A stretch of DNA of 64,000 nt from a virus (IMGVR_UViG_3300011112_000003:1-64000); one strand, 5' to 3'. Positions 1 through 64,000 are shown, counted from the stretch's first letter. The notes: a model not told the origin generated them from the letters alone. Program-made: numbers and translations.

Positions 1-290
1 CGACCACCGCCACCACCGCCACCGCCGCCACCGCCGCCACCGCCAGCAATGAACCGCCCTCGATTGTCCCGCTGCCCCCCGCCTGCCCCCCCACGCCCCG
101 CAGTCACCGCTCCCGCCTGCTGCGCCGCGCGGGTTTGCTTATCCAACTCGCGCGTGACCGCCTCTTGCGCTCGACGGAACCGATCGACTGGCTCCGTCGA
201 GAACGTACGCTTGAGGGTTGCCCCAAATCGACGAAGGAGCCGATCCTCGACGTCGATTTCTAGGGTGGTTTTATGCTTTTCGTTTGGCAA
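1..290 (-). CDS. Probable tape measure protein, N-terminal part (runs off window)
   Basis: TTG start at 290 gives MPNEKHKTTLEIDVEDRLLRRFGATLK...; directly follows the tail chaperone; RDNRG(RF) motif and Gly-rich stretch with an apparent 1-nt indel near 55-60. Confidence 0.55.
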   Translation of the reverse strand, partial: MPNEKHKTTLEIDVEDRLLRRFGATLKRTFSTEPVDRFRRAQEAVTRELDKQTRAAQQAGAVTAGRGGAGGGQRDNRGRFIAGGGGGGGGGGGGGG

Positions 291-753
291 CCGTCTCGCC
301 TCTCAGAAAGCTCTGCACGAACTTGTTGTCAAAAGGTTCCCGCATGGGATCCGTTTCGGCAAGCTCCACCGCGTCCCATTCAGCGTTGCCTGTCAACTCC
401 AGTTGGTGATCGGCTATCTTCTCAGCCTCTGCGCCCGTGACCGTCTTTGTTTTCGCTCTGAAGTTCGGCGAGTAGGGATCCTTGTCCGAGTCTTGCTGCG
501 TACGGTCCTTTTTTACTGCAGCTGCGAAGTTATCCGCTTCGATGCTCTTCGCTGCTCGGAACAGAATCATCTGATCCAGCGCTTCCCGGGCCGAAAGACG
601 CAAGAGTCTCGGATCGTTGGGAGGTAGGTTGAACGTCGCACTCCACATCCCCTGGAGCATCAGATCCGGCTCCGCCTGCATCCTCGCCTTCGTCTCCGCT
701 AACGTCGATGCCTGTGCCGAGAAACCTATGCTCGTATGCCCTCGCATCGGCAT
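271..753 (-). CDS. Tail assembly chaperone C-terminal extension (GT-like, probably reached by +1 frameshift)
   Basis: Overlaps the upstream chaperone ORF in the +1 frame; W..F.LPPNDPRLL motif; lies between tube and tape measure. Confidence 0.6.
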   Translation of the reverse strand: MPMRGHTSIGFSAQASTLAETKARMQAEPDLMLQGMWSATFNLPPNDPRLLRLSAREALDQMILFRAAKSIEADNFAAAVKKDRTQQDSDKDPYSPNFRAKTKTVTGAEAEKIADHQLELTGNAEWDAVELAETDPMREPFDNKFVQSFLRGETVAKRKA

Positions 754-1123
754 ACAGAATCAGCAAGGGTGGATAGTCGTATAGTTCGGCGCCGCGCTTG
801 CTGTCTCGCCACCACTGCGGGCACTTCTCATGGTCTAGCGTTATACTTAGATAGGCTAGCGACTCAGCAAGGCTCTGCGCCTCGCCATCGACGTTAGGCA
901 CCTCGTCCAAGAAACGCGTACGCAAGACGCCAATGTCCACACGCTGGGCCATAGTCGGCACTTTGAACGGGAACCTACCCTTGTAGGGGCGCCTCCCGTC
1001 CAAGGATGCCGCGTCGAGTACGAGTATCGTCTTTGGCGATAACGGCTTGTCGTCGTCCGGCGGCGTAGTCTGTGCTTCTACGGCTACTTGAGAAGCCGAC
1101 TTCCGGTTTCCTGACTGATGCAT
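530..1123 (-). CDS. Tail assembly chaperone (G-like)
   Basis: Position after tail tube; G.F.FK.PT...R..I and A.L...L...P.WW pattern; acidic tail. Confidence 0.6.
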   Translation of the reverse strand: MHQSGNRKSASQVAVEAQTTPPDDDKPLSPKTILVLDAASLDGRRPYKGRFPFKVPTMAQRVDIGVLRTRFLDEVPNVDGEAQSLAESLAYLSITLDHEKCPQWWRDSKRGAELYDYPPLLILYADARAYEHRFLGTGIDVSGDEGEDAGGAGSDAPGDVECDVQPTSQRSETLASFGPGSAGSDDSVPSSEEHRSG

Positions 1124-1176
1124 GAGGGTTCCCTTTCGTGGCCGGTGAGCCCCGGCATTCGGTCACCCTACCAGAA

Positions 1177-1782
1177 CTATGGCATGGCGCCGATCTCATC
1201 CTGGCTGCGGACTACGGACCGAGCCATACCTAGTAATATGTCGCGGAATGCGATGGGTGTCGCTTTACGCTCCTGCTTCGACATATGCACCCCACTGCCA
1301 TTCCTTGGTGCATTGGTTACCCATACCTCGGATTCGCCCCGACCCCACCGCAGAGAAGGCAGTTCGCATCCGAAAGCATATAACCAAGTCGCCTTCCGAG
1401 CCCGATGGCCGTAATGCACCTGCTCGACGTGCGCAGACCACCCACCACAGAATCCTTTCTGCCAGCCTCCCTTGCTGGGCGCAGGGAGATCGAACGCCCG
1501 CCATGCAGCCGAGCTAGCTGGATGTTCGAGTACCCCCCCCCATTTCCGCACAGCGCCCAAGGCAGCGGCAAACGTGCCCCCATCGTCGCCTCGCCGAGCA
1601 CCTCCCTTCGCTTCGACCACCGGCGCAAGAACCGACCACCGCGCACAGGGTGGATGCGCCACTACGGGGTATGGACCTTTGTAAAATAGGGCATCGCGAT
1701 CCGCGTCCCACAGGTCGACGCCCGGTACGCCGGAATAGACACCGTGGGTTTCGACAAACAACGCGGCAACTTGATAAGGCAC
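1177..1782 (-). CDS. Putative C5-cytosine methyltransferase-like protein (short phage type)
   Basis: AHPPC (motif IV-like), VLEHP (motif VI-like), RKATWLY; no clear FxGxG; own upstream TATCCGCTA motif. Confidence 0.6.
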   Translation of the reverse strand: MPYQVAALFVETHGVYSGVPGVDLWDADRDALFYKGPYPVVAHPPCARWSVLAPVVEAKGGARRGDDGGTFAAALGAVRKWGGVLEHPASSAAWRAFDLPAPSKGGWQKGFCGGWSAHVEQVHYGHRARKATWLYAFGCELPSLRWGRGESEVWVTNAPRNGSGVHMSKQERKATPIAFRDILLGMARSVVRSQDEIGAMP

Positions 1783-1814
1783 CCTAGTATGCCTTTAGCG
1801 GATAAAGACGACGA

Positions 1815-2258
1815 CTACGGCGCGGCGCCGATCTCGCTCTCATCCTGGATGCGCACCGCGACGAACTCGGTGTCCGTGAGTACGATGCCCCGGGCGCCGA
1901 TGTTGACCGTGTAGCGCGAGGCTTTCACCCGCTGGATGGACGCAAGCACCTCGCCCGTGACGTTGTCCTCGACGCTACCCGTGAGGTCGGGCGCGTTGAT
2001 GATATCCGCGAGCCGTGGGAAAATGCGGATGCCGTCCCGGTTCTTGATCGAGTTGGTGACCACACGGACCCACTGCGCCGTGAACGTCACGCGGTAAGCG
2101 ACGGCAACAAACTCCGCCACTTCCATCTGATCCAGCACCTCGACCGGGTCGTACTGGATCTCCTCGGAGTAGTTGACGTTGGTGCAGTACAGGACGGGCA
2201 CGCCTTCGATGAGAAGCCTTGCGCGCGCGCCTGAGAGAACTCTGCCTAGATCAGCCAT
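1815..2258 (-). CDS. Tail tube protein
   Basis: 147 aa directly after the sheath; VLSGARA start and beta-rich pattern. Confidence 0.75.
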   Translation of the reverse strand: MADLGRVLSGARARLLIEGVPVLYCTNVNYSEEIQYDPVEVLDQMEVAEFVAVAYRVTFTAQWVRVVTNSIKNRDGIRIFPRLADIINAPDLTGSVEDNVTGEVLASIQRVKASRYTVNIGARGIVLTDTEFVAVRIQDESEIGAAP

Positions 2259-2268
2259 CGATCAGCTC

Positions 2269-4563
2269 CTACGCGGCTACGGCCACTGTCGGGGTCAGGT
2301 GTACGGTGATCGGGATAAAGTTGATCGGGTTGACCAGCGCTACCTCGATGCTGACCGGGAACACGTCCCCGACCTGCTCTACTTGCAGCGAGCGGTGCCC
2401 CACGATCTTCTCTTCCGCCACGATGCGATTGGCGACCTCGATGGCAAGCGCCTTGATCGCGCCCGTGCTGTTGCCGAGCCCGCGCTGGCCAATCTTCTTT
2501 TCGAGCGCGGTGCGGAACTCGAACACGAAGGTGTTGAGCGATTCGTTGCTCGACATCTCGACGAACGCGAGGTTGTCGTCGGCCAGGTGGGTCGTGATGC
2601 TGCGGACCCAACGGATACCCACGTTATCGACTTGCTCCGCAATCATGAGCCCGCGATCGATCAGGTCGCTCGTGTCGTCCTCGACGTCCCACGACGGGTC
2701 GTTACGGATGGCGTTGCCAATGACCAGCTTGCGCGTGAGCGGCTCCGCAATGGCGCTGCCCGCCTGCATGCCCGCGGCAACCGCTGCGAACATGAACGGC
2801 GGGAAAAACGTCGCCACGCCCGTGATCGGGTCGAAGCGCTCCAGCTCCTGACTGATCGCCGACAGATGCCGCGTGTTGAGCGCGAGGATCTGCGACTGGA
2901 TCTGAGCCCGGGTCTCGCCGGAACCACTGCCGTCGTTCTTGCCGATGCCCACGTAGCCGTTGGCCTCGCTCTTGAGGCGGCCGGTCTTCGCAATGAGTGC
3001 CGACAGCGCAAGGTTGTGGATAGCCGGATCGGCGCTGAGTGGCACCAGGATGTTGTAGCGCCGCTTCTCCAGCAGCTTGAACGCCGTCTGCCACTCGGTG
3101 ATCGTCGTGACGCCCTCGGTGCCCCCCACGAGGAACACAGCCGCGGCCGTCGTCGCTGGGGGTAGGTCGCCGCCGGTTGCCCGCGCAGCATTCACGAACT
3201 GGCTGTTTTGGGTCAGCGTGACGATCGCATCGTTCAGATCGGCAAAGAAGTCGCCCACCACCGACCGCACGTCGGTTGCTGGCCGCGTCGGGCCCACATT
3301 GTAGTCGGCGTCGACCATGAGAAACGTGGTGAAGTTGCTGACCTGTGCAGTCGCCGAGAAGCCCGGGATGGCGTTCAGGCGATCGACCACCAAGGACACC
3401 GTCGAGAATGACGTGTGGTTGGTGATCGCCGCGGCGAGGGCCAGGGCTACCGAGTTGCCGCCTGGCAGGTCGCCGAGAAGTAGCGTTGTGATCGTCCCAA
3501 ACGCCACGCTACCGACCACGGGGGTCGTGTTGGCGGCCGTGAGGTCGAACACCTCGTTGACCGGCGCTCCCGCCGTGTTCGTGCCCAGGATCACGGCGTC
3601 TGCCGCAAAGTCTGCGCCAGCTGCCATCGTCACCACGCCCGCGGCCGCGCCGTTGGTGATGTCGACCAGCCCGCGCGTGAGCACGGTCGTCAGGAGGGTG
3701 AAGAGCGTGGCGGAGATCGGGGAGTCCGACACGGTGACAGTGCCCGCAGCAACTGCGCTCAGGCGGCAGGCCAGCACCTTCGTGAAGGCGGTGGTGCCCA
3801 CGACGTTGGTCGTACCGTTGAGCGTGATCGCGTCGGTGACCAGCGCGCCTGTACCATCGAGCCCGTAGGCCGTCAGGATCATGCCCACATCGGCCGCGTT
3901 GTTGCTGACCACATCAAGCACGCCCGCGGCAGGGATATCCGCAGTGCGCTCCGACTCCAGTCCCGCCTCGGTCTTCGTAACCGCCACGGTGAAGTCGGTC
4001 GCATCGATGGTGCCTAGGGCAGTGTCATATCCATTGGCGCCCGGCGTGTAGGTCGTATCGAAAATCGGCTCTCCGCCGATATCGTCAAATACCTCTGTGG
4101 TCCCCTCGAAGACCACGATGTACTTGAGCCCGACGTTCGTGCCCGCTTCGACCTCGACGTTGATTTGCGCCGTGAACAGACCGAAATCCTTAGAGGTGAT
4201 ATCGATGGCGGCAGACCCGTTGCCGTCAGGCAAGCCCGTGCCCGACTGCGTGGCGGGGTTCACCTTCACCAAGATTTCCTTCTGCGCGCCACCCGGCACC
4301 GCATCATCTTGGCTCGGCTCGAAACAGAAGATACCCGCGGTGCGCAGGTTGCCCGATCGGTACCGCTCATTGACGGTGTTCGGGTTATTGGCATCTGCCA
4401 AGCTCTCATCGACGGTGAGCGGCGCACCACCCTCGGCCGTACCAATGAGCGCGACCGTACCCACAGACGCGGGGGATACCGCAGCTAGCGCAGTAGCGTC
4501 GATCTTGGTGACCGCTTGCGGGATGTTGAGCCTTCTGCCCCCGAAGAAGATTGCAGTAGCGAT
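2269..4563 (-). CDS. Tail sheath protein (N-terminus extended to an ATC codon at 4563)
   Basis: ALIGTAEGGAP and AAVAAGMQAG...EPLTRK motifs, C-terminal PINFIPITVH; frame stays open to ATC-GCT-ACT at 4563 behind AAGGA. Confidence 0.9.
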   Translation of the reverse strand: MATAIFFGGRRLNIPQAVTKIDATALAAVSPASVGTVALIGTAEGGAPLTVDESLADANNPNTVNERYRSGNLRTAGIFCFEPSQDDAVPGGAQKEILVKVNPATQSGTGLPDGNGSAAIDITSKDFGLFTAQINVEVEAGTNVGLKYIVVFEGTTEVFDDIGGEPIFDTTYTPGANGYDTALGTIDATDFTVAVTKTEAGLESERTADIPAAGVLDVVSNNAADVGMILTAYGLDGTGALVTDAITLNGTTNVVGTTAFTKVLACRLSAVAAGTVTVSDSPISATLFTLLTTVLTRGLVDITNGAAAGVVTMAAGADFAADAVILGTNTAGAPVNEVFDLTAANTTPVVGSVAFGTITTLLLGDLPGGNSVALALAAAITNHTSFSTVSLVVDRLNAIPGFSATAQVSNFTTFLMVDADYNVGPTRPATDVRSVVGDFFADLNDAIVTLTQNSQFVNAARATGGDLPPATTAAAVFLVGGTEGVTTITEWQTAFKLLEKRRYNILVPLSADPAIHNLALSALIAKTGRLKSEANGYVGIGKNDGSGSGETRAQIQSQILALNTRHLSAISQELERFDPITGVATFFPPFMFAAVAAGMQAGSAIAEPLTRKLVIGNAIRNDPSWDVEDDTSDLIDRGLMIAEQVDNVGIRWVRSITTHLADDNLAFVEMSSNESLNTFVFEFRTALEKKIGQRGLGNSTGAIKALAIEVANRIVAEEKIVGHRSLQVEQVGDVFPVSIEVALVNPINFIPITVHLTPTVAVAA

Positions 4564-4578
4564 GGAATCCTTGCCTTT

Positions 4579-4734
4579 CTAGTTGGGCGCGGCCCAAGTC
4601 TTCCCGTTGAGTGCCATGCTGATCGCGGCGGGCGACACGCCCATGCTCTCCGCGATGCGCTTTTCGACCTTGGCCCAGAATCGCTTGATGGGGCTTTCCT
4701 TGCGGCGCCCGCTTCTGCCTTTGACCCCAGCCAT
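4579..4734 (-). pseudogene. Internally deleted HNH homing endonuclease remnant (51 aa)
   Basis: RFWAKVEK joined directly to an HTH tail IAESMGVSPAAISMALNGKTW; HNH core absent. Confidence 0.6.
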
Positions 4735-5057
4735 CAGCTCCTCGCCACCTTCAGGAAATCTTGGTAGAGCTTCATCCACTCGGCGGGAATCCGCTTCATG
4801 GTGCGGCCCTGCATGTGCCCAGATACGAATGCCGTGAGCAGCGCATCGCTCCGCCCTTGTGCCCATCGCCGCACAGTCATCTCGCGGTTGTCTGGCGCCT
4901 TCACGGGACGCGCGGCTGTCTTGCCTCCGCTAGGCTTCTTCGCCAGGGCCTCTTTCGCCGCGTCCGCTCGAAGCTGCCCGCTGGTCTTCGCCCGCACCGC
5001 AGGCGCAACAGATGCGGTGGGATCCGGGTCTCTATCGGCGGCTGGCTTTCTCGACAT
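4734..5057 (-). CDS. Hypothetical protein (virion module)
   Basis: AAAGGAA RBS; sits in the small pre-sheath gene position. Confidence 0.55.
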   Translation of the reverse strand: MSRKPAADRDPDPTASVAPAVRAKTSGQLRADAAKEALAKKPSGGKTAARPVKAPDNREMTVRRWAQGRSDALLTAFVSGHMQGRTMKRIPAEWMKLYQDFLKVARS

Positions 5058-5078
5058 ATCCAGTTCCTTTTGAAACGC

Positions 5079-5110
5079 AAAAAGGCAGCCCCACCGACGT
5101 GGAACTGCCC
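5079..5110 (-). terminator. Rho-independent terminator
   Basis: Minus strand GGCAG...CTGCC hairpin followed by TTTTT. Confidence 0.5.
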
Positions 5111-5170
5111 CTGGGCACTTTGGCAGTGCCGAGCCTCAGTAGGAATACTGTCCGTGCCCACCAATCGCTG

Positions 5171-5956
5171 TCAAGGATCCTCTGCCGGATCGATGGGATG
5201 AACGCCCCCGCGGACGCCAGCCACCACGAGGTCGTCGCCAAAGATACCGGCGATCGTCACGCTGGCAGGGTCAGTCGACATGATAATAGGTACCGTCTCC
5301 AACGACTTCATGGTCACGCCCAGGCGGCGCACGAACATGTTTTCGGGGAGATAGGAATCCTGCGGATTCATCTCATTGCCGTCGTACCGCGTCTCTACTA
5401 TCCCACAGCGCTGCATGACCCGTTCAGATCCCGTCAGGACAGCCTTCGCGAAGTGATAGAGGTACAGGCACATGTCTGGATGCGTCGCGTAGATGTAGAC
5501 GCCGTACGTCTTCTCGTACATCGCACCCTCGAACTCAGACGCCTCTTCAGCCGGATCCCCTGGTCTCGTCTGGCCTATGTATTGCGATAGGGCCGCCTGG
5601 TCCTCCACGTCGCGCTCCAACACCACGGCCATGCTCGGAAAGACACTGCTCGATCGGGGGTAGCTCAGGATGGGTACCGGGGGCGTGTTCTGGAAGCTCG
5701 TGATGTAGCTCTCGCGCTCGTCGACGGTGATCGCCGGATCGAAGAAGAAGCTGAAGAACCGGCGCAGGTCATCCACATTGGCCGGGTCGCTCAGGCGCTC
5801 ACTCTCAGTGCGCAGCAGCTTCAGGATAACCCGCTCGGGCATGACGATGCTGTGAGCACCCGCGGCCTGCTGGTAGTTGATCGCGGGCGCATCCTCGGGG
5901 AACTTCTGACCCTCAAACGTGCCCCCGAAGTTCCGCGGGTCTTTGCGATTCGCCAT
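5171..5956 (-). CDS. Tail completion/neck protein
   Basis: Synteny (neck genes then sheath); start MANRKDPRNF at 5956 coupled to the upstream stop. Confidence 0.55.
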   Translation of the reverse strand: MANRKDPRNFGGTFEGQKFPEDAPAINYQQAAGAHSIVMPERVILKLLRTESERLSDPANVDDLRRFFSFFFDPAITVDERESYITSFQNTPPVPILSYPRSSSVFPSMAVVLERDVEDQAALSQYIGQTRPGDPAEEASEFEGAMYEKTYGVYIYATHPDMCLYLYHFAKAVLTGSERVMQRCGIVETRYDGNEMNPQDSYLPENMFVRRLGVTMKSLETVPIIMSTDPASVTIAGIFGDDLVVAGVRGGVHPIDPAEDP

Positions 5957-5958
5957 GA

Positions 5959-6753
5959 CTATCCCTTCGTAGCTGCCCGGAACATCTGTGTGGCGATCCC
6001 GGTGATGTGCTTCTGCGTCTTCTGAGCGTAGCGTACGGCTTTGATGCCCGGATGAAACCAGTGCTCGGTTGCTTTGCCTTCGCTGTCTTCTGCGCCGCGG
6101 TTGATGCCTTCGCTTATCACGCGGAACGACGTGTGGCTCGATTGCGTCGCTTTCTTGTACTTCTTCTCTTGGCGAATGATGCCCTTGTACACGCTGCTGC
6201 CGTGCCATGGCTTCGCTTTTGTGGTCAGGATCTTGTGCGCCTGCTGGCTGACATGCGCGCTCGCCGCGCTCAGCCGCTCGCCGTACTGCACCTTGTGCGC
6301 CGCGGCCGCGGTCCCGCGCGAGGGCCGCGAAAGCGTGGGGGCGAGCCGCTGTGCCGCGGCATGGATGCTCACCGGCATTGAGGGGCCTGTGTTGCGCCCG
6401 CTCGAACCTGAGGCACCGTGACTGAAGGGGATAATCAGGTACTTGCCGTGCTTGCCGTGTTTCACCTTCGGGCCATTCAGCATCCAGTCACGCATGTCGC
6501 CGCCCTGGAACCCCTGCTCGACGAGGTTGGGCAGCACCCCCGACAGCGTGATGGTGAACTTACGATCGCCTTCCTCGGAAGTGAGCGCCTGGACGTATTC
6601 GCGGCTCGTGGACTTGAGCCCCGTCTGCGCCTGCCGCTTCCAATATGCGAGCGCGGCCGCGCCCATGCCCCGCACCATGCGCTCCTGGTCAGAGCGCGTG
6701 GGCAGCATCCCGAGCACATCGATAGCAATGCGGCTGATATCTACCTTGATCAT
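5959..6753 (-). CDS. Neck/tail completion protein
   Basis: PNLVEQG..GGDMR, YLIIPF, SFRVISE, WFHPG motifs typical of large-myovirus neck proteins. Confidence 0.6.
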   Translation of the reverse strand: MIKVDISRIAIDVLGMLPTRSDQERMVRGMGAAALAYWKRQAQTGLKSTSREYVQALTSEEGDRKFTITLSGVLPNLVEQGFQGGDMRDWMLNGPKVKHGKHGKYLIIPFSHGASGSSGRNTGPSMPVSIHAAAQRLAPTLSRPSRGTAAAAHKVQYGERLSAASAHVSQQAHKILTTKAKPWHGSSVYKGIIRQEKKYKKATQSSHTSFRVISEGINRGAEDSEGKATEHWFHPGIKAVRYAQKTQKHITGIATQMFRAATKG

Positions 6754-6756
6754 GGC

Positions 6757-7650
6757 TCAACATGCCCCAGTCACCGGCAGCTGCCTGTCGGAATCCTGTA
6801 GAAAGTCGAGCTGCGCGGAGGCCTGCAGGGGCAGCGGTTGTATCTTATCAGGAGACTCTTTGAACCCCTTGACGTCGGATCGCTGCGCATGTGGATGACT
6901 CATCACGATCCACACGGGATGGAAGTCGTACAGGACGCTCACAATGGTTCCGTCGGGCACCTTGCTGTTGCCGGTCGACGTCCAAACGATATGCCCTTGG
7001 TCGTTGAGGTCGAAATCGATCCCTTGTTCGAGCGTGACGAAACTACCCGACGCCGCCGTCTTCACGAGAATCTTCGTCATGTGTGCGATGCGGTAGCGCG
7101 CAACGTCCGTGTTCGCGGGCAGGTTCCGGAGCCGCCCCCGACGGTTGCCTTTTTTGATAAGCTCATTGAAGCTCATCAAGTCGTCGACCATCTCCAGCGA
7201 GTCACGCCAGGACAAGCGATAGGGCGCCTGCGTTGAGACTGCGACCTCGCCGGATGCCCACAGGCCGAACTTCTCATACAGTCGGGTGCTCGCAGAAAAT
7301 GCCGCCATGACCGCCTGGATCTCCAGCGGATCGACGTAGAAGTATCCCGACCCGTTACAGTCCGTGCAGGCTAGGTCCGCCTGCTGCGTCTCGTCGCGCA
7401 AGCACGGGCACAGCATCGCCTTGCGCCAGATGATCCGCTTGCCGTGCTGCAGGATGAGACGGTCAAACTCTTCTGGGCGGAAGTCGGCGCGGGTCTTGTC
7501 CTTGGGCAGCTCGTCGTTGGACTGCGCGAGCGGATCGACATCGCCCGCTTGTCCTGGGATGGCGTTGTTGAATGTCCGCGCGGGCGCGAATGGCGTTGCC
7601 GTAGCGCCCGGCGGGGGCGGGCGATACCCGTCGTCACTGGGGTGACTCAC
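6757..7650 (-). CDS. Head closure/neck protein
   Basis: W.KA.LCPC...C..CNGSGY motif of SPO1/Twort-like neck proteins. Confidence 0.65.
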   Translation of the reverse strand: MSHPSDDGYRPPPPGATATPFAPARTFNNAIPGQAGDVDPLAQSNDELPKDKTRADFRPEEFDRLILQHGKRIIWRKAMLCPCLRDETQQADLACTDCNGSGYFYVDPLEIQAVMAAFSASTRLYEKFGLWASGEVAVSTQAPYRLSWRDSLEMVDDLMSFNELIKKGNRRGRLRNLPANTDVARYRIAHMTKILVKTAASGSFVTLEQGIDFDLNDQGHIVWTSTGNSKVPDGTIVSVLYDFHPVWIVMSHPHAQRSDVKGFKESPDKIQPLPLQASAQLDFLQDSDRQLPVTGAC

Positions 7651-8270
7651 GGGATGTGCTTCCAGGTGATGCGACGGACGATCTGAGAGGTGGTGGCCTG
7701 CGAGATACCGAACTCCACAGACAGCGCCGTCTGTGTGACGCCGCCCGCCGCGTGGCGTCTACGCAAATCTCGCACCCGTTCCTCAGTCATGACCGAAAGC
7801 CCCTGCTGCTCGCCTGTCGCTATACGGCGGCGCTCTACGCAGTCTGCCATGTTGTCGAGCTGCGTGCCTAGCACCAGGTGTTCGGGGTTCACACAAGGCT
7901 TGTTGTCGCAGGTGTGGCGGACCAGCTTGCCCTCGGGGATGTCGCCCTTGTAGAGGCGGTAACTCGCCACATGGGCGCCGATGCGGGATACCCCGTCCAA
8001 CGCAAACGACGCATACCTCTTCGCCTTACTACCAGCAAATACCCAACAGTCGCCGAGCTTTCGGTTCGTCGACAGCAGCGCCTCGAATCGGATCTTTGGA
8101 TCGGTTTTATTTGGTCCATGTTTGAGCTTGAACCCGCGCCCGCGTAGGTAACGCGATACTGAAACCCGGTTCCTACCTATCTGCTCCGCGATGGCAGGGG
8201 CACGAGTACCCCGCTCAGCCAGCGCGATCATGGTTTGCTGCTCTTCGAGTGTGAATGCATATCCGCCCAT
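7647..8270 (-). CDS. HNH homing endonuclease with N- and C-terminal HTH
   Basis: CW.F.G, AHVASY, VRHTCDNKPCVNPEHLVLGTQLDNMAD. Confidence 0.9.
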   Translation of the reverse strand: MGGYAFTLEEQQTMIALAERGTRAPAIAEQIGRNRVSVSRYLRGRGFKLKHGPNKTDPKIRFEALLSTNRKLGDCWVFAGSKAKRYASFALDGVSRIGAHVASYRLYKGDIPEGKLVRHTCDNKPCVNPEHLVLGTQLDNMADCVERRRIATGEQQGLSVMTEERVRDLRRRHAAGGVTQTALSVEFGISQATTSQIVRRITWKHIP

Positions 8271-8313
8271 ATAGGCGCTGTAGCACAGGTATTACGAAGT
8301 AACCAACAAGTTA

Positions 8314-9429
8314 CTACGCCACAATCATCCCGATCCCCTTATAAAAGCGCCGCAGCTTGGGGATCTGCTCTTTGATTTGCTTGGAGTACTGAATGATGCG
8401 GGCGCCGTACCCGGCGTTCGTTGCCGACGACGTGGTGCCGATGGTCTGGCTCAAGCCGTCTAGTGAGAGGCTCAGGTTTGCAATGCCCGCGCCCGCGATG
8501 AGATCCCCGAATATCGAGAAAGGCCCGAGCGCCGCGAACATACCGATCAGATCGACGATGTTGCGGGGCACCTTGCCTGACTCGAAACCCGCGACAGTTG
8601 TCAGCCTGAACAACTGAGGCAGGTAGTCGAGCCCGTTGTAGATGCCAGGTAGGAAGCTGCCCCCCGCGCCCACCAGCACCTCGGTGAGTGTGCCTGCCGT
8701 GGGCACGATCTGGATCTGCCCCGCCGCCGGGTTGATGCGGAGCCATTCGTTGGGGAATATCACGACATTTTGACCCGACGGGTACTGCACCGCGAACTCG
8801 TCGACACAGATGAGTGGATAGTTGTCGAGCTGGATGAAGTCGAACGCCTGGTAGTCGCCGCGGTAGTAGTCGTGCAGCTCACTGAACGATGTCGGCAAGA
8901 TCGGTATGTCCAACTCATGCTCGAACCATCGGATCGCCGACAGGATATAGTGTTGGAATGTAGCGTCCGTCAGGGGCGTCCCAGTGTTGTCTGTGATATC
9001 CACGCCAAAGAAGTAGCGGGCTTTCAGTTGCTCGACGGTGAGGATCCCCAGTAGCGCTAGGCCGAGCCCCTCGATGGCGACAGAGGGCTGCGTGAGCCGC
9101 GTCTCGCCCGCGATGGTGCCGATGTAGCGGAAACGGTACTGGAAGGTCTCATCGCCGCGACGGTCGTAGAACTCCATCACGGGCTGATCGGACTTGAGCA
9201 CAATGCGCTCGGAGGGAACGCTGATCTCCAGGAAGCTCAGGCCTCCATCCGTGCTGCGCTCAACCACCAAACGCTCGTAGCCCGCCTCAACCACCGCTGC
9301 GATATTGTCATCGGTTGTGGTCAGCCGGATGACCGAACCCAGCGCTTGTGCGTTGACGCCAGGGTTGGCACCCTCCGCCAAATCGATGGGGATCGAGTTC
9401 TGCTGGCCGAGTGTAGACGCGATGGACAC
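8314..9429 (-). CDS. Head-tail adaptor protein
   Basis: L.ARYFFGVD, AI..FEHEL.I.I, AGIA..SLSLDGLSQ...TTSSA....YGARI motifs. Confidence 0.7.
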   Translation of the reverse strand: MSIASTLGQQNSIPIDLAEGANPGVNAQALGSVIRLTTTDDNIAAVVEAGYERLVVERSTDGGLSFLEISVPSERIVLKSDQPVMEFYDRRGDETFQYRFRYIGTIAGETRLTQPSVAIEGLGLALLGILTVEQLKARYFFGVDITDNTGTPLTDATFQHYILSAIRWFEHELDIPILPTSFSELHDYYRGDYQAFDFIQLDNYPLICVDEFAVQYPSGQNVVIFPNEWLRINPAAGQIQIVPTAGTLTEVLVGAGGSFLPGIYNGLDYLPQLFRLTTVAGFESGKVPRNIVDLIGMFAALGPFSIFGDLIAGAGIANLSLSLDGLSQTIGTTSSATNAGYGARIIQYSKQIKEQIPKLRRFYKGIGMIVA

Positions 9430-9445
9430 CTCGGGCAGCGTACCC

Positions 9446-9976
9446 CTACATCACCGGGACGTCGATGCCATCAAGTATGTCACGGCCCGCCTGCTGGTTC
9501 TTCAGAGCCTTCTTCTTCACCCGCTCGAACCTGCGGATGCGTGCGGTGCCTCCGGCGCTCCTGGGCAGCCTGTCGACGGCGCGGTAGGCCAAATCGGAGG
9601 CCCGCTGTTCATAGAATCCGTTTCGCACTTTGATAACCGCGTCTGAAGTCGTCTGCGCTTGCTCCTGGATGGGCGCAATCATCGTGACGACTTCCGCCTT
9701 TTTGATAGGGTCCTCGTGTGCGGGCAGCTGTGCATGGGCAGTCGAGCTGGTGTTGTGTTTCACGAGGTCGTCTGCCTTCAACAGGGTTCCCGTGAAAGTC
9801 ATCAGGGTCACCATCCCGAGGATGATGAAGCCGATAACTCCCACGGCAGTCTTCCAGGACATCGAGACTCCCGTCTTGTCGACGTTGACCATTGTGGGAC
9901 GGCTGTCGCCCGGTGGCGGGTTCGAGTGGGCGTCGGTGGATGAATCATGTGCTGACACTGCTGTGACCTCCGTCAC
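9446..9976 (-). CDS. Membrane protein (single TM; start uncertain)
   Basis: Hydrophobic stretch AVGVIGFIILGMVTLMTFTG. Confidence 0.45.
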   Translation of the reverse strand: MTEVTAVSAHDSSTDAHSNPPPGDSRPTMVNVDKTGVSMSWKTAVGVIGFIILGMVTLMTFTGTLLKADDLVKHNTSSTAHAQLPAHEDPIKKAEVVTMIAPIQEQAQTTSDAVIKVRNGFYEQRASDLAYRAVDRLPRSAGGTARIRRFERVKKKALKNQQAGRDILDGIDVPVM

Positions 9977-10132
9977 AAGCCTAAACTGGGTGCCCTGCAT
10001 TGGCCAAGTGCCCTGAGCCCTCTTGTCACCCCGCGGGGTGACAATCCGCCCTCGAAAGCTAGCATGCGGGGGATCCCTCACTATCAACGAAGGGCGTTGG
10101 GTAAGCTGCCCAGGGTCGGGCTCCCGGTTAGG

Positions 10133-10363
10133 TTACCGTGCCGCCTTCGAGATCTCCGGTGCGCCCCCTACCTCGAAATCGTCTTCTGACATTTCCACGC
10201 CGACGCGCTCGACCACGACTTCGGTGCCGTCAACGTTCACCGATGTGGGCAGATCGGGCCGCTCGATCGCGTCGCCGGTCTCGACGTCGATCTCGACGTC
10301 GGGCAGCCGGTAGTAGTGTAACCCGTCGCGCCCCTTGCGTATTTCATCGAAGCTAGTGGCCAT
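10133..10363 (-). CDS. Hypothetical protein
   Basis: GAGG RBS before MATSFDEIRK. Confidence 0.5.
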   Translation of the reverse strand: MATSFDEIRKGRDGLHYYRLPDVEIDVETGDAIERPDLPTSVNVDGTEVVVERVGVEMSEDDFEVGGAPEISKAAR

Positions 10364-10569
10364 GTGGGCCTCAGGTACGAAGTTCCGGAGCGCGATACCG
10401 TAGGCGGCGGACGGCAACACACCTGCAGACCGCCCCTCACTCGCGGGGCGGTAGCGGGACGGTCGACGCTCACGTTTGGCGCTTTCGATCTCTAGGGACT
10501 GCAGCGTGGCGTGGTCACCCCGGACGGCGTCGCGTCTGGTGGTTACGCCTTTCCTGATCTGCCTCAGTC

Positions 10570-13500
10570 TCATGGTGTGATCCCCGCGTCTGCGAGCAAC
10601 GTTGCCGTGATGTTTGTCACCTGCCCCGCAGTAAGCGCGCCCGTGGTGATGCCCGCGGAGCGCACTCGCCCGGCTAGCTCGTCGCCGTTCGTGTGGTTGG
10701 CCCCCATCGTTACCTGGTCCACCGGGCCGTCCCACGTGCCCGTCTTGGTCGTCGTTCCGATCTCGACGCCATCCTCGAAAAGGAACATGTCGCTACCGTC
10801 ATACAAGCCCCGGTATAGGTGGTCACCAGCGATGTCCAAGCCGGAAATAGCTACAGCCAGCTCGAGCAGCGAACCCCCCGCACGCACCGCAAAAACCAGA
10901 TCGGTCCCAACCTGCGCGATGTAGGCGATGGTCTGCGCACCTGACTGGTCCCATGCGTTGATCACATGGCGGGTAGCCGAGACCTCGTCGTCGAAACTAG
11001 CGACAGCGAACAGGCTGACCACCGTAGTCGAGCCCCCCGCCCATAGGTCCGTGGCGGCGGTGCCCACCAAGTGCGTAGTGCCTAAGAAGTCCACCCAGTT
11101 GATGCCACCGATGCGGGTCAGGTCAGGGGGCGCTGCACCGGTGTCCGTAGGGTCGCAGTTGTGGTAGCGGTCGATCAGGGTCTCCACCTTCACCGAAGGC
11201 GAAGCAGCTTCCATCGCGCGGTCCGATGCCGTGATGTAGAAGGCACCCTCGGCCCCGGCAATGTCTACGAAGTCGTCGACGCCATGCGTGAGCCCGTTGT
11301 CGGTTTCCATGTAGGTGTCCATGTCCGCGATCTCTTGTGCGGTGAGGGTCCCAGTGGCAAGCCAACAAGCACCTAGAAACCCGTTGAAGACTAGGCCGGG
11401 AATCGTCTTTTTTCCTAGGGAGACCTCGGAGCAATCGAGAGTTAGCGTTCCAGTCTTAGGGGTACTCGCCGCGGACACCCCGTTTACGTACACCGTAATA
11501 TTCGACCCGTCGTAGTGAACCCGGTACACCTGAAGAGCACTGGGCGTGGTGGTCACATCTACGAACGACGACGAGCCCCCAGCATTCACCGACGCCCTTA
11601 GCTCGGTAGCTGAGTTAGATAGCACCCGGATGCCCGATTCATCCGCTAGTCCATCACCGAACGATACCGCCACGTCCGTGTTGCTCGGGTCCCTCCACCT
11701 AGCACTAAACCAAAGGTTGATTTCGGTCTCCCCTGAGTCCCAAAGATTCTCGGTCGCGGTGCCCTCTAGAAACTGTACCAAACCGTCGTCGAAGTCCCCG
11801 CAAGGGATGTCGTTCAGGTAGACTATGTGGGGCTGCCGGGTAACCGTAGCCTGCGAGACGCTGCAGTTGTTCGGCCCCACCGCATCGGTTAGCTCCGCGG
11901 TATCCGGATAGGTGCCCGCTACGCGGCCGGTGAAGTCCACGCCGAACACGAACTTGTTACTAATCGAAAGCGGATACAGATCCTGATTCACCAGCTCAAG
12001 CGTGACCGCGATGCGCCGAGCGCTGATATCTCCGGACCCCACCCTGTCGGTGAATAGATCGATCAGCGGCTCGGCGCCGAACACGAAGGGTACGAGCAGG
12101 TCGCACCCGAGCGCGGTGTAGTTCTCGAAGGGTTGGAACCAGTCGGCCACCTCGTCGCCGTCAATCGTGAGCAGCGCCGTGGCGCCGCCGTCAGGGCCGC
12201 CCGAGCCCCACGTGGCCGCTGTGTCCGTCTTCAACTCCAGCGCCGCCGTAACTCGGTACTCGCCCGATAGCAGCGGCGTGGCCTGCAGCGGCTCGGCTAG
12301 GATAGTCTCAGGGCCGGCGCCGTCATTGGTGATCGGCCCGATCGCCTTGGCGGTTTGGATGACTCCCAATGCAGCCAGCGCGGCTATCTTCGCGTCGGTG
12401 TCGTCACGAACTTCGACGATCGCCGCTTGCACTTCGATTGCTGCGATGTCCCCGTCAGGCGTGAACGTGACCAGAGCGGCGCTGTAGTCCCCGGCATTAG
12501 CCAAGACGATCCCAGTCCGGTCGAACACGCTAAGCACCGAGCTAGAGCCCCCCAAAACGCCCGTCGAAATCGGCACAAACTTTGCTTGAGCAGGGTTCGA
12601 TAGGTCAGTCGCATTCCCCTTGACGATGATAGCGGTTCGCCGAGTGTTCTTTATGTCGGCGACGGCCGGGACGGTCACCGGGTTCTCGGTAAACAGCGCA
12701 CTTTCAGCAGCCGCGAGCGTGTTGTACTCTGCCTGGCCGATTGTTAGGGCAGTGCCGTTATTGGAAAAGTCCATCCAATAGATGGCCCAGTTGTTCATCC
12801 CAACTGGCTGCAGCGTGTCTGAGCCATCGTCCCAGAAGCCAGCAGGTACATCAGTCTGGAACGTGAGGTTGAAGCCGCCTGCCTGCGTAGAGTCGATGTA
12901 TGACTGGAGGAAGAATGGGACCGGGTCTTGTGCAGGGTTCGGCTGCTCGTTCGGGTTCGTGATGCTAAACGCACCATTGAGAAACGGCAGGTGTGTGGAG
13001 CCTGCAGACTTAGAAATCGTCAGGTCGGACGCGGCCGCTGTGTACTGGTTTCCCTCATTGACGGAGCCCAACTTCTTCGCATAGTCGACAAGCGCCTGGG
13101 ACACATTGGCCGCGGGTTGCTGTTCGGTTGGTATGCTCGTGATGTTCGCATTGTCCACGTGGACCACGGCTTGGATGCACGCGTTAGTACGGCGCGACAC
13201 TGGGTCAGGAGCAACGTTCGTCTTGACCAGTCCTCCGTCCGGGGCAATCGCCAACGACGTGAACAACGTGGTGGCTAGGTCTAGCGGGTCCTCACCTATA
13301 AACGGCCCGAAGTCGACACGAGTCGGAGATACGGTTGGGTTGTTGGGATCGACGTGCATGGCAACGCCTGCCGCCACGTCGAACTTTGAAGGGTCTCCTC
13401 CGTTCACGGTGACCCGGCCGCCGGATATGATCCCTGTGCTGGAACTCGCGCCTACATAGAAAACCTCACCCAGTAGCGCGCCACTGATCGCTATCTCGGT

Positions 13501-13671
13501 CGCCGACTGCACGACACCGATGCCGTTAGTACCGACTATGCTGCGGAACTCTAACGCAACGCCATTCTTCTGCGCGAAGACGCCCGCTCCTCCCCCTAGG
13601 TTGGTGCCAGTGTTATCCTCACCGACTGAGGCGGGCGAGCCAAGCAGCGCTCGGGTCAGGATGGGCATCAA
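10570..13671 (-). CDS. Large virion fibre/adhesin protein with two C-terminal LamG (ConA-like) domains
   Basis: 1033 aa; N-terminal NLGGGAGVFAQK..LEFRSI; YDGSNITVYVNG and YDGSDMFLFEDG LamG motifs. Confidence 0.7.
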   Translation of the reverse strand: MMPILTRALLGSPASVGEDNTGTNLGGGAGVFAQKNGVALEFRSIVGTNGIGVVQSATEIAISGALLGEVFYVGASSSTGIISGGRVTVNGGDPSKFDVAAGVAMHVDPNNPTVSPTRVDFGPFIGEDPLDLATTLFTSLAIAPDGGLVKTNVAPDPVSRRTNACIQAVVHVDNANITSIPTEQQPAANVSQALVDYAKKLGSVNEGNQYTAAASDLTISKSAGSTHLPFLNGAFSITNPNEQPNPAQDPVPFFLQSYIDSTQAGGFNLTFQTDVPAGFWDDGSDTLQPVGMNNWAIYWMDFSNNGTALTIGQAEYNTLAAAESALFTENPVTVPAVADIKNTRRTAIIVKGNATDLSNPAQAKFVPISTGVLGGSSSVLSVFDRTGIVLANAGDYSAALVTFTPDGDIAAIEVQAAIVEVRDDTDAKIAALAALGVIQTAKAIGPITNDGAGPETILAEPLQATPLLSGEYRVTAALELKTDTAATWGSGGPDGGATALLTIDGDEVADWFQPFENYTALGCDLLVPFVFGAEPLIDLFTDRVGSGDISARRIAVTLELVNQDLYPLSISNKFVFGVDFTGRVAGTYPDTAELTDAVGPNNCSVSQATVTRQPHIVYLNDIPCGDFDDGLVQFLEGTATENLWDSGETEINLWFSARWRDPSNTDVAVSFGDGLADESGIRVLSNSATELRASVNAGGSSSFVDVTTTPSALQVYRVHYDGSNITVYVNGVSAASTPKTGTLTLDCSEVSLGKKTIPGLVFNGFLGACWLATGTLTAQEIADMDTYMETDNGLTHGVDDFVDIAGAEGAFYITASDRAMEAASPSVKVETLIDRYHNCDPTDTGAAPPDLTRIGGINWVDFLGTTHLVGTAATDLWAGGSTTVVSLFAVASFDDEVSATRHVINAWDQSGAQTIAYIAQVGTDLVFAVRAGGSLLELAVAISGLDIAGDHLYRGLYDGSDMFLFEDGVEIGTTTKTGTWDGPVDQVTMGANHTNGDELAGRVRSAGITTGALTAGQVTNITATLLADAGITP

Positions 13672-14042
13672 GCACCTCGGGAAATCAGCGTGATAAACAG
13701 ATTGGCGCTCCCGGCGGGGCTCGCCACTGCGGCAATCCGGTCGTTGTCTCCCTTCAGGATGTTGACTTCGATACCCGCGACGCCTGTCTGCGTCATCGGG
13801 AAATGCGGTACGGAAGCTGCGATCGAAATCAGTCCGCCACCTTTCACGAACTCGCCCATCGCTACCCAGATTGTAGACCCAACGCCCACATTTCCGATGT
13901 GCAGAAGATAGCGGCCCGGAGGGAATGCGCCGTCATCGTCGGTCGTCTGCGAAGCGACGTCGGCCACAGCGAGCAAACGCGTCGCACCAATCGTTGCCGC
14001 GTAGAACGCGATATCGTCATCGCCTCTATGTGCGTCACCCAT
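13668..14042 (-). CDS. Small virion protein (paralog of 14035-14418)
   Basis: DD..FYA..IG and PGRY.L shared with its neighbour. Confidence 0.55.
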   Translation of the reverse strand: MGDAHRGDDDIAFYAATIGATRLLAVADVASQTTDDDGAFPPGRYLLHIGNVGVGSTIWVAMGEFVKGGGLISIAASVPHFPMTQTGVAGIEVNILKGDNDRIAAVASPAGSANLFITLISRGA

Positions 14043-14418
14043 CGGCTGAAATCCTTGTGATCACCACATCGACGGTGCCCGCATTCGTGATGAACGTGAG
14101 CCCGTCGGATGCTGTGAATCCCCGGACATTCCCCTGCCCGGGCGGACGCGCGATGAAGATCGGTTTGAAACGCGGATTCTCAAGCAAGTCGATCGGCGTG
14201 TTGGGCGCGGCCGCCTGCGCGTTCTGCAGGTTTGCATGCGGCCCCTGACGTACCCACAGCGCCGTGGCACCCCCCGCGACATTCAGCGTGCTGAGACGGT
14301 ACCGCCCCGGCGCTAGAGCTGCTGGCAGCCCCGCCGAGACGGCACTCGCACTGACGACGATGCTATCCCCGATGCGCTCCGCGTAGAAATGCTTTAGATC
14401 GTCGCCATTCGCGGCCAT
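14035..14418 (-). CDS. Small virion protein (paralog of 13668-14042)
   Basis: DD..FYA..IG and PGRY.L shared with its neighbour. Confidence 0.55.
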   Translation of the reverse strand: MAANGDDLKHFYAERIGDSIVVSASAVSAGLPAALAPGRYRLSTLNVAGGATALWVRQGPHANLQNAQAAAPNTPIDLLENPRFKPIFIARPPGQGNVRGFTASDGLTFITNAGTVDVVITRISADG

Positions 14419-14433
14419 CGCTGCCCCTTGCTG

Positions 14434-15126
14434 CTACCCGTCGGGATAGATCGCCTTGTCCAAAACCACACGAAGCTCATCGGCGTTGAGCTTCTTCTGC
14501 GCCCCCGTCAACTCGACCTCCCATTGCTTCGCGACGCCGAGCAGCGCTGCCTTGTTCATGCCGTCCAGCTCCGGGCCCGGTACTTCACCACTCTCGCCCT
14601 CGCCCTCGCCCTCGCCCTCGCCCTCGCCACCCTCGTTGGCATCCCCCGCGGAGGTGCCCGGGCCCGGCGGTACGGGCGCGCCTGCCTCAATGGCTCGCGT
14701 GAGCTGGGCTTGCAGCGTGGTCACCTGCGCACGAAGCTCGCTCGACTCCCCGCGCAAGCGTCCGATCTCTTCGGACTTGCTCTGTACGGACAACTGCAGG
14801 TCGGCGCGCAGTGCTTCGGAGGTGCCCATCTGCCGCCTGCCCTCCGCGATGATGCCGTTGGCCTCGCCGAGCTGCGTTTGTAGCGCTTCCAGCTCACCGG
14901 GGCGCCCCGCAGCGCCCGCTTGCGCCATCGCGGCTGCCGGATCGAACGGGGACGACGCAGGGGGTGCGGCAGGCCCGCGCGCGCTGTTCGACCAGCCGGG
15001 AGTCGCTAGCAGCTGATCGGCGTGAGCCTCCTGCATTGCGAATACGCCATCGAAGTCGCCCGTATAGTTGGCGCCCTTCACGTTGACTACGACGTTCGCG
15101 AGATTCTTGTTCTGAATATTCTTCAT
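14434..15126 (-). CDS. Coiled-coil protein with small C-terminal helical domain
   Basis: Heptad region, (GE)n linker, LDGMNKAALLGVAK end; follows the capsid gene. Confidence 0.55.
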   Translation of the reverse strand: MKNIQNKNLANVVVNVKGANYTGDFDGVFAMQEAHADQLLATPGWSNSARGPAAPPASSPFDPAAAMAQAGAAGRPGELEALQTQLGEANGIIAEGRRQMGTSEALRADLQLSVQSKSEEIGRLRGESSELRAQVTTLQAQLTRAIEAGAPVPPGPGTSAGDANEGGEGEGEGEGEGESGEVPGPELDGMNKAALLGVAKQWEVELTGAQKKLNADELRVVLDKAIYPDG

Positions 15127-15149
15127 TGAGATAGACCTTTCTTATGATC

Positions 15150-15184
15150 AAAACCGGGGCGACGAGCACGCGCCCACCGCCCCG
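15150..15184 (-). terminator. Terminator after major capsid gene
   Basis: CGGGGCG...CGCCCCG hairpin followed by GTTTT. Confidence 0.6.
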
Positions 15185-15210
15185 ACTCTACCAGCGGCCT
15201 GGTCTACGAG

Positions 15211-16623
15211 CTACAGCGAGCCAGCGGCGCGACCGACGTTCTTGACCACGATGTTCTTCGCGGGCGTGTACATCTTCACGCCACCGTAGAGCACCTGAGC
15301 CCAGCGGATGCTGGTGTCGACGGCCGCAAGCGGAATGCGGGTCATCGGCAAGAGCTGCGCCCAGCTGAATGAACGCTGGTTCTGCATGAGCACGAAGCCC
15401 GTGGACGTCCCGGGGATGTCCGCGTTGTTGTCGGTGACCACCTGGGTTGCCGCCGTGCGCGGGATGCGGATCATGAGGCGCGCGGTATTGGCTGCGCCGC
15501 CAACCTCGGACCGATAGATCTCGTAGTAGGTCGGGTTCTGCCCGTTGTCCTGGATGGTGAACGTCACCTGGTCGCCAGCCACCACGGCCACGGCGGCACT
15601 GGTCACGGGGGCGGACAGGCCAAAGCGGTTGCCCGCAACCACCTGGTAGATGTACATGCCCGCGTCAGCGACGACGAACTGCGACAACGGGTTGGCGGCA
15701 GCGGCAGGCGCCACGATGATGCTCGGCAGGTTGGGCCGTTTGTCTGTCTTGCCCAGTCCGTTGGTGGGCGAAAGCGGGCCCTCCTGGATGAACACGTGGT
15801 CATGCAGGTTGATGCGTCCGTGCTGCCCCTGGAAGGCCGTGACGGTCGCGCCGAGCACACCGGGTGCCGGGGAGTAGGCGAAGCGCTGCCGCTCGTAGAC
15901 CTGCTTGGCGAGGTCGGCGAAAGCGCCTGTCGCGAAGTAGGCATCGGTTGCGGTGCCGAAGTTCTGGCGAATGCGCAACAGCATGTCGTTGAGCGCGTTC
16001 TCGCTGAGCGGCGCGCCGCGCAGGTCGATGACGTTGTTGGGCGCACCGTCGGTGATGAGCTTCTGGAGTCCGTCGAACTGCTCGGGGATGAGCGTGGAGT
16101 CGCCGAAGAACAGAGCGTTCTCGTTGTTCTTCAGGAGATCCATGGTCTTGTTCATGGTCTCCATCGCGATCACGTTGCCGGTGCTCGCCCGGATGGTGTT
16201 CGCGACGTGGGTCACACGCCCGGTCACGCCGAGATACTTGATAAGCATCGTGACGCGCTCGTAGGTGCTGTCCTCTTCCTCGGGCAGATCACCTTCCCCC
16301 ATGAAGCCCAGGTTGAACCTGGTCGACCCGCCCTGGCCGTAGCTCAGAAGGCGATTGAACTCCTCGACCGTATTGGTCGCGGGGATCTTCGGGATGGTCT
16401 TGAAGAGCTTGATCTCATCCATCTCGTAGGTGAGATTCTTCATCGTCCCTTCGAGGGATTCGACGCGCAGCGGGAAGCCTACGCCGGGCGCTACGCCCGG
16501 ATCGTTGACGTCGTTGCCCGCGACAAGGGCTTTGCGGAGGTCCGCGATTTCGTCGCCAGCGGACGAGCCGTAGCCACTGTAATCGCGGTAGTCCTGCGCT
16601 GAAATGAATGCTCCGACTGACAT
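15211..16623 (-). CDS. Major capsid protein (SPO1/Twort-like)
   Basis: LRKAL.AG, LRVESLE.T.K.LT, A.NTVEEFNR, E.ALFFGDS, QFDGL; AAGGAG RBS. Confidence 0.92.
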   Translation of the reverse strand: MSVGAFISAQDYRDYSGYGSSAGDEIADLRKALVAGNDVNDPGVAPGVGFPLRVESLEGTMKNLTYEMDEIKLFKTIPKIPATNTVEEFNRLLSYGQGGSTRFNLGFMGEGDLPEEEDSTYERVTMLIKYLGVTGRVTHVANTIRASTGNVIAMETMNKTMDLLKNNENALFFGDSTLIPEQFDGLQKLITDGAPNNVIDLRGAPLSENALNDMLLRIRQNFGTATDAYFATGAFADLAKQVYERQRFAYSPAPGVLGATVTAFQGQHGRINLHDHVFIQEGPLSPTNGLGKTDKRPNLPSIIVAPAAAANPLSQFVVADAGMYIYQVVAGNRFGLSAPVTSAAVAVVAGDQVTFTIQDNGQNPTYYEIYRSEVGGAANTARLMIRIPRTAATQVVTDNNADIPGTSTGFVLMQNQRSFSWAQLLPMTRIPLAAVDTSIRWAQVLYGGVKMYTPAKNIVVKNVGRAAGSL

Positions 16624-16689
16624 GGTGTATCTCCTTGGGGGGTCTCTCGCGGGTGCGTTTTCAGCGCAGGTGAATCGTTGGGGTTTGGC

Positions 16690-17742
16690 CTACTGGTAGG
16701 TCCGAGCGGCTTCGCTCTCACTGGGGTTGGCAACGTGGAAGTCGTTGACCGCCTTCAAGGTCTCTTCCGATGCCTGGTTGCCGCCTTCGAGCATGCCGAC
16801 GAGTTCCGCCGTTCGCTGCCCGCCGATCTCGCGCATGCCCTTCACCAGGTTCATGTAGGTGAGCGACGCGACGATCTCGGACTTCTTCAGCGGCTCTCCG
16901 GCGCCCACGCCCGCCTCGCCCGGCATGGCCTTGGCCAAAGCCGCCGCGGCCGAGGTTGAGACCGCGCCGCGCGGTGCCTGCGGGGTGGACTCGACCAGCC
17001 CGAGGCGGTTGCCCAGCTCCTCGATGACCCGGGCCTGACTCTTCATGAGCATGCCCGTCTGGTGGACCGCCCCAGCTAGCACCCGGTTGACGCCAGCCTG
17101 GTCACCGAATCCCTTCACCAGGGTGACGTTCACAGCGTCGATCTGCGTGGCCGTGTTGGCGACGTAGGCCGTGAAGAAATCGGTGCCGTCCATGAGCGGG
17201 CCCAACTCGGGGTCCGCGCGGTAGGTCTCGATCGACTTGGCCATCGGCTCGCCGCCGCCCGCGTCGCCCGCCTTGCCCATCCCCTTCGGCGTGACGTCGT
17301 GGGCTCCCGGGTAGCCCATGTAGCCCTTCATCGAGCCGTTCTTGTCGTAGTGGCTCTGCGCGTGGGCGGTCATCTTGCCCACGTAGCCCTCCATGCTCTC
17401 GTCCTCGTCTTCTTCCGGCTCCGCAGTCGCCTTGCCTGACATGGCTCCGGCGAGTGTAGTGATCTGACCCGCATCCCAACCCGCCTCTAGGAGCTTGCCG
17501 ATCATCATGTTGTCGAGGGGCTTGGGCGCGGGCGCCCTGCCTCCGCCCGTGACCGCGGCAGTCTTGGCATCCTCGCCATCAACACGACCCGAGGACTGGA
17601 TGCCATTGGCGTCCACGGTACCTCCGGCGCCGCCCTTCAGGAGATCGGTCGCAGCGGCCGACTGCGCGAGCGCGTCGAGGGCATCGCCGAGGCTATCTAC
17701 GGTGACGCCATCTGCGGCGGCGGGAGTCTGTGTTCCGGGCAT
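16690..17742 (-). CDS. Probable capsid scaffold protein
   Basis: Between protease and capsid; start MPGTQ at 17742 with GAGAGG RBS; many (L/M)xK(S/A/G) sites. Confidence 0.65.
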   Translation of the reverse strand: MPGTQTPAAADGVTVDSLGDALDALAQSAAATDLLKGGAGGTVDANGIQSSGRVDGEDAKTAAVTGGGRAPAPKPLDNMMIGKLLEAGWDAGQITTLAGAMSGKATAEPEEDEDESMEGYVGKMTAHAQSHYDKNGSMKGYMGYPGAHDVTPKGMGKAGDAGGGEPMAKSIETYRADPELGPLMDGTDFFTAYVANTATQIDAVNVTLVKGFGDQAGVNRVLAGAVHQTGMLMKSQARVIEELGNRLGLVESTPQAPRGAVSTSAAAALAKAMPGEAGVGAGEPLKKSEIVASLTYMNLVKGMREIGGQRTAELVGMLEGGNQASEETLKAVNDFHVANPSESEAARTYQ

Positions 17743-17761
17743 GGTCTTCGTTCCTCTCGGG

Positions 17762-18514
17762 CTAGGCGTGGTGCCGTGCCGTGTAGTCCACAATCTGCGT
17801 CGCGAATGCGCGACTGAATCCAGGTCGGATAGCGAGGAGCAGCTCGACGGCCGCACCCTTGGTGAGCTTCCGCTTCCGCTTCTTCTTCTCGTCGTCGTCG
17901 ACGCCTTCAAGGGCTTCGGTCTGCAACGGCTCCGCGCTCCCGGGCTCACCCGCGGGAATACTCACGGATAGCGACTTCGCGAGCACATCGAGACTCGTCT
18001 CCGTGTTCACAGGGCAGCGCGTGATCGCAACCTCGCGAACTTCAGCCTTGCGCACGATCTTCGAGTTCTTGGGGTCCCGCTTCAGGATACTGCCCTCGAC
18101 ACTAAAGCCGAGCTTGCGGCCGCTTCCGCCCTTGTGCAGGCCCTGAGCAATCTTCCACAGCGAATCGGCGCGTGGGTTGACGTCCTCGGGGAGCAGCTCG
18201 CCTTCGACGTACCAGCCCTTGTGCCCCTTCGCGAGGGTGTCGAGCCGCACCATGGTCGGGTAGCCCACGAGCGAATCGCCCGCGCCGTCATGGTTGTCGT
18301 TGAACCAGCCCTTTTTCAGGAACGGCCCGAAGTCGAGGCCCTCCTGGATAAGTGTCTCGCCCGCACGGTCCATGTGGTCCGTCGAAATGTACCCGCCGAT
18401 GAACCGCCCCGAACGCCCGTCGACCTTGGATTTCTCCATCGACTCCATTTCCATATCGAACCGAAAAACGGCCGATGGATCAGTGGGTCGGGTAGTAGGC
18501 GCGGTTTGAAGCAT
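17762..18514 (-). CDS. Prohead protease
   Basis: IGGYIST...D..GE....GLD, GWFNDNH, LGFSVEG, VAIT..PVN..T. Confidence 0.9.
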   Translation of the reverse strand: MLQTAPTTRPTDPSAVFRFDMEMESMEKSKVDGRSGRFIGGYISTDHMDRAGETLIQEGLDFGPFLKKGWFNDNHDGAGDSLVGYPTMVRLDTLAKGHKGWYVEGELLPEDVNPRADSLWKIAQGLHKGGSGRKLGFSVEGSILKRDPKNSKIVRKAEVREVAITRCPVNTETSLDVLAKSLSVSIPAGEPGSAEPLQTEALEGVDDDEKKKRKRKLTKGAAVELLLAIRPGFSRAFATQIVDYTARHHA

Positions 18515-18635
18515 TGGCTGGTCGTATTGGAAAGGGGGCGATGCCTACCGCAGCTTTTGCGGGGCGCCCCTGGATTCCTCAACCAACGAAGAACGGGCCT
18601 ACAGGATGGATACTGTTTCGGCGGCTAGGTCGATG

Positions 18636-18875
18636 TCAAGTACGATCTGCTCGGACACGGAGATGCAGACGCGGCCCAGCTTTGCGTAACTGTACCCCCT
18701 CGCCTAGCCTGCCTATGATAACTGCGCGTCTACACCGCACGCAGTTGACCTCAATATCCCCTGACTTGTGCAGGACAACCATGGTCCTTCCAAGCTTCAT
18801 TTTATCGCCAGACTCGCTCTTTCTGAAAAGAGGCTGCTGACAGTGCGGGCATGCGTTGCCTGTACCAACGGGCAT
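18636..18875 (-). CDS. Small zinc-ribbon protein
   Basis: CPHC...CVRC, next to the protease gene. Confidence 0.5.
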   Translation of the reverse strand: MPVGTGNACPHCQQPLFRKSESGDKMKLGRTMVVLHKSGDIEVNCVRCRRAVIIGRLGEGVQLRKAGPRLHLRVRADRT

Positions 18876-18912
18876 CGCTGGACCCTACCGTAAATCCAAG
18901 TAACCTGCTGCG

Positions 18913-19407
18913 ATGGTTGAGATCGATGTCTGGAAGCATGGTGTCGTGGTTGCGAAAGCAAAAGTCGACACCCAGGACATGCACTTCGGCGATCACAAGT
19001 GGTTCCTCGCCAAAGATAAGTACGCCTACCGGAAATCAGGACCTGCTACCAATAGGGTAGCGCACTTCCTACATCGAGAAATCATGGGCAACCCCCCAGG
19101 CATGCTGGTCGATCACCGCAATGGGGATGAGCTAGATTGTCAGCGCGATAACCTGCGTGTAACAGATAGAGCAGGTAACGCGCAGAACCGGCGTGGAGCT
19201 AACGCGAGATCCCGGAGTGGCGTGCGCGGGGTAAGCATTCTGCCGTCAGGAAAATACGAGGCGCGGGTGACGCACGAAGGAAAAAACTATCGTGTCGGGC
19301 CTTTCGCGGATCTAGTCAGCGCAGAACGGGCGGCCATAGCGAAGCGCCAAGAGTTCAGATTCCTCACGGGTGCGGAAGATCCCGCCGCAAGCCCAGTCGC
19401 TTCCTAG
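18913..19407 (+). CDS. HNH-AP2 homing endonuclease
   Basis: LHREIM..P.G.LVDHRNGD.LD.QRDNLR, SGVRGVS, Y.VG.F....A. Confidence 0.85.
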   Translation: MVEIDVWKHGVVVAKAKVDTQDMHFGDHKWFLAKDKYAYRKSGPATNRVAHFLHREIMGNPPGMLVDHRNGDELDCQRDNLRVTDRAGNAQNRRGANARSRSGVRGVSILPSGKYEARVTHEGKNYRVGPFADLVSAERAAIAKRQEFRFLTGAEDPAASPVAS

Positions 19408-20092
19408 CGGCCTTGCGTAGTTGCTTTCCCCAAGTCGACGACATCGCAGAGTGCCCGCAAGCTCCGCAAATAGTTTTGCTCCATTGGCCTCCCCGAGTCC
19501 GGTAGCTACCGTCCGCATCCTCGACGCCGCATTCTGGGCAAGCGCCGTACCCGGCCTTGCGTAAGGGGACGCTGATGCCCAACTTGGGCGCATGCGCATC
19601 CACTGGCCGAGCACGCTGTTTTACTGGGCCCTCGTGTTTCACCAGGGGATCGAGCTTCGTGGTGGCGAGGGCTTGCTTGCGGAACTCGCCCATGGGTACG
19701 GCTTTGATGCGGCCGAAGAATCCCGGCTTGTCGTAGCAGGTCATGTAGGCGCGCCGCGCAGACATCGCGCTATCAAATCCCAGGAAGACCTTCTGTTCGT
19801 CGAACACCTGGAAGTCTGGCGCCTTCATCTGATCGACCACGTAGGCGTGTGTCGCGTTCGGGTCCGGCCCGATGTAGCAGTCGATGTGATCGCCATCCGC
19901 GCCCATGGTTCCGCGGATATATCCATAGTCGTGGGGCATGCGCGTCTTGCCCTCTTTGCCAACGTGCGGATCGTACCAGTGCCGGAATGCCCCGCTGCGC
20001 GTCTCGATGGAAATCTCCAGGCCCTGGAACTTCCTTCGCCGCTGGAGCTTCCGCGCCTTGAGTAGCGCATCGGCGCTGTAGACCTGCTGCAT
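19364..20092 (-). CDS. Inorganic pyrophosphatase-like (InPase) domain protein
   Basis: FQGLEISIE..G, M..DYGYI.GT.GADGDH.DCYIG, VVDQ, FDE.KVFLGF. Confidence 0.8.
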   Translation of the reverse strand: MQQVYSADALLKARKLQRRRKFQGLEISIETRSGAFRHWYDPHVGKEGKTRMPHDYGYIRGTMGADGDHIDCYIGPDPNATHAYVVDQMKAPDFQVFDEQKVFLGFDSAMSARRAYMTCYDKPGFFGRIKAVPMGEFRKQALATTKLDPLVKHEGPVKQRARPVDAHAPKLGISVPLRKAGYGACPECGVEDADGSYRTRGGQWSKTICGACGHSAMSSTWGKQLRKAARKRLGLRRDLPHP

Positions 20093-20108
20093 AGGCGCAG
20101 CATGCCAC

Positions 20109-20154
20109 AAAAAGACGCCCGCCTGATCCGGGGGGGTGGACCTTGGCGAGCGCC
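20109..20154 (-). terminator. Rho-independent terminator
   Basis: GGCGCTCGCC...GGCGGGCGTC stem followed by TTTTT. Confidence 0.55.
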
Positions 20155-20447
20155 GGGTACTGCAGGGGGGAGCGTAGCTATCCTACGGCAATCCGCAAAG
20201 AGCGACTAACGCCGCCCCCTTGCCGGGCGCCATTCGCGACAGGAGGATGCGCACATGGACACTTTCCCCGATGAAATGAAGCTGCTGCTCGCGCGGGTGA
20301 TCCAGGCAGTGGCCAACGACCGCGGGTGCCAGCCCGATGATCTTTCGCATGCCCTCGCGGCCGAACTCCGAGATTTTGGCCTGCGGTGCCGAAGGTTCGG
20401 GGATAACGAGGGGTTCGAGCGGGCACACTGCGAACCGACGGTGCGCA

Positions 20448-20807
20448 CTACCCTGCCGGGATTTCCGGTTCTTCGGCGATAGCCGGATCGTCCTGGCCCA
20501 TCCGAGAATCCTCGCCGACCGCGCTGCGCATTTCGCCCACGACGAGTTCCAACAGCGCGAGGCTCGTAGGGATCACCTTCACGTTGGGCTTGTACTCGGG
20601 CGGGGAGGGCACCTCGTAGCACAGCAGCACGGTCGCGATGCCCCCACGGTTCTTGCCCAGTAGGATCGCGGTGAGCGTGTTGCGCTCCAGTGCTCCCGCG
20701 TGGGGGTCATCCACTATGGTGGGGCCGAACTCGCGCGCGTACCCGTGCTGCACCAGAAAATCGTTGACCTGCTCGCTATCCAAAATCACGTCGCACTTGA
20801 TGGTCAT
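20448..20807 (-). CDS. Hypothetical protein
   Basis: ATGA-coupled to the upstream gene. Confidence 0.55.
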   Translation of the reverse strand: MTIKCDVILDSEQVNDFLVQHGYAREFGPTIVDDPHAGALERNTLTAILLGKNRGGIATVLLCYEVPSPPEYKPNVKVIPTSLALLELVVGEMRSAVGEDSRMGQDDPAIAEEPEIPAG

Positions 20808-21178
20808 GGCGTCTGGGTCCCCTCAACACCGCGATCCGTCCGGTTGAACGTCCGTGAGCCCATGTGGCCCATGGCCTCGCGCAGCGCCAGCAGCGTGTGG
20901 TGATTCTCCATGCAGGCGAACCGGCCCGCCTGCCAGCGGTCAATGCGATCGATGAGGACCGCGAGTAGCGCCTCATCCGTCACGCCGTTGACCCCTTCCG
21001 CGGGCGGCCCGGTGTGGAACTTGATTGCGAGATTTGCGACGTTCGTGATATCACCATCCACCACAATGGCGTAGTTCCCGCACGACTCATCAGGGCCATC
21101 CGCGGTGGCGGTCACCTGAATCTTCGGGTTGGTCGAACCGCCCGTGCGTCGGTGGCTCAGAATCTCGTAATCGTTCAT
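20804..21178 (-). CDS. tad1: Tad1-like anti-Thoeris/CBASS nucleotide sponge
   Basis: IKF.GP..GVNGVTDEALL.VLIDR...QAG.F...EN...L..LREA.....RT..R..RGVEGT fits the Tad1 pattern. Confidence 0.8.
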   Translation of the reverse strand: MNDYEILSHRRTGGSTNPKIQVTATADGPDESCGNYAIVVDGDITNVANLAIKFHTGPPAEGVNGVTDEALLAVLIDRIDRWQAGRFACMENHHTLLALREAMGHMGSRTFNRTDRGVEGTQTP

Positions 21179-21207
21179 GACCTACCCGTATCGGATACAG
21201 TCCCTAC

Positions 21208-21441
21208 ATGAACCGCCGAGATTTCCTGAAGTCATTGCCCGCCCTCCCCTTACTGGCTGCCGCTCCCGCCCTGAAAGAGGACGAGACTGAGATCCGTGCC
21301 GACAAACTCGTCGCGCGCATCCCGTCGAACTGGTCACCCAGAAAGATGCAGCAGGCGGTAGATGCCCTCACCAAGTTTGAGTCCGGGGAGATCCGAACGC
21401 TGGTGTTCACAGACGACGCGACTTTGTACCGCGTGCCCTGA
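21208..21441 (+). CDS. Small protein with twin-arginine-like N-terminus
   Basis: MNRRDFLKSL then hydrophobic stretch; fills the gap between two minus-strand genes. Confidence 0.55.
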   Translation: MNRRDFLKSLPALPLLAAAPALKEDETEIRADKLVARIPSNWSPRKMQQAVDALTKFESGEIRTLVFTDDATLYRVP

Positions 21442-21939
21442 CTACGCCGCGTGGACCGCGTCACAGCCGCGGCACTCGATGCGCCCCGAGCTGCGCGCGA
21501 ACCGACCGCCGCAGTCGACGCACACGCCCGTGCGCAACGCGACATCGCGGTCAGCCTGGGCCGTCGCGATGACGTGTTGGACAGTTGCTGCCTCTTCCAG
21601 GGTATGACCCTGGGCCATTAGCTGTTCGATGCGGTTCATGATGGCTATCCAGATACGCTATCCAAGCACAGATCGCAAATGCCTATCCCTACAACGGCCA
21701 CATTTTTCGGATAGCACACCTTGCGGCCGCACTTTTTCCGACAATCACGCACCGTCACGCCCTGCAGGCCCCGCTCGCCTGTGCCGGGACAGCACGAAAC
21801 ATGACCGCATGCCCCCTCCGGTCGGCCGTGCTTCGTGCATTCGCCGGTCATGCGAACGGCCACCTCGCGGAAACAAACCGGGCAGGTTCCCCGGGGTCGC
21901 TTGATCGGCTCGCCCATGCTCGAAATGTAGCGGATAAGG

Positions 21940-22590
21940 TCAGCGCTTGGAAGGCGTACGGCCGTCGCATCGTACGGGCATTACGACCGCAGTCAGCTCG
22001 GGCACACTGTCACTCGTGACGTGGATCGGGTCCGACTCTCCCCCCGTACGGAACATCAGGGTGGGGGTCTTTCCCGTACGGCATGCGTCCGTAAATAGCT
22101 CCCCAAGCTGGAGGATGTACTCAGCCGCGCCCGCGAACCACGCGGTGGGGGGCGGGTACTTGCCCGGGCGCAAGATCTTCGCGTACTGGCTCACGAATGG
22201 AACTTCGGATAAGGACACGCCGTTGATGGTCACAGCGCCCAGATCATGCTCGATGCGGATCGGGCGCGGTCCGTCCTCAGGGAACGAGGCTGCCTTCTCG
22301 CTCAGGATCAGGTCAATGCGCGCGTCTTTGGCGCCGCGTTGCGTCCGCTCGGCTGCCCGCATGAGCGCAGGCAGCAAGGTGGTCAGGGAGTCCCCCTGAA
22401 CCCCCACCTGGGCTTCATCCGGCAACTCCATGTGTTGGGACCACTCGACCAACCAGTGCCCGTTGGTGCCCACAAAGCGCACTTCGTCACCGGTCACGTC
22501 GATGAGCACATTCGGGGTGTTGTTACCGGCCGCGGCGGATGCCACCTGCAGGCCCCGCACCAGATCGCTCGTTTTCATTCGGATACGCAT
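21940..22590 (-). CDS. DNA polymerase III beta-clamp-like protein
   Basis: V.I......VRFVGTNGH.L and C-terminal TAVVMPVR. Confidence 0.6.
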   Translation of the reverse strand: MRIRMKTSDLVRGLQVASAAAGNNTPNVLIDVTGDEVRFVGTNGHWLVEWSQHMELPDEAQVGVQGDSLTTLLPALMRAAERTQRGAKDARIDLILSEKAASFPEDGPRPIRIEHDLGAVTINGVSLSEVPFVSQYAKILRPGKYPPPTAWFAGAAEYILQLGELFTDACRTGKTPTLMFRTGGESDPIHVTSDSVPELTAVVMPVRCDGRTPSKR

Positions 22591-22949
22591 GTCAGCTGAT
22601 CTCCATGGACTTGATGAACTCGGCAGCGGTGAGACACCCCTTCGCCACGAGCTTGTGCTGCTGGGATCTCCTCAGATATTTGGCGTGGCCGACCAACGCC
22701 GCATGCAGGCCGCTGCGCAACGCCTCGGCCAACTTCACGCGATCGTCCCCGTCGTCCATGCGCAGGGTATCGTTCGCCTTCAATATTTCGATGATAGTCG
22801 GCATTTTCAGCTGGTCACTTTCCGGAACTTCGCTCGGTAGTGGCGGATTGTCGCAAGCAACATCCACGGTAGGTCGGGGAAGGATACGTAGAGCCCTAGG
22901 AATCCCAGCGGGATATCGTGCGCCGGGCTGCCGCAGTAGTGCGCGTGCA

Positions 22950-23387
22950 TTAGATATCCTCCAGGCACTTCCCCATTTCTCGGACAGCGAGCGCAGTGCC
23001 TTGGCGTTCGCCCTCTTCGTACCACCGCTTTGGGCATTGCGGATCGCAGCCCCTGTGCTTGGTGCCGCACGTCGATAAGCAGCGTGGTTCGGTGAGCGGC
23101 TTCTCAACAGGCCCTCGCATCCCAGGCAAATCAGCGGCGCAGCTCGGGGGTGGGCGAGCGGCGAAGTACTTCCCCTCGCGCATTACTTCTTCCCCGTGTT
23201 TCGTAGCTTCCGCGAGGGTCAGATATTCACCTTCGGGATCCAGCGACTCCCCGTCATGTGTCCACGCTACGCGATAGCATGCCGACTCTTTAGGGCGGCG
23301 GGTGACACCTACATCCCCCATCTGACCATCCTTGTCTTCGCGTATCCACCACTCCACAGCACCGTCACTCACTCGTACCCATTCCAT
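22950..23387 (-). CDS. Hypothetical protein
   Basis: AAGGAGG RBS and upstream TATCCGATA motif. Confidence 0.5.
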   Translation of the reverse strand: MEWVRVSDGAVEWWIREDKDGQMGDVGVTRRPKESACYRVAWTHDGESLDPEGEYLTLAEATKHGEEVMREGKYFAARPPPSCAADLPGMRGPVEKPLTEPRCLSTCGTKHRGCDPQCPKRWYEEGERQGTALAVREMGKCLEDI

Positions 23388-23431
23388 GTGCTACCCCCTC
23401 CTTACGCCTACCCTTCTATCGGATATACTGC

Positions 23432-23797
23432 TCAGCCCCTGTAGTTCGCGCCGTGGACGGTCACGCCGTAGTCCTTGGCCTCGCCAAGGATGGTGCCTCG
23501 TGCGTGGTTGAGTGCGGGCGCCTTCCAGCTCGCCGCCTTGAGTACGGAGCCCACGGGGAACTTACCCTCCGCCTTCTGGATGAACACGAAGATCGACTTC
23601 TGGCCCCCGCCGTCATGGGTCGTGGTCCAGATGCGGAGGTACTTCTTCCCGCTGCCGATGGTCAGCTTGCACGGGCGCAGGTTCGGGTACTGCGTCGCGT
23701 AGTGGTGGTCGATCTGCGCCTGCGCAGTCTCCACGAAACGGGTGACAGCTTCGTCGAAGGTCTCGGTGGCGTCGGCGGTCTGCGTGTCGGCGGTCAT
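23432..23797 (-). CDS. Conserved phage protein (GKKY / KAASWKAPA family)
   Basis: GKKYLRI...QKSIFVF...VLKAASWKAPA; downstream of a TTGAC promoter. Confidence 0.65.
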   Translation of the reverse strand: MTADTQTADATETFDEAVTRFVETAQAQIDHHYATQYPNLRPCKLTIGSGKKYLRIWTTTHDGGGQKSIFVFIQKAEGKFPVGSVLKAASWKAPALNHARGTILGEAKDYGVTVHGANYRG

Positions 23798-23834
23798 TTG
23801 TCGTTCCTACTTTCGGTTGGCGCTGCGTCACCAG

Positions 23835-23888
23835 CTGTACGTACAGTGCCAGACCTCCGTACGTACGGTCAACCCTTATTTTGGATAT
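23835..23888 (-). promoter_or_regulatory. Sigma70-like promoter overlapped by paired GTACGTAC operators
   Basis: Minus strand TATCCAAA..TTGACC GTACGTAC N14 GTACGTAC; palindromes at 23835-46 and 23857-68. Confidence 0.7.
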
Positions 23889-24192
23889 AGGCCAACTCTC
23901 TTTTGGCGTCGGCCACCGCGCGCTTCGCAACCGTTTCTTTCGAGCGCCTCGCCCATGCGCGCTGTTCCTTCTGCGTGGGCTCTGCTTCCCCCCGCTCCAG
24001 CAGGAACGCGGTCAAGTTCTCTGCCCCGGCAAGCTCCGCCCGTGCCACGAGCGCCGCTTTGATAGCGGGCGTGGTTCGGATATCGATGCGTGCAGTCAGT
24101 GGGTTGTCTCTCGGGACCATGCGCTGCTCTCCAATGCGTACGCGGTCATCGGGATTGACTGCGATGCGCTTCGTTCTTGGTTCTCGGTTCAT
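23869..24192 (-). CDS. Ribbon-helix-helix DNA-binding protein (DUF1778/MobC-like)
   Basis: ARIDIRTTPAIKAALVARAELAGAENLTAFLL. Confidence 0.65.
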   Translation of the reverse strand: MNREPRTKRIAVNPDDRVRIGEQRMVPRDNPLTARIDIRTTPAIKAALVARAELAGAENLTAFLLERGEAEPTQKEQRAWARRSKETVAKRAVADAKRELAYIQNKG

Positions 24193-24215
24193 CGTACTCC
24201 CCAGTGTTGCACGGC

Positions 24216-24244
24216 GTACGTACAGTACGCAAGCCTGTACGTAC
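24216..24244. promoter_or_regulatory. Paired GTACGTAC operators upstream of RHH gene
   Basis: GTACGTAC at 24216-23 and 24237-44. Confidence 0.65.
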
Positions 24245-24393
24245 TGTTCTCAGTTTTGCGGTGCGCTCAGCTACGCGCTCCGCGATTCGCTCTACGTCCC
24301 CCCGGTCGTGTTTCTACAACGGGCCGCCCCTGTACTTCTGAAGGGGGCAGCCGAGCCTTTTCTCAGTTTCTGCCTCGCTCCCCAGGACGCGAT

Positions 24394-25491
<1,098 letters not shown>

Positions 25492-25709
25492 AGCCCCACC
25501 TCTATCGGATAACGGTTGCGGTCACGTGGTCCACGGGGCGGGGAACTTCGCCGGTTTGCTGGCTGCCCTTCGGGTTGAGCGTCCATTCCTCGCCGCTGTC
25601 TTTCCAGATCACCAGCTTGACCTTCCAGCCGCGCGCGGTCGCCAGGCGGAATATCTCGTCAATCTTCCCCTTGAACTGCAAGCGGGCGAGGTTGGCGAAG
25701 AATGGATCG

Positions 25710-26225
25710 TCAGTCACCGACATCGATCTCGACCCCTGTCGTTGACTCCCACTTGAGCATGGGCTCGCCCATTTCGATCTGCGGCACCAGGGTGCCCTGT
25801 TCATCGCCCTTGCGCGGTCGCGTGAGCGTGTCTGGCGGGATGAGCCACGGCTCGGGGTCTAGCGTGCATGTCTTATCGCGCTGGTGGTCGCAGGAAGCCG
25901 TAACGCCGTGGCGCCTGCATATGTTCGGCCGGTGGTCGTAGACGGTGCAGCCGGTCGGCCCGAGGTGCTTGCAGGTGAACTCGGGGAGGTGGTGCTCGCT
26001 GGGGCTCCTCTGCGCCCAGGGTATGTCGGCGAGGCTCTGCTCCGATCGGATCGGTCCCTGGAATGGGATAAGCATGTTCGCGATGAACTCGCTTTCCTCC
26101 CACGTCGGGCGGCCCCAGTGCCCTTTGTTGCGTAGGGCTTCGATCGTATCCCTGCCTGTGGGCGCAATGGATAGCGGGAAGCGCTCGCAGCACTGGCCGC
26201 TGCATGACGTCTTTTCATTCGGCAC
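25710..26225 (-). CDS. YkgJ-like Cys-cluster (Zn/Fe-S) protein
   Basis: CSGQCC...CKHL...GCTVYDHRPNICR. Confidence 0.65.
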   Translation of the reverse strand: MPNEKTSCSGQCCERFPLSIAPTGRDTIEALRNKGHWGRPTWEESEFIANMLIPFQGPIRSEQSLADIPWAQRSPSEHHLPEFTCKHLGPTGCTVYDHRPNICRRHGVTASCDHQRDKTCTLDPEPWLIPPDTLTRPRKGDEQGTLVPQIEMGEPMLKWESTTGVEIDVGD

Positions 26226-26811
26226 TTGCCACCTCGAAGTATCTCCGCCCCATCCGAGTAGCAGACCTCGGCGGGCCCCACCACGAGCGCAGCTTGCCCG
26301 CGCGTTCCAGCCTATCCAGGTGGGCGCGTGCGGCTGACACCGTGACGCGCAGCGCATCGCCCACCTCGACCGAATAGGCAGGGCCCATGACCCGGAGGAA
26401 CCGTAAGATAACCTGGTCCGCGTAGTCACGTCGGGCGAGTCGCACACTCGTGCGGGCCTGTATCTCCCTCAGGATGGCGGACCAGTTGCTCAACTCCAGG
26501 ATCCCAATGTCCTGCGGCGGGCCCGGATGCCGTGGGGCTCGTGCTGATACTCTAGGCAGCATCCTCGACCTTGCGCGTATCCGAGGGCAGTGAGGCAGGC
26601 CAGGAGAACCCACCACCAGCAGGACTGCGCAGTTTCACATCCCCACCCTCGATGGCCTCGATGCTTCGCGGCGCCTGCCAGGTGCTGTGCATGAGCTTGT
26701 CCCCAACAATCCAGCCCTCCCGCTCTATCAGATCCATCGCCGGGACTCGCTTGCCTCGACTCGCTCGATTCTTTTGGACCCTCGGTGGTCGGCCGCCTGC
26801 TACTCGCTCGG

Positions 26812-27081
26812 TCATTCAGTGTCCTCAATCGCTTTGGCCACTCGGGCCCGTAAACTCTCGTCGCCCTCACGCTGCGCGATCCACACGTTGAACCGCTCCT
26901 GTGAGCCATGCATCGACTCGCTCGACGGGGACCAGCCGCGGCGCTTCAGGCCGTAGTGCTTGGCCCACACGTCCAGTTCTCCCACTTCACCCGCGTCCCG
27001 GTTGCGCCACAGCTGATCGGGCGTGAGCCCGTGTTGCTTCGGTAGCTCCGCGAGTAGGTCTTTCGCGCGTTGGCTGGGCAT
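26812..27081 (-). CDS. Hypothetical protein
   Basis: ATG 11 nt after TATCCGA motif. Confidence 0.5.
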   Translation of the reverse strand: MPSQRAKDLLAELPKQHGLTPDQLWRNRDAGEVGELDVWAKHYGLKRRGWSPSSESMHGSQERFNVWIAQREGDESLRARVAKAIEDTE

Positions 27082-27101
27082 GCCTAGCTATATCGGATAA
27101 G

Positions 27102-27572
27102 TCAGGCTTCGTGGTTCGCGAGCCAGCGCCCGACGGCCACCAACTCGATCACGTCATCGTAGTCTGTAATGATAGCGCGGCTCCTGGCCTCCGTGAGTAG
27201 GCGCCGCAACTGGACCGCCGCGGCCGCGAGCTGCTCGGGCTTTGGCTTTGGCGCCAGCTTCGGTAGCTCGCGGGGTAGGTTACACGTCACGTCCCAGACG
27301 ATCACCTTGCGGTGGGTCACCGTACACGTGCGCGTCCCGCATTCAGCAACCACCCCACGATCGCGCAACTCCCCGAATCGATTGCGCGCGCCCGAGTAGT
27401 TCACACCCGCGTTGCCGTTCGATATTCGGTCTGCGTCGATCTTGAGCAGGCATTCGTTCGCGGTGAGCGGGCCATCGCTGTAGAGCTTCCGGTAGATACC
27501 CGTCTGCTGTCTGCCGATCGAACCGTCCGCGATGATCGCGTGGTAGGCCGCGATGCTGGTTTGCCTGGTCAT
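27102..27572 (-). CDS. Winged-helix DNA-binding protein
   Basis: TSIAAY...Q..IY..L...GPLT..E...R..EL...G.V...G.R.C.VT.R....W. Confidence 0.6.
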   Translation of the reverse strand: MTRQTSIAAYHAIIADGSIGRQQTGIYRKLYSDGPLTANECLLKIDADRISNGNAGVNYSGARNRFGELRDRGVVAECGTRTCTVTHRKVIVWDVTCNLPRELPKLAPKPKPEQLAAAAVQLRRLLTEARSRAIITDYDDVIELVAVGRWLANHEA

Positions 27573-28557
27573 TGGGTAGGCACGTAGTGCTTGCCGCAGC
27601 CAACGCACTTGCCCTCGACAAACGCCATGGCGCGACACTGCGAGCACACCTTGGCTTGGTGTTCCTTTGGCCGCTGCCAGTAGTGATACACAGTGCCCGG
27701 GTAGGCAGCTGCCGACCCGCCCAGCATCCACCCGTCACCACCCGGAGGCACCGGGGCAAGATCAGCCACCTGCACGGTCGTCGCAAACTCCATCATCGCT
27801 CACCTATCAAATCTGCTGCCGAGCGCCGCCACTGCAGCATCGGCCGTGTGCGTCGCGTTGTCGTAGTTCAGGTCGCCCTCGTAGGCGGCCGCCATGATCC
27901 TCCCCCATAGCCGCTGCCTGTCGTTCTCAGGCGGATCGGGTATGGAGCGCACCGCGAGGTCGTGCGCAGCCGTGCGGACGACGTCGGCCAGCGCCTGGCG
28001 GTCGATCGGCGCAGTGCTTTCCAAGAAATCGAGGATCTCTGCGAAGGTCTTCCTCTTCATTCTGGATTCTCCCGGACGTACTTATCCCGCCGCTCTTTGT
28101 GTACCGCCACCTTGAATGGACCAGACCACGACAGGGATCTCCGTAAGATGCTGAGCCGCTCACGCGCGATGCATCCGCTGCCCGGGCTAGCGCCACAGAA
28201 CGGGCACTGCACGGACAGCTTCTGCGCGCGCGTGATGCGCCTAGTCGCGGTCATCCCCAGCCTATCCTGCATCACACTACCGCCTCTTCTCTCGTCGCTA
28301 CGAAGCCCTCGCCGTTCAGTAGCGCGAGTGCCAGTGTCTTCGGGGTGAGCCGCGCAGTGAGCGTCACCCGGTTGATCGGCAGAAGCTTTGCAACTGCGGC
28401 CACGCCGCCGGGGCGCCCCAAGTCCTTGAACAGTTCGCCCCTTCGCGACCGCGCGGCCGCCTTGCTCGCAAACCACTCGGTGGAGATACCGAGTACCTCC
28501 AACTCGTAGAGCACAGCGCCGTGTGCCGCGCAGCCACGGACGAATGACGCAGCGTTG

Positions 28558-29013
28558 CTAGGCACGGTCCCGGATCGCGGCTTCAACTGCCTGCGCAGCG
28601 GCCTCCCAACCCTTCCGCATGGGCGCGCTCACGCTATCCCAATCACTCGTGTAGTGGTCGTCCTCGAAGAGCAGGCATGCGCGATCGAATGCGTCATGCG
28701 CGACCTGTGCTAGCGACGCCTCGGTCTGTTGGCCGATCAGCATGTACCCGCCCTCGAAGGTCGCGCGCGGGCTGAAACTCTCGTATCCATCAGCATAGCG
28801 GACGTAGTAGCCGTGAATCTTCGGCTCGTGCTTTTCGATGTAGCCAACGCTGACTTCGACCTCCCCAGCAGTAGCTCCGATAAGGCGGTAGTACTCGCGG
28901 GGGTCCGCATAGCCGGGCTCGACTACGGTCATGCGCCTGATCTCACCGATCTTGAGCGCATGCACTTCCTTGTGGCTGCGATACGTCGGTAGCTTGCCTT
29001 CGTTTTCACTCAT
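28558..29013 (-). CDS. Phage protein with Y.SHK.V.A / GYYV.Y.DGY.S.SP...FE.GY domain (candidate sponge)
   Basis: Motif as named; paralog at 47518-47967. Confidence 0.6.
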   Translation of the reverse strand: MSENEGKLPTYRSHKEVHALKIGEIRRMTVVEPGYADPREYYRLIGATAGEVEVSVGYIEKHEPKIHGYYVRYADGYESFSPRATFEGGYMLIGQQTEASLAQVAHDAFDRACLLFEDDHYTSDWDSVSAPMRKGWEAAAQAVEAAIRDRA

Positions 29014-29015
29014 GA

Positions 29016-29177
29016 CTATCCTGTAGCTGATAAGTTCCTGCGGGGGCGGTTCCAGTACGGGCTCTTGCACCCATACGCGGGGCAGACCGTCGGGAGGGGG
29101 TTGCCCTCTTTGCGCGGGAGCCACTCGTTGCCACAGCGTTCGCAGCGGTACGCCGTCACCAGCTTCTTGAAGATCAT
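29016..29177 (-). CDS. Small zinc-ribbon protein
   Basis: CERCGNEWLPR....P.VCP..CKSPYWN. Confidence 0.6.
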   Translation of the reverse strand: MIFKKLVTAYRCERCGNEWLPRKEGNPLPTVCPAYGCKSPYWNRPRRNLSATG

Positions 29178-29431
29178 GAACTGCGCCTCGGTCGCTGCGT
29201 GGGGTCCCACGCCTCCTGCACGGGCGCATGCACCCCGCAGACGCCTGGCGCCGCCCCCTGGCCCGCAGGGGTCGCACAGCGCGGGCACAGGAGCTTCCCA
29301 CACACCTCGCCGTGCAGGTTGCCTCTGAGCTTGTAGTCGCATTGCTTCACCGCGCGGTTGCCGCACCCACAGTACTCGACGCCAGCATTGAAGCCCCTGC
29401 GGCAAACGAAGATATCTACCTGATTTGCCAC
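29174..29431 (-). CDS. Cys-rich phage protein
   Basis: CGCG..A...CDY...C.K.LC..CA. Confidence 0.5.
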   Translation of the reverse strand: MANQVDIFVCRRGFNAGVEYCGCGNRAVKQCDYKLRGNLHGEVCGKLLCPRCATPAGQGAAPGVCGVHAPVQEAWDPTQRPRRSS

Positions 29432-29927
29432 AGGAGCTTCCCCCTCACTCCTTACGGAGCTTCTTCCCTTTCAGTAGCTCACGCGCACTCGACTCGATAT
29501 GCGCGCCGACGATACCTGTGAAGCTGGCGATGGCCAGATCAGCCGTGAGACAGCGACGTACGGAAACCTGCGCGAGCGCGTTGATGACCACCTGATCAGG
29601 CTGATCTACGCACAGCTCTTCAATAAGTGCGGTGAGAGATTCGATCTTCCGACCGACATGCTGCATCTGCCGCTGCGCAGCGGTCTTCTTCGGGGACTTG
29701 GGCTTAGCCGCCTTCTTCTTTTGAGCTTTCTTTTTCGCTGCCATGGCTATCCTTTCATTGCGGTCGGTCGCGACCGTGAATCTTCGCTGTCTTCGCCCAG
29801 CGCAGCGGCATACTCGGCCTCGATCTGCTCAAGCGTAACGCGCCGCGTGCGGTCTTCGATGGTCGCCTTCTTCTCCGCCTTGCGCTTCGTCTTCTGCTTT
29901 TGCTTGTGGCGCTTTTGCCTATTCATA

Positions 29928-30527
29928 TCAGCCCCTGTTCTTGTGCGCCTGCGTGCGCTGCCTTCGGATAAGCTCGCCGTAGGTCATGATCCCAATGTAG
30001 CGACGCATCGCCCACAGCAGCTCGCCCGTTGCCGTGGCGTCCGCGAGCGCATCATGCGCATCTGTCAGCTCCACACCCCATCGCGCGCAAGCCTCGCCCA
30101 GCTTGTTGCCCTTGACGCCCTGCTTCTTCGCGAAGTACCGGACCATCACCAGCGGGTCTATCCACGGCCCGTAGTCTGGTACCAGGTCGAGCGCAAACCG
30201 CTCCGCGATGCCGCGGTCGAACTCTTCGTTGTAGGCGCAGAACACCGCACCCGCACAGACCCGGTACATATCCTTGGAAGCCAATGCGTCCTCTGCGCTC
30301 GGCGCGCCCCTCACGTCCGCGTCCCGGATGCCGTGGACCTTCGTCGCGTGGAAAGGGATCGGGATGCCGGGGTCCACGAGGGTCTTGTGGCTGTCGGTCA
30401 CGCGCCCCTTCTCGAAGCGCACGGCCGCGACCTGGACCACCCCACACGCTTTCTTGTTGACCCCCGTGGTCTCGAAGTCGATGACGGTGATAGGTATGTC
30501 GTACCAGATCGCGAAGTGGTCGATCAC
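29928..30527 (-). CDS. DEDDh 3'-5' exonuclease (DnaQ-like)
   Basis: VIDFETTG, VHGI, AYN..FD, AHDALADA. Confidence 0.9.
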   Translation of the reverse strand: MIDHFAIWYDIPITVIDFETTGVNKKACGVVQVAAVRFEKGRVTDSHKTLVDPGIPIPFHATKVHGIRDADVRGAPSAEDALASKDMYRVCAGAVFCAYNEEFDRGIAERFALDLVPDYGPWIDPLVMVRYFAKKQGVKGNKLGEACARWGVELTDAHDALADATATGELLWAMRRYIGIMTYGELIRRQRTQAHKNRG

Positions 30528-30943
30528 GCCTGGCCCTGCGACTGCGCTAACGCTAGTAGCCCCCGCATGTTCTCAGCTACGGCTGAGTTATCCTTCGCCC
30601 GCAGGATGTGCCTACCGCAAGCCTCCCCCCACCCAGCACTCCCTGCACGCTGATCCGCGCGCACACTCTGCAGGATATAGCCCTCGGGGTAGAACGCCGC
30701 GTAGCCCGCGAGGCGCCCCGCAATCGCATCGTCCGCCAGATCCCGGAAGCCCCAGATCTCACTACTGCAGTAGTGCTCCGCGAGTAGCACCCCGCACTCG
30801 GACAGCGCGACACACATCCCATCCCCACCCGAAGAATCTAGGCTGAACATGTAGATGGTTCCCGCCTGCTTTCGGATCGGGGACTCACCGCGACGCGACC
30901 GCATGTGCTCTGCGAAGCCTAGATTATCCAGCTTGCCGGTCAT
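30524..30943 (-). CDS. Hypothetical protein with shared leader motif (dispersed copy)
   Basis: MTGKLDNLGFAEHMRSRRGESP. Confidence 0.65.
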   Translation of the reverse strand: MTGKLDNLGFAEHMRSRRGESPIRKQAGTIYMFSLDSSGGDGMCVALSECGVLLAEHYCSSEIWGFRDLADDAIAGRLAGYAAFYPEGYILQSVRADQRAGSAGWGEACGRHILRAKDNSAVAENMRGLLALAQSQGQA

Positions 30944-31239
30944 TCGGGTAGCGTATCCTCAACCGAGCGAGGGGGCGTGCGCGCCGTCACGAGTAGCTTG
31001 GGGTCCTGGCCGCGCCGCGCGCGTATCGAGTACAGCCTTGATGCTGTCAGTGCGCAGTGGTCCGCGCCCACACCCGTCGCCGTCATGTGGTTGACGCTGA
31101 TAGCCATGCACGACGCAGCCATCTCTTCCTGCGTTATGCCTCGCGAGCGACCGAGCGCAATGACCGCATCCGCGAACGTCTCCATGCGCTTCTCGTCGAA
31201 GTCCGCAGGATCGATAAGCCCAATCTTCGTCACCATCAT
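30940..31239 (-). CDS. Hypothetical protein flanked by 13-bp direct repeat
   Basis: ATGA coupling on both sides; AGCGTATCCTCAA at 30950 and 31252. Confidence 0.55.
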   Translation of the reverse strand: MMVTKIGLIDPADFDEKRMETFADAVIALGRSRGITQEEMAASCMAISVNHMTATGVGADHCALTASRLYSIRARRGQDPKLLVTARTPPRSVEDTLPE

Positions 31240-31595
31240 TCGCCTCCCGGCAGCGTATCCTCAAGGCAGTCGTGTTGCTCGCCCACAGTCTGTACGTGAT
31301 AATCGATCTGGCTGTGGGCGCAAGCCAGCCGCAAGCCCAGGTTGCCGCCTCGCCCCATTTGGTTGCCGAACCATCCCACACAGAACTCCTCTGCCCCGGG
31401 CTCCGACTCGTGGCACGCCATCATGCGCAGGGTGCCGTCGCGCGTGGCGAATGAGCCCGGCTCCGCGATGGTACTCTCCAGCGCCGCGTGCTTGCCCTCA
31501 CAGTAGCCGTTCGGGATATCGTACGGGTCGGTGGAGGTCTTCCATGGGCACTTGGCGCACTGCAGGCGGACAGGCCGCCGCCCCTTCTTAGCCAC
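31236..31595 (-). CDS. Cys/His phage protein (DUF6283-like)
   Basis: C.KCPW...MACH.S......CVGW. Confidence 0.55.
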   Translation of the reverse strand: MAKKGRRPVRLQCAKCPWKTSTDPYDIPNGYCEGKHAALESTIAEPGSFATRDGTLRMMACHESEPGAEEFCVGWFGNQMGRGGNLGLRLACAHSQIDYHVQTVGEQHDCLEDTLPGGE

Positions 31596-32778
31596 GGTAC
31601 TGACTCCTCGTGCGTGACGTCTCGACTGTGTGCTGCCACTGCGGGTCGCTGTTATCGTCGTAGCTCCCGCGGAACAACTCGATCTTGAACGACGCGGCCT
31701 CGCCCATGTCGCCGTCGGGCACGTCGCCCGTGGTCGCCTTGGTGAACCAATCGTCAAAGGCTGCGCGTATCTGATCGCGCAACTCGCGGGTGGCCTTGGG
31801 CATCGGGGTAATGTCGGGTGGACTCATGTCTACCGCTTTATCGGATACGGGTGGGTCGTCGCCGTCGTTGTGCCAAGGCGTGTTGTGCTGCGGGCAGGCT
31901 AGGCTATCGCCGTTCTGATCGACCCCTGCGAACCCTGCGTGCTCGCCCTTATCTCGCAGGGGCGTACACCGGCAACCCTCCCGCTGCAACTTAGGCGATA
32001 ACCACGTCAGGCCCCCCGCGCTGTGGTGTCTCCCGTCATGGGCCGCGGGCAGCACACACGCCGCGTTCACGTGCTCGGGGTGGCGATGCACGCAGGCGGC
32101 GCGCCAGAACCCAGACCCGGTGCGATGGGCCCCCTCGTGGCCTTGGGCCCGGTCACAATAATCCCAGGCTATGCCCGGGCGCGGGACACTACACAGCGCG
32201 GCAGACGCAGACCACTGCAGACCTCCCGCCGTCTTGTGCTCCATCTTGTGGCCCTCGGTCAGCGAGCACACCTTATCCACAGCAGTGGGATGGCGCTTCG
32301 TACAAGGCGCGGTGACAGCCCCGCAGTTCTCCCAATGGGCAGTGCCACCTTCATCTTTAAATCCCACGTGCTGCCCCTCGTGGTCCGCGGCCAGGCTACA
32401 GCCGATCTTCGGATATAAGCGCGCCTTGGAATCACATCTCGGATCTGCGAAGCGCAGCAGCATGGCCACGTGAACTATCTCGCCCGTCGCCAGTCGATTC
32501 GGGTGATTCCTAGGAAGGGTGGATATCACGTCGTGCAGCCACGCCAACTCATGCGGTCGAAACACCAGCACTAACCCCTCGGGGCCGCTCCTCAGCGCGG
32601 GAAAGCCGTGCCTCGCGCGCTCCCTGTTGACCCATTCAGGGTCCTCAGGTTTACGGCCGGCGAGGCTCTTCGCGATATCAGCCTCACACCGTAAGCAGAA
32701 GAGCGCTTCCCGTCGGTATGCGCATTGGTTCGTGCAATCTCGGAAGTTGCAGCGTCCTGGAAGATCTCCGTCAGTCAT
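31588..32778 (-). CDS. Protein with tandem C-x5-H-x3-H micro-repeats
   Basis: CSLAADHEGQH, CSLTEGHKMEH, CDRAQGHEGAH, CVLPAAHDGRH. Confidence 0.6.
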   Translation of the reverse strand: MTDGDLPGRCNFRDCTNQCAYRREALFCLRCEADIAKSLAGRKPEDPEWVNRERARHGFPALRSGPEGLVLVFRPHELAWLHDVISTLPRNHPNRLATGEIVHVAMLLRFADPRCDSKARLYPKIGCSLAADHEGQHVGFKDEGGTAHWENCGAVTAPCTKRHPTAVDKVCSLTEGHKMEHKTAGGLQWSASAALCSVPRPGIAWDYCDRAQGHEGAHRTGSGFWRAACVHRHPEHVNAACVLPAAHDGRHHSAGGLTWLSPKLQREGCRCTPLRDKGEHAGFAGVDQNGDSLACPQHNTPWHNDGDDPPVSDKAVDMSPPDITPMPKATRELRDQIRAAFDDWFTKATTGDVPDGDMGEAASFKIELFRGSYDDNSDPQWQHTVETSRTRSQYRG

Positions 32779-33489
32779 ACCCACCCCGTATCGGATACTC
32801 AGCTCGCGGGCGGCTCGAAGGGCGGCGCAGTCGCGAGCTGGATAGCCGTCGCGATGGCGTTGGTCACCGCATGCCGGTTGCTCCAGTCGATCTTGTCGCG
32901 ATCAATCACAATCTTGGCGTGGTCGTAGGCCGCTCGCGCGATGACTTGCGCATCGTCGTTCAGGTCGAGCGGCTTGTACCCCGGGGCGAAGCCGAGGAAC
33001 GCCGCGCTCACCGCCATCTTGAAGCAGCCGTACCTGACCTGCGCGGGGATGTCTGGGCCTTGCGAATCGATATAGTTCTGGAGCATTTCAATGTAGCTGC
33101 GCACCGCCTGATCCATCACGCCGTCCCACGTGCGTCCCATCGAAGGCTGCGGGGCGCCTGCCCCCTGGTAGATCTGCCGCATACCGTCGGGGAGCTGCGA
33201 AGCTGTCGAGGGCGGGGTAGGATACTTGTGGGGGAACTTGGCTGGGGGGAAGCGCCCTCGAACCACGTTATCCTTCTTTGGGGTTTCGTCGTCGCTCACG
33301 GGTCTATCAATCCATCGAGATCCACCATGCCCCCGGCAGCATCCAGCACAGCCTTCGCGCACGCCTCCCACGCGGCCTTCTGCCGGTCGTTGATGCCCAC
33401 CGCCCAGTTGCCCGAGTTGCTCCAGTGCTGCTGCATGAACGCCTCGTAGGCAATCTGGCCGGGTGTGTGCGCGACTTCCTCGGGCTTGC

Positions 33490-34122
33490 TCATCCCGGCT
33501 CGGCGGCAACACCGTCGCTGCTGTCCTTGGTGGGTGCCATCACCGCCGAACGAATCGATTCGAGCGCCGCGCAGTCGTCCGGACCGTAGCCGCGGATGAT
33601 CGCGGAGCCCTTCACGAGTATCCAGGTCGTGCGCAACTTCCCTTCGTGCATGGAGTCGTGATGCGCCTCGACCAACCAGCCCGCGCTTCGGAAGATGCCG
33701 ATCGTCACCTGAAGCGGCGCCACCTTCGTAGCTGCTTCGGCTTTTAGCCGGGCATCAAGCTGACGAGCCTCCGCCCCCATCAGCTCTTTGACCAAGGTCT
33801 CGATCTCCGCGCCCTTGGTCGCCGACTTCTTCGCGGCCTCGCTCAGCTCCTCTCGCGTCCTTTCCTCCTCTGCTACCGCAGACTTTATCGCTTGCGGGAC
33901 TACGACCCTCATGGCGGTGTCGAGACGCTCTGCCGCCTCCACTTCGCTTACTCCCGAGGCAACTGCGGTTGCTATCACCGCGGCAACCGTTTCTTCGGCC
34001 GTCGCAGTTGCCTTGGATACGCCCTCTAGTGCAGCCACATGCGCCGCGTTTGCCGAAAGCTCCAGAGCTACGTAGCGCTCCAGATCCTCCCTCAGCGTCG
34101 TCTCTTCTCTATCTCTTGACAT
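33490..34122 (-). CDS. Hypothetical protein (coiled coil plus C-terminal domain shared with 34142-34591)
   Basis: GGAGG RBS; GW.V.AH.D..H.G.L.T.W...KG. Confidence 0.55.
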   Translation of the reverse strand: MSRDREETTLREDLERYVALELSANAAHVAALEGVSKATATAEETVAAVIATAVASGVSEVEAAERLDTAMRVVVPQAIKSAVAEEERTREELSEAAKKSATKGAEIETLVKELMGAEARQLDARLKAEAATKVAPLQVTIGIFRSAGWLVEAHHDSMHEGKLRTTWILVKGSAIIRGYGPDDCAALESIRSAVMAPTKDSSDGVAAEPG

Positions 34123-34141
34123 GATATCCTCCTAGGGCGGC

Positions 34142-34591
34142 TCATGATGTTGTCCTCATCTGCCGCATGAACTCTTGCGCGGCTTGCTCCGCAACCGCCT
34201 CCCGTTGTAGCAGCTCCAGGCGGATGCATTCGAGCGCCTCGCCGTCGGTGCGGCCGCGCCCCTGCACGAACGTGGTGCCCTTCGTGAACATCCAGAACGT
34301 GTGCAGCTCCCCCGCGTGGCGGAAGTCGTTGTGCGCCGCGACCGTCCAGCCTATTCCGCGCAGCGCGTTGAGCGTGACGTAGAACGGGGGCCGCGCCGCT
34401 TCCGCAGCTGCCTCCGCCTCTGCTGTCTTGCGACGCACCTGCGCCACCGCATCCACGTAATCCCCGTAGTCCTCCGCGGGGTGATCGTCGCAGGGCAGCT
34501 TCGCACCGCACTCGACACAGTGCGTACCACAGTACTCGCACGTGTTATCGCCCGCGCAGGTGCAGCCCTTATCTGAAAGTAGGTCAACCAT
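34142..34591 (-). CDS. Hypothetical protein (Zn-finger plus shared C-terminal domain)
   Basis: GWTVAAHNDFRHAGELHTFWMFTKG. Confidence 0.55.
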   Translation of the reverse strand: MVDLLSDKGCTCAGDNTCEYCGTHCVECGAKLPCDDHPAEDYGDYVDAVAQVRRKTAEAEAAAEAARPPFYVTLNALRGIGWTVAAHNDFRHAGELHTFWMFTKGTTFVQGRGRTDGEALECIRLELLQREAVAEQAAQEFMRQMRTTS

Positions 34592-34763
34592 ACCTATCCT
34601 TACTCGACGGCGACAGCTCGAAGTTGCTGCATTGGTGCAGCACCGACTTGCTGCGCCGTGCGCACTCCTCACACCGCACCACACCCTTGCCCTGATGGAC
34701 GTGCGCGTTGCGCGGATGGCCGCATACGCAGGTGTTCCCGCGGTTTGGTTTCTTGGGCGCCAT
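34584..34763 (-). CDS. Small Cys/His protein (59 aa, absent from ORF track)
   Basis: MAPKKPNRGNTCVCGHPRNAH...CEEC; ATG 12 nt after TATCAGA motif. Confidence 0.5.
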   Translation of the reverse strand: MAPKKPNRGNTCVCGHPRNAHVHQGKGVVRCEECARRSKSVLHQCSNFELSPSSKDRYG

Positions 34764-36122
34764 GCTCTACCTCTATCTGATAAGCCTGGCACCTCGGCTC
34801 ATGGCGTCCACATTCGGGACCATGCGTATAGCCCCGCCATTATGATTGCCAGCATCAGCAGTGCCCCTACCGCTACTTCTCCGCTATCCATTACGTACCC
34901 CCATCGTCGGTGCCATTCCGCTCTTTCTCGATGTCTAGTACCCCAGCGGCCGTCACTGCAAGTATGGCGAGTACGGCGTCGAGCGCATGCCGGTAGGCGA
35001 CCCAATATATCTTGGGCGCCGTGTTGTTCCTCTTGGGTGCGTCGCGCTTCTCATCGACAACCAACTTCCGCACCTTCCCCATCGCTTCAGACAGTTCGGC
35101 GCGGGCTGCGTCGCGCTCGCGGACCGCGATCGTGTAGCCGTAGTTCGCCAGCGCCCTCCCGATACCGCCCCTGCTGCGCTTGCACCGCTCAACCGTCCAG
35201 TTCGCTACGGATTCTGCGTGCTGGCATCGCCGGTTGAGGCGCCCGTTCGTCTCCCGGGCCACGACCAGTTCCTCAGCACTTTCAGCACGCCCGGCTGCGT
35301 GGGCTTTGGCTAGGGCTTTCTCGACGACGGACCACCCCATGGCCTCCGTACTGGCACGGGCGCCGGTAAGCACGCGCTTGGTTTCCTTGTCTCGGGCCAC
35401 GCCTGCGGCACGGTCGAACGGTGGCCCCACCTCCCCCACCGGCTCGACGTCCAGTGCGATACGGAGTTCCTCTGCGCATGACAGCATGGCGTCGCGCCGC
35501 ACCATCTGGTAGCCCGCAGCCTCGCCCGCCCATCGATGGTGTAGTGCCTCCAGAATCTGCCGCAGACTCGCCGCCGTCTCGATTGCGCTGGGGTCAGGCA
35601 TTGGGGGCTCCGAACAGAGCGGCGCGGACCTCGCGGGCGACAGCAATCATCAGCGTCCGGTTGTTCTCCGGCACATCCATCCACGGGACCGCGCTGGCCT
35701 CGCGAGTCTTGTAGCCATGGGCAGGGGCCAGTCGCTCGTAGGTGGTGTGGAACAGTTCGGCGATGTCCTCGTCTGTTGCGGGCTCGGTGGGTGGAACGAC
35801 GCCGAACACCGCATCGCTCGGTAGTCTGTAGAGCAGCTCCGCCGCGTTCTTCATCGCCACCAGCTGCGGGTCATCCGGGTCCGACGGGTCTGTGTCGCCG
35901 AACAGCGCGTCACAGGTGGAGTGCAACGCATCGAGGACGGGCCGGACCTCGGCGGCCATCTCAACGCGGCCCTCGCTGACCCCGTTTTGGTGCGCCATCC
36001 TCAGGGCGGCGGCTGGGTAGGTGTTCGTATTTTCAGACATCATCTCTCTCCGGGTCGAGGGGTGAAGCGGGGCGGCCCCTCCCAATGGAAAAGCCGCCCC
36101 TACGTCATGCTACTGCGACCAG

Positions 36123-36605
36123 CTAAGACTCCGGCTCGCACTCAGGGTCGACGAAGCATCTCGCAACCCCCACGGTCCCGATTTGCGCTCCCGTGATGCC
36201 TGCGGTGTCCAGCACCAGGTCGGGTTCACCCTCCCCCGCGTTCCTCTTCAGGGCGCCGGAACCTTGTCCTGTGAAGGTGTAGCCATCCATGCCGTAGCCG
36301 TAGCACTGCACGCGTTCCTCCGGGTCCGAGGCGGCATCGCTACATTTCCATCTGGAGCTGAAGGTCCCCGCGGGAACGACGATTTCCAGTACACCAATGG
36401 CGCGGCCGTAGGCGTCCTTGGAATCCTCGAAAACGAAGCACCCCGACCCGAGATCAACCGTGTCCTCTGCGCCGGTCAGGTGGCAGAGGTAGGCTCCGTC
36501 CTCGATGAGCACCGTGGTGACGGACTCGTCCTCCCCCTCCTCGGCCAAAGCCGTGTAAGAGAACAGGGCGAACAGCGTTAGTAGTAGTGGTAGTAAGTAT
36601 CGCAT
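36123..36605 (-). CDS. Secreted protein
   Basis: Signal peptide MRYLLPLLLTLFALFSYTALA; paired cysteines. Confidence 0.6.
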   Translation of the reverse strand: MRYLLPLLLTLFALFSYTALAEEGEDESVTTVLIEDGAYLCHLTGAEDTVDLGSGCFVFEDSKDAYGRAIGVLEIVVPAGTFSSRWKCSDAASDPEERVQCYGYGMDGYTFTGQGSGALKRNAGEGEPDLVLDTAGITGAQIGTVGVARCFVDPECEPES

Positions 36606-36885
36606 TTGAGAGTTTTTCTTTCCTTGTTGGTCGGCAGTGCGAGAGACATGGTCGTCCCTTTACGCTGTCACAGTCGTGTATGGGATATCGTTCAGCACGA
36701 ACTTGGCAATCGCGCGCAGTAGAGCCGCACGCACACTCTCGCCGGGCGGCTCCAGCTTCAGGGCGCGCACGCCAATATCTATCAGCTCGCCGAACGGTAT
36801 GCGCTCGGCCTCGGGCTGCTCGGTCGCCCAGTGCATGAACTGCAGAAGGCGCGAGTACTTGTGCGCGATCGCGTCGTCTTCGGCG

Positions 36886-37359
36886 TCAGTCTTCGCCGAC
36901 ACTGGCCTGCGCCCTCGCACTCTCCGTCGCCCGCGCGAGGATCCCCTCGATGTCCGGCTTGGTCCAGTTCTTAGGCTTTAGAACCTTGCCGTCGCTCGGT
37001 CGCCGCGTCACTACGCCGCCCGGGAACTTTGCCATGTTGGTGCGCTGGATCTCGCCGAACACCTCGCGCATGGGGAAACCGCACGCGACGCCCATACCAA
37101 TCGCCACGTAGATGATATCGCCGAGTGCGTCGGCCATCTCTGGCAGGTCGTTCGCATCCACCGCGCGGTGCAGTTCTTGTCGTTCCTCACGGATGAGCCG
37201 TAAGCACAGCTGCAGCGTTTCCTCGGGAGGCATGCGCGGCTCGGCGCCTACCTTGTCTGGATGGCCGATCCGCCAGAACTTCTCCACCTGCGCGAATACG
37301 TCGCGTGCCTCTTCCTCCCACAGCGCCCGAAAGGCATTCGACATCGTTCCCTCACTCAT
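36886..37359 (-). CDS. MazG-like NTP pyrophosphohydrolase (DR2231/PRA-PH type)
   Basis: LIREE..EL, E.ADALGD..YV, E..RTNM.K, DGKVLKP..W..PD. Confidence 0.85.
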   Translation of the reverse strand: MSEGTMSNAFRALWEEEARDVFAQVEKFWRIGHPDKVGAEPRMPPEETLQLCLRLIREERQELHRAVDANDLPEMADALGDIIYVAIGMGVACGFPMREVFGEIQRTNMAKFPGGVVTRRPSDGKVLKPKNWTKPDIEGILARATESARAQASVGED

Positions 37360-37603
37360 CGGCTTTCTCCCGCGTCTTGATCTCGCGCTGCAGGTACCAC
37401 AGCGCCTTCTTCAAATCCTGAGTGGTTGCGCCCTTGTGCTCGGCACGTGCGATGTACTTCACGGTGTTGCCCAGGCAAAAGCCCAGGCCCCACGCCTCGA
37501 TGACCTTGATCGCTTCGTAGGTGTTATCTTCACCCCCGTAGTGCGCAGGATGGTCGACCTGTTCGGCCTCGGGTTTCGACGGCGGGCCCATGGGATCCTG
37601 CAT
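37352..37603 (-). CDS. DUF3310 (T7 gp1.7/SaV-like) protein
   Basis: VDHPAHY, EAI.VI, FCLGN.VKY..RA..K...QDLKKA.WYL. Confidence 0.85.
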   Translation of the reverse strand: MQDPMGPPSKPEAEQVDHPAHYGGEDNTYEAIKVIEAWGLGFCLGNTVKYIARAEHKGATTQDLKKALWYLQREIKTREKADE

Positions 37604-38128
37604 CACGGGTACACCGCGAAGTACGCCCGCTTGCGAATGAAGTCCCAACGCAGGTACGGCGCTTCCGTCCCGCACTGCATGGCCTTGATGACGCCGCTGA
37701 TATCTACCAGGCCATGGACAAGGATATGTGTCAGCTCCGCACGCTCGTCGTCCAAGTCGGTGACCAGCACCGTGTGGCGCGTGCGGCTGGGCTTCCCGAA
37801 CTCGCCTGCTGTCGGGTCCCACCCATCCACGTCGTACTCCCACACGGTTGTGTTGTAGATGTGGATCCTCAGGTCGCCGCAAGCATGCTCGGTGCGCTGC
37901 GGTGGCCCCTGGCCGACGTCGTTACTCATGCCCTGCGCTCCCACGGTAGTGTTGTGATCCGCGCCTCCGCCTCACCCAACTTGCGGCGCCTGATGTCGAT
38001 CGCTTCCTGCAGACCGCGTGCGTACTCGACGCGCCCGCCCAGGTGGTCCAGACGGTACGTGAACCCATCGGCGACCGCCTGCCTGTCCTCAGGGGTCACC
38101 GCATCCAGCGCTTTCCTGAACGCGAGGC

Positions 38129-38995
38129 TCATACCGAGACGTCGCCCTTGATCGTCGGCCAGGCATCGTACCCCTCCAGCTCGATGTGCTCCCACTTGAA
38201 GCGGTCAATATCCCCCACGCCGCTGTCGAGCACCAGATGGGGCAGCGGCCGCGGCTCGCGCTCCAACTGCTCGCGCACCTGCTCGCGGTGGTTGTTGTAG
38301 ATATGCACGTTCCCGAACGACATGATCAGGTCGCCCACTTCGAGGCAGGTCACCTGCGCGAGCATGTGCGTGAGTAGCGCGTAGCTCGCCGTGTTGAACG
38401 GCACGCCCAAGAACATGTCGGCCGAACGCATGAGGAGCTGGCACGACAGCTTGCCTGCATCCACGTCGAACTGCACGAGTGTGTGGCACGGTGGGAGCGC
38501 CACATCGTCGGCCTCCAGCGGGTTCCAGCCCGTGAGGATAATGCGGCGGCTGTTGGGGTTCACGACCAGAGTCTTGACGATGGCCGCAATCTGGTCGACG
38601 CCATCGTTTTCGTAGGTGTAGACGGTGCCCGACCCCGCGGGGGCCGTGCGCTTGGTCCCACCGAAGTTACGCCACTGGTGACCATAGACCGGGCCCAGCT
38701 CGCCAGGCGCCCGGCCGAACTCCGCACACTTCGCGGGCGTCGCCCACTCGGCCCAGATGTTCACGTTCTTATCCCGCAGCACATGCTCGTGGGTCGAGCC
38801 GGACAGCATCCACAGCAGCTCTTCCGCGATAAGCCGCAGGGGCAGCTTCTTCGTGGTGAGCAGCGGGAAGCCCTTCGCGAGGTCGAACCGCATGGACGCG
38901 CCGAACAGCGCAGTGGTCCCCGTGCCAGTCCGGTCGCCGCGGGGCGTGCCGTTGTCGAGGATGTTGCGGAGTAAGTCGAGGTATTGAACGGTCAT
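38129..38995 (-). CDS. thyA: Thymidylate synthase
   Basis: DRTGTGT, FPLLTTKK, LGPVYG.QWR, ALPPCH, RSAD.FLGVPFN.ASY. Confidence 0.97.
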   Translation of the reverse strand: MTVQYLDLLRNILDNGTPRGDRTGTGTTALFGASMRFDLAKGFPLLTTKKLPLRLIAEELLWMLSGSTHEHVLRDKNVNIWAEWATPAKCAEFGRAPGELGPVYGHQWRNFGGTKRTAPAGSGTVYTYENDGVDQIAAIVKTLVVNPNSRRIILTGWNPLEADDVALPPCHTLVQFDVDAGKLSCQLLMRSADMFLGVPFNTASYALLTHMLAQVTCLEVGDLIMSFGNVHIYNNHREQVREQLEREPRPLPHLVLDSGVGDIDRFKWEHIELEGYDAWPTIKGDVSV

Positions 38996-39625
38996 GGGTT
39001 CTCTCTGTCGGATAGGGGGAGCAACGCAGGGTGAACCGCAGGTACCGGCGCATTGCTGGCCACGCGGTCATCGTCGGGGTCTTTCCGGATCAGGCAGCCC
39101 TGCGGCGGAGAACCATCTGTATGCACGTCACCCATCCGATCGCCGAGTGTGAGCTTGGGATGGCCACAGAACCCCAGTTCCGGGCCGTGAGCTTTTCGCC
39201 CGACACCGCGTACGTAGGGGCAGCCGCCGCAACTGTGGATAGTCATGCTATGCCTCTATCGGATAAGAATGCCTGCGCGGTTGAAATCGCAGCATCAAGA
39301 TCTCCGAGGTCCCCAGCCGCACGGGACCGGATGTCGGCCAGTAGTTCTGGAAGCTTGCGGGCTGCTAGCAACCGGAACGACCACTGGGACTTCGTGAGGG
39401 CGGTGGGTTCCATGTCAGCAACCCGCATTTCCTGCCCTGGGGTGTGGGGCTTTCTCCTGATGTAGAGCCCCCATACGTGCTCGTGCCTCTCCCATGTCAG
39501 GTCAACGCCGTCCTCTAGCCGGACCACGCCCCGGGCGCCCAGGTTCAATGTGTACAGACGCGATGATGCAGCGATGAGTGCTTCGTCCAGGCGTTTGCGC
39601 GCAGCCTGTACGGCGCCCCTCGCGT

Positions 39626-40489
39626 TCACGACTCGTCGTTCCACACGATCAGCCCGAGCTTGTCATCATCGACTTCATGGGCGCCTTCATGGCCATCAGG
39701 ATGGGCGCACTGCAGGCCCGTGGCCGAGTCCTCCGCCTTGCACCGCATCTCCTTCGGCTGCGGCGGGTCGAACCCTCGCCCATTCTTCTCTTCCACGCGT
39801 TCGCACAGGGCGTCCTGCAGGTCGAACTCGTACAGGTTGGCGAGACGCAAAGACGCCGTCATGAGGTCTGCGGCCGCGTCTCGGATAGCCTCCCGCTGCC
39901 TGGTCGTAGGGGCGCCCGGCTCGATGGCGTTGGCGCCCGCCGGGTGGTCCATGGACTCGAACACGGCCGCGAGCTTCCCCACGGTCTTCATTGCGTGCAG
40001 CGTCGTGTGCGTCCCGAGGATGTGCGGGACCTTGCTCCCCTCCGCTACCATCACGCCATCGGAGTAGGGTACGGTCCAGGGTTGGTGCTTCTGTGCGTGG
40101 CGGATGGTCAGGTCGGGGCTGGGCAGGAACTCGCAGAGCTTCCCGAGGTCATGCTGCTGCTCAGCAAACCGCATGATGACCTTCAGGTCGCGCACGCGAT
40201 CGGGCGGCTTCAGGCGGTTGCCGTCCAGCTCCACCAGCACGTCACTTGCTGATATCCCCGCGGGGGTCATATGCGGCCCATCGTGGCCTTCCCGCAACAG
40301 ACACCGACGGTCGCGGTGGCCCATCTCTTCGAAGCACACAGGGGCGCCTGCGTTGTGTTCCTCTGGCGTAACGTATCCTTCGGCGGGACGCCCCATGGGC
40401 ACAACCTTCAGCCTCTCTATGAGACCGCTCAGGTCATCCCGATCGCCGTACCCCCACTCGGTCACTATCTCTTCTATGCGGTCGGTCAT
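39626..40489 (-). CDS. MazG-like domain protein with C-x5-H-x3-H motifs
   Basis: H..K.VGKLA...E, AADL....LRLAN...DL......R.EEKN; CLLREGHDGPH, CAHPDGHEGAH. Confidence 0.5.
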   Translation of the reverse strand: MTDRIEEIVTEWGYGDRDDLSGLIERLKVVPMGRPAEGYVTPEEHNAGAPVCFEEMGHRDRRCLLREGHDGPHMTPAGISASDVLVELDGNRLKPPDRVRDLKVIMRFAEQQHDLGKLCEFLPSPDLTIRHAQKHQPWTVPYSDGVMVAEGSKVPHILGTHTTLHAMKTVGKLAAVFESMDHPAGANAIEPGAPTTRQREAIRDAAADLMTASLRLANLYEFDLQDALCERVEEKNGRGFDPPQPKEMRCKAEDSATGLQCAHPDGHEGAHEVDDDKLGLIVWNDES

Positions 40490-40792
40490 TTGGATATCGC
40501 CTCCATGCAATCGCGGGCCTTCCCGTAGAACCCCTGAGCCCGCCACGCCTGTTTTATGATCTCCCGAACCGTGACCCGGCACTCAGTATCGTAGTCGCGC
40601 GCCATGTTCCGGCGGAAGCTCCGGTGGTACTCCGCCGCAGCGCGCTGCGCTTCCCGAGCAGCCTGCAAGCATCGACACACCAAAGCCGCCCGCTTGTCCT
40701 TGCAGTAACAGCACCCGCAGCGCTCCGGGACGACTCGCGTATAACAACTGCAACGGTCGAGGGGCAGTGCGCAGGATTCGCAGATCATACTA

Positions 40793-41074
40793 TCATGCCT
40801 TGTCGAGTAGTTTGACGATGTGCTTGATGAAGACGAGCCCGAACAGGCAGGTCGCTACGGCGAATCCGAACAGCGAGGCCAGCAGCTTGAGCATCGCCCA
40901 TGGGTGCGTCACCGCAAGATAAGTGCAGCCGGCGAAGGTGCTCGCGAGGATGGCGCAGCACACCACCAGGCCCGTAACTTCGACGATGGTTGCGCCCGCG
41001 CGCTTGGCAGCAAGCTGATTGGCATCACGCACTCGCGCTCGCTCCTCTCGTACTAGCTGTCCAGGGTCGGTCAC
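40793..41074 (-). CDS. Membrane protein, 2 TM
   Basis: Two hydrophobic segments. Confidence 0.5.
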   Translation of the reverse strand: MTDPGQLVREERARVRDANQLAAKRAGATIVEVTGLVVCCAILASTFAGCTYLAVTHPWAMLKLLASLFGFAVATCLFGLVFIKHIVKLLDKA

Positions 41075-41786
41075 GCGCTGGTGCTCCTCTCCTTATCGAA
41101 CCGTGCGTGGATAGCTAGCGGCACAGCACTACGCTCCCACAGGAACACGTGGGTCGCGCCGATCACGAGCACGTCGCCCGGCAGCGGCGAATCGGCCCAG
41201 TCGATATCGACCATGATAAGGTGACCGTTCTCGAACACCATGCGGGTCGTCTGAGCCGTATGGCTCACCTCCGCGATGCGGGCCATGACGCAGTTGGGGT
41301 GTTTGGGGCGCTCGAACTCAGAGGCACCGGTTATCTTCGTGAACTCAGCCATGTTTCTTCTATCCAATCCTACCTAGGTACGAGGCAACGGCGTGGGCTC
41401 GGGCTTCTCGGTCGACTCCTGGGGCGCCTTCACTCCAGCCTGCGTACGCCACAGTTCCCCCGCCGTCTTCCAGGCGTGGTGCTCGGGGCTTTTCCTGTAC
41501 GCCCGGCTTGCCTCCTGGAAGCACGTCGCCGACCGCTCCATCATTTCCGCATTGCTCATCGACATCGTCTATCTCCTGTATACGATAAATCCGATCGCCC
41601 CCCGGGCGCCTGCCCCACCGCCGCACAACAGCAGATTTGGACAGAGCCCCCGAGGGACTACCCAGTTGTGCCCCCGCTCGGAATGCACGGGGTGGGGCCA
41701 GCGGAGTTGCGGTGGGCGCGCAGCACGATCGAAACCGTCCTGCCGCTTGTGCCCGCTCTCCGAAGTATTTAGGTTGGGCCTTCCCG

Positions 41787-42059
41787 CTACCCAGCGTCAC
41801 GATCGAACAGGTGGAAGATCAAGCCGCCACCCTGTAGCTGGAAGGTCCCGACATAGACCACAGATTCCAAACCGTCTGCCGCGTGTCCCGTTCCGCGGAT
41901 AGCGAGGTGCCGCTTCTTTGGTGGCGCCGACGTATCGACCAAAGCCCACAGGCAAGGCTCCCCACGCTGCACCTGGACGTCGAGCAGCCGTGCGCCCTCC
42001 GGCATTTCGACTACCAGTTCATCACCGATGGTCAGTTTGTATTTGTGGATAGATTTCAT
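41787..42059 (-). CDS. Conserved small phage protein (DUF7352-like)
   Basis: IHKY.L, MP.GA..L.VQ.Q...CLWALVD, GTGH, YVGT.Q....L.FHLF. Confidence 0.7.
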   Translation of the reverse strand: MKSIHKYKLTIGDELVVEMPEGARLLDVQVQRGEPCLWALVDTSAPPKKRHLAIRGTGHAADGLESVVYVGTFQLQGGGLIFHLFDRDAG

Positions 42060-42078
42060 CAGGTCCCTTTCTGCGACG

Positions 42079-42597
42079 CTACTCTGCATCCAAGGCGCGC
42101 TGCAGGCTGTCGAGCGCCGCCTGCGTATCGGACTCGAAGTCACCGCACATGCGGAGCCCCGCACTGTCCTGCAGCGACGCTTGGAAGCGGAGGGGCGCCA
42201 TCCTGCGGTATAGCTCTAGCCGGCCGCCATGGGGTAGCCCTACGGTTTCGGTGCCCTCACCGGGGTTGTGAAAGACGAACTGATACCTCTCGCCGTTCCA
42301 CACGCCGTTGTAGGTGAGGAGGTCAGCGGGGGCCGCAGTGGTGCGCACGGGCAGGGACGCCCGCACCGCGCAGTCCTTGGCCTCCATGAGCTTGCGCAAC
42401 GCTGCGCTGCGCTCGGCACAGCGCGAGATGTTCCGCACGAGACCCGTGGCGAGCGTACAGAAGTGAGCCGAGACGAGCTGCAGGTGATCGGGTAGGTGCT
42501 CGAACTGGAAGTATTGCAGGATCGGGTCGACGCTGATCTCTTCGTCAGTCGGAGCTATCGTCGAGTCCGGCCGAAGCGGGAAGCTGTCTATGCTCAT
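42079..42597 (-). CDS. Protein with N-terminal Acb2/Tad1-like helical hairpin
   Basis: ILQYF.FEHLP.HLQ.VS..F..LA.........ERSAALRKL.EAKD.AVRA. Confidence 0.55.
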   Translation of the reverse strand: MSIDSFPLRPDSTIAPTDEEISVDPILQYFQFEHLPDHLQLVSAHFCTLATGLVRNISRCAERSAALRKLMEAKDCAVRASLPVRTTAAPADLLTYNGVWNGERYQFVFHNPGEGTETVGLPHGGRLELYRRMAPLRFQASLQDSAGLRMCGDFESDTQAALDSLQRALDAE

Positions 42598-42610
42598 GAT
42601 AGGCCTTTCA

Positions 42611-42682
42611 AAAATAGGAGGGCGCAGCGCCGAGTAGCGCTTCCCGGATGACGACGGGGGACTGTTCTACGCTGCGCCCTCA
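42611..42682 (-). ncRNA. Putative small structured RNA or 5' leader
   Basis: 12-bp inverted repeat GAGGGCGCAGCG/CGCTGCGCCCTC (42618-29, 42670-81) right after TATCCGA-TATACT; followed by TATTTT. Confidence 0.45.
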
Positions 42683-42702
42683 CAGGAGTATATCGGATAA
42701 GT

Positions 42703-42966
42703 TCAGGTAGCTCGCTTGGCGAATGCCGTGGTCCTAGCTTCGAGGCCATGCGCGTACCCCTCGCGCCACTCCGCGCCCATGGCTGCCATCACAGCTCCGG
42801 GCGTCGGCGCCCTGCATGCGCCCTGCGTCCAACCGGCGCGATACTCTACAGTCCCACACGTGTCGCCGCGCTCCACTACCGCCCCAGCGAGGCGCATTTC
42901 CGCCTCGGAGAATCCAGTCCCTCCAAGATACGCCGCGTAGTTCAGTTTCACCTCTGTCGTCGCCAT
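42703..42966 (-). CDS. Hypothetical protein
   Basis: AGGAGG RBS; downstream of TTGACT promoter. Confidence 0.55.
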   Translation of the reverse strand: MATTEVKLNYAAYLGGTGFSEAEMRLAGAVVERGDTCGTVEYRAGWTQGACRAPTPGAVMAAMGAEWREGYAHGLEARTTAFAKRAT

Positions 42967-42989
42967 AGGCCATGCCTCCTGTCGTTCTT

Positions 42990-43043
42990 AGTGTACGTAC
43001 ACTCCCACGCCTCTGTACGTACAGTCAAGCCCTCTTTGGATAA
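42990..43043 (-). promoter_or_regulatory. Sigma70-like promoter overlapped by paired GTACGTAC operators
   Basis: TTATCCAAA..TTGACT GTACGTAC N14 GTACGTAC; palindromes at 42990-43003 and 43013-24. Confidence 0.7.
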
Positions 43044-43048
43044 AAGAT

Positions 43049-44938
43049 TCAGGCGTGGGCCGGGGCTCTATGCCCGCTGTAGCCGGGCTTGAACAGTAGG
43101 TGCTGCAGGAAGTCTAGGATCACGAGACGTCTACGCGAGGCGGCCTCGTACAGCACAACTTGGATATCTGTACTGGTCGATCGCAACCTGTGGCATTCCC
43201 GGCACTGCTTGGTGCCTTTGGGGCGAGCGTAGACGAAATGGTCCCCGGGGCACGGCTTGCCCCCGCGCGAGCTGAAGTAGTCACCGCTACACCCATTACG
43301 CTTGTGCCCTCCCTTGTGCAGTTGGTGCCTGCCGCAGTGGGACCTACCTGAGCCCCCGGCTACAACAGCGAGCAGGCACGCACGCCTGTCTATGATATCC
43401 ACCATCCTGTCGGCTGCCCGATCCTCCGCTGGCAGTAGCGCGCCCACCGACTCACGCGCCCATAGCCCGTTGATCCGCAGGGCTATCTGATGCGGCCTGT
43501 ACTGCAACGTCTTCACGAGCGGTAGGTTGTCCGCAGCCCACCCGATCGGAGGCGCGGGCAGCAACTGCTCGATGGCGCTGCTGGGGTTATCCCCCCGAGC
43601 CTTCCCATCGAACTGCTCGAACACCTTGCTTCGGATAAGCCACAAGGGTGGGCCTGCCTCCAGAGGGGCTTTCTTGGGTGGCGGCTTCGGCTCTGGTCCA
43701 ATCGCCACGAGGTCGCCTGGCGCGTCCACGAGCGGGGCATCCGGGACAGTCGGCCTGGGGAACTCGTGACCGCACTCGCACACGTGCAATCCCCTCGGGA
43801 CAATCGCACAGCATTCGGGACATTCCTTGGTAAGCGCATCGCCTTTCTTGCTGACCTTGCTCTCCAGTGAGAACTCGCGGTCATCCTGCGGCAGCCCGTG
43901 CTTCATGGCGTTCCCCGCATGGTCTAGGATGAGTGCGCCCACGCCTTCCCACGGACGCAAGATACGCCCGCCCTGCTGCAGGTAGAGGCCCATCGACTTG
44001 GTGGGCCTCGCAAGGATGGCGACCTTCACCGCAGGCATATCCCAGCCCTCGCAAAGTACGGAACAATTAGATAAGACTGTAGTCTCCCCGCTGGCGAGCC
44101 GCCGCAGGATCGCGGCACGCTCTGCGGTGGGCGTCATGGCGTCGAGGTGCTCCGCGCGGATGCCTGCAACAATGAACGCATCCACGATTGCTTTCGAGTG
44201 CGCGACGTTCACCGCGAACGCCACAGTCCGACGCCCTTCCGCGTGCTTCTCCCAGTGTGCCACGATGCCGCCCACAAGACCGCCCGTGTTCACCGCGGCG
44301 GCCAACTCTGCTTCGTCGTAGTCGCCTCCGCGCACTCGGATGCCGGAGAGGTCGGGCAGGGAGCCGCTGGGGGCCGAGAAGACTCGGGGCTCCACGAGGT
44401 AGCCATCTTCGATCAACGCCCGCGGGGTCGTGACGACCACCATCTCCTGGAACACGTCGCCCAGCCCCTGGCCATTGGCGCGGTACGGTGTGGCGGTCAT
44501 GCCTAGCAGTGCTGCGCTTGCGTAGTGCTCAGCAGCTTTGCGGTAGGTCTTCGCGGTAGCTCGGTGACACTCGTCGATGAACACGAGGTCAGCGGCAGGC
44601 TTCAGTTCCCTGCGGCTCCAGGTGGATATGCTGGCAATCTGCACGGGGGCCGTGGGGTTCGTGCGCGGGTCCTTGCCCATCATCACCCCCAGCCTCGCCG
44701 AGGGCACGCCCGCGTCCAGTAGCTTCTCGTAGGTCTGCCCGATCAACTCACGTCGATGCGCGAAGAACACCACGCGCTTGCCGAGCCTGTGTGCCGCCTC
44801 AATGATGTGCGCCGCGATAACCGTCTTGCCGCCGCCCGTCGGGGCCACGAGAAGCACCCGGCGCACTGTGGGGGTGAATGCCGACCGCGCCCGATCTACC
44901 GCTTCGAGCTGGTATGGCCGTAGCTCTACGCTGTTCAT
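43049..44938 (-). CDS. SF2 DEAD/DEAH helicase (RadD/YejH-like) with Zn ribbon
   Basis: LRPYQ, APTGGGKT, DECH, GMTATP, EGWD.P, Q..GRILR, CPEC...CECG. Confidence 0.92.
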   Translation of the reverse strand: MNSVELRPYQLEAVDRARSAFTPTVRRVLLVAPTGGGKTVIAAHIIEAAHRLGKRVVFFAHRRELIGQTYEKLLDAGVPSARLGVMMGKDPRTNPTAPVQIASISTWSRRELKPAADLVFIDECHRATAKTYRKAAEHYASAALLGMTATPYRANGQGLGDVFQEMVVVTTPRALIEDGYLVEPRVFSAPSGSLPDLSGIRVRGGDYDEAELAAAVNTGGLVGGIVAHWEKHAEGRRTVAFAVNVAHSKAIVDAFIVAGIRAEHLDAMTPTAERAAILRRLASGETTVLSNCSVLCEGWDMPAVKVAILARPTKSMGLYLQQGGRILRPWEGVGALILDHAGNAMKHGLPQDDREFSLESKVSKKGDALTKECPECCAIVPRGLHVCECGHEFPRPTVPDAPLVDAPGDLVAIGPEPKPPPKKAPLEAGPPLWLIRSKVFEQFDGKARGDNPSSAIEQLLPAPPIGWAADNLPLVKTLQYRPHQIALRINGLWARESVGALLPAEDRAADRMVDIIDRRACLLAVVAGGSGRSHCGRHQLHKGGHKRNGCSGDYFSSRGGKPCPGDHFVYARPKGTKQCRECHRLRSTSTDIQVVLYEAASRRRLVILDFLQHLLFKPGYSGHRAPAHA

Positions 44939-44964
44939 GTGCTCCTACTAGTAGCGGATAAGAC

Positions 44965-45189
44965 TCAAGCGCCCCACACCGGGCCCCCGTACAGCTTGTG
45001 CTCTCGCGTCGTCGCCCCGCAGTCCTGGCATGTGGTGATCTGCGCCACCCCTCCCGACACTTCCGGATCGAGTAGCGTCTTCCGCCAGCAAGCCATCCTC
45101 GGGTGCTCGCAGGGCCGTCCCGCACGCCGCCGGATGCGCATGTGCCTCGCGTACCCCCGGGCGTCCAGGCCCCGCGTGCTAGCGATCAC
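44965..45189 (-). CDS. Small protein with shared leader motif (dispersed copy)
   Basis: TRGLDARGYARHMRIRR plus C-terminal CQDCG. Confidence 0.5.
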   Translation of the reverse strand: MIASTRGLDARGYARHMRIRRRAGRPCEHPRMACWRKTLLDPEVSGGVAQITTCQDCGATTREHKLYGGPVWGA

Positions 45190-46824
45190 TTCCGCCTCGC
45201 ATACTCCCGCCAGCGCTGGCCCAGGCGCACGCCCGGCGTCCTACGCGGTGGGTGCAGCGGCGCTCGGACCTCAGGCGGGAAGCGGTAGGGATCGCGGGCG
45301 CACGACGTCAGGTCCAGGCGCAGCTGTTGGATGCCCACGCGCAGGTCTTCGCGGTCGATCAGGGTTTCTGCGTATGCGTGGTCGACGCCCGTGACGAGGA
45401 TAAGCACATCCTTCCCCGTGAAGGTGCAGCGGTAGTTCGTGATCATCCCTCCGCCATTATCCGCGCAATCGCCTCTATCTGCTTATCAGTCGCTTCCCGA
45501 CACACGTCCGCCGCTACCCGAGTACGCAGCTCAGTGGGCGACTCGAACTCCAGTGTGACCTTCCACTCGCGCACCTGCATGGCCAGCTGCGCAAGGCTGC
45601 GCGGTAGGATAAGCATACCGTCACCACACCAGTCCGATCCGCAGGGGGGCTCGAAGGCCGTGGGGCCGAACGCACCCTTCACGCGCACGCCCCGTCTACC
45701 GTCGCGTGGCATCAACTCGTATCCGTGGGAACGGGGAAAGAACTTCAGGTCTATCTTCATATCACCCGCCACATGATCAGCGCCATTAGGTAGCCCGCCA
45801 GCCAGCACAGCATGAACGCCAGCGCTATCACCTTCGAGCCGATGCGCTCGTGCAGATCCGCTATCTCTTTGTTGCGCAGCTCCACCGCGGCCTCAAGTGC
45901 CACGATCGCCTGGTCGGGGTCGCGAGTGATCCGCGAGTAGCCGAGGATGTCGGTGTTCGTGCGCAGTGCGAGTAGGCCACGGTGGCTCGGGTCGCGGCAC
46001 ACCAGGATATCGGTCATTCCCCGTCCACCCAGTCGATGACAGCCGCTGCCAGACACAGGCACAGGAACATGATTCCGAGTACGAGTGCCGTGATCATTTC
46101 TGGGGTGATCATTCGCTCACCCAGCGCAGGCCACACCAGATGCGCTTGCACTCATCGCACTGCGCCGCAACGGGTACGCCATGACGCTGCTCCAGCGGGC
46201 TCGGCTCCATCTTCGCACCACACAGCGTAGGGCCGTTGCGGCCGCGGTGCCAGGCGTACACGGGCTTGTCTTTCATCGGATCGCCGTCGCCCAGCTTGTT
46301 CGATACCCAGTAGTCCATGTCCGCTTGGGCTTCCGCGAGCTTGTTGATATCGACCCACAGGGCGTTCGGGAACCCGTAGTGGCCGCTCGGGATAATGCGG
46401 CCGCCTGCGCGAGCGAGCATGAGCTTGGCCAGCTCGGATAGCCCCGCGTCGAGCTTCTTCTCGCTCATGCGTATCCCCTCCGCGCCAGCGTGATGCATGT
46501 CGCCGCGAGTAGCGCCAGTTGGATATACTCTTGGATCGTCATCGCTTGCCTACTCCTGCTGTAGCGGATAACCGTGCTCTGAATGAGCCGTAGATCCGGA
46601 TCGCCCGTTCGAGCCCATCCCAAGGCGCCTGTGAGTCCCCCTGGCGATACGGCGGGATATCCAGCACCGCATGCGCCGCCATCCGCACGCGGTGCTCTGC
46701 GCCGGGGGTACGAAGCACGCGGTACGAGGCGTCCTGCAGGCCCTCCCCCCGCTGTCTGCCCAAGCACTTGCTGGCCCGGTCGTAAAGCCGCTGCCCCTCC
46801 AGTACTAACATCGCCTATCCCTTC

Positions 46825-47004
46825 TCATCGCCTACCCTCCACGACGTCCTTCGCCCACTGCCGCATATCGTCGAGCCACCGCTGCGCCTCAGGCGACACG
46901 ACGCGCACAACCGGCGCCGGGTCTCCGCGCATCACGCGCATGAGCTTCGCATAGTCTGTATTGGATAGGCCTGTAGTCCCCACGATGTGCAGGCGCCCTG
47001 CCAT
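46825..47004 (-). CDS. Small protein with shared leader motif (dispersed copy)
   Basis: TTGLSNTDYAKLMRVMRGDP. Confidence 0.55.
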   Translation of the reverse strand: MAGRLHIVGTTGLSNTDYAKLMRVMRGDPAPVVRVVSPEAQRWLDDMRQWAKDVVEGRR

Positions 47005-47006
47005 TA

Positions 47007-47231
47007 CTACGCGCTGCCTGTGTGGACGGCGTTGATGACTGTGCCCTCCACAGGCGCCAAGGACTCGCCATCGGAGAGGGACCCGCCAGTACCATCGGGC
47101 CGCTTGTACGTCACGGTCAGTTGCTGGCCAGGTTTGCGGGCCAGGGCACACACGGTGGAGTAGGGCAACGGTACGTCGTCGAGCACGTAGTTCATCCCGT
47201 TGATTGCCATCTCTACTGTCGGTTTTGCCAT
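47007..47231 (-). CDS. Ubiquitin-like (multi-ubiquitin domain) protein
   Basis: INGMNY....L.Y..V..LA......TVTY......GSL..GES.....G.VIN...TG. Confidence 0.6.
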   Translation of the reverse strand: MAKPTVEMAINGMNYVLDDVPLPYSTVCALARKPGQQLTVTYKRPDGTGGSLSDGESLAPVEGTVINAVHTGSA

Positions 47232-47517
47232 TAGCTCGTTGTCTTTCTTGTTGCCTGTGATGTGCAGCCGCGTCACTGCACCAACCTGATACGGTCCGTC
47301 TTCGGGATAGCCACTGACTCAGGGACCACACCGGTACCCATGAGCGCTTGCGCATCCTCGTCGAACCACAACCCAGTCAGCGTGCCGATGCGCTCGCCTG
47401 CGTCGTTGCGGATGCCCTCGTCGATGACTCCCTTGGCGGCCGACTCGCGTAGCGTATCCGCCGGCCACTCGTCGGAGACTGTGATCAGGATCATCGTGAC
47501 TTTCTTGTCTGTCATCG

Positions 47518-47967
47518 CTAGTCCGCCGTTATCCGCGTCAGCTCTATCGGCGGGAAGGACCAGGACTCTCCCTCATCGTCCACAACGTCTATGTACGGGT
47601 ATTCGTCCAGCGCCACTTGGTCAACGGCCACAATGAACTCTCGGTTGCCGGAGGTCTTTACGCGCTCGCCCTTTTTGAGTAAGGCGCAGGATATCCGCGT
47701 GTAGCCGTCCTCGAACGCCTTCGCGGGCGAGTAGGCTGTGTAGCCATCCGCATCCTCGTAGACCACGTAGTAGCCGCCAACCTCGACCAGCGAATGCGCG
47801 GCAAGCCACTTCGCGCTTACCTGAACAGTGATCTCCGACAGCTCCCCCTCCAGTTCCAGAACCACAGCATCGTCGCAAGGGCTCTGCTGCATGCCTATGA
47901 TCTTCGCCGCCTTGACCTCCTTGTGGCAGCGGTACTTGGATAGTGCTGTTGTCCTTATGTCGCTCAT
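47518..47967 (-). CDS. Paralog of 28558-29013 domain (candidate sponge)
   Basis: YRCHKEVKAAKI...GGYYVVYED.DGY..YSP.KAFEDGY. Confidence 0.6.
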   Translation of the reverse strand: MSDIRTTALSKYRCHKEVKAAKIIGMQQSPCDDAVVLELEGELSEITVQVSAKWLAAHSLVEVGGYYVVYEDADGYTAYSPAKAFEDGYTRISCALLKKGERVKTSGNREFIVAVDQVALDEYPYIDVVDDEGESWSFPPIELTRITAD

Positions 47968-48792
47968 TCTTTGTTATCCTCGCAGACTGATTAGATACTC
48001 GACGGTCTGGCCCTCGTCCACGATCATCTTCAGGAGCGTGCGCACCATCGCGATGCTGATCGTTCCGTCCTTGACCCGGTCGAGCGCCACGCCCATCTGC
48101 TCCTGTAGGAAGTCCACGGTGACCGCGTGCGTACGGCATGCAGGGTTCTTCAGTTCGGCCTCGACCTGCGCGGCCGCCCCGGGGTGCAGGGCCATCAACT
48201 CCGGGATGGAGCAGTGCATGCCTGTGTGGTCCTTCGGTCGCTTGCAGGTGGCGCCGTCCTTGCGCTCGTTGCATAGCGTCACAACCTCCAACTCGGCCGC
48301 ACTGAACTCGGTCGCATCGAACTCCACACCACCAATCGTCACGGTGGACTCGGGTTCCATCGGCGGCGGGCACAGCGGGCAATGGCTGCCTGGCATCCCG
48401 TGATAGTCGTGCGTACACCCCTGCCCAAGTAGCGCCATCTCAACCCTCCGTACCTTCGGGCCATTGCTCTTCACAGCGTGGCCTATATCCCAGCATCTCT
48501 TCCACGAACGAGTTCGCCTCCAGCTGCTCCAGCGTCTGTCGCGCATTCAGCACGATCAACCCGAGTGCGTTCTCCCTTGAGCCGTCACAGTGCTTGTATA
48601 GGATAGCGTTGCCGTAGCGCACGCCGCGGTGTCGCGCGGTCCACTGCCTGCCTTCGTACTTGCGGCACTCGGAAATCTCGAACTCCCGCACGCGGGCCAT
48701 CCCCAGCACGCGCAGCAAGTCGCGCGGGACGTGGGCGGTGCCTATGTCTGCCGCGGCGTTTGTGATGTCTCGGCCGCGCCTCTTGGTGCCCA

Positions 48793-49404
48793 CTACCCAT
48801 CCCTCCCTGGGATAGCGAACACCGCCCGCTTGATCTGCTCCCACTCGGTGCAAGGCCCGCATCCGCGCGGCACTGATGGATCCGTGGCGCTGGGGTCGTG
48901 CTTGTGGTCCGACAGATGCACGAGCCGGGCACGCTCCGCTGCGAGTGCTCGGGCGACGCTGTTGACCGCCTCGGTCACCTCCCCCAGTTCGCCGAGTGCT
49001 GCGCGGGCTGCGGCGATGTCCGGGGCGCTCGGCGGCTCGGGGATGTTGGTCAGGTCGGGCGCCTCCACCGCTACGCACGTAACATCCTCGACAGTGAAGC
49101 ACGGCGGGTCCAGCCCCATCACGCGCGAATACGCCTCGATCGAGTCGTGCTTCCGTGGTCCCGCCTGATAGGCCGCTCGGTACGCCCTCCGCTCGATCTC
49201 CTGCATGTTGTCCCACACCTGCACCTCGCGACTCGGGTAGCGCATGATGCCCTCAGCCAAGGCGCGGGGGCCAACGTCAGACTGCAGAGCCTCTTCGATC
49301 GAGGCGTATGACCGCAGAGCCCTCTCGAAAGTCATCTTGACTGTGAGCGGCGTTCGCTCAGAGTCGGGCACCTCGGCGTCGATGGTCGTTGGCGTCTTGG
49401 TCAT
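48793..49404 (-). CDS. Hypothetical protein
   Basis: ATGA coupling; N-terminal AEVPDS shared with upstream gene. Confidence 0.55.
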   Translation of the reverse strand: MTKTPTTIDAEVPDSERTPLTVKMTFERALRSYASIEEALQSDVGPRALAEGIMRYPSREVQVWDNMQEIERRAYRAAYQAGPRKHDSIEAYSRVMGLDPPCFTVEDVTCVAVEAPDLTNIPEPPSAPDIAAARAALGELGEVTEAVNSVARALAAERARLVHLSDHKHDPSATDPSVPRGCGPCTEWEQIKRAVFAIPGRDG

Positions 49405-49919
49405 CCTATCTTCACCTTCAGCCCTAGTAAGGCGCTGTGATAATCAAACTCCGGGTCAGCCCGCTTCGCCGCACTGACGTCGAGACATGCCTGGAAATGC
49501 GCATCATCCATGTGTCTCCAGTGCTTCGGCATGTCGACCATCGGGATTTTGTGAACGGACGCATAAAGCGCCATGGCCTCATCGGAGAGCCGGGTCTTCA
49601 TCGACGCCGTCACTGAATAGAGGTCGACGGACCCGCCGTCACCGACGCGGGCGGACAACACGTACATCACGTCGTCTTCGTCCTCTTCCTTGCGGACGAA
49701 TGCGTCTTGCTTCGAGAACGACACCCCCTTGCGGAGATCGCGGAACCCCACCGCAACCTCAGTGAGGTCTCCACATCTCACCATGCCGGCTAGCAGTTCG
49801 CCAATGTCCCACGGCCAGCAGCACGTCTTAGAGTCGGGCACCTCCGCGCTTTCGGTAGTCGAGTCGATCTTGTTCTTGCTTGGCTTGTTCACCGGGTCGG
49901 TCTTCGAGGGGTCGGTCAT
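49401..49919 (-). CDS. Hypothetical protein
   Basis: N-terminal AEVPDS shared with downstream gene. Confidence 0.55.
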   Translation of the reverse strand: MTDPSKTDPVNKPSKNKIDSTTESAEVPDSKTCCWPWDIGELLAGMVRCGDLTEVAVGFRDLRKGVSFSKQDAFVRKEEDEDDVMYVLSARVGDGGSVDLYSVTASMKTRLSDEAMALYASVHKIPMVDMPKHWRHMDDAHFQACLDVSAAKRADPEFDYHSALLGLKVKIG

Positions 49920-51654
49920 TTCGGTTCTTTCTCCAGATGCCCTTGTAGGCTCGGTGCAGCATCGAGAACGCGAGTGGGAACTGCATCATGATAAGCTTGC
50001 GCTCGTACAGGTAGAGCCGCGTCAGCTCGGCCGCGTTCTCGATCGGCGCGGTCTGCGCGTAGGGACTCACGAACCCTTCCCGCTTGCTGACCCCGAACAG
50101 TTTCTTGTGCCATTTGATAACCGGCGCTTCTCCACCCCAGCAGTACATGAGCCACACGTTCAGGGAGTGGCCCAACTCGTGTTCCAGCACATGCTTCAGG
50201 CGTGCCAACGGTAGTGTACCGGATACTCGGATTTCGTTGCCGGTCCAGTAGGCGAGGTCGTGGTCCTCCATGGCGTTGTCGACGCGCGGTTGGTCTTCGC
50301 AGATAAGCGTGACACCCACGCGCCTGTCGAATATCTCGGGAGGCGTTCGGTCTATCACCGCCTGGGCCACAGACAGCTTCTGCGGATCACCTATGCGGAT
50401 GGCGCAACCACGCTCGGGCACGACGTTCCCCCAGGTCAGGTGCGCTTTGCGTAGGTCGCCCGGTAGCAGCTGCGAGCGCAACAGACTCTGCGGCATGAGA
50501 TCGCCATCTTCGTTGAAGCCCCAGCCGTTCGGTACATGGATAAGTTCGCAAGAACACCAAGGGTGGATAGGGCCTATCGTCGCTTGCCACGCGCTTTGCT
50601 TCTTACCGACGTTCGTGCCGTTCGCCTGTAGCTCGGACAGCTTGAAGATACGCAGGGGCGAGCCTTCACCGGAGGTGTAGTGAAGGGCCACGCACCTCGG
50701 ACAGGCGCCGGGCGATGGTTGCTTCGCCACATTGATTTCGTCTGGGTCGCCCTCGCGTTCGATGAGCCCTGCGGTGAGCCCCTGCTGCATGGCGCTCTGC
50801 TTCTCGGTTGCTGAGATACGCTTGAAGTCTCGCGCCCAGTCCTGCGTGCGGTGCCCGAGGTCGCTCGCCAGCTTCCGCCAACTCTCCTGGCGCTCGATGT
50901 TCATATCCAACTCGTCGCGCACATCCGCCTGATATTTCGCGCGCAGCACAGCATCCGCCTCGACCGCGATGGTACTGAAGTCGTCGCCCACTCGGTTGCC
51001 CAGGCCTACGATGGTGTTCGCCGCATTGCCCGATGCCCAGGTGCGCGCGGCCTGCTCTTGGGTAGATAGGGTTGGGTCGCCGTACTTGGTGCGCCAGGGG
51101 TCCACGCCCAAGGTTGCCGCCTGTCCGCGCAGTTGCGGATCGCGTCCCATGGATATCCCGTAGTTGTACGCATCCGCGATGGCCTGCGCGCTCGGTGGGG
51201 CAGTCTCGCCGGGCTCGGCCTGGTAGCTGGCCTTCATGTCCTGTGGGAGCACGCCGCTGTCGATGAGCCGCTGGATATCCGCAGCGTCCACGTACTCCCC
51301 GCCCACCTGCGTCGCGATGAACGCTAGGTGGTAGTCGTTCACGATCCTGCGTATCTCCCGCAGGTGCTCCGGGTTGGCGATGGGGTCGTAGGGGCCCTCC
51401 GCCTTCTTCAGGCTATCATGGACTATCTTGGACTCCGCGTAATCGCGGATAACGCTGAGCATCTTATCTAGTTGCTTGCGGTATGCGCGCTCGAACTGCT
51501 CCGCGGACTGCTGCATTGCCTTGTAGTGCTGGAAAGTCCGCTCGGAGTACTTCACGCGCTCGGCTTTCAAGAGATACTCCGGGCCCATCACGTACTGCGC
51601 GAGTTCTAGGCGGTCCATGTCTGCTGGGGCGTCTATTGAGATATGTTTGGTCAT
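49828..51654 (-). CDS. MuF-like head morphogenesis protein with C-terminal zincin-like domain
   Basis: R.F.RI..TE, ACP.C..L, NGTN.G, P.HPWC.C; then HELGH and VSPYA....E..AE. Confidence 0.8.
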   Translation of the reverse strand: MTKHISIDAPADMDRLELAQYVMGPEYLLKAERVKYSERTFQHYKAMQQSAEQFERAYRKQLDKMLSVIRDYAESKIVHDSLKKAEGPYDPIANPEHLREIRRIVNDYHLAFIATQVGGEYVDAADIQRLIDSGVLPQDMKASYQAEPGETAPPSAQAIADAYNYGISMGRDPQLRGQAATLGVDPWRTKYGDPTLSTQEQAARTWASGNAANTIVGLGNRVGDDFSTIAVEADAVLRAKYQADVRDELDMNIERQESWRKLASDLGHRTQDWARDFKRISATEKQSAMQQGLTAGLIEREGDPDEINVAKQPSPGACPRCVALHYTSGEGSPLRIFKLSELQANGTNVGKKQSAWQATIGPIHPWCSCELIHVPNGWGFNEDGDLMPQSLLRSQLLPGDLRKAHLTWGNVVPERGCAIRIGDPQKLSVAQAVIDRTPPEIFDRRVGVTLICEDQPRVDNAMEDHDLAYWTGNEIRVSGTLPLARLKHVLEHELGHSLNVWLMYCWGGEAPVIKWHKKLFGVSKREGFVSPYAQTAPIENAAELTRLYLYERKLIMMQFPLAFSMLHRAYKGIWRKNRNDRPLEDRPGEQAKQEQDRLDYRKRGGARL

Positions 51655-51851
51655 GGCAGCATGCTTCCCATCCCGCAACCGAAGTTCCGCAGCTTGGCCT
51701 CGGCTCTCGTGATGCCCTCGCGGTCAGCCCGCTCCTGGTGGATGTCCCGCCCCGGGCTCTTGGTTGGGAGGTAGATCCGAGGCAGTCCTCGCGCTCCCCT
51801 GTTCCTCCGCATGCGGATGGCAAAGGCTTCGTTGGATAGGTTCTTAGTCAT
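51651..51851 (-). CDS. Leader-motif family protein
   Basis: MTKNLSNEAFAIRMRRNRGA. Confidence 0.65.
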   Translation of the reverse strand: MTKNLSNEAFAIRMRRNRGARGLPRIYLPTKSPGRDIHQERADREGITRAEAKLRNFGCGMGSMLP

Positions 51852-52177
51852 GAGTCCGATACCAATGATAGGGGGATGTTGATTGTCTTCGAGAAGATAA
51901 CGAGGTCGCTCAGGCGCATGCTGACTTCGACGACTCCCGGTGATGTCTCGACCACCTCCGCAGACACCACCCCAGGCATGGCCTCGACGCTCTTCTTGAT
52001 GCCTCCCACAGTGGGCTTCCGCCATGGCCCTGCGCCCAGCATCAAGGCCTCCCACTGCTCAATGAACTCCGCGTACTGCTCCCCCTTTGTCATGACCGGT
52101 ACACGGATCAGTCGCGGCTCTCCACGTTGCTCCCGCATACGATCTGCGTAGTCGTCGTTGGATAGGTTGTTCGTCAT
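51848..52177 (-). CDS. Leader-motif family protein
   Basis: MTNNLSNDDYADRMREQRGEP. Confidence 0.7.
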   Translation of the reverse strand: MTNNLSNDDYADRMREQRGEPRLIRVPVMTKGEQYAEFIEQWEALMLGAGPWRKPTVGGIKKSVEAMPGVVSAEVVETSPGVVEVSMRLSDLVIFSKTINIPLSLVSDS

Positions 52178-52181
52178 TATC

Positions 52182-52478
52182 TTAGGCCGTGTCCATACGT
52201 ATCGTGAAGGACTGAATACTAGGCGCAGGGTCTCGGAGCCGCAGCTCGACGATGACCTCCCCTGGCACCCCACGAGTCACCTTCGCACTCTCCACTCTGG
52301 GCATGCGTGCGGCAGCTTCTTTGATGTCGCTCAATGTCGGCGCCGGGGGGCGGAACAGCCCCGGCGAGAAGGCGCGGATGTCTAGTAGGGGTGTGGACGA
52401 CACCGGGAGCTTCGGTGGCTCCCCCCGTTGACGCCGGGCATGCTCGGCGAACTCCCTGTTGGATAGATCGTTGGTCAT
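52182..52478 (-). CDS. Leader-motif family protein
   Basis: MTNDLSNREFAEHARRQRGEP. Confidence 0.7.
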   Translation of the reverse strand: MTNDLSNREFAEHARRQRGEPPKLPVSSTPLLDIRAFSPGLFRPPAPTLSDIKEAAARMPRVESAKVTRGVPGEVIVELRLRDPAPSIQSFTIRMDTA

Positions 52479-52855
52479 GTCTTGTACTCCCGGATCACAG
52501 ACTGCTTCGCGCCAAAATCCCATCCCAGGTAGTAGGTTGACCGTCGGTCGTAGTCGCGGGCCTCCGGGTTGGTCTTCAGGGGCTTCATGGGCATGCATAC
52601 GGGTCGGTGGGTGTCCATCCAGCGCAAGGCTTGGATGTCTACCTGGCCTCGACTGAACCACGCCGCTCCTGGCTCTCTCCATGCCCGCTGTAATGCGGCT
52701 ATCTCAGCATAGGCATCGGACAGGAGCATCACACGGCGGCCCCCTTGCTCGTCGTCGTACTCCAGTACGCAGTTGTCCGGCAGTGGGTAGAGTCTGAGTC
52801 CTGCGATCAGGATGTTGGTGCGGCCCTCCATCGGGGCTCTGGGATGTCTGGTCAT
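52475..52855 (-). CDS. Hypothetical protein inside the array (no leader)
   Basis: ATGA-coupled on both sides. Confidence 0.55.
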   Translation of the reverse strand: MTRHPRAPMEGRTNILIAGLRLYPLPDNCVLEYDDEQGGRRVMLLSDAYAEIAALQRAWREPGAAWFSRGQVDIQALRWMDTHRPVCMPMKPLKTNPEARDYDRRSTYYLGWDFGAKQSVIREYKT

Positions 52856-53226
52856 ATCTGCCTTCCAAGGTTCTGCCAGCCATCGGGCTCATGGTACTTG
52901 AGGAATGTGACGCGCCATAGGTCGGGGCCCGCCTCGCCCACGTGTAGCTTCACGTGGCTCACCAGTTCGCTCAGGTGGACTACGCAATGGGACTTGTTCG
53001 AGATAGGCGAGCCGCGCTCGTCGGTGGGGCGCAATAGGATGCAGTCCTTAGGCAGTCCGATATCCTTTGCGAACTGCGGTAGCTCCGTGTGCTTGGGGGT
53101 CCAGGCGAGTACCCACATGGTGCGTCCGCGGATGGGTGGCGGGGCCTGCCCTCGCTTACACCGTTGGCGGCTGGCGAAGTCTTCGTTGGATAGACCTCGG
53201 GTCATGCGGTCCTCGATGTGCTTCAC
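52852..53226 (-). CDS. Leader-motif family protein
   Basis: MTRGLSNEDFASRQRCKRGQAP from 53205; GTG at 53226 is coupled to the upstream stop. Confidence 0.7.
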   Translation of the reverse strand: MKHIEDRMTRGLSNEDFASRQRCKRGQAPPPIRGRTMWVLAWTPKHTELPQFAKDIGLPKDCILLRPTDERGSPISNKSHCVVHLSELVSHVKLHVGEAGPDLWRVTFLKYHEPDGWQNLGRQI

Positions 53227-53684
53227 GTAGCGTACCCATCACAGGGCGTGACATGGCTCAGCCCCGCCAGCCCACATGCTGCATGGACTACCGACTGTAG
53301 GACTATGTTTTCCCTGCGCTCGCTGGCGTAGGGCTGGCGGTTGAGTTGGATAAGGCGGCCTTCAGGGCTCACCATGTTGACCGTGTACTGGTCGTCGTCA
53401 TTGCCGGAACCGGGCCCGCTGAGCAACCCCGCGTTCAATGCCTTGACGTTCAGGAACGGACCGAAGCCATCGGAGATAAAGGCATGCTCCTTTTTCTCTG
53501 CATCCCACAGCGCCCACCTACCCGTGGCGATAGCGATGCTGTAGGTAAGCCTGTTTAGGTCGAGGGTCACTAGCCCGCCGGCTAGGCACTGTGTCATGAC
53601 GACGGGTGGCCAGAACAATTGAGGCTCCCCTCGCCTCTCACGCATACGACTGGCAAAGTCTTCGTCGGATAAGTCTTGAGTCAT
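53223..53684 (-). CDS. Leader-motif family protein
   Basis: MTQDLSDEDFASRMRERRGEP. Confidence 0.7.
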   Translation of the reverse strand: MTQDLSDEDFASRMRERRGEPQLFWPPVVMTQCLAGGLVTLDLNRLTYSIAIATGRWALWDAEKKEHAFISDGFGPFLNVKALNAGLLSGPGSGNDDDQYTVNMVSPEGRLIQLNRQPYASERRENIVLQSVVHAACGLAGLSHVTPCDGYAT

Positions 53685-54055
53685 AGCCGCTTGATGTCCA
53701 AGGTGGAGTGGTCGCCGGGGGGCACGATGGCATTCCTGCATTTCAGCTGAATCCGCGTAGGTACGTCGAACACCCAAGTCCCCCACAACCGCACAACTGC
53801 CGCCGGGCCACGCGCGGGGTGTGCGCTCGCAATAAAAATCCCTGTCGTGGCGTTGCTGAGATGCAGCGATGGAACAGCGCCTTCGTCACCCCAGCCCAGC
53901 ATGGCCATGGCCGTGATCCTGTAGCTGCCGGGCGAATGGATGTCCGCACTCAGCAGCGTCTGCCACATCGGTGATTGCTGCTGCTGCTTCGGCAGTTCCC
54001 CCCGCTGCGCTCTCATGCGCTCGGCGTACGCTTCGTTGGATAGGCTTTGAGTCAT
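53681..54055 (-). CDS. Leader-motif family protein
   Basis: MTQSLSNEAYAERMRAQRGELP. Confidence 0.7.
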   Translation of the reverse strand: MTQSLSNEAYAERMRAQRGELPKQQQQSPMWQTLLSADIHSPGSYRITAMAMLGWGDEGAVPSLHLSNATTGIFIASAHPARGPAAVVRLWGTWVFDVPTRIQLKCRNAIVPPGDHSTLDIKRL

Positions 54056-54384
54056 TTCGATGGCTCGCAGCCAGGCCTGAACGTGACTTGCCAAATGTCC
54101 GGCCCGTCATCGCTCACTTCCACTTCATCCGCGTGGCTCCAGTGGCTCTCATGGACTGCCCGGAACCGGGCATCCGGTAGGGCAGCTCCCCTAGCGTCGC
54201 ATTCGAGCATCACGACGAAACCATTCTCAAAGCCGGGGCTCGGACGGAATTCCTCGGGCAGATCCTTGTGATGCCTGCGCCACACCTGCATGCGGACTGG
54301 GCCCCGGCCCAATCGCTTGGGCGGCTCTCCCCTGTTGCTCCGCATGCGCGCCGCATAGCTGCTGTTGGATAATGCACGGGTCAT
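54052..54384 (-). CDS. Leader-motif family protein
   Basis: MTRALSNSSYAARMRSNRGEP. Confidence 0.7.
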   Translation of the reverse strand: MTRALSNSSYAARMRSNRGEPPKRLGRGPVRMQVWRRHHKDLPEEFRPSPGFENGFVVMLECDARGAALPDARFRAVHESHWSHADEVEVSDDGPDIWQVTFRPGCEPSK

Positions 54385-54845
54385 CGGCGCGGCCGCTGCG
54401 TGATCTGCGCGTCTCCCACCGCCATCGCTTCGGCAAGATCTGTTACCCCCTGCTTTACTGTGATGGTGGCGATCAACACCGCGGACATCAAATCGGGGTG
54501 CTCGACGTATGGCTCTGTATCAAAGGCAACTGCTGCTTCAGAGAGAGAGTCGTACACCACGAGCCCGTACACTGCGGTTGTGATGCCCTCCTTCCGCCAG
54601 TGGTACACCCGCTGGTTGTGGAACTTGCCTTCCGGAACGGGTACGGGCTCGGGCGCCCACGGGGGTTGGTAACGCTCAGGATCTATATCCTCACCCCGCT
54701 CGCCCCGAAAGGTCAGGTCACCGTCCGCGTTGACAAATGCGCAAGTCAACCCGGGCAACTCAGGCAGTCCCAGCGCCAGTGGCGATTCCCCACGCTTCCC
54801 ACGCATGAGATTGGCGAATGCTGCGTTAGATAGGCCCTGGGTCAT
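54381..54845 (-). CDS. Leader-motif family protein
   Basis: MTQGLSNAAFANLMRGKRGESP. Confidence 0.7.
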   Translation of the reverse strand: MTQGLSNAAFANLMRGKRGESPLALGLPELPGLTCAFVNADGDLTFRGERGEDIDPERYQPPWAPEPVPVPEGKFHNQRVYHWRKEGITTAVYGLVVYDSLSEAAVAFDTEPYVEHPDLMSAVLIATITVKQGVTDLAEAMAVGDAQITQRPRR

Positions 54846-55201
54846 ACCATCCACTTCCCCATGCTCGTAGTCCAGCCCGGCGGGGTGAGTCCGGGCAGGA
54901 AGGATATCTCGCAGATGTCGGGCTGCTCTGGCAGCAGGCTCCGGGCCTTGAACTTGAACCGCGCCTCATCCAAATCGGTCCAGGGCACCACAAATCGTTG
55001 GATGCTTCGGATCCACGCCCCGTTATCCCACACCATCGTGACCATCATCTCGTCTTCGCCTATCTCGCCCCATGGGCAGCCCACCGGCAGTACGTGCGTG
55101 CTGCAGTGCATGGTCGCTTGGAACCACCAGCGTCTGATAGGTTCTTCGCGTTTGCTCCGCATGTGGTTGGCGAACGCATTGGGGGATAGGTCTTGGGTCA
55201 C
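54842..55201 (-). CDS. Leader-motif family protein
   Basis: (GTG)TQDLSPNAFANHMRSKREEP. Confidence 0.7.
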   Translation of the reverse strand: MTQDLSPNAFANHMRSKREEPIRRWWFQATMHCSTHVLPVGCPWGEIGEDEMMVTMVWDNGAWIRSIQRFVVPWTDLDEARFKFKARSLLPEQPDICEISFLPGLTPPGWTTSMGKWMV

Positions 55202-55575
55202 AGGCGCCCGTACTCTTCCACGAGCAGTCGCGGTGATCCGCCGCGCACCAACCCCCCAGTCACCCGCATGTATATCTTGCGGTCCATGGCCCATGCGTAT
55301 CGATCGCTGAGCGCCATGGTGTGCCATTCATCGGCGGGCACCGTCATGCGTATCTCCTGAAGCAGACCCGACATATCATACAAGCTGAGGATGACTTCGC
55401 CCGGGCCCCGCACAATGACACTGACCGTCACACAGTAGGTGTTCCCATCGCCCGGTACGATGGCCTCACCCAGGTTGTTGATATTGAACTTTGGGGCGGG
55501 CAAGCGCATCAGGGGCTCCCCACGGCGCGCCCGCATGTGATTCGCATAGCGCAGGTTGGATAGGCTTTGGGTCAC
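55198..55575 (-). CDS. Leader-motif family protein
   Basis: (GTG)TQSLSNLRYANHMRARRGEP; body paralogous to 55572-55970. Confidence 0.7.
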   Translation of the reverse strand: MTQSLSNLRYANHMRARRGEPLMRLPAPKFNINNLGEAIVPGDGNTYCVTVSVIVRGPGEVILSLYDMSGLLQEIRMTVPADEWHTMALSDRYAWAMDRKIYMRVTGGLVRGGSPRLLVEEYGRL

Positions 55576-55970
55576 GCGATGGGCTCCACGAGTATGCGCC
55601 ACGATCCTTCGCGCACCGTACCCCCGGTCACGCGCAGGTAGATCTTGCGGTCCGAGCTGCAGGTGTAGTGATGGCGGAGCCCCACGACGCGCCACGAGTC
55701 GCTGTCCAGATCCTCGCGCCAATCCTCCAGCATGCCCGCCCTGTCGTACAGCCCTACGATGACGGCGCTGGGGCCCTTCACCCAGAGGGAGCCCTTCACG
55801 TGGACATGCGCCATCACGCTGTATGTCCTCATGTCCCCCGTGATCGTGGCCTCTGCTACGTTATTGATATTGAACGGCTGTTGGATAGGAGCGGGCTCCG
55901 GTGGCTGCCCGCGGAGTAGGCGCATGTGCTCGGCGTACGCCCCGTCGGATAAGGTCGTTGTGTCTACCAT
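55572..55970 (-). CDS. Leader-motif family protein
   Basis: MVDTTTLSDGAYAEHMRLLRGQP. Confidence 0.7.
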   Translation of the reverse strand: MVDTTTLSDGAYAEHMRLLRGQPPEPAPIQQPFNINNVAEATITGDMRTYSVMAHVHVKGSLWVKGPSAVIVGLYDRAGMLEDWREDLDSDSWRVVGLRHHYTCSSDRKIYLRVTGGTVREGSWRILVEPIA

Positions 55971-56362
55971 TCGCTGCACGCTATGACTGTAGGGTTGGGG
56001 CCGGGCGTGTTCAGGAACGCGGTCCACATGTTGGTGACTCCCTTGTCCTCATCATCGTGATATTTGATGGTCAGTGCTTCGATGCGCCCGATCGAACTCG
56101 TCTCGCATTGCGACTCACGGCCCCAGTCCAGCTCCTCGGCGCTTTTCCAGGCCAGATCCGTCACAGCCGCCATGTCGGTGGTGTCGCCGCCTATCCACCA
56201 CCGCACGTCCTCAATCTCCACCACGAACAATGTGTAGCCCTGCCTGTGGTGCCGCTCGCGCATCGGGTCGCTATGGATAAGGCCTGCCTGCACTTGCCGC
56301 CTGCGTATCCTGAAGCGCACCGCGAGCGCATCGTTGGTGAGGTGGCGCGTGTCGTAGGGCAT
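55964..56362 (-). CDS. Leader-motif family protein (divergent)
   Basis: MPYDTRHLTNDALAVRFRIRR. Confidence 0.6.
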   Translation of the reverse strand: MPYDTRHLTNDALAVRFRIRRRQVQAGLIHSDPMRERHHRQGYTLFVVEIEDVRWWIGGDTTDMAAVTDLAWKSAEELDWGRESQCETSSIGRIEALTIKYHDDEDKGVTNMWTAFLNTPGPNPTVIACSEW

Positions 56363-56364
56363 TA

Positions 56365-56937
56365 CTACGCCAAACTCAGGGTGTGCCGGTGGAACGCGAC
56401 GTCCATGGGGGCGAGGTACCAGAAGGTCAACGACACCACGGCCGTGTCTCGACTCTTCTGGTCGATATCCCCGACCTGGACTTCACGTATCTCACGGATG
56501 GCGGGTATGTCGCACAGCGCTACCAGCATGTCCCGCTCGGTAGGCTTACGTTCGGATATCACGTCCACCGAGCCCGACCACTGGCGCCAAGTGCGCATGT
56601 CCGGCCGTAGCACGAACGGCACGCGCGAGAAGTCTACGTCGATTCCGTGAATGTCCGGCCAATAGCTGATCATGGTTCGCTGTTGGCCCGATGTGCTGGT
56701 GACCGTGCGGACCTTCAAGACCATGCTCGGGTTCCCAGGCAGGCCCGTGCCTAGGAGGGCCACAACCGAGCGTAGGATATCGTCTGGGTCTGCATTGGTG
56801 TCGAGGAAGCGATCGGCATGCACAAGCGCAACGCACCCCGCCCATACACGCGCGCCATGAGGGATGGGATCCAGCGGGTGCTTGCGAGTCGCACGCATGT
56901 GGCGCGCGAAGTCCTGATTGGATAGCGCGAGGGTCAC
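56365..56937 (-). CDS. Leader-motif family protein
   Basis: (GTG)TLALSNQDFARHMRATRKHP. Confidence 0.7.
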   Translation of the reverse strand: MTLALSNQDFARHMRATRKHPLDPIPHGARVWAGCVALVHADRFLDTNADPDDILRSVVALLGTGLPGNPSMVLKVRTVTSTSGQQRTMISYWPDIHGIDVDFSRVPFVLRPDMRTWRQWSGSVDVISERKPTERDMLVALCDIPAIREIREVQVGDIDQKSRDTAVVSLTFWYLAPMDVAFHRHTLSLA

Positions 56938-57188
56938 CCCCACCTCGCGCCAGATGCGCGCGCCCGCTCGCGCTCGCTCAGCTGGGATATGCCTGGCTTT
57001 GAGCGGCATCGCTTGCACACGGGGTTCATGTTCTTCGCGCGGTACTTGCGGCCGCACTCGTCACAGCGTGGCCAGTTGGCTCGCTTGTCTGGTCCCTTGA
57101 CCTGTTTCTCGCGCACGCACCTCTTCACGCGCATGCGCTGAGCAAAGTCTTCGTCGGATAGGCCGCGCGTTGCTGAGTCGTTGTTCAC
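56934..57188 (-). CDS. Leader-motif family protein with Zn ribbon
   Basis: TRGLSDEDFAQRMRVKR; CDECG...CKRC. Confidence 0.65.
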   Translation of the reverse strand: MNNDSATRGLSDEDFAQRMRVKRCVREKQVKGPDKRANWPRCDECGRKYRAKNMNPVCKRCRSKPGISQLSERERARASGARWG

Positions 57189-57904
57189 AGCGCGCACTCC
57201 AGGTAGCAGACCAGTCCGTTGCCCCAGTCCATGCACCGCGAGCCCGGCAACCCTGTACAGTCGGCTTCGGTCGTGCAGCTCGGTGCCGCGTGGTCGTCGG
57301 TGCCTCCGGTGCCGCAGAAGGCAGCATCCCCGGTAGCCACCGACTGACCGCACGCCATGCCCACAGGGCACGCCTCGGGTGACGGCGGCCCGCAACAGAA
57401 GCTAGCGCAGTTCCCACACTCGCCTACCGGCCGCTCTTGCCCCGGGACACACGGCGCAAGCCGGCACGTAGGCCCCGTATCACCATCCCCGTCGCCGTCT
57501 CCACGGTCCCCATCCCCAGCACCATCGCCGTCCCCGTCACCACTGCCGCCATCGCCGACCCCGCCGCCAGTGCCCGCACCATCACCATCTCCGTCACCGT
57601 CCCCACCTCCATCGCTGCCACCAAGTAATCCCCCGCTATCCCCATTCCCGCCAGTGCCGTCCCCCAGGCCCACGCTACCATCGTTCGGATAGTCGTCTTC
57701 GCAAGGAAGCCCACCGCAGGGATCACCGCGGTCACTCGGACCCCCAGCACCAGCAGATCCCATGCTGTCCACCCAATCACCACTCCTATCCAAATCATCA
57801 CTACCTCCGTCCTGACCACAGCACGCATTGTCTACGGCAACATCGCCGTCCGTGATTGCAGTGCAGCCCGTGAGCAGCGCCAAAATGATAATCAGATGTC
57901 CCAT
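57185..57904 (-). CDS. Myxobacterial-type Cys-rich lipoprotein with GDGDGD linker
   Basis: Lipobox LLTGC; (GD)n repeats; Cys-rich end. Confidence 0.7.
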   Translation of the reverse strand: MGHLIIILALLTGCTAITDGDVAVDNACCGQDGGSDDLDRSGDWVDSMGSAGAGGPSDRGDPCGGLPCEDDYPNDGSVGLGDGTGGNGDSGGLLGGSDGGGDGDGDGDGAGTGGGVGDGGSGDGDGDGAGDGDRGDGDGDGDTGPTCRLAPCVPGQERPVGECGNCASFCCGPPSPEACPVGMACGQSVATGDAAFCGTGGTDDHAAPSCTTEADCTGLPGSRCMDWGNGLVCYLECAL

Positions 57905-58324
57905 CACGCGGTCCCTCCTACCTGCCAGGCCGTCCACACCCACGCGCTACCATCCCAGATGCCTTCGCAACGTGAACCGCTGACGGTCTGGAATGTCCCT
58001 GTGATCTTCGAGGGGCCGTTCACCACTATTTTCTGTCCCCCGTCTTTTGCCCACTCCTTCCGCGCCTGTTCGTACTGCCTAAGTTCACCCGCGAACTCTT
58101 CGGCAGACATGGTGCGTACGTACACATCAGTATCTGCTATCTCGTCCCACTCGTAGACCTCACGGCAGGGACGACAAGGGGGCCCATACCAGACCACAGA
58201 GGTGTCAACCTCTTCGCTGACCTCGGCACGTATGAACGGTTCCCCCAGCCAGGGATCGGGGAAGGCTACCCCCAGCTCACCCAACATCGCTTTGGCGCCC
58301 GCAAGATTGCTCAGATGTCCCATC
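57892..58324. repeat. 14-bp direct repeat TCAGATGTCCCATC flanking one gene
   Basis: Identical copies at 57892-57905 and 58311-58324. Confidence 0.75.
57904..58323 (-). CDS. Hypothetical protein (cassette between direct repeats)
   Basis: MGHLSNLAGAKAML...; start lies inside the repeat. Confidence 0.55.
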   Translation of the reverse strand: MGHLSNLAGAKAMLGELGVAFPDPWLGEPFIRAEVSEEVDTSVVWYGPPCRPCREVYEWDEIADTDVYVRTMSAEEFAGELRQYEQARKEWAKDGGQKIVVNGPSKITGTFQTVSGSRCEGIWDGSAWVWTAWQVGGTA

Positions 58325-59057
58325 GCACACTCCCCTCGCACCCCTGCGTGTTGCACGCGATGCTGATATCTTCGTTGCCTGCCCACATGAGCCAGGCGCC
58401 CACACCCGTGACGATTGCGCCCAGCGGCAACAGCACGTCGGTCGCGATACCTAGTGTATCAACGGTGCTGCCTAAATCACGGCCCTCGCGCAGGTCTCCC
58501 GCGGCACACTGGCGGTCGGCCCCGCATAGCGTGTCGAGGTCACTGTCAGCCCCCACGGCCAGGACGCCGGTAATGCTGCCCGCCAGAATGAGCGCTCCGC
58601 CGCCCACGAGCAGGCTGACGGGCAGAACGTCGCTGCGGACGGGCGCTGGCACGGGCGCGACCGCCTGAGGGGCCTGCGGGGGCTCCTGGGGCGGTTCTGG
58701 CTCGGGTGGCTCCTCGAACTTCGTGAATGGGCCCTCATCCGCAGGTTTCCGCAAGCGCACGATGCGGCCCCGCACTTCGTCGCCCCGTGGTGTGTCAGCC
58801 TCCCACCGCAGGAACCGCTCGTAGGCCGCGACCGCTTCCGCGTCATGGCTCAGTGCCTCGTGCGCCAGACCGATGTTGTAGTGCAGCTTGGGATGCCCCG
58901 ATTCCCGCAAGGACTGCTGCCAATGAGTCATGGCCACCGTGTAGTCACCCGCATCGTAGGCAGTTCGGCCCGCCTCGAATGCAGTGCGGCCGCGCTCGCT
59001 CATCTGTGCGGAAACTGGAATCGCTATCAGGCAAATAGCTAATGAAATCCTCATCAT
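58311..59057 (-). CDS. Myxobacterial-type TPR membrane protein
   Basis: GGGGGAGG RBS; signal peptide; F..G..AY..GDY..A, LHYNIG.A.E, A.AAYERFL; C-terminal TM segments. Confidence 0.75.
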   Translation of the reverse strand: MMRISLAICLIAIPVSAQMSERGRTAFEAGRTAYDAGDYTVAMTHWQQSLRESGHPKLHYNIGLAHEALSHDAEAVAAYERFLRWEADTPRGDEVRGRIVRLRKPADEGPFTKFEEPPEPEPPQEPPQAPQAVAPVPAPVRSDVLPVSLLVGGGALILAGSITGVLAVGADSDLDTLCGADRQCAAGDLREGRDLGSTVDTLGIATDVLLPLGAIVTGVGAWLMWAGNEDISIACNTQGCEGSVRWDI

Positions 59058-59080
59058 AGCTCGGTCCTCCCCCAAGTCCT

Positions 59081-59129
59081 GTACGTACGGTACCGCAACC
59101 GCGTACGTACTGCAAGCGCATTTGGATAA
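59081..59129 (-). promoter_or_regulatory. Promoter with paired GTACGTAC operators
   Basis: TTATCCAAA..TTGCA GTACGTAC N14 GTACGTAC (59103-10, 59081-88). Confidence 0.65.
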
Positions 59130-59131
59130 AG

Positions 59132-59336
59132 CTAATTGAATCTGTATTTCGCTCGGTACATGTGGGCTTCCCCGGGGACCTCTCCAAGGTCGTAGCCCGT
59201 CGCCTCCGGGCGGAGCCTGCGCCATTGCCCGATCGTGGAACTCCCGAGACGCCTTATCGAGGTCGAAGGGCGTGGGCACCTCGCAGCGCAGGCGGCGCAT
59301 ACGCTTGGCGAACTGCACGTTGTTCTCACTACGCAT
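59132..59336 (-). CDS. Leader-motif family protein (apparent 1-nt frameshift near 59229)
   Basis: MRSENNVQFAKRMRRLR; the +1 frame continues QWRRLRPEATGYDLG...FN-stop just before the promoter. Confidence 0.45.
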
Positions 59337-59691
59337 CCCCAGACCCTCGGCGGAACAAGGCCTTCACCTGAATCTCCGCGCTCCACAGGCCGGACGCAAC
59401 CCATGGGCGGATGCGCACGATGTGGTGCTCTTTGAGCTTCGGGTTACCGCCCGGTTGCCTGGTCACCAGAATGCGCGGCGCAAGTAGATGCTCGCGGGGC
59501 AGGTAGTGCATCTGATCGTCCGGCACGCGGTTGCCCAGCAGCGAGCACGGGATCACATCGAACCCATCCTGCAGTTGGGTCGACCGCATGACCATGTGCA
59601 GTTCGATCCATGCGAGCAGTGCAGACTTGTCACCCCGCTTGGCCCGCATGTGCGCCGCGAACTCTTCGGCGCCTAGCTCAGTCGTCGTCAC
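59329..59691 (-). CDS. Leader-motif family protein
   Basis: (GTG)TTTELGAEEFAAHMRAKRGD. Confidence 0.65.
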   Translation of the reverse strand: MTTTELGAEEFAAHMRAKRGDKSALLAWIELHMVMRSTQLQDGFDVIPCSLLGNRVPDDQMHYLPREHLLAPRILVTRQPGGNPKLKEHHIVRIRPWVASGLWSAEIQVKALFRRGSGDA

Positions 59692-60037
59692 GGGGCGGCG
59701 GGGCCTTGCGCCCGAGCAGGGCCACCATGTGTTGACGATGGCCCGCGGCACATTCCAACCAGAACCTGACCTCAGCCATACGCTGCTCCGCGGAACGCAG
59801 TGCGCGCCGCATGTCTGCCTGGATCTCCAACACCTCCCGGGGTGTGCCTCCGGGCGGCGGGAAATCGCGAGGGTCCGTGTAAGCGAGCGTAATATCCAGT
59901 CGCGCCGCCTGGGCTTGCTCGCGCGCGATGAGGTGGGCGAGCGCGACTTCGGTACCGCCTTTCTTGCACACCTCCGAGAACTCACGCTGCAGCGCTTCGA
60001 TTGGATCTTCGGTGGGGGGTGTCTCTTCGTCTGCCAT
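59678..60037 (-). CDS. Hypothetical protein
   Basis: ATG 12 nt after TATCCGA motif. Confidence 0.55.
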   Translation of the reverse strand: MADEETPPTEDPIEALQREFSEVCKKGGTEVALAHLIAREQAQAARLDITLAYTDPRDFPPPGGTPREVLEIQADMRRALRSAEQRMAEVRFWLECAAGHRQHMVALLGRKAPPPRDDD

Positions 60038-60060
60038 GCCCACGCTATATCGGATAAGAG

Positions 60061-60669
60061 CTACGCGATGCCAATGGTCCGCGCGTACACTTCTCTCGCT
60101 CGTGCCTGCGCGGAGCGGGCCTTTCCAGTCGCCTGCCAGATCTCCGGGTCGGTGTGCCCCGGGTCCCGGTCATCGAGGGCGTGCAACATTTCGTGAATGA
60201 CGGGCTCGCCTTCGCTGATCACCAGGCTGATTAGGCTTACGCGAATCACGGCGAGGGGCATGTGCCCTCCAACGCTTCGCGGAACCTCGTCCAGGTACGC
60301 AGCTGCTTTCCGCAAGTACTCCCGCGGCTCGTGGTCGAACTCCACATCGGGTCTGAACCAAACCGCCACCTCCCCGATTTTCTTGTGGGGGCCGGTCTGC
60401 CCGGTAAGGGTCCAGCCGTGGCCCGTTGCAGCCACTGCTTTCGCACAGGACCCTTGCAGTACGATACTCGGCGCCCCCGCGGAGGTCAGCACGTGGACCT
60501 CGTAACCCTCGTAACCCGAGGTCCTGCGCGACCCTTCCAGGCCCGGCCAACGGTACCGACGACCAAGCCAGAAGTAGTGCAGCAGCAGCCAGACACCAGC
60601 AAACAGCAACCCCCCAACCGAGATGATGGTGATAACCCAATCTTTCACGTCCATTTCACTAATGCTCAT
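60061..60669 (-). CDS. Membrane-anchored protein with HExxH
   Basis: N-terminal TM; IHEMLH. Confidence 0.55.
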   Translation of the reverse strand: MSISEMDVKDWVITIISVGGLLFAGVWLLLHYFWLGRRYRWPGLEGSRRTSGYEGYEVHVLTSAGAPSIVLQGSCAKAVAATGHGWTLTGQTGPHKKIGEVAVWFRPDVEFDHEPREYLRKAAAYLDEVPRSVGGHMPLAVIRVSLISLVISEGEPVIHEMLHALDDRDPGHTDPEIWQATGKARSAQARAREVYARTIGIA

Positions 60670-60867
60670 GATCTGCCTACTACCTCCGCAAGACGGTCCT
60701 CTACTTGTCGCGCACGCTCTTCTCGTTTGACCTTGCTGGCCATCTTCAGGATCTTGCGCGCGAGCGACGGGAAATGCTCGCTGCGAACAACCGTCCAGAA
60801 CTCCCTGTGGAGCGGCAGCATCCTGAAGATATGTACGAGCAGCTTGACCTCGCCAGGGGTGAAGCTG

Positions 60868-61368
60868 TTACTGGCCGCTACTCTCCGCCTGAGCTTCTTC
60901 CCGTTTTCTGCCACCCGCGACCTCACACCTCTCCGCCCATGCTTGGATGGACTCGAACGCAGCCAGATCAGTCGCGTGTTCCTCATCGGATAGCGCGCAG
61001 AAGATAGAACTCTCGACGGGACCGCTGGCCACGATGAGCCGCCCGAGCCCACGGGCGGCCGTCCGGTTGGCCCTGATCTGCGCGAGCGCGTAGCCCGCCT
61101 CGAACCACGCACCCGCTGTGCGGGTCTCAGGCGTCAACAGCCAAAAGACCCGGGCGGTGTCAACCATGTCCAGGTCTTTGGTGGCGTAGCCTCGCGCGTC
61201 CTCCCGCGATAGCTCGGCGTCCGTCGGCCCCCCGTCAGCCTGGACGTCCGCTATGACCGCGGCCCAGTCGTACGCCAGCTCCAGGTACCGGGAACCCAGT
61301 AGCAGCCCCTTCACGAAAGTGAATCGGGCGGTCTCTTTACTGGATGCGGCGACGTAGACTTTGATCAT
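60868..61368 (-). CDS. Nucleoside 2-deoxyribosyltransferase-like protein
   Basis: KVYVAASS, DW, A.KDL..V..A, GAWFEAGYALA. Confidence 0.65.
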   Translation of the reverse strand: MIKVYVAASSKETARFTFVKGLLLGSRYLELAYDWAAVIADVQADGGPTDAELSREDARGYATKDLDMVDTARVFWLLTPETRTAGAWFEAGYALAQIRANRTAARGLGRLIVASGPVESSIFCALSDEEHATDLAAFESIQAWAERCEVAGGRKREEAQAESSGQ

Positions 61369-61410
61369 GCCCTACTTTATCGGATAGGCCCCCCCGATCA
61401 GTGTAGAGCT

Positions 61411-62184
61411 TTACGGCGTGGCTACCAAATCCCCGGCGAGGAAAGCTGTCAGCTTGAGTGCGCTGGTGAGCGACAAGTTCGTGACCTGTAGGGCGCTTGC
61501 CTGCACCGTCCCCAAGAAATAGGCCTGGAGACCCTCCGCCGCCGATGAGCCCGCTGGGTCGGCCGGTCGAAGCACCTGAATGTCCGTTGTGCCAGGCTCC
61601 GCAGCAGTTCCCGCGTTGGTGGCAGCTGTGAGCCCCAGGGCCGTCAGAACGGCTGCTGTGCTCGACGCCAGGACTTCTACGGTGCTACTCGGTCCGGTCG
61701 ACAGGGAGCGCAGCAGTAGCTCGGCCACGTTGGGGAAGGCGATCGGCTTGGCCACGAACGCGGCATTGGTGTTCGCCGCGTCGAAGTTGATGCGGGCCAC
61801 CACCTCGTCGCGGGTCTGGTCGGCCACGTCGAAGGTGACAGTGATCGGGATGGTGTCCACGACCAACTCCAGCACCTCCCCCCCTGTGAATCCCGTCGGG
61901 TACGTCCCCGCAACGCCCAGCAGCACACCAGCCGTGGCGAGCGCGGCCGCGAGCGCAAGGGAAAACTCACTGTCGCCCGACAGGTAGAGGTAGCGAAGAT
62001 CGGTGATGTCGCCGAAGTCGATCTGCTCCGTCTCACCACCCAAGATCTCATAGGTCGTGGTGGTCGAGTGCTCCAGCGTATCCAGGATCTGACTGATCAC
62101 GCCCTGACCGCCGAACACCTTGTTGACGAGGTCGCCGTTGAGACCTGCAATCAGGTCAAGAGTGGTTGAGATACGAATGCCCAT
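61411..62184 (-). CDS. Virion structural protein
   Basis: Follows portal; ITVTF...T.DEVVARIN, L.L.S..TG.SS...V, L.ALGL beta-rich pattern. Confidence 0.55.
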   Translation of the reverse strand: MGIRISTTLDLIAGLNGDLVNKVFGGQGVISQILDTLEHSTTTTYEILGGETEQIDFGDITDLRYLYLSGDSEFSLALAAALATAGVLLGVAGTYPTGFTGGEVLELVVDTIPITVTFDVADQTRDEVVARINFDAANTNAAFVAKPIAFPNVAELLLRSLSTGPSSTVEVLASSTAAVLTALGLTAATNAGTAAEPGTTDIQVLRPADPAGSSAAEGLQAYFLGTVQASALQVTNLSLTSALKLTAFLAGDLVATP

Positions 62185-62187
62185 GCT

Positions 62188-63915
62188 TCAGCTCCCTACG
62201 TCGATTTCGATGTGTCGACGGCCCTCTGCGACCGACTCGCGCCGCTCGGATTTTCGTAGTTCCTCTGCGACGATATTGGAGACCGTCAGGGATGCCGCAA
62301 GTGCCTCAGCCTGCGAATCCGCAAACCCCCCATCGCCCCCATCACCATCCTGGTCGGCGGGCTCGTCGTCACCGCCATCGCCGGGCTCGTCGTCGCCAAA
62401 CAGATCGTCGTTATCCTCCGACCCATCGCTTTCGCCCGCGCCCAAGTCCTCACCATTGCCGTCGGTGCCCTCCTGGGCCGACTTGTTCGCCTGCCACACA
62501 GTGTTCAGGATAACCTGACCCAGCCCGTCGGGTAGCGGCTCCAAGTCCTGCTCCGCGCGGATCTCATCGACGTACTTCCAGTTCTCCACCTCAGTCTTGC
62601 GGCGCTCACGCTCTTTGCCTTCCGCCTTCGCGTCGAGGCCCGTGAACTGGAACTCTAGCTCGGGCGCTAGCTCCCAGATGAGGTGGCGATTGATATTGTC
62701 GGAGACGTGATCAGCAAGCGGCGCGAGCCCCTTGTCCTTCGACTCGACCACCTCCGCTTCGTTCGGTCGGGACTGGCTGAGGCTCGACGTCTGTCCGCTG
62801 TTGCCAAAGATGAAGTTGATCTCCGTCGGGTCAACGCCGTAGATCGCACAGATCAGCTTCGTGAGCCAATCCATCCACTGGCCGTACTCCATCTCCCGAT
62901 TGTTGGTGTGCATGTTGATCCACTGCACCTCCTCGGAGTTTAGGATAGGAGTTTTCCACGCGTTCTGGACGCCCGTGATCATCGAATACCACATGCGCCG
63001 GAACGCACGGAGCTGCCGGTCGGGTAGGGAACCCTTGATATTTAGGATCCCCTTGATGGCGCTACCCTGCGTGAAAAATCTTGTATTATATTCAAAACCG
63101 TACAGCCACGCGGTCACCAAGCGCACGATCTGTTCAGTCGGAGCGAAGCCAAAACCATTCGTGCGCAGGTCCGAACGCGGGTTCATGACGCACCATGCAA
63201 GGTCGTCGACCCCGAACTCGGCGATGACTGAGTTGTCGTAGACCTGCAGGTGGGACACCCGGCTGCGCAGCTCGGACGTCGTCATGTGCTCGGTGTCCGC
63301 GACCGCGGGGCGGATGGTCTCTGCGGGCAAGCAGATAAAGCGCGAGGGGCGCTGCGCCCGGTCGCGGATCTTCTCGAAGCACCATTGGTCGTATGTGAGG
63401 ATATCGCGCGTCGACTTCTTTATGAACATGCGGAAGCTGTCACGATCGGATGGCCGCTCATCGGGCTGCAGGAACGCAGTCGTTTCGAGCATGGCTTCCA
63501 GCTGGGCCGCTTGCCTTTGCTCAGACGAGGTCATCTTGACCATGTTGTCGCGGCGGTCCCGCTTGATGATCCTGTAACCCTTATCGTAGACACCCTGCTG
63601 CGGGCGCGCGAAGGCCGCGAGCTGATTGGTGCGCAACTGGATGATCGCTGCGATCACCGTGTTCTGCACCGCCATCTGCCGCAGCGATTCGTAGGTCAAA
63701 CTGCTCGGTCGCTGGCGCCAACCCCCCCAATCCATCACTGAGTACGGATCGTGAAAAAGAGCCCTTGGCTTCTCGTCTGTGGGTTGCGCCAACGTACCAA
63801 AACCCGTCGACGCGAGCGCCTTCTGCATCTCGTCGAAGGGCACATCCTCCTGGCTAGTGTCCTGCCAACTGACCAGTTCACGAGCAGTGCCTGCGATGTC
63901 ACCGATAAGTCCCAT
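62188..63915 (-). CDS. Portal protein (SPO1/Twort-like)
   Basis: AII..R.NQ...F, F..F.....RD.LTYDQ, NPRSD....G.G..P.E, N..FF.QG...GIL, W..WL...ICA.Y..DP.EI. Confidence 0.92.
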   Translation of the reverse strand: MGLIGDIAGTARELVSWQDTSQEDVPFDEMQKALASTGFGTLAQPTDEKPRALFHDPYSVMDWGGWRQRPSSLTYESLRQMAVQNTVIAAIIQLRTNQLAAFARPQQGVYDKGYRIIKRDRRDNMVKMTSSEQRQAAQLEAMLETTAFLQPDERPSDRDSFRMFIKKSTRDILTYDQWCFEKIRDRAQRPSRFICLPAETIRPAVADTEHMTTSELRSRVSHLQVYDNSVIAEFGVDDLAWCVMNPRSDLRTNGFGFAPTEQIVRLVTAWLYGFEYNTRFFTQGSAIKGILNIKGSLPDRQLRAFRRMWYSMITGVQNAWKTPILNSEEVQWINMHTNNREMEYGQWMDWLTKLICAIYGVDPTEINFIFGNSGQTSSLSQSRPNEAEVVESKDKGLAPLADHVSDNINRHLIWELAPELEFQFTGLDAKAEGKERERRKTEVENWKYVDEIRAEQDLEPLPDGLGQVILNTVWQANKSAQEGTDGNGEDLGAGESDGSEDNDDLFGDDEPGDGGDDEPADQDGDGGDGGFADSQAEALAASLTVSNIVAEELRKSERRESVAEGRRHIEIDVGS

Positions 63916-63918
63916 GAC

Positions 63919-64000
63919 CTACTTCACGTGCCTCCAGTTACGACCGCATATGACCTGCGAAATCGTCGGCTGTTTCACACCATACTCGCGTGCCAGGCTG
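63919..64000 (-). CDS. C-terminal HTH of a probable HNH endonuclease (partial)
   Basis: LAREYGVKQPTISQVICGRNWRHVK-stop resembles the tail of 7647-8270. Confidence 0.6.
   Translation of the reverse strand, partial: SLAREYGVKQPTISQVICGRNWRHVK

Follow-up and report, generated by a model that had tools for sequence, protein, structure and literature searches.

A short N-terminal leader shared by an array of small phage genes with divergent bodies: a candidate docking tag

Shared address tags are known from T4, which uses them to load anti-restriction internal proteins, and from multi-receptor phages, which use them to mount binding proteins; to our knowledge only a handful of such tags have been described, almost all from model phages. 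The T4 capsid targeting sequence (CTS) is roughly 10 residues long, and the prohead protease cleaves it off. In attachment proteins such as the adenovirus fiber and PRD1 P5, a conserved N-terminal docking part (the fiber tail in adenovirus) is combined with a variable distal head. The multi-tailspike complexes of Ackermannviridae are likewise attachment proteins with a constant anchor and variable heads (PMC11414711). MuF proteins are regarded as components of the head, and the effector domains fused to them as cargo carried into the host cell (PMC5512222); processing of the multidomain proteins is ascribed to zincin-like peptidases (PMC5512222; PMC5576092).

Here we describe an uncultured phage (virus record of 72 kb, myovirus lineage, 62% GC) in which at least 16 neighboring small minus-strand genes share one N-terminus of ~20 residues and differ in their bodies. 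Positions refer to the window, i.e. the whole 64,000-nucleotide stretch analyzed. In the available accounts of T-even phages the CTS is the sole common part of diverse small internal proteins, as the leader is here, and in both cases the genes vary between related phages. In contrast to the T4 CTS proteins, to which it has no sequence relation (no PHROGs/Pfam match), the tag here is a basic helix with a long proline-rich linker, and occurs in 16–19 copies in a single genome, 16 of them in one coupled array. A TNF/C1q-like fold, not known for T4 internal proteins, is predicted for at least one body. The constant anchor, spacer, and variable β-sandwich head of attachment proteins resemble the plan predicted here, but the bodies are very small (45–170 aa) and lack a shaft, a recognizable head fold is predicted for the body at 54055 and not for family F1 among those modeled, and the array lies outside the tail/baseplate module, between p257 and a MuF-like gene. 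The tail fiber gene (8317–9450) is ~42 kb from the array and the sheath gene is at 2272–4578. MuF toxins and polyvalent proteins place variable modules by portal and MuF, as observed here, where the MuF-like protein carries an HExGH motif; however, they are fusions, whereas the array consists of separate genes, each with its own start and stop, and Pfam searches assign none of the bodies to a known family of toxins or effectors.

Array organization and the leader peptide

The 16 start coordinates proposed in an earlier note on this DNA are all minus-strand ATG (n = 11) or GTG (n = 5; 55201, 55575, 56937, 57188, and 59691) codons, each opening a leader-bearing protein, with ORF lengths of 66 to 341 residues (Table 1). 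The mechanical ORF list indeed chooses upstream starts, hiding the leaders as the note had stated. Nine of the 16 array proteins are recorded in a public protein library from exactly these starts, which thus agree with independent gene calls; a tenth library protein of this phage, the copy at 46980, is recorded with an upstream start. Most starts had been said to overlap the previous stop, and 10 of the 15 junctions do so, eight by a 4-nt ATGA/GTGA overlap and two by 7 to 8 nt. Three junctions have gaps of 2 to 17 nt, and the remaining two are larger gaps containing the three leaderless genes of Table 1. The end of the last array gene and the start region of the MuF-like gene overlap. The in-frame continuation of the longest leader ORF (58311–59336) encodes a Sec-like signal peptide, TPR repeats, and a hydrophobic segment.

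Table 1. Genes of the array, further leader copies, and flanking features
Feature	Coordinates	Strand	Remarks
MuF-like minor head protein, 616 aa	49828–51678	−	C-terminal HExGH motif
Leader gene, 66 aa	51651–51851	−	Leader E = 1.9e-13; last array gene
Leader gene, 109 aa	51848–52177	−	Body paralogous to gene at 52478
Leader gene, 98 aa	52182–52478	−	Leader profile
Leaderless gene, 126 aa	52475–52855	−	Within array; 4-nt overlap with each neighbor
Leader gene, 117 aa	52852–53205	−	Body family F1 (“GPDIW” family)
Leader gene, 153 aa	53223–53684	−	Top leader score, E = 3.8e-16
Leader gene, 124 aa	53681–54055	−	AlphaFold: helix, linker, 8-strand jelly-roll body
Leader gene, 110 aa	54052–54384	−	Body family F1; AlphaFold: detached helix and β body
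Leader gene, 154 aa	54381–54845	−	Acidic body
Leader gene, 119 aa, GTG start	54842–55201	−	Distant member of family F1
Leader gene, 125 aa, GTG start	55198–55575	−	Body paralogous to gene at 55970
Leader gene, 132 aa	55572–55970	−	Start and body comparison
Leader gene, 132 aa	55964–56362	−	Degenerate leader, E = 1.6e-10
Leader gene, 190 aa, GTG start	56365–56937	−	Leader profile
Leader gene, 84 aa, GTG start	56934–57188	−	Very basic body; four cysteines, CxxC...CxxC
Leaderless gene, 252 aa	57185–57943	−	N-terminal lipoprotein-like signal (LTGC), Gly/Asp-rich repeats; family D4
Leaderless gene, 160 aa	57904–58386	−	ORF call
Leader ORF, 341 aa	58311–59336	−	Weak leader and ~90 aa, then TPR part
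Leader gene, 120 aa, GTG start	59329–59691	−	First array gene
Rest of inserted island: p121, p202, p166	59678–61368	−	ORFs and profile matches
p257	61411–62184	−	Conserved flank with portal
Portal	62188–63915	−	PF04860 E = 3.4e-21, phrog_12 E = 6e-49
Leader gene outside array, 139 aa	30524–30943	−	E = 1.8e-7; ortholog P0013 elsewhere
Weak leader-like ORF, ~70 aa	44965–45180	−	E = 3e-4
Short leader gene outside array, 51–59 aa by start choice	46825–46980	−	E = 4.4e-8

Alignment of the first ~21 residues gives the consensus MTxxLSNxxFAxRMRxxRGEP, in which A11, R15, and R18 never vary and T2 and L5 each occur in 90% or more of the leaders. The leader profile detects the 16 array genes in the phage’s own record at E = 3.8e-16 to 1.9e-10, and two to three more copies beyond the array in the same 72 kb (30943, 46977, and, weakly, 45177). 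Among the 1.84 billion representatives of the protein library there are 35 matches, 10 of them this phage’s own, and in 34 of the 35 the motif starts 17 or fewer residues from the N-terminus. With all 16 members queried, the leader matches no family in Pfam or PHROGs (E ≤ 0.01), and it has no match in the PDB, which bears out the initial impression that it comes from no described family.

The leader resembles the first helix of an Xre-type helix-turn-helix; an Xre-type identity was rejected, no Pfam HTH family being matched even at E ≤ 1 and AlphaFold predicting only one helix. A Sec/Tat signal peptide was likewise rejected, as the leader runs into Gly-Glu-Pro and a polar proline-rich stretch rather than a hydrophobic core, and so was a RiPP or bacteriocin precursor array, given bodies of 45–321 residues of which two are predicted as confident β domains; no RiPP-type modifying, cleaving, or export enzymes were found among the Pfam/PHROGs-annotated neighbors of the array genes.

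As DNA, the leader is a 57–65-nt repeat with 60–72% identity in eight to nine copies. An explanation at the nucleic-acid level, with the ~60-nt 5′ coding segment acting as a translation re-initiation/regulatory module or a recombination site and the peptide as a by-product, would account for codons 5 and 6 being fixed as CTA/TTA plus TCC: Leu5 is CTA in 13/17 and TTA in 3/17 leaders (genome shares 10.5% and 1.6%), and Ser6 is TCC in 15/15 (genome share 18%), with binomial p = 3e-10 to 3e-14. It would also suit the 15 occurrences of YTATCCRAC against 1.0 expected, the ATGA/GTGA coupling at most starts, and the natural deletion joint described below, which lies exactly on a YTATCCRAC stretch. 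However, codon choice is free at the remaining synonymous sites although the encoded residues are fixed, and the leaders average 52% nucleotide identity. Since GC3 in leader codons 2–9 (0.67) is not below that in other genes (0.55), a general relaxation of mRNA structure is excluded. We consider a nucleic-acid element highly improbable. Judged from codon comparisons, the leader is under selection at the protein level; A11, R15, and R18 are encoded by three to five different synonymous codons across leaders, and relatives keep the peptide with different codons and without CTATCC.

Divergent bodies and cassette turnover at the leader

BLAST between the bodies of the array genes identifies three pairs, and over 276 pairs of 24 body groups the highest hhalign probability is 7.3%. 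At this depth of sequence comparison the bodies are not one detectable family, which agrees with the earlier description of one leader on divergent bodies. Body types include a basic Cys4 mini-protein, a TPR protein and, in relatives, proteins of 200–280 residues, and body charges range from −14 to +11 without a common DNA-binding or DNA-mimic bias. The 25 external leader proteins have no credible Pfam match, ProSAAS (E = 0.0087) alone falling below E = 0.01.

The AlphaFold model of family F1 has a helix at residues 7–16 (pLDDT ~58), a coil, and a β body at pLDDT 80–90, and that of the gene at 54055 has a helix at 7–17 (pLDDT 57), a linker at 19–28 (<50), and a body above 90; in both models the helix is unpacked from the body. 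Proline-rich linkers follow the RGEP motif in this phage and in the leader proteins of relatives. The predicted architecture is modular: a low-confidence helix stands apart and is followed by a disordered proline-rich linker and a β-sandwich modeled with confidence. In fold searches the modeled 54055 body resembles TNF, CD40L, and C1QL2 (TM 0.57–0.59, Foldseek probability 1.0); a further match, at E = 1.1e-3, is to the domain by which a cyanophage short tail fiber binds. Atlas look-alikes of the body at 55575, which is unrelated to 54055 in sequence, include collagen-like protein heads, BclA_C, and CBMs (TM 0.66), a lead only toward a surface-binding module. F1, the most widely distributed body, has no structural match in fold searches. 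A TM of ~0.6 over ~100 residues of modeled β-sandwich is weak evidence of function.

In an independent metagenome run (X2), a contig joins 51828 to 52155, such that exactly one 326-nt cassette (gene 51848–52177) is absent and the reading frame is kept; the joint falls on a 14-nt stretch identical between the two leaders, and is based on one contig at depth 3.3 with an 85% likeness threshold. One natural leader-to-leader deletion therefore exists. The leader of the external protein P0003 shares 19 of 21 residues with the one at 54055, while the bodies are unrelated. The in-frame deletion and this leader/body swap lend direct support to a repeat-plus-cassette locus, one of three options raised in the earlier note.

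These data also bear on whether the proteins form a single fast-diverging paralog family, with the helix as a functional core under constraint and bodies that have drifted beyond recognition, without any cassette logic. Three neighbor sets (52177/52478, 53205/54384(/55201), and 55575/55970) are clear tandem duplicates, all three bodies modeled or looked up are small, β-rich, and of similar size, and leader quirks are co-inherited with bodies in the orthologs 53205/P0016, 30943/P0013, and 56937/P0032, as such a family would predict. Nevertheless, the hhalign ceiling, the range of body types, the quite different fold-search results for the F1 and 54055 models, and the occurrence of a near-identical leader on unrelated bodies argue against common descent of the bodies, and we regard this explanation as improbable.

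Genomic context and the proposed docking partner

The MuF label on 49828–51678 has weaker evidence than the portal call: it relies on a match to phrog_115 “minor head protein” (E = 0.0084), 28–32% identity to proteins of Herelleviridae, one of which carries a minor capsid protein annotation, and synteny beside the portal that is conserved in relatives. The HExGH motif is kept in 28 of 29 relatives’ matches, although profile searches of this region did not find a zincin fold. A prohead-protease-like gene (17762–18514) matches only PF04586, at E = 0.0092, below cut-off.

The earlier note had placed the array between portal and MuF, and the location is correct. The portal-p257-MuF block is, however, uninterrupted in 27 of 41 related loci, where p257 adjoins MuF, so that the array junction is an insertion site; the array is a lineage-specific insertion, part of the 9.7 kb that splits the block. 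Because of this, and because another relative (L011) has unrelated cargo at the same junction, the portal-MuF position is weaker evidence than had been assumed. The first interpretation otherwise holds with respect to a shared short leader, unrelated bodies, and an undescribed family.

Tentatively, we read the leader as a docking tag common to a set of exchangeable modules, with the virion as its probable destination. The leader would form one short α-helix (~S6 to R18) that displays F10, A11, and M14 as well as R13, R15, and R18; this helix would terminate at Gly-Glu-Pro, and a floppy proline-rich linker would tie it to exchangeable small β-sandwich modules. A docking helix was another of the earlier options, and the detached-helix/linker/β-body architecture that it implies fits the AlphaFold models; the helix would dock, with a virion protein as its putative partner. 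Since the docking helix is common to them, all tagged proteins would be brought to one common partner, for which a site on the assembling virion is favored. The third option, a packaging or injection tag, is possible. The modules may reside within the head, as T4 internal proteins do, or act at the surface as knob-like decoration or adhesin modules, and we are roughly evenly split between the two. The array would represent an expansion particular to this lineage, in which recombination between leaders adds, removes, and reassorts members.

A virion partner is favored by context: the array is on the portal/p257 strand run and stop-start coupled as far as the MuF-like gene; MuF proteins belong to the head, and HExGH is kept in the MuF-like protein; and the modeled body at 54055 has a TNF/C1q-like and tail-fiber-like fold, with the look-alikes of the body at 55575 as a further lead. 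The same surroundings can be read differently, as the position of the array beside head genes may mean little. The helix might instead dock modules on an in-cell hub (a host or non-structural phage protein), in which case the array would supply a set of adaptors or inhibitors serving host takeover or counter-defence. The lipoprotein-like gene, a membrane HExxH protein (p202, with a TM segment and an HEMLH motif), and the secreted-TPR leader ORF suit an in-cell accessory island rather than a particle; another island gene product, p166, has weak likeness to nucleoside deoxyribosyltransferase. In relatives the leader genes are scattered, zero to four per genome, outside the head module and among non-structural genes, upstream of the terminase in G001 and, judged by eye, beside primase-like and methyltransferase-like genes in G004 and G001. 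The lack of a shared DNA-binding or DNA-mimic charge bias among bodies would also fit such a hub. In contrast, no body matches a known anti-defence or effector family in Pfam/PHROGs, folds of the TNF/C1q or carbohydrate-binding kind are more usual for surface binding modules, and the coupling of the array to the MuF-like gene is tight. An in-cell hub seems to us rather unlikely.

Implications of the proposed docking tag

A more far-reaching version of the virion-docking proposal, which we offer as speculation with little expectation that it holds in full, is a “protein-level integron”, in which one universal docking helix would mount a shifting repertoire of 16 or more small binding modules at a single particle site, and the nucleotide core of the leader, AACCTATCCAACGA and its variants, would also be the recombination point. 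Virions would then be mosaic and multi-specific, and cassettes would be lost, gained, and swapped between phages at the leader core.

The locus provides a clean, highly expanded example of an address tag: an easily synthesized 20-residue tag on more than 12 unrelated cargo modules, with natural evidence that cassettes also turn over at the tag. Identification of its partner would allow the tag to be used for loading or displaying foreign proteins on a new capsid type and would make the cargo an inventory of small phage functions as yet unknown. Should a host protein be the partner, the array would represent a new form of multi-adaptor host takeover.

A shared leader on divergent bodies

All 16 positions that the earlier note had read as gene starts are start codons on the minus strand (11 ATG, 5 GTG). 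They open proteins of 66–341 aa, and the first ~21 residues of most of these align without gaps to MTxxLSNxxFAxRMRxxRGEP (the leader), with Ala11, Arg15, and Arg18 invariant among array members. The proposed stop/start overlap is common (4 nt at 8 of the 15 junctions, 7–8 nt at two more), and three genes without a leader are interspersed in the array (Table). Independent gene callers chose the same starts: nine of the 16 array proteins are in a public protein library from exactly these positions. A leader profile run on the record recovers the 16 array genes (E = 3.8e-16 to 1.9e-10), together with copies beyond the array at 30943 and 46977 and a weak one at 45177. The feature is real, striking, and statistically secure. 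The leader corresponds to no known domain, with no match in Pfam, PHROGs, or PDB; among PDB sequences, the best hit of its profile was a FliM segment (E = 0.14). Membership tests led us to reject a MuF fusion, a RiPP leader, a helix-turn-helix (HTH), and a secretion signal as identities for the system.

Conservation acts on the peptide, since invariant residues use several synonymous codons (CGG, CGT, and AGA for Arg15; AGG, CGT, CGG, CGA, and CGC for Arg18), nucleotide identity between leaders averages 52%, and related phages keep the leader peptide with other codons. The alternative of a mainly nucleotide-level role draws on codons 5 and 6, of which the former is near-fixed (CTA in 13/17, TTA in 3/17) and the latter is TCC in 15/15, against genome-wide shares within the codon family of 10.5% for CTA, 1.6% for TTA, and 18% for TCC (bias p = 3e-10 to 3e-14); likewise, the window contains 15 copies of YTATCCRAC, where 1.0 would be expected. 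The CTA codon is not explained by a general enrichment of AT in early codons. The CTA/TTA-TCC bias is not preserved in relatives, and we regard a mainly nucleotide-level role as improbable, below a protein partner in the virion or in the cytoplasm. Recombination between leaders may be what keeps the CTATCC core fixed, or may itself be promoted by this core. In 16S rRNA of E. coli, the 3′ region is complementary to AUCCAAC. Over the whole window CTATCC is present in 59 copies against 21 expected. Most plus-strand copies are GGATAG(N2-7)ATG of minus-strand gene junctions seen in reverse complement, where GGATAG, a few bases before the ATG start, looks like a stop codon with a ribosome-binding site; these copies are therefore distinct from the leader. 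Four CTATCC copies crowd within 70 bp at 21645–21714, where no repeat family was found.

The bodies, the parts of the proteins beyond the leader, form no single detectable paralog family. BLAST among 22 bodies gave three clear pairs, all of them neighbors or near-neighbors (52177/52478, 53205/54384, with 55201 weakly, and 55575/55970; genes are named by start coordinate). When the profiles of 24 body groups were compared pairwise (276 pairs), no probability exceeded 7.3%, although the alignments are shallow and very remote kinship could be missed. We regard descent of all bodies from one diverged family as unlikely, if slightly less so than a nucleotide-level role. The sole Pfam match among the bodies is to TPR repeats in the 341-aa member. 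The most widespread body is the “GPDIW” family (F1; genes 53205, 54384, and 55201, plus five external members), for which no structural match was found in PDB or BFVD. The modeled body of 54055 resembles TNF-alpha, CD40L, and C1QL2 (TM by query 0.57–0.59, rmsd ~3 Å), and the structure it matches best is a binding domain from the short tail fiber of a cyanophage (E = 1.1e-3); all of its matches have Foldseek probability 1.0 and none has E <1e-3. ESM Atlas clusters, which by the tool’s own statement are leads only, were collagen-like, C1q, and BclA_C for 54055, and, at TM 0.66, collagen, BclA_C, and carbohydrate-binding for the sequence-unrelated body of 55575.

Two members unrelated to each other were modeled with AlphaFold, F1 from an 8-sequence alignment and 54055 from its single sequence. 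The F1 model has a helix at residues 7–16 (pLDDT ~58), a coil, and then a beta body (pLDDT 80–90); that of 54055 has a helix at 7–17 (pLDDT 57), residues 19–28 below 50, and an eight-strand sandwich above 90. In both models the leader helix is unpacked against the body. The sequence suggests that L-S-x-x-(D/E)-F caps the helix at its N-terminal end, with a hydrophobic staple, and that G19-E-P forms the C-cap and stops it; Phe10, Ala11, Met14, Arg15, and Arg18 would then share one helix face. Beyond RGEP, leader proteins of this phage and of its relatives continue with a proline-rich stretch. When the leader (alignment A4, 45 aa) was co-folded with the scaffold-like and major head proteins in two runs without controls, the score was 0.00 both times, which speaks neither for nor against docking.

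Genomic setting of the array

The IMG/VR virus record is linear, 72,078 bp long, and estimated to be 68% complete, the window being its first 64 kb. GC content of the window is ~62%, all of its convincing genes are on the minus strand, and a search of the DNA found no tRNA genes. Within 49–64 kb no promoter-like sites were found, and terminator-like sites occur at chance-level frequency.

Table. Genes of the head module, the array region, and beyond
Feature	Position	Strand	Match	Placement or remark
Large terminase	4048–5799 of DNA locus L062		phrog_38, E = 3e-58	first in transcription order
Portal	62188–63915	minus	PF04860, E = 3.4e-21; phrog_12, E = 6e-49	after terminase
p257, unknown 257-aa protein	61411–62184			after portal, before array region
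HEMLH protein, 202 aa	60061–60669	minus		flanks array
121-aa protein	59678–60043	minus		overlaps first leader gene by 14 nt
341-aa leader ORF	58311–59336	minus	PF07719, E = 2.9e-6	TPR repeats
Gene without leader	57904–58386			inside array
Gene without leader, 252 aa	57185–57943	minus		inside array
Gene without leader	52475–52855			inside array
MuF-like minor head protein, 616 aa	49828–51678	minus	phrog_115, E = 0.0084	after array region
Helicase	43052–44944			DNA metabolism, downstream of MuF-like gene
Thymidylate synthase	38132–39067			DNA metabolism, downstream of MuF-like gene
MazG-like gene				DNA metabolism group, downstream of MuF-like gene
Prohead-protease-like gene	17762–18514		PF04586, E = 0.0092, under cut-off	far downstream
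Scaffold-like gene	16693–17742			far downstream, after protease-like gene
Major head protein	15214–16623		phrog_752, E = 1e-89	far downstream
Tail fiber and sheath genes				far downstream, past major head protein

The portal is 34–38% identical to portals of SPO1-like Bacillus and Lysinibacillus myoviruses, and the MuF-like protein shows 28–32% identity to Herelleviridae proteins, one of them annotated as a minor capsid protein. The C-terminal ~90 residues of the portal (62188–62500, minus strand) are rich in Asp, Gly, and Glu and make up a strongly acidic tail; the match to the portal ends at about residue 474–483 in many relatives. Expected to lie inside the head, the tail is a conceivable candidate counterpart for the basic leader helix. 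A leader-like 11-residue fragment ends the ORF upstream of the portal (63941–63973, minus strand; E = 0.02).

Several genes of the island stand apart from the small leader genes. The 252-aa protein has a lipoprotein-like N terminus (LTGC), a long Gly/Asp-rich stretch encoded by degenerate ~30-nt repeats (family D4), a cysteine-rich C-terminal part, and a net charge of about −35. The 341-aa leader ORF contains an apparent complete Sec-type signal peptide ~95 residues in, followed by the TPR repeats and then a hydrophobic stretch. Possible readings are the in-frame fusion of a leader gene with a secreted protein that the phage acquired, and a true start site inside the ORF. Two HExxH proteins flank the array, neither with a match to a Pfam peptidase family: the 202-aa protein, which has an N-terminal membrane segment and was found solely in this island, and the MuF-like protein, which has HExGH in its C-terminal part, a motif present in 28 of the 29 hits among relatives. 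The 121-aa protein has an acidic N terminus, no family match, and no homolog in the relatives’ loci.

Comparison with 41 IMG/VR loci encoding portals 33–70% identical to that of this phage refines the earlier placement of the array between portal and MuF: the interval, more exactly p257 to the MuF-like gene, stands, but the array is inserted there, and the leader genes of relatives lie elsewhere. Portal, p257, and MuF are directly consecutive in 27/41 loci, the MuF match starting ≤224 nt past the p257 match. In 11/41, no p257 was detected between the portal and the MuF that comes after it, the gap being ~0.5–0.8 kb (four closer relatives) or 2.9–4 kb (seven distant ones); two loci (L011 and L012) have no MuF after p257 in the DNA examined, and a single locus contains just the portal. 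Here, 9.7 kb separates p257 from MuF, and the inserted genes have no homolog in the 41 loci. L011 (12450–21695) and L012 carry foreign, lower-GC cargo without leader genes at this junction, including, by eye, a vWA-like and a ThyX-like protein. Given the 9.7-kb insert here and the different L011 cargo at the same site, the p257/MuF junction is a recurrent insertion hotspot.

Distribution of the leader and probable exchange of bodies

The leader profile, searched against 1,835,955,588 cluster representatives as the earlier note had suggested, matched 35 proteins at E ≤ 1e-3, ten from this phage and 25 external; the motif starts within the first 17 residues in 34 of them, and the external proteins contain no credible Pfam domain. 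A word-indexed protein search added nothing to these 35. No cultured phage matched among 50,697 phage records (tblastn of the external leader protein P0003 gave four, all with E ≥ 0.9), and no IMG/VR or JGI metagenome contig matched a strict pattern of degenerate codons encoding LS[ND]xx[FY]AxxMRxxRG[EQD]P; two further external proteins (P0016 and P0011) gave nothing useful as IMG/VR queries. Among the 41 loci only two contain a profile match, one each, and 5 of 10 whole relatives’ records have one to four matches at E ≤ 1, in proteins of ~60–280 aa that are scattered, once as two neighbors. Being present in relatives, the tag is old within this phage group; its 16–19-fold expansion is specific to this genome. 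A weak “baseplate” PHROGs lead in one relative’s record (G004; E = 0.0049) was rejected, the leader-like ORF being antisense to the surrounding plus-strand genes. Small ORFs at two loci carry weaker, C-terminal copies of the motif (L053, 15–197, and L056, 1–216, both plus strand; E = 6e-5 and 7e-6 per genome); if these are real, the helix could act at either protein end.

The earlier idea of a repeat-plus-cassette locus found support in two observations. The record itself probably stems from run X1, and none of the runs listed for the array is of RNA. X2, an independent metagenome run from another study, yields short contigs 85–100% like parts of the region; one of them (depth 3.3, shorter side 74 letters) joins 51828 to 52155, skipping 326 nt. 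This is the exact distance between starts 51851 and 52177, so that one cassette is lost from leader to leader and the joined form stays in frame. At the joint the two leaders agree over 14 bases, in a stretch containing CTATCCAAC. Such an identity is too short to account for a false join of 31-mers, but the joint is seen in a single low-depth contig. The second is P0003, whose leader is 19/21 identical to that of 54055 and whose body is F1. In other orthologs, leader quirks travel with the bodies. These three lines suggest that the genes are passed down vertically and are also exchanged at the leader.

Candidate partners of the leader

We tentatively favor the reading that the leader is a docking tag through which numerous small, unrelated modules reach a common partner, by preference in the virion. 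A virion partner is suggested by the coupling of the array into the portal-to-MuF gene run, by the conserved HExGH of the MuF-like protein, by at least one body, that of 54055, with a knob-like predicted fold, and by the known role of MuF in the head, where it carries effector domains (PMC5512222). Counting against it are the insertion of the array at a hotspot, the scarcity of leader genes in relatives and their position in other parts of the genome, and the presence in the island of a lipoprotein-like gene, an HExxH protein of the membrane, and a leader ORF running into a secreted TPR protein. These same features make docking of the modules on a cytoplasmic hub a serious rival, if a less likely one.

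For the docking tag, the constant N-terminal anchor recalls the architecture of attachment proteins, but the genomic place of the array is wrong for tail proteins. The internal proteins of T-even phages, to which the earlier note had pointed, are the closest analog as diverse proteins sharing an N-terminal tag; PMC3012670 describes them as a diverse set with the capsid targeting sequence alone in common. The likeness does not extend to the sequence of the tag, which is unrelated; the tag here is longer, predicted to be helical, followed by a linker, and far more expanded. The tag is new, and the kind of system is already known in principle.
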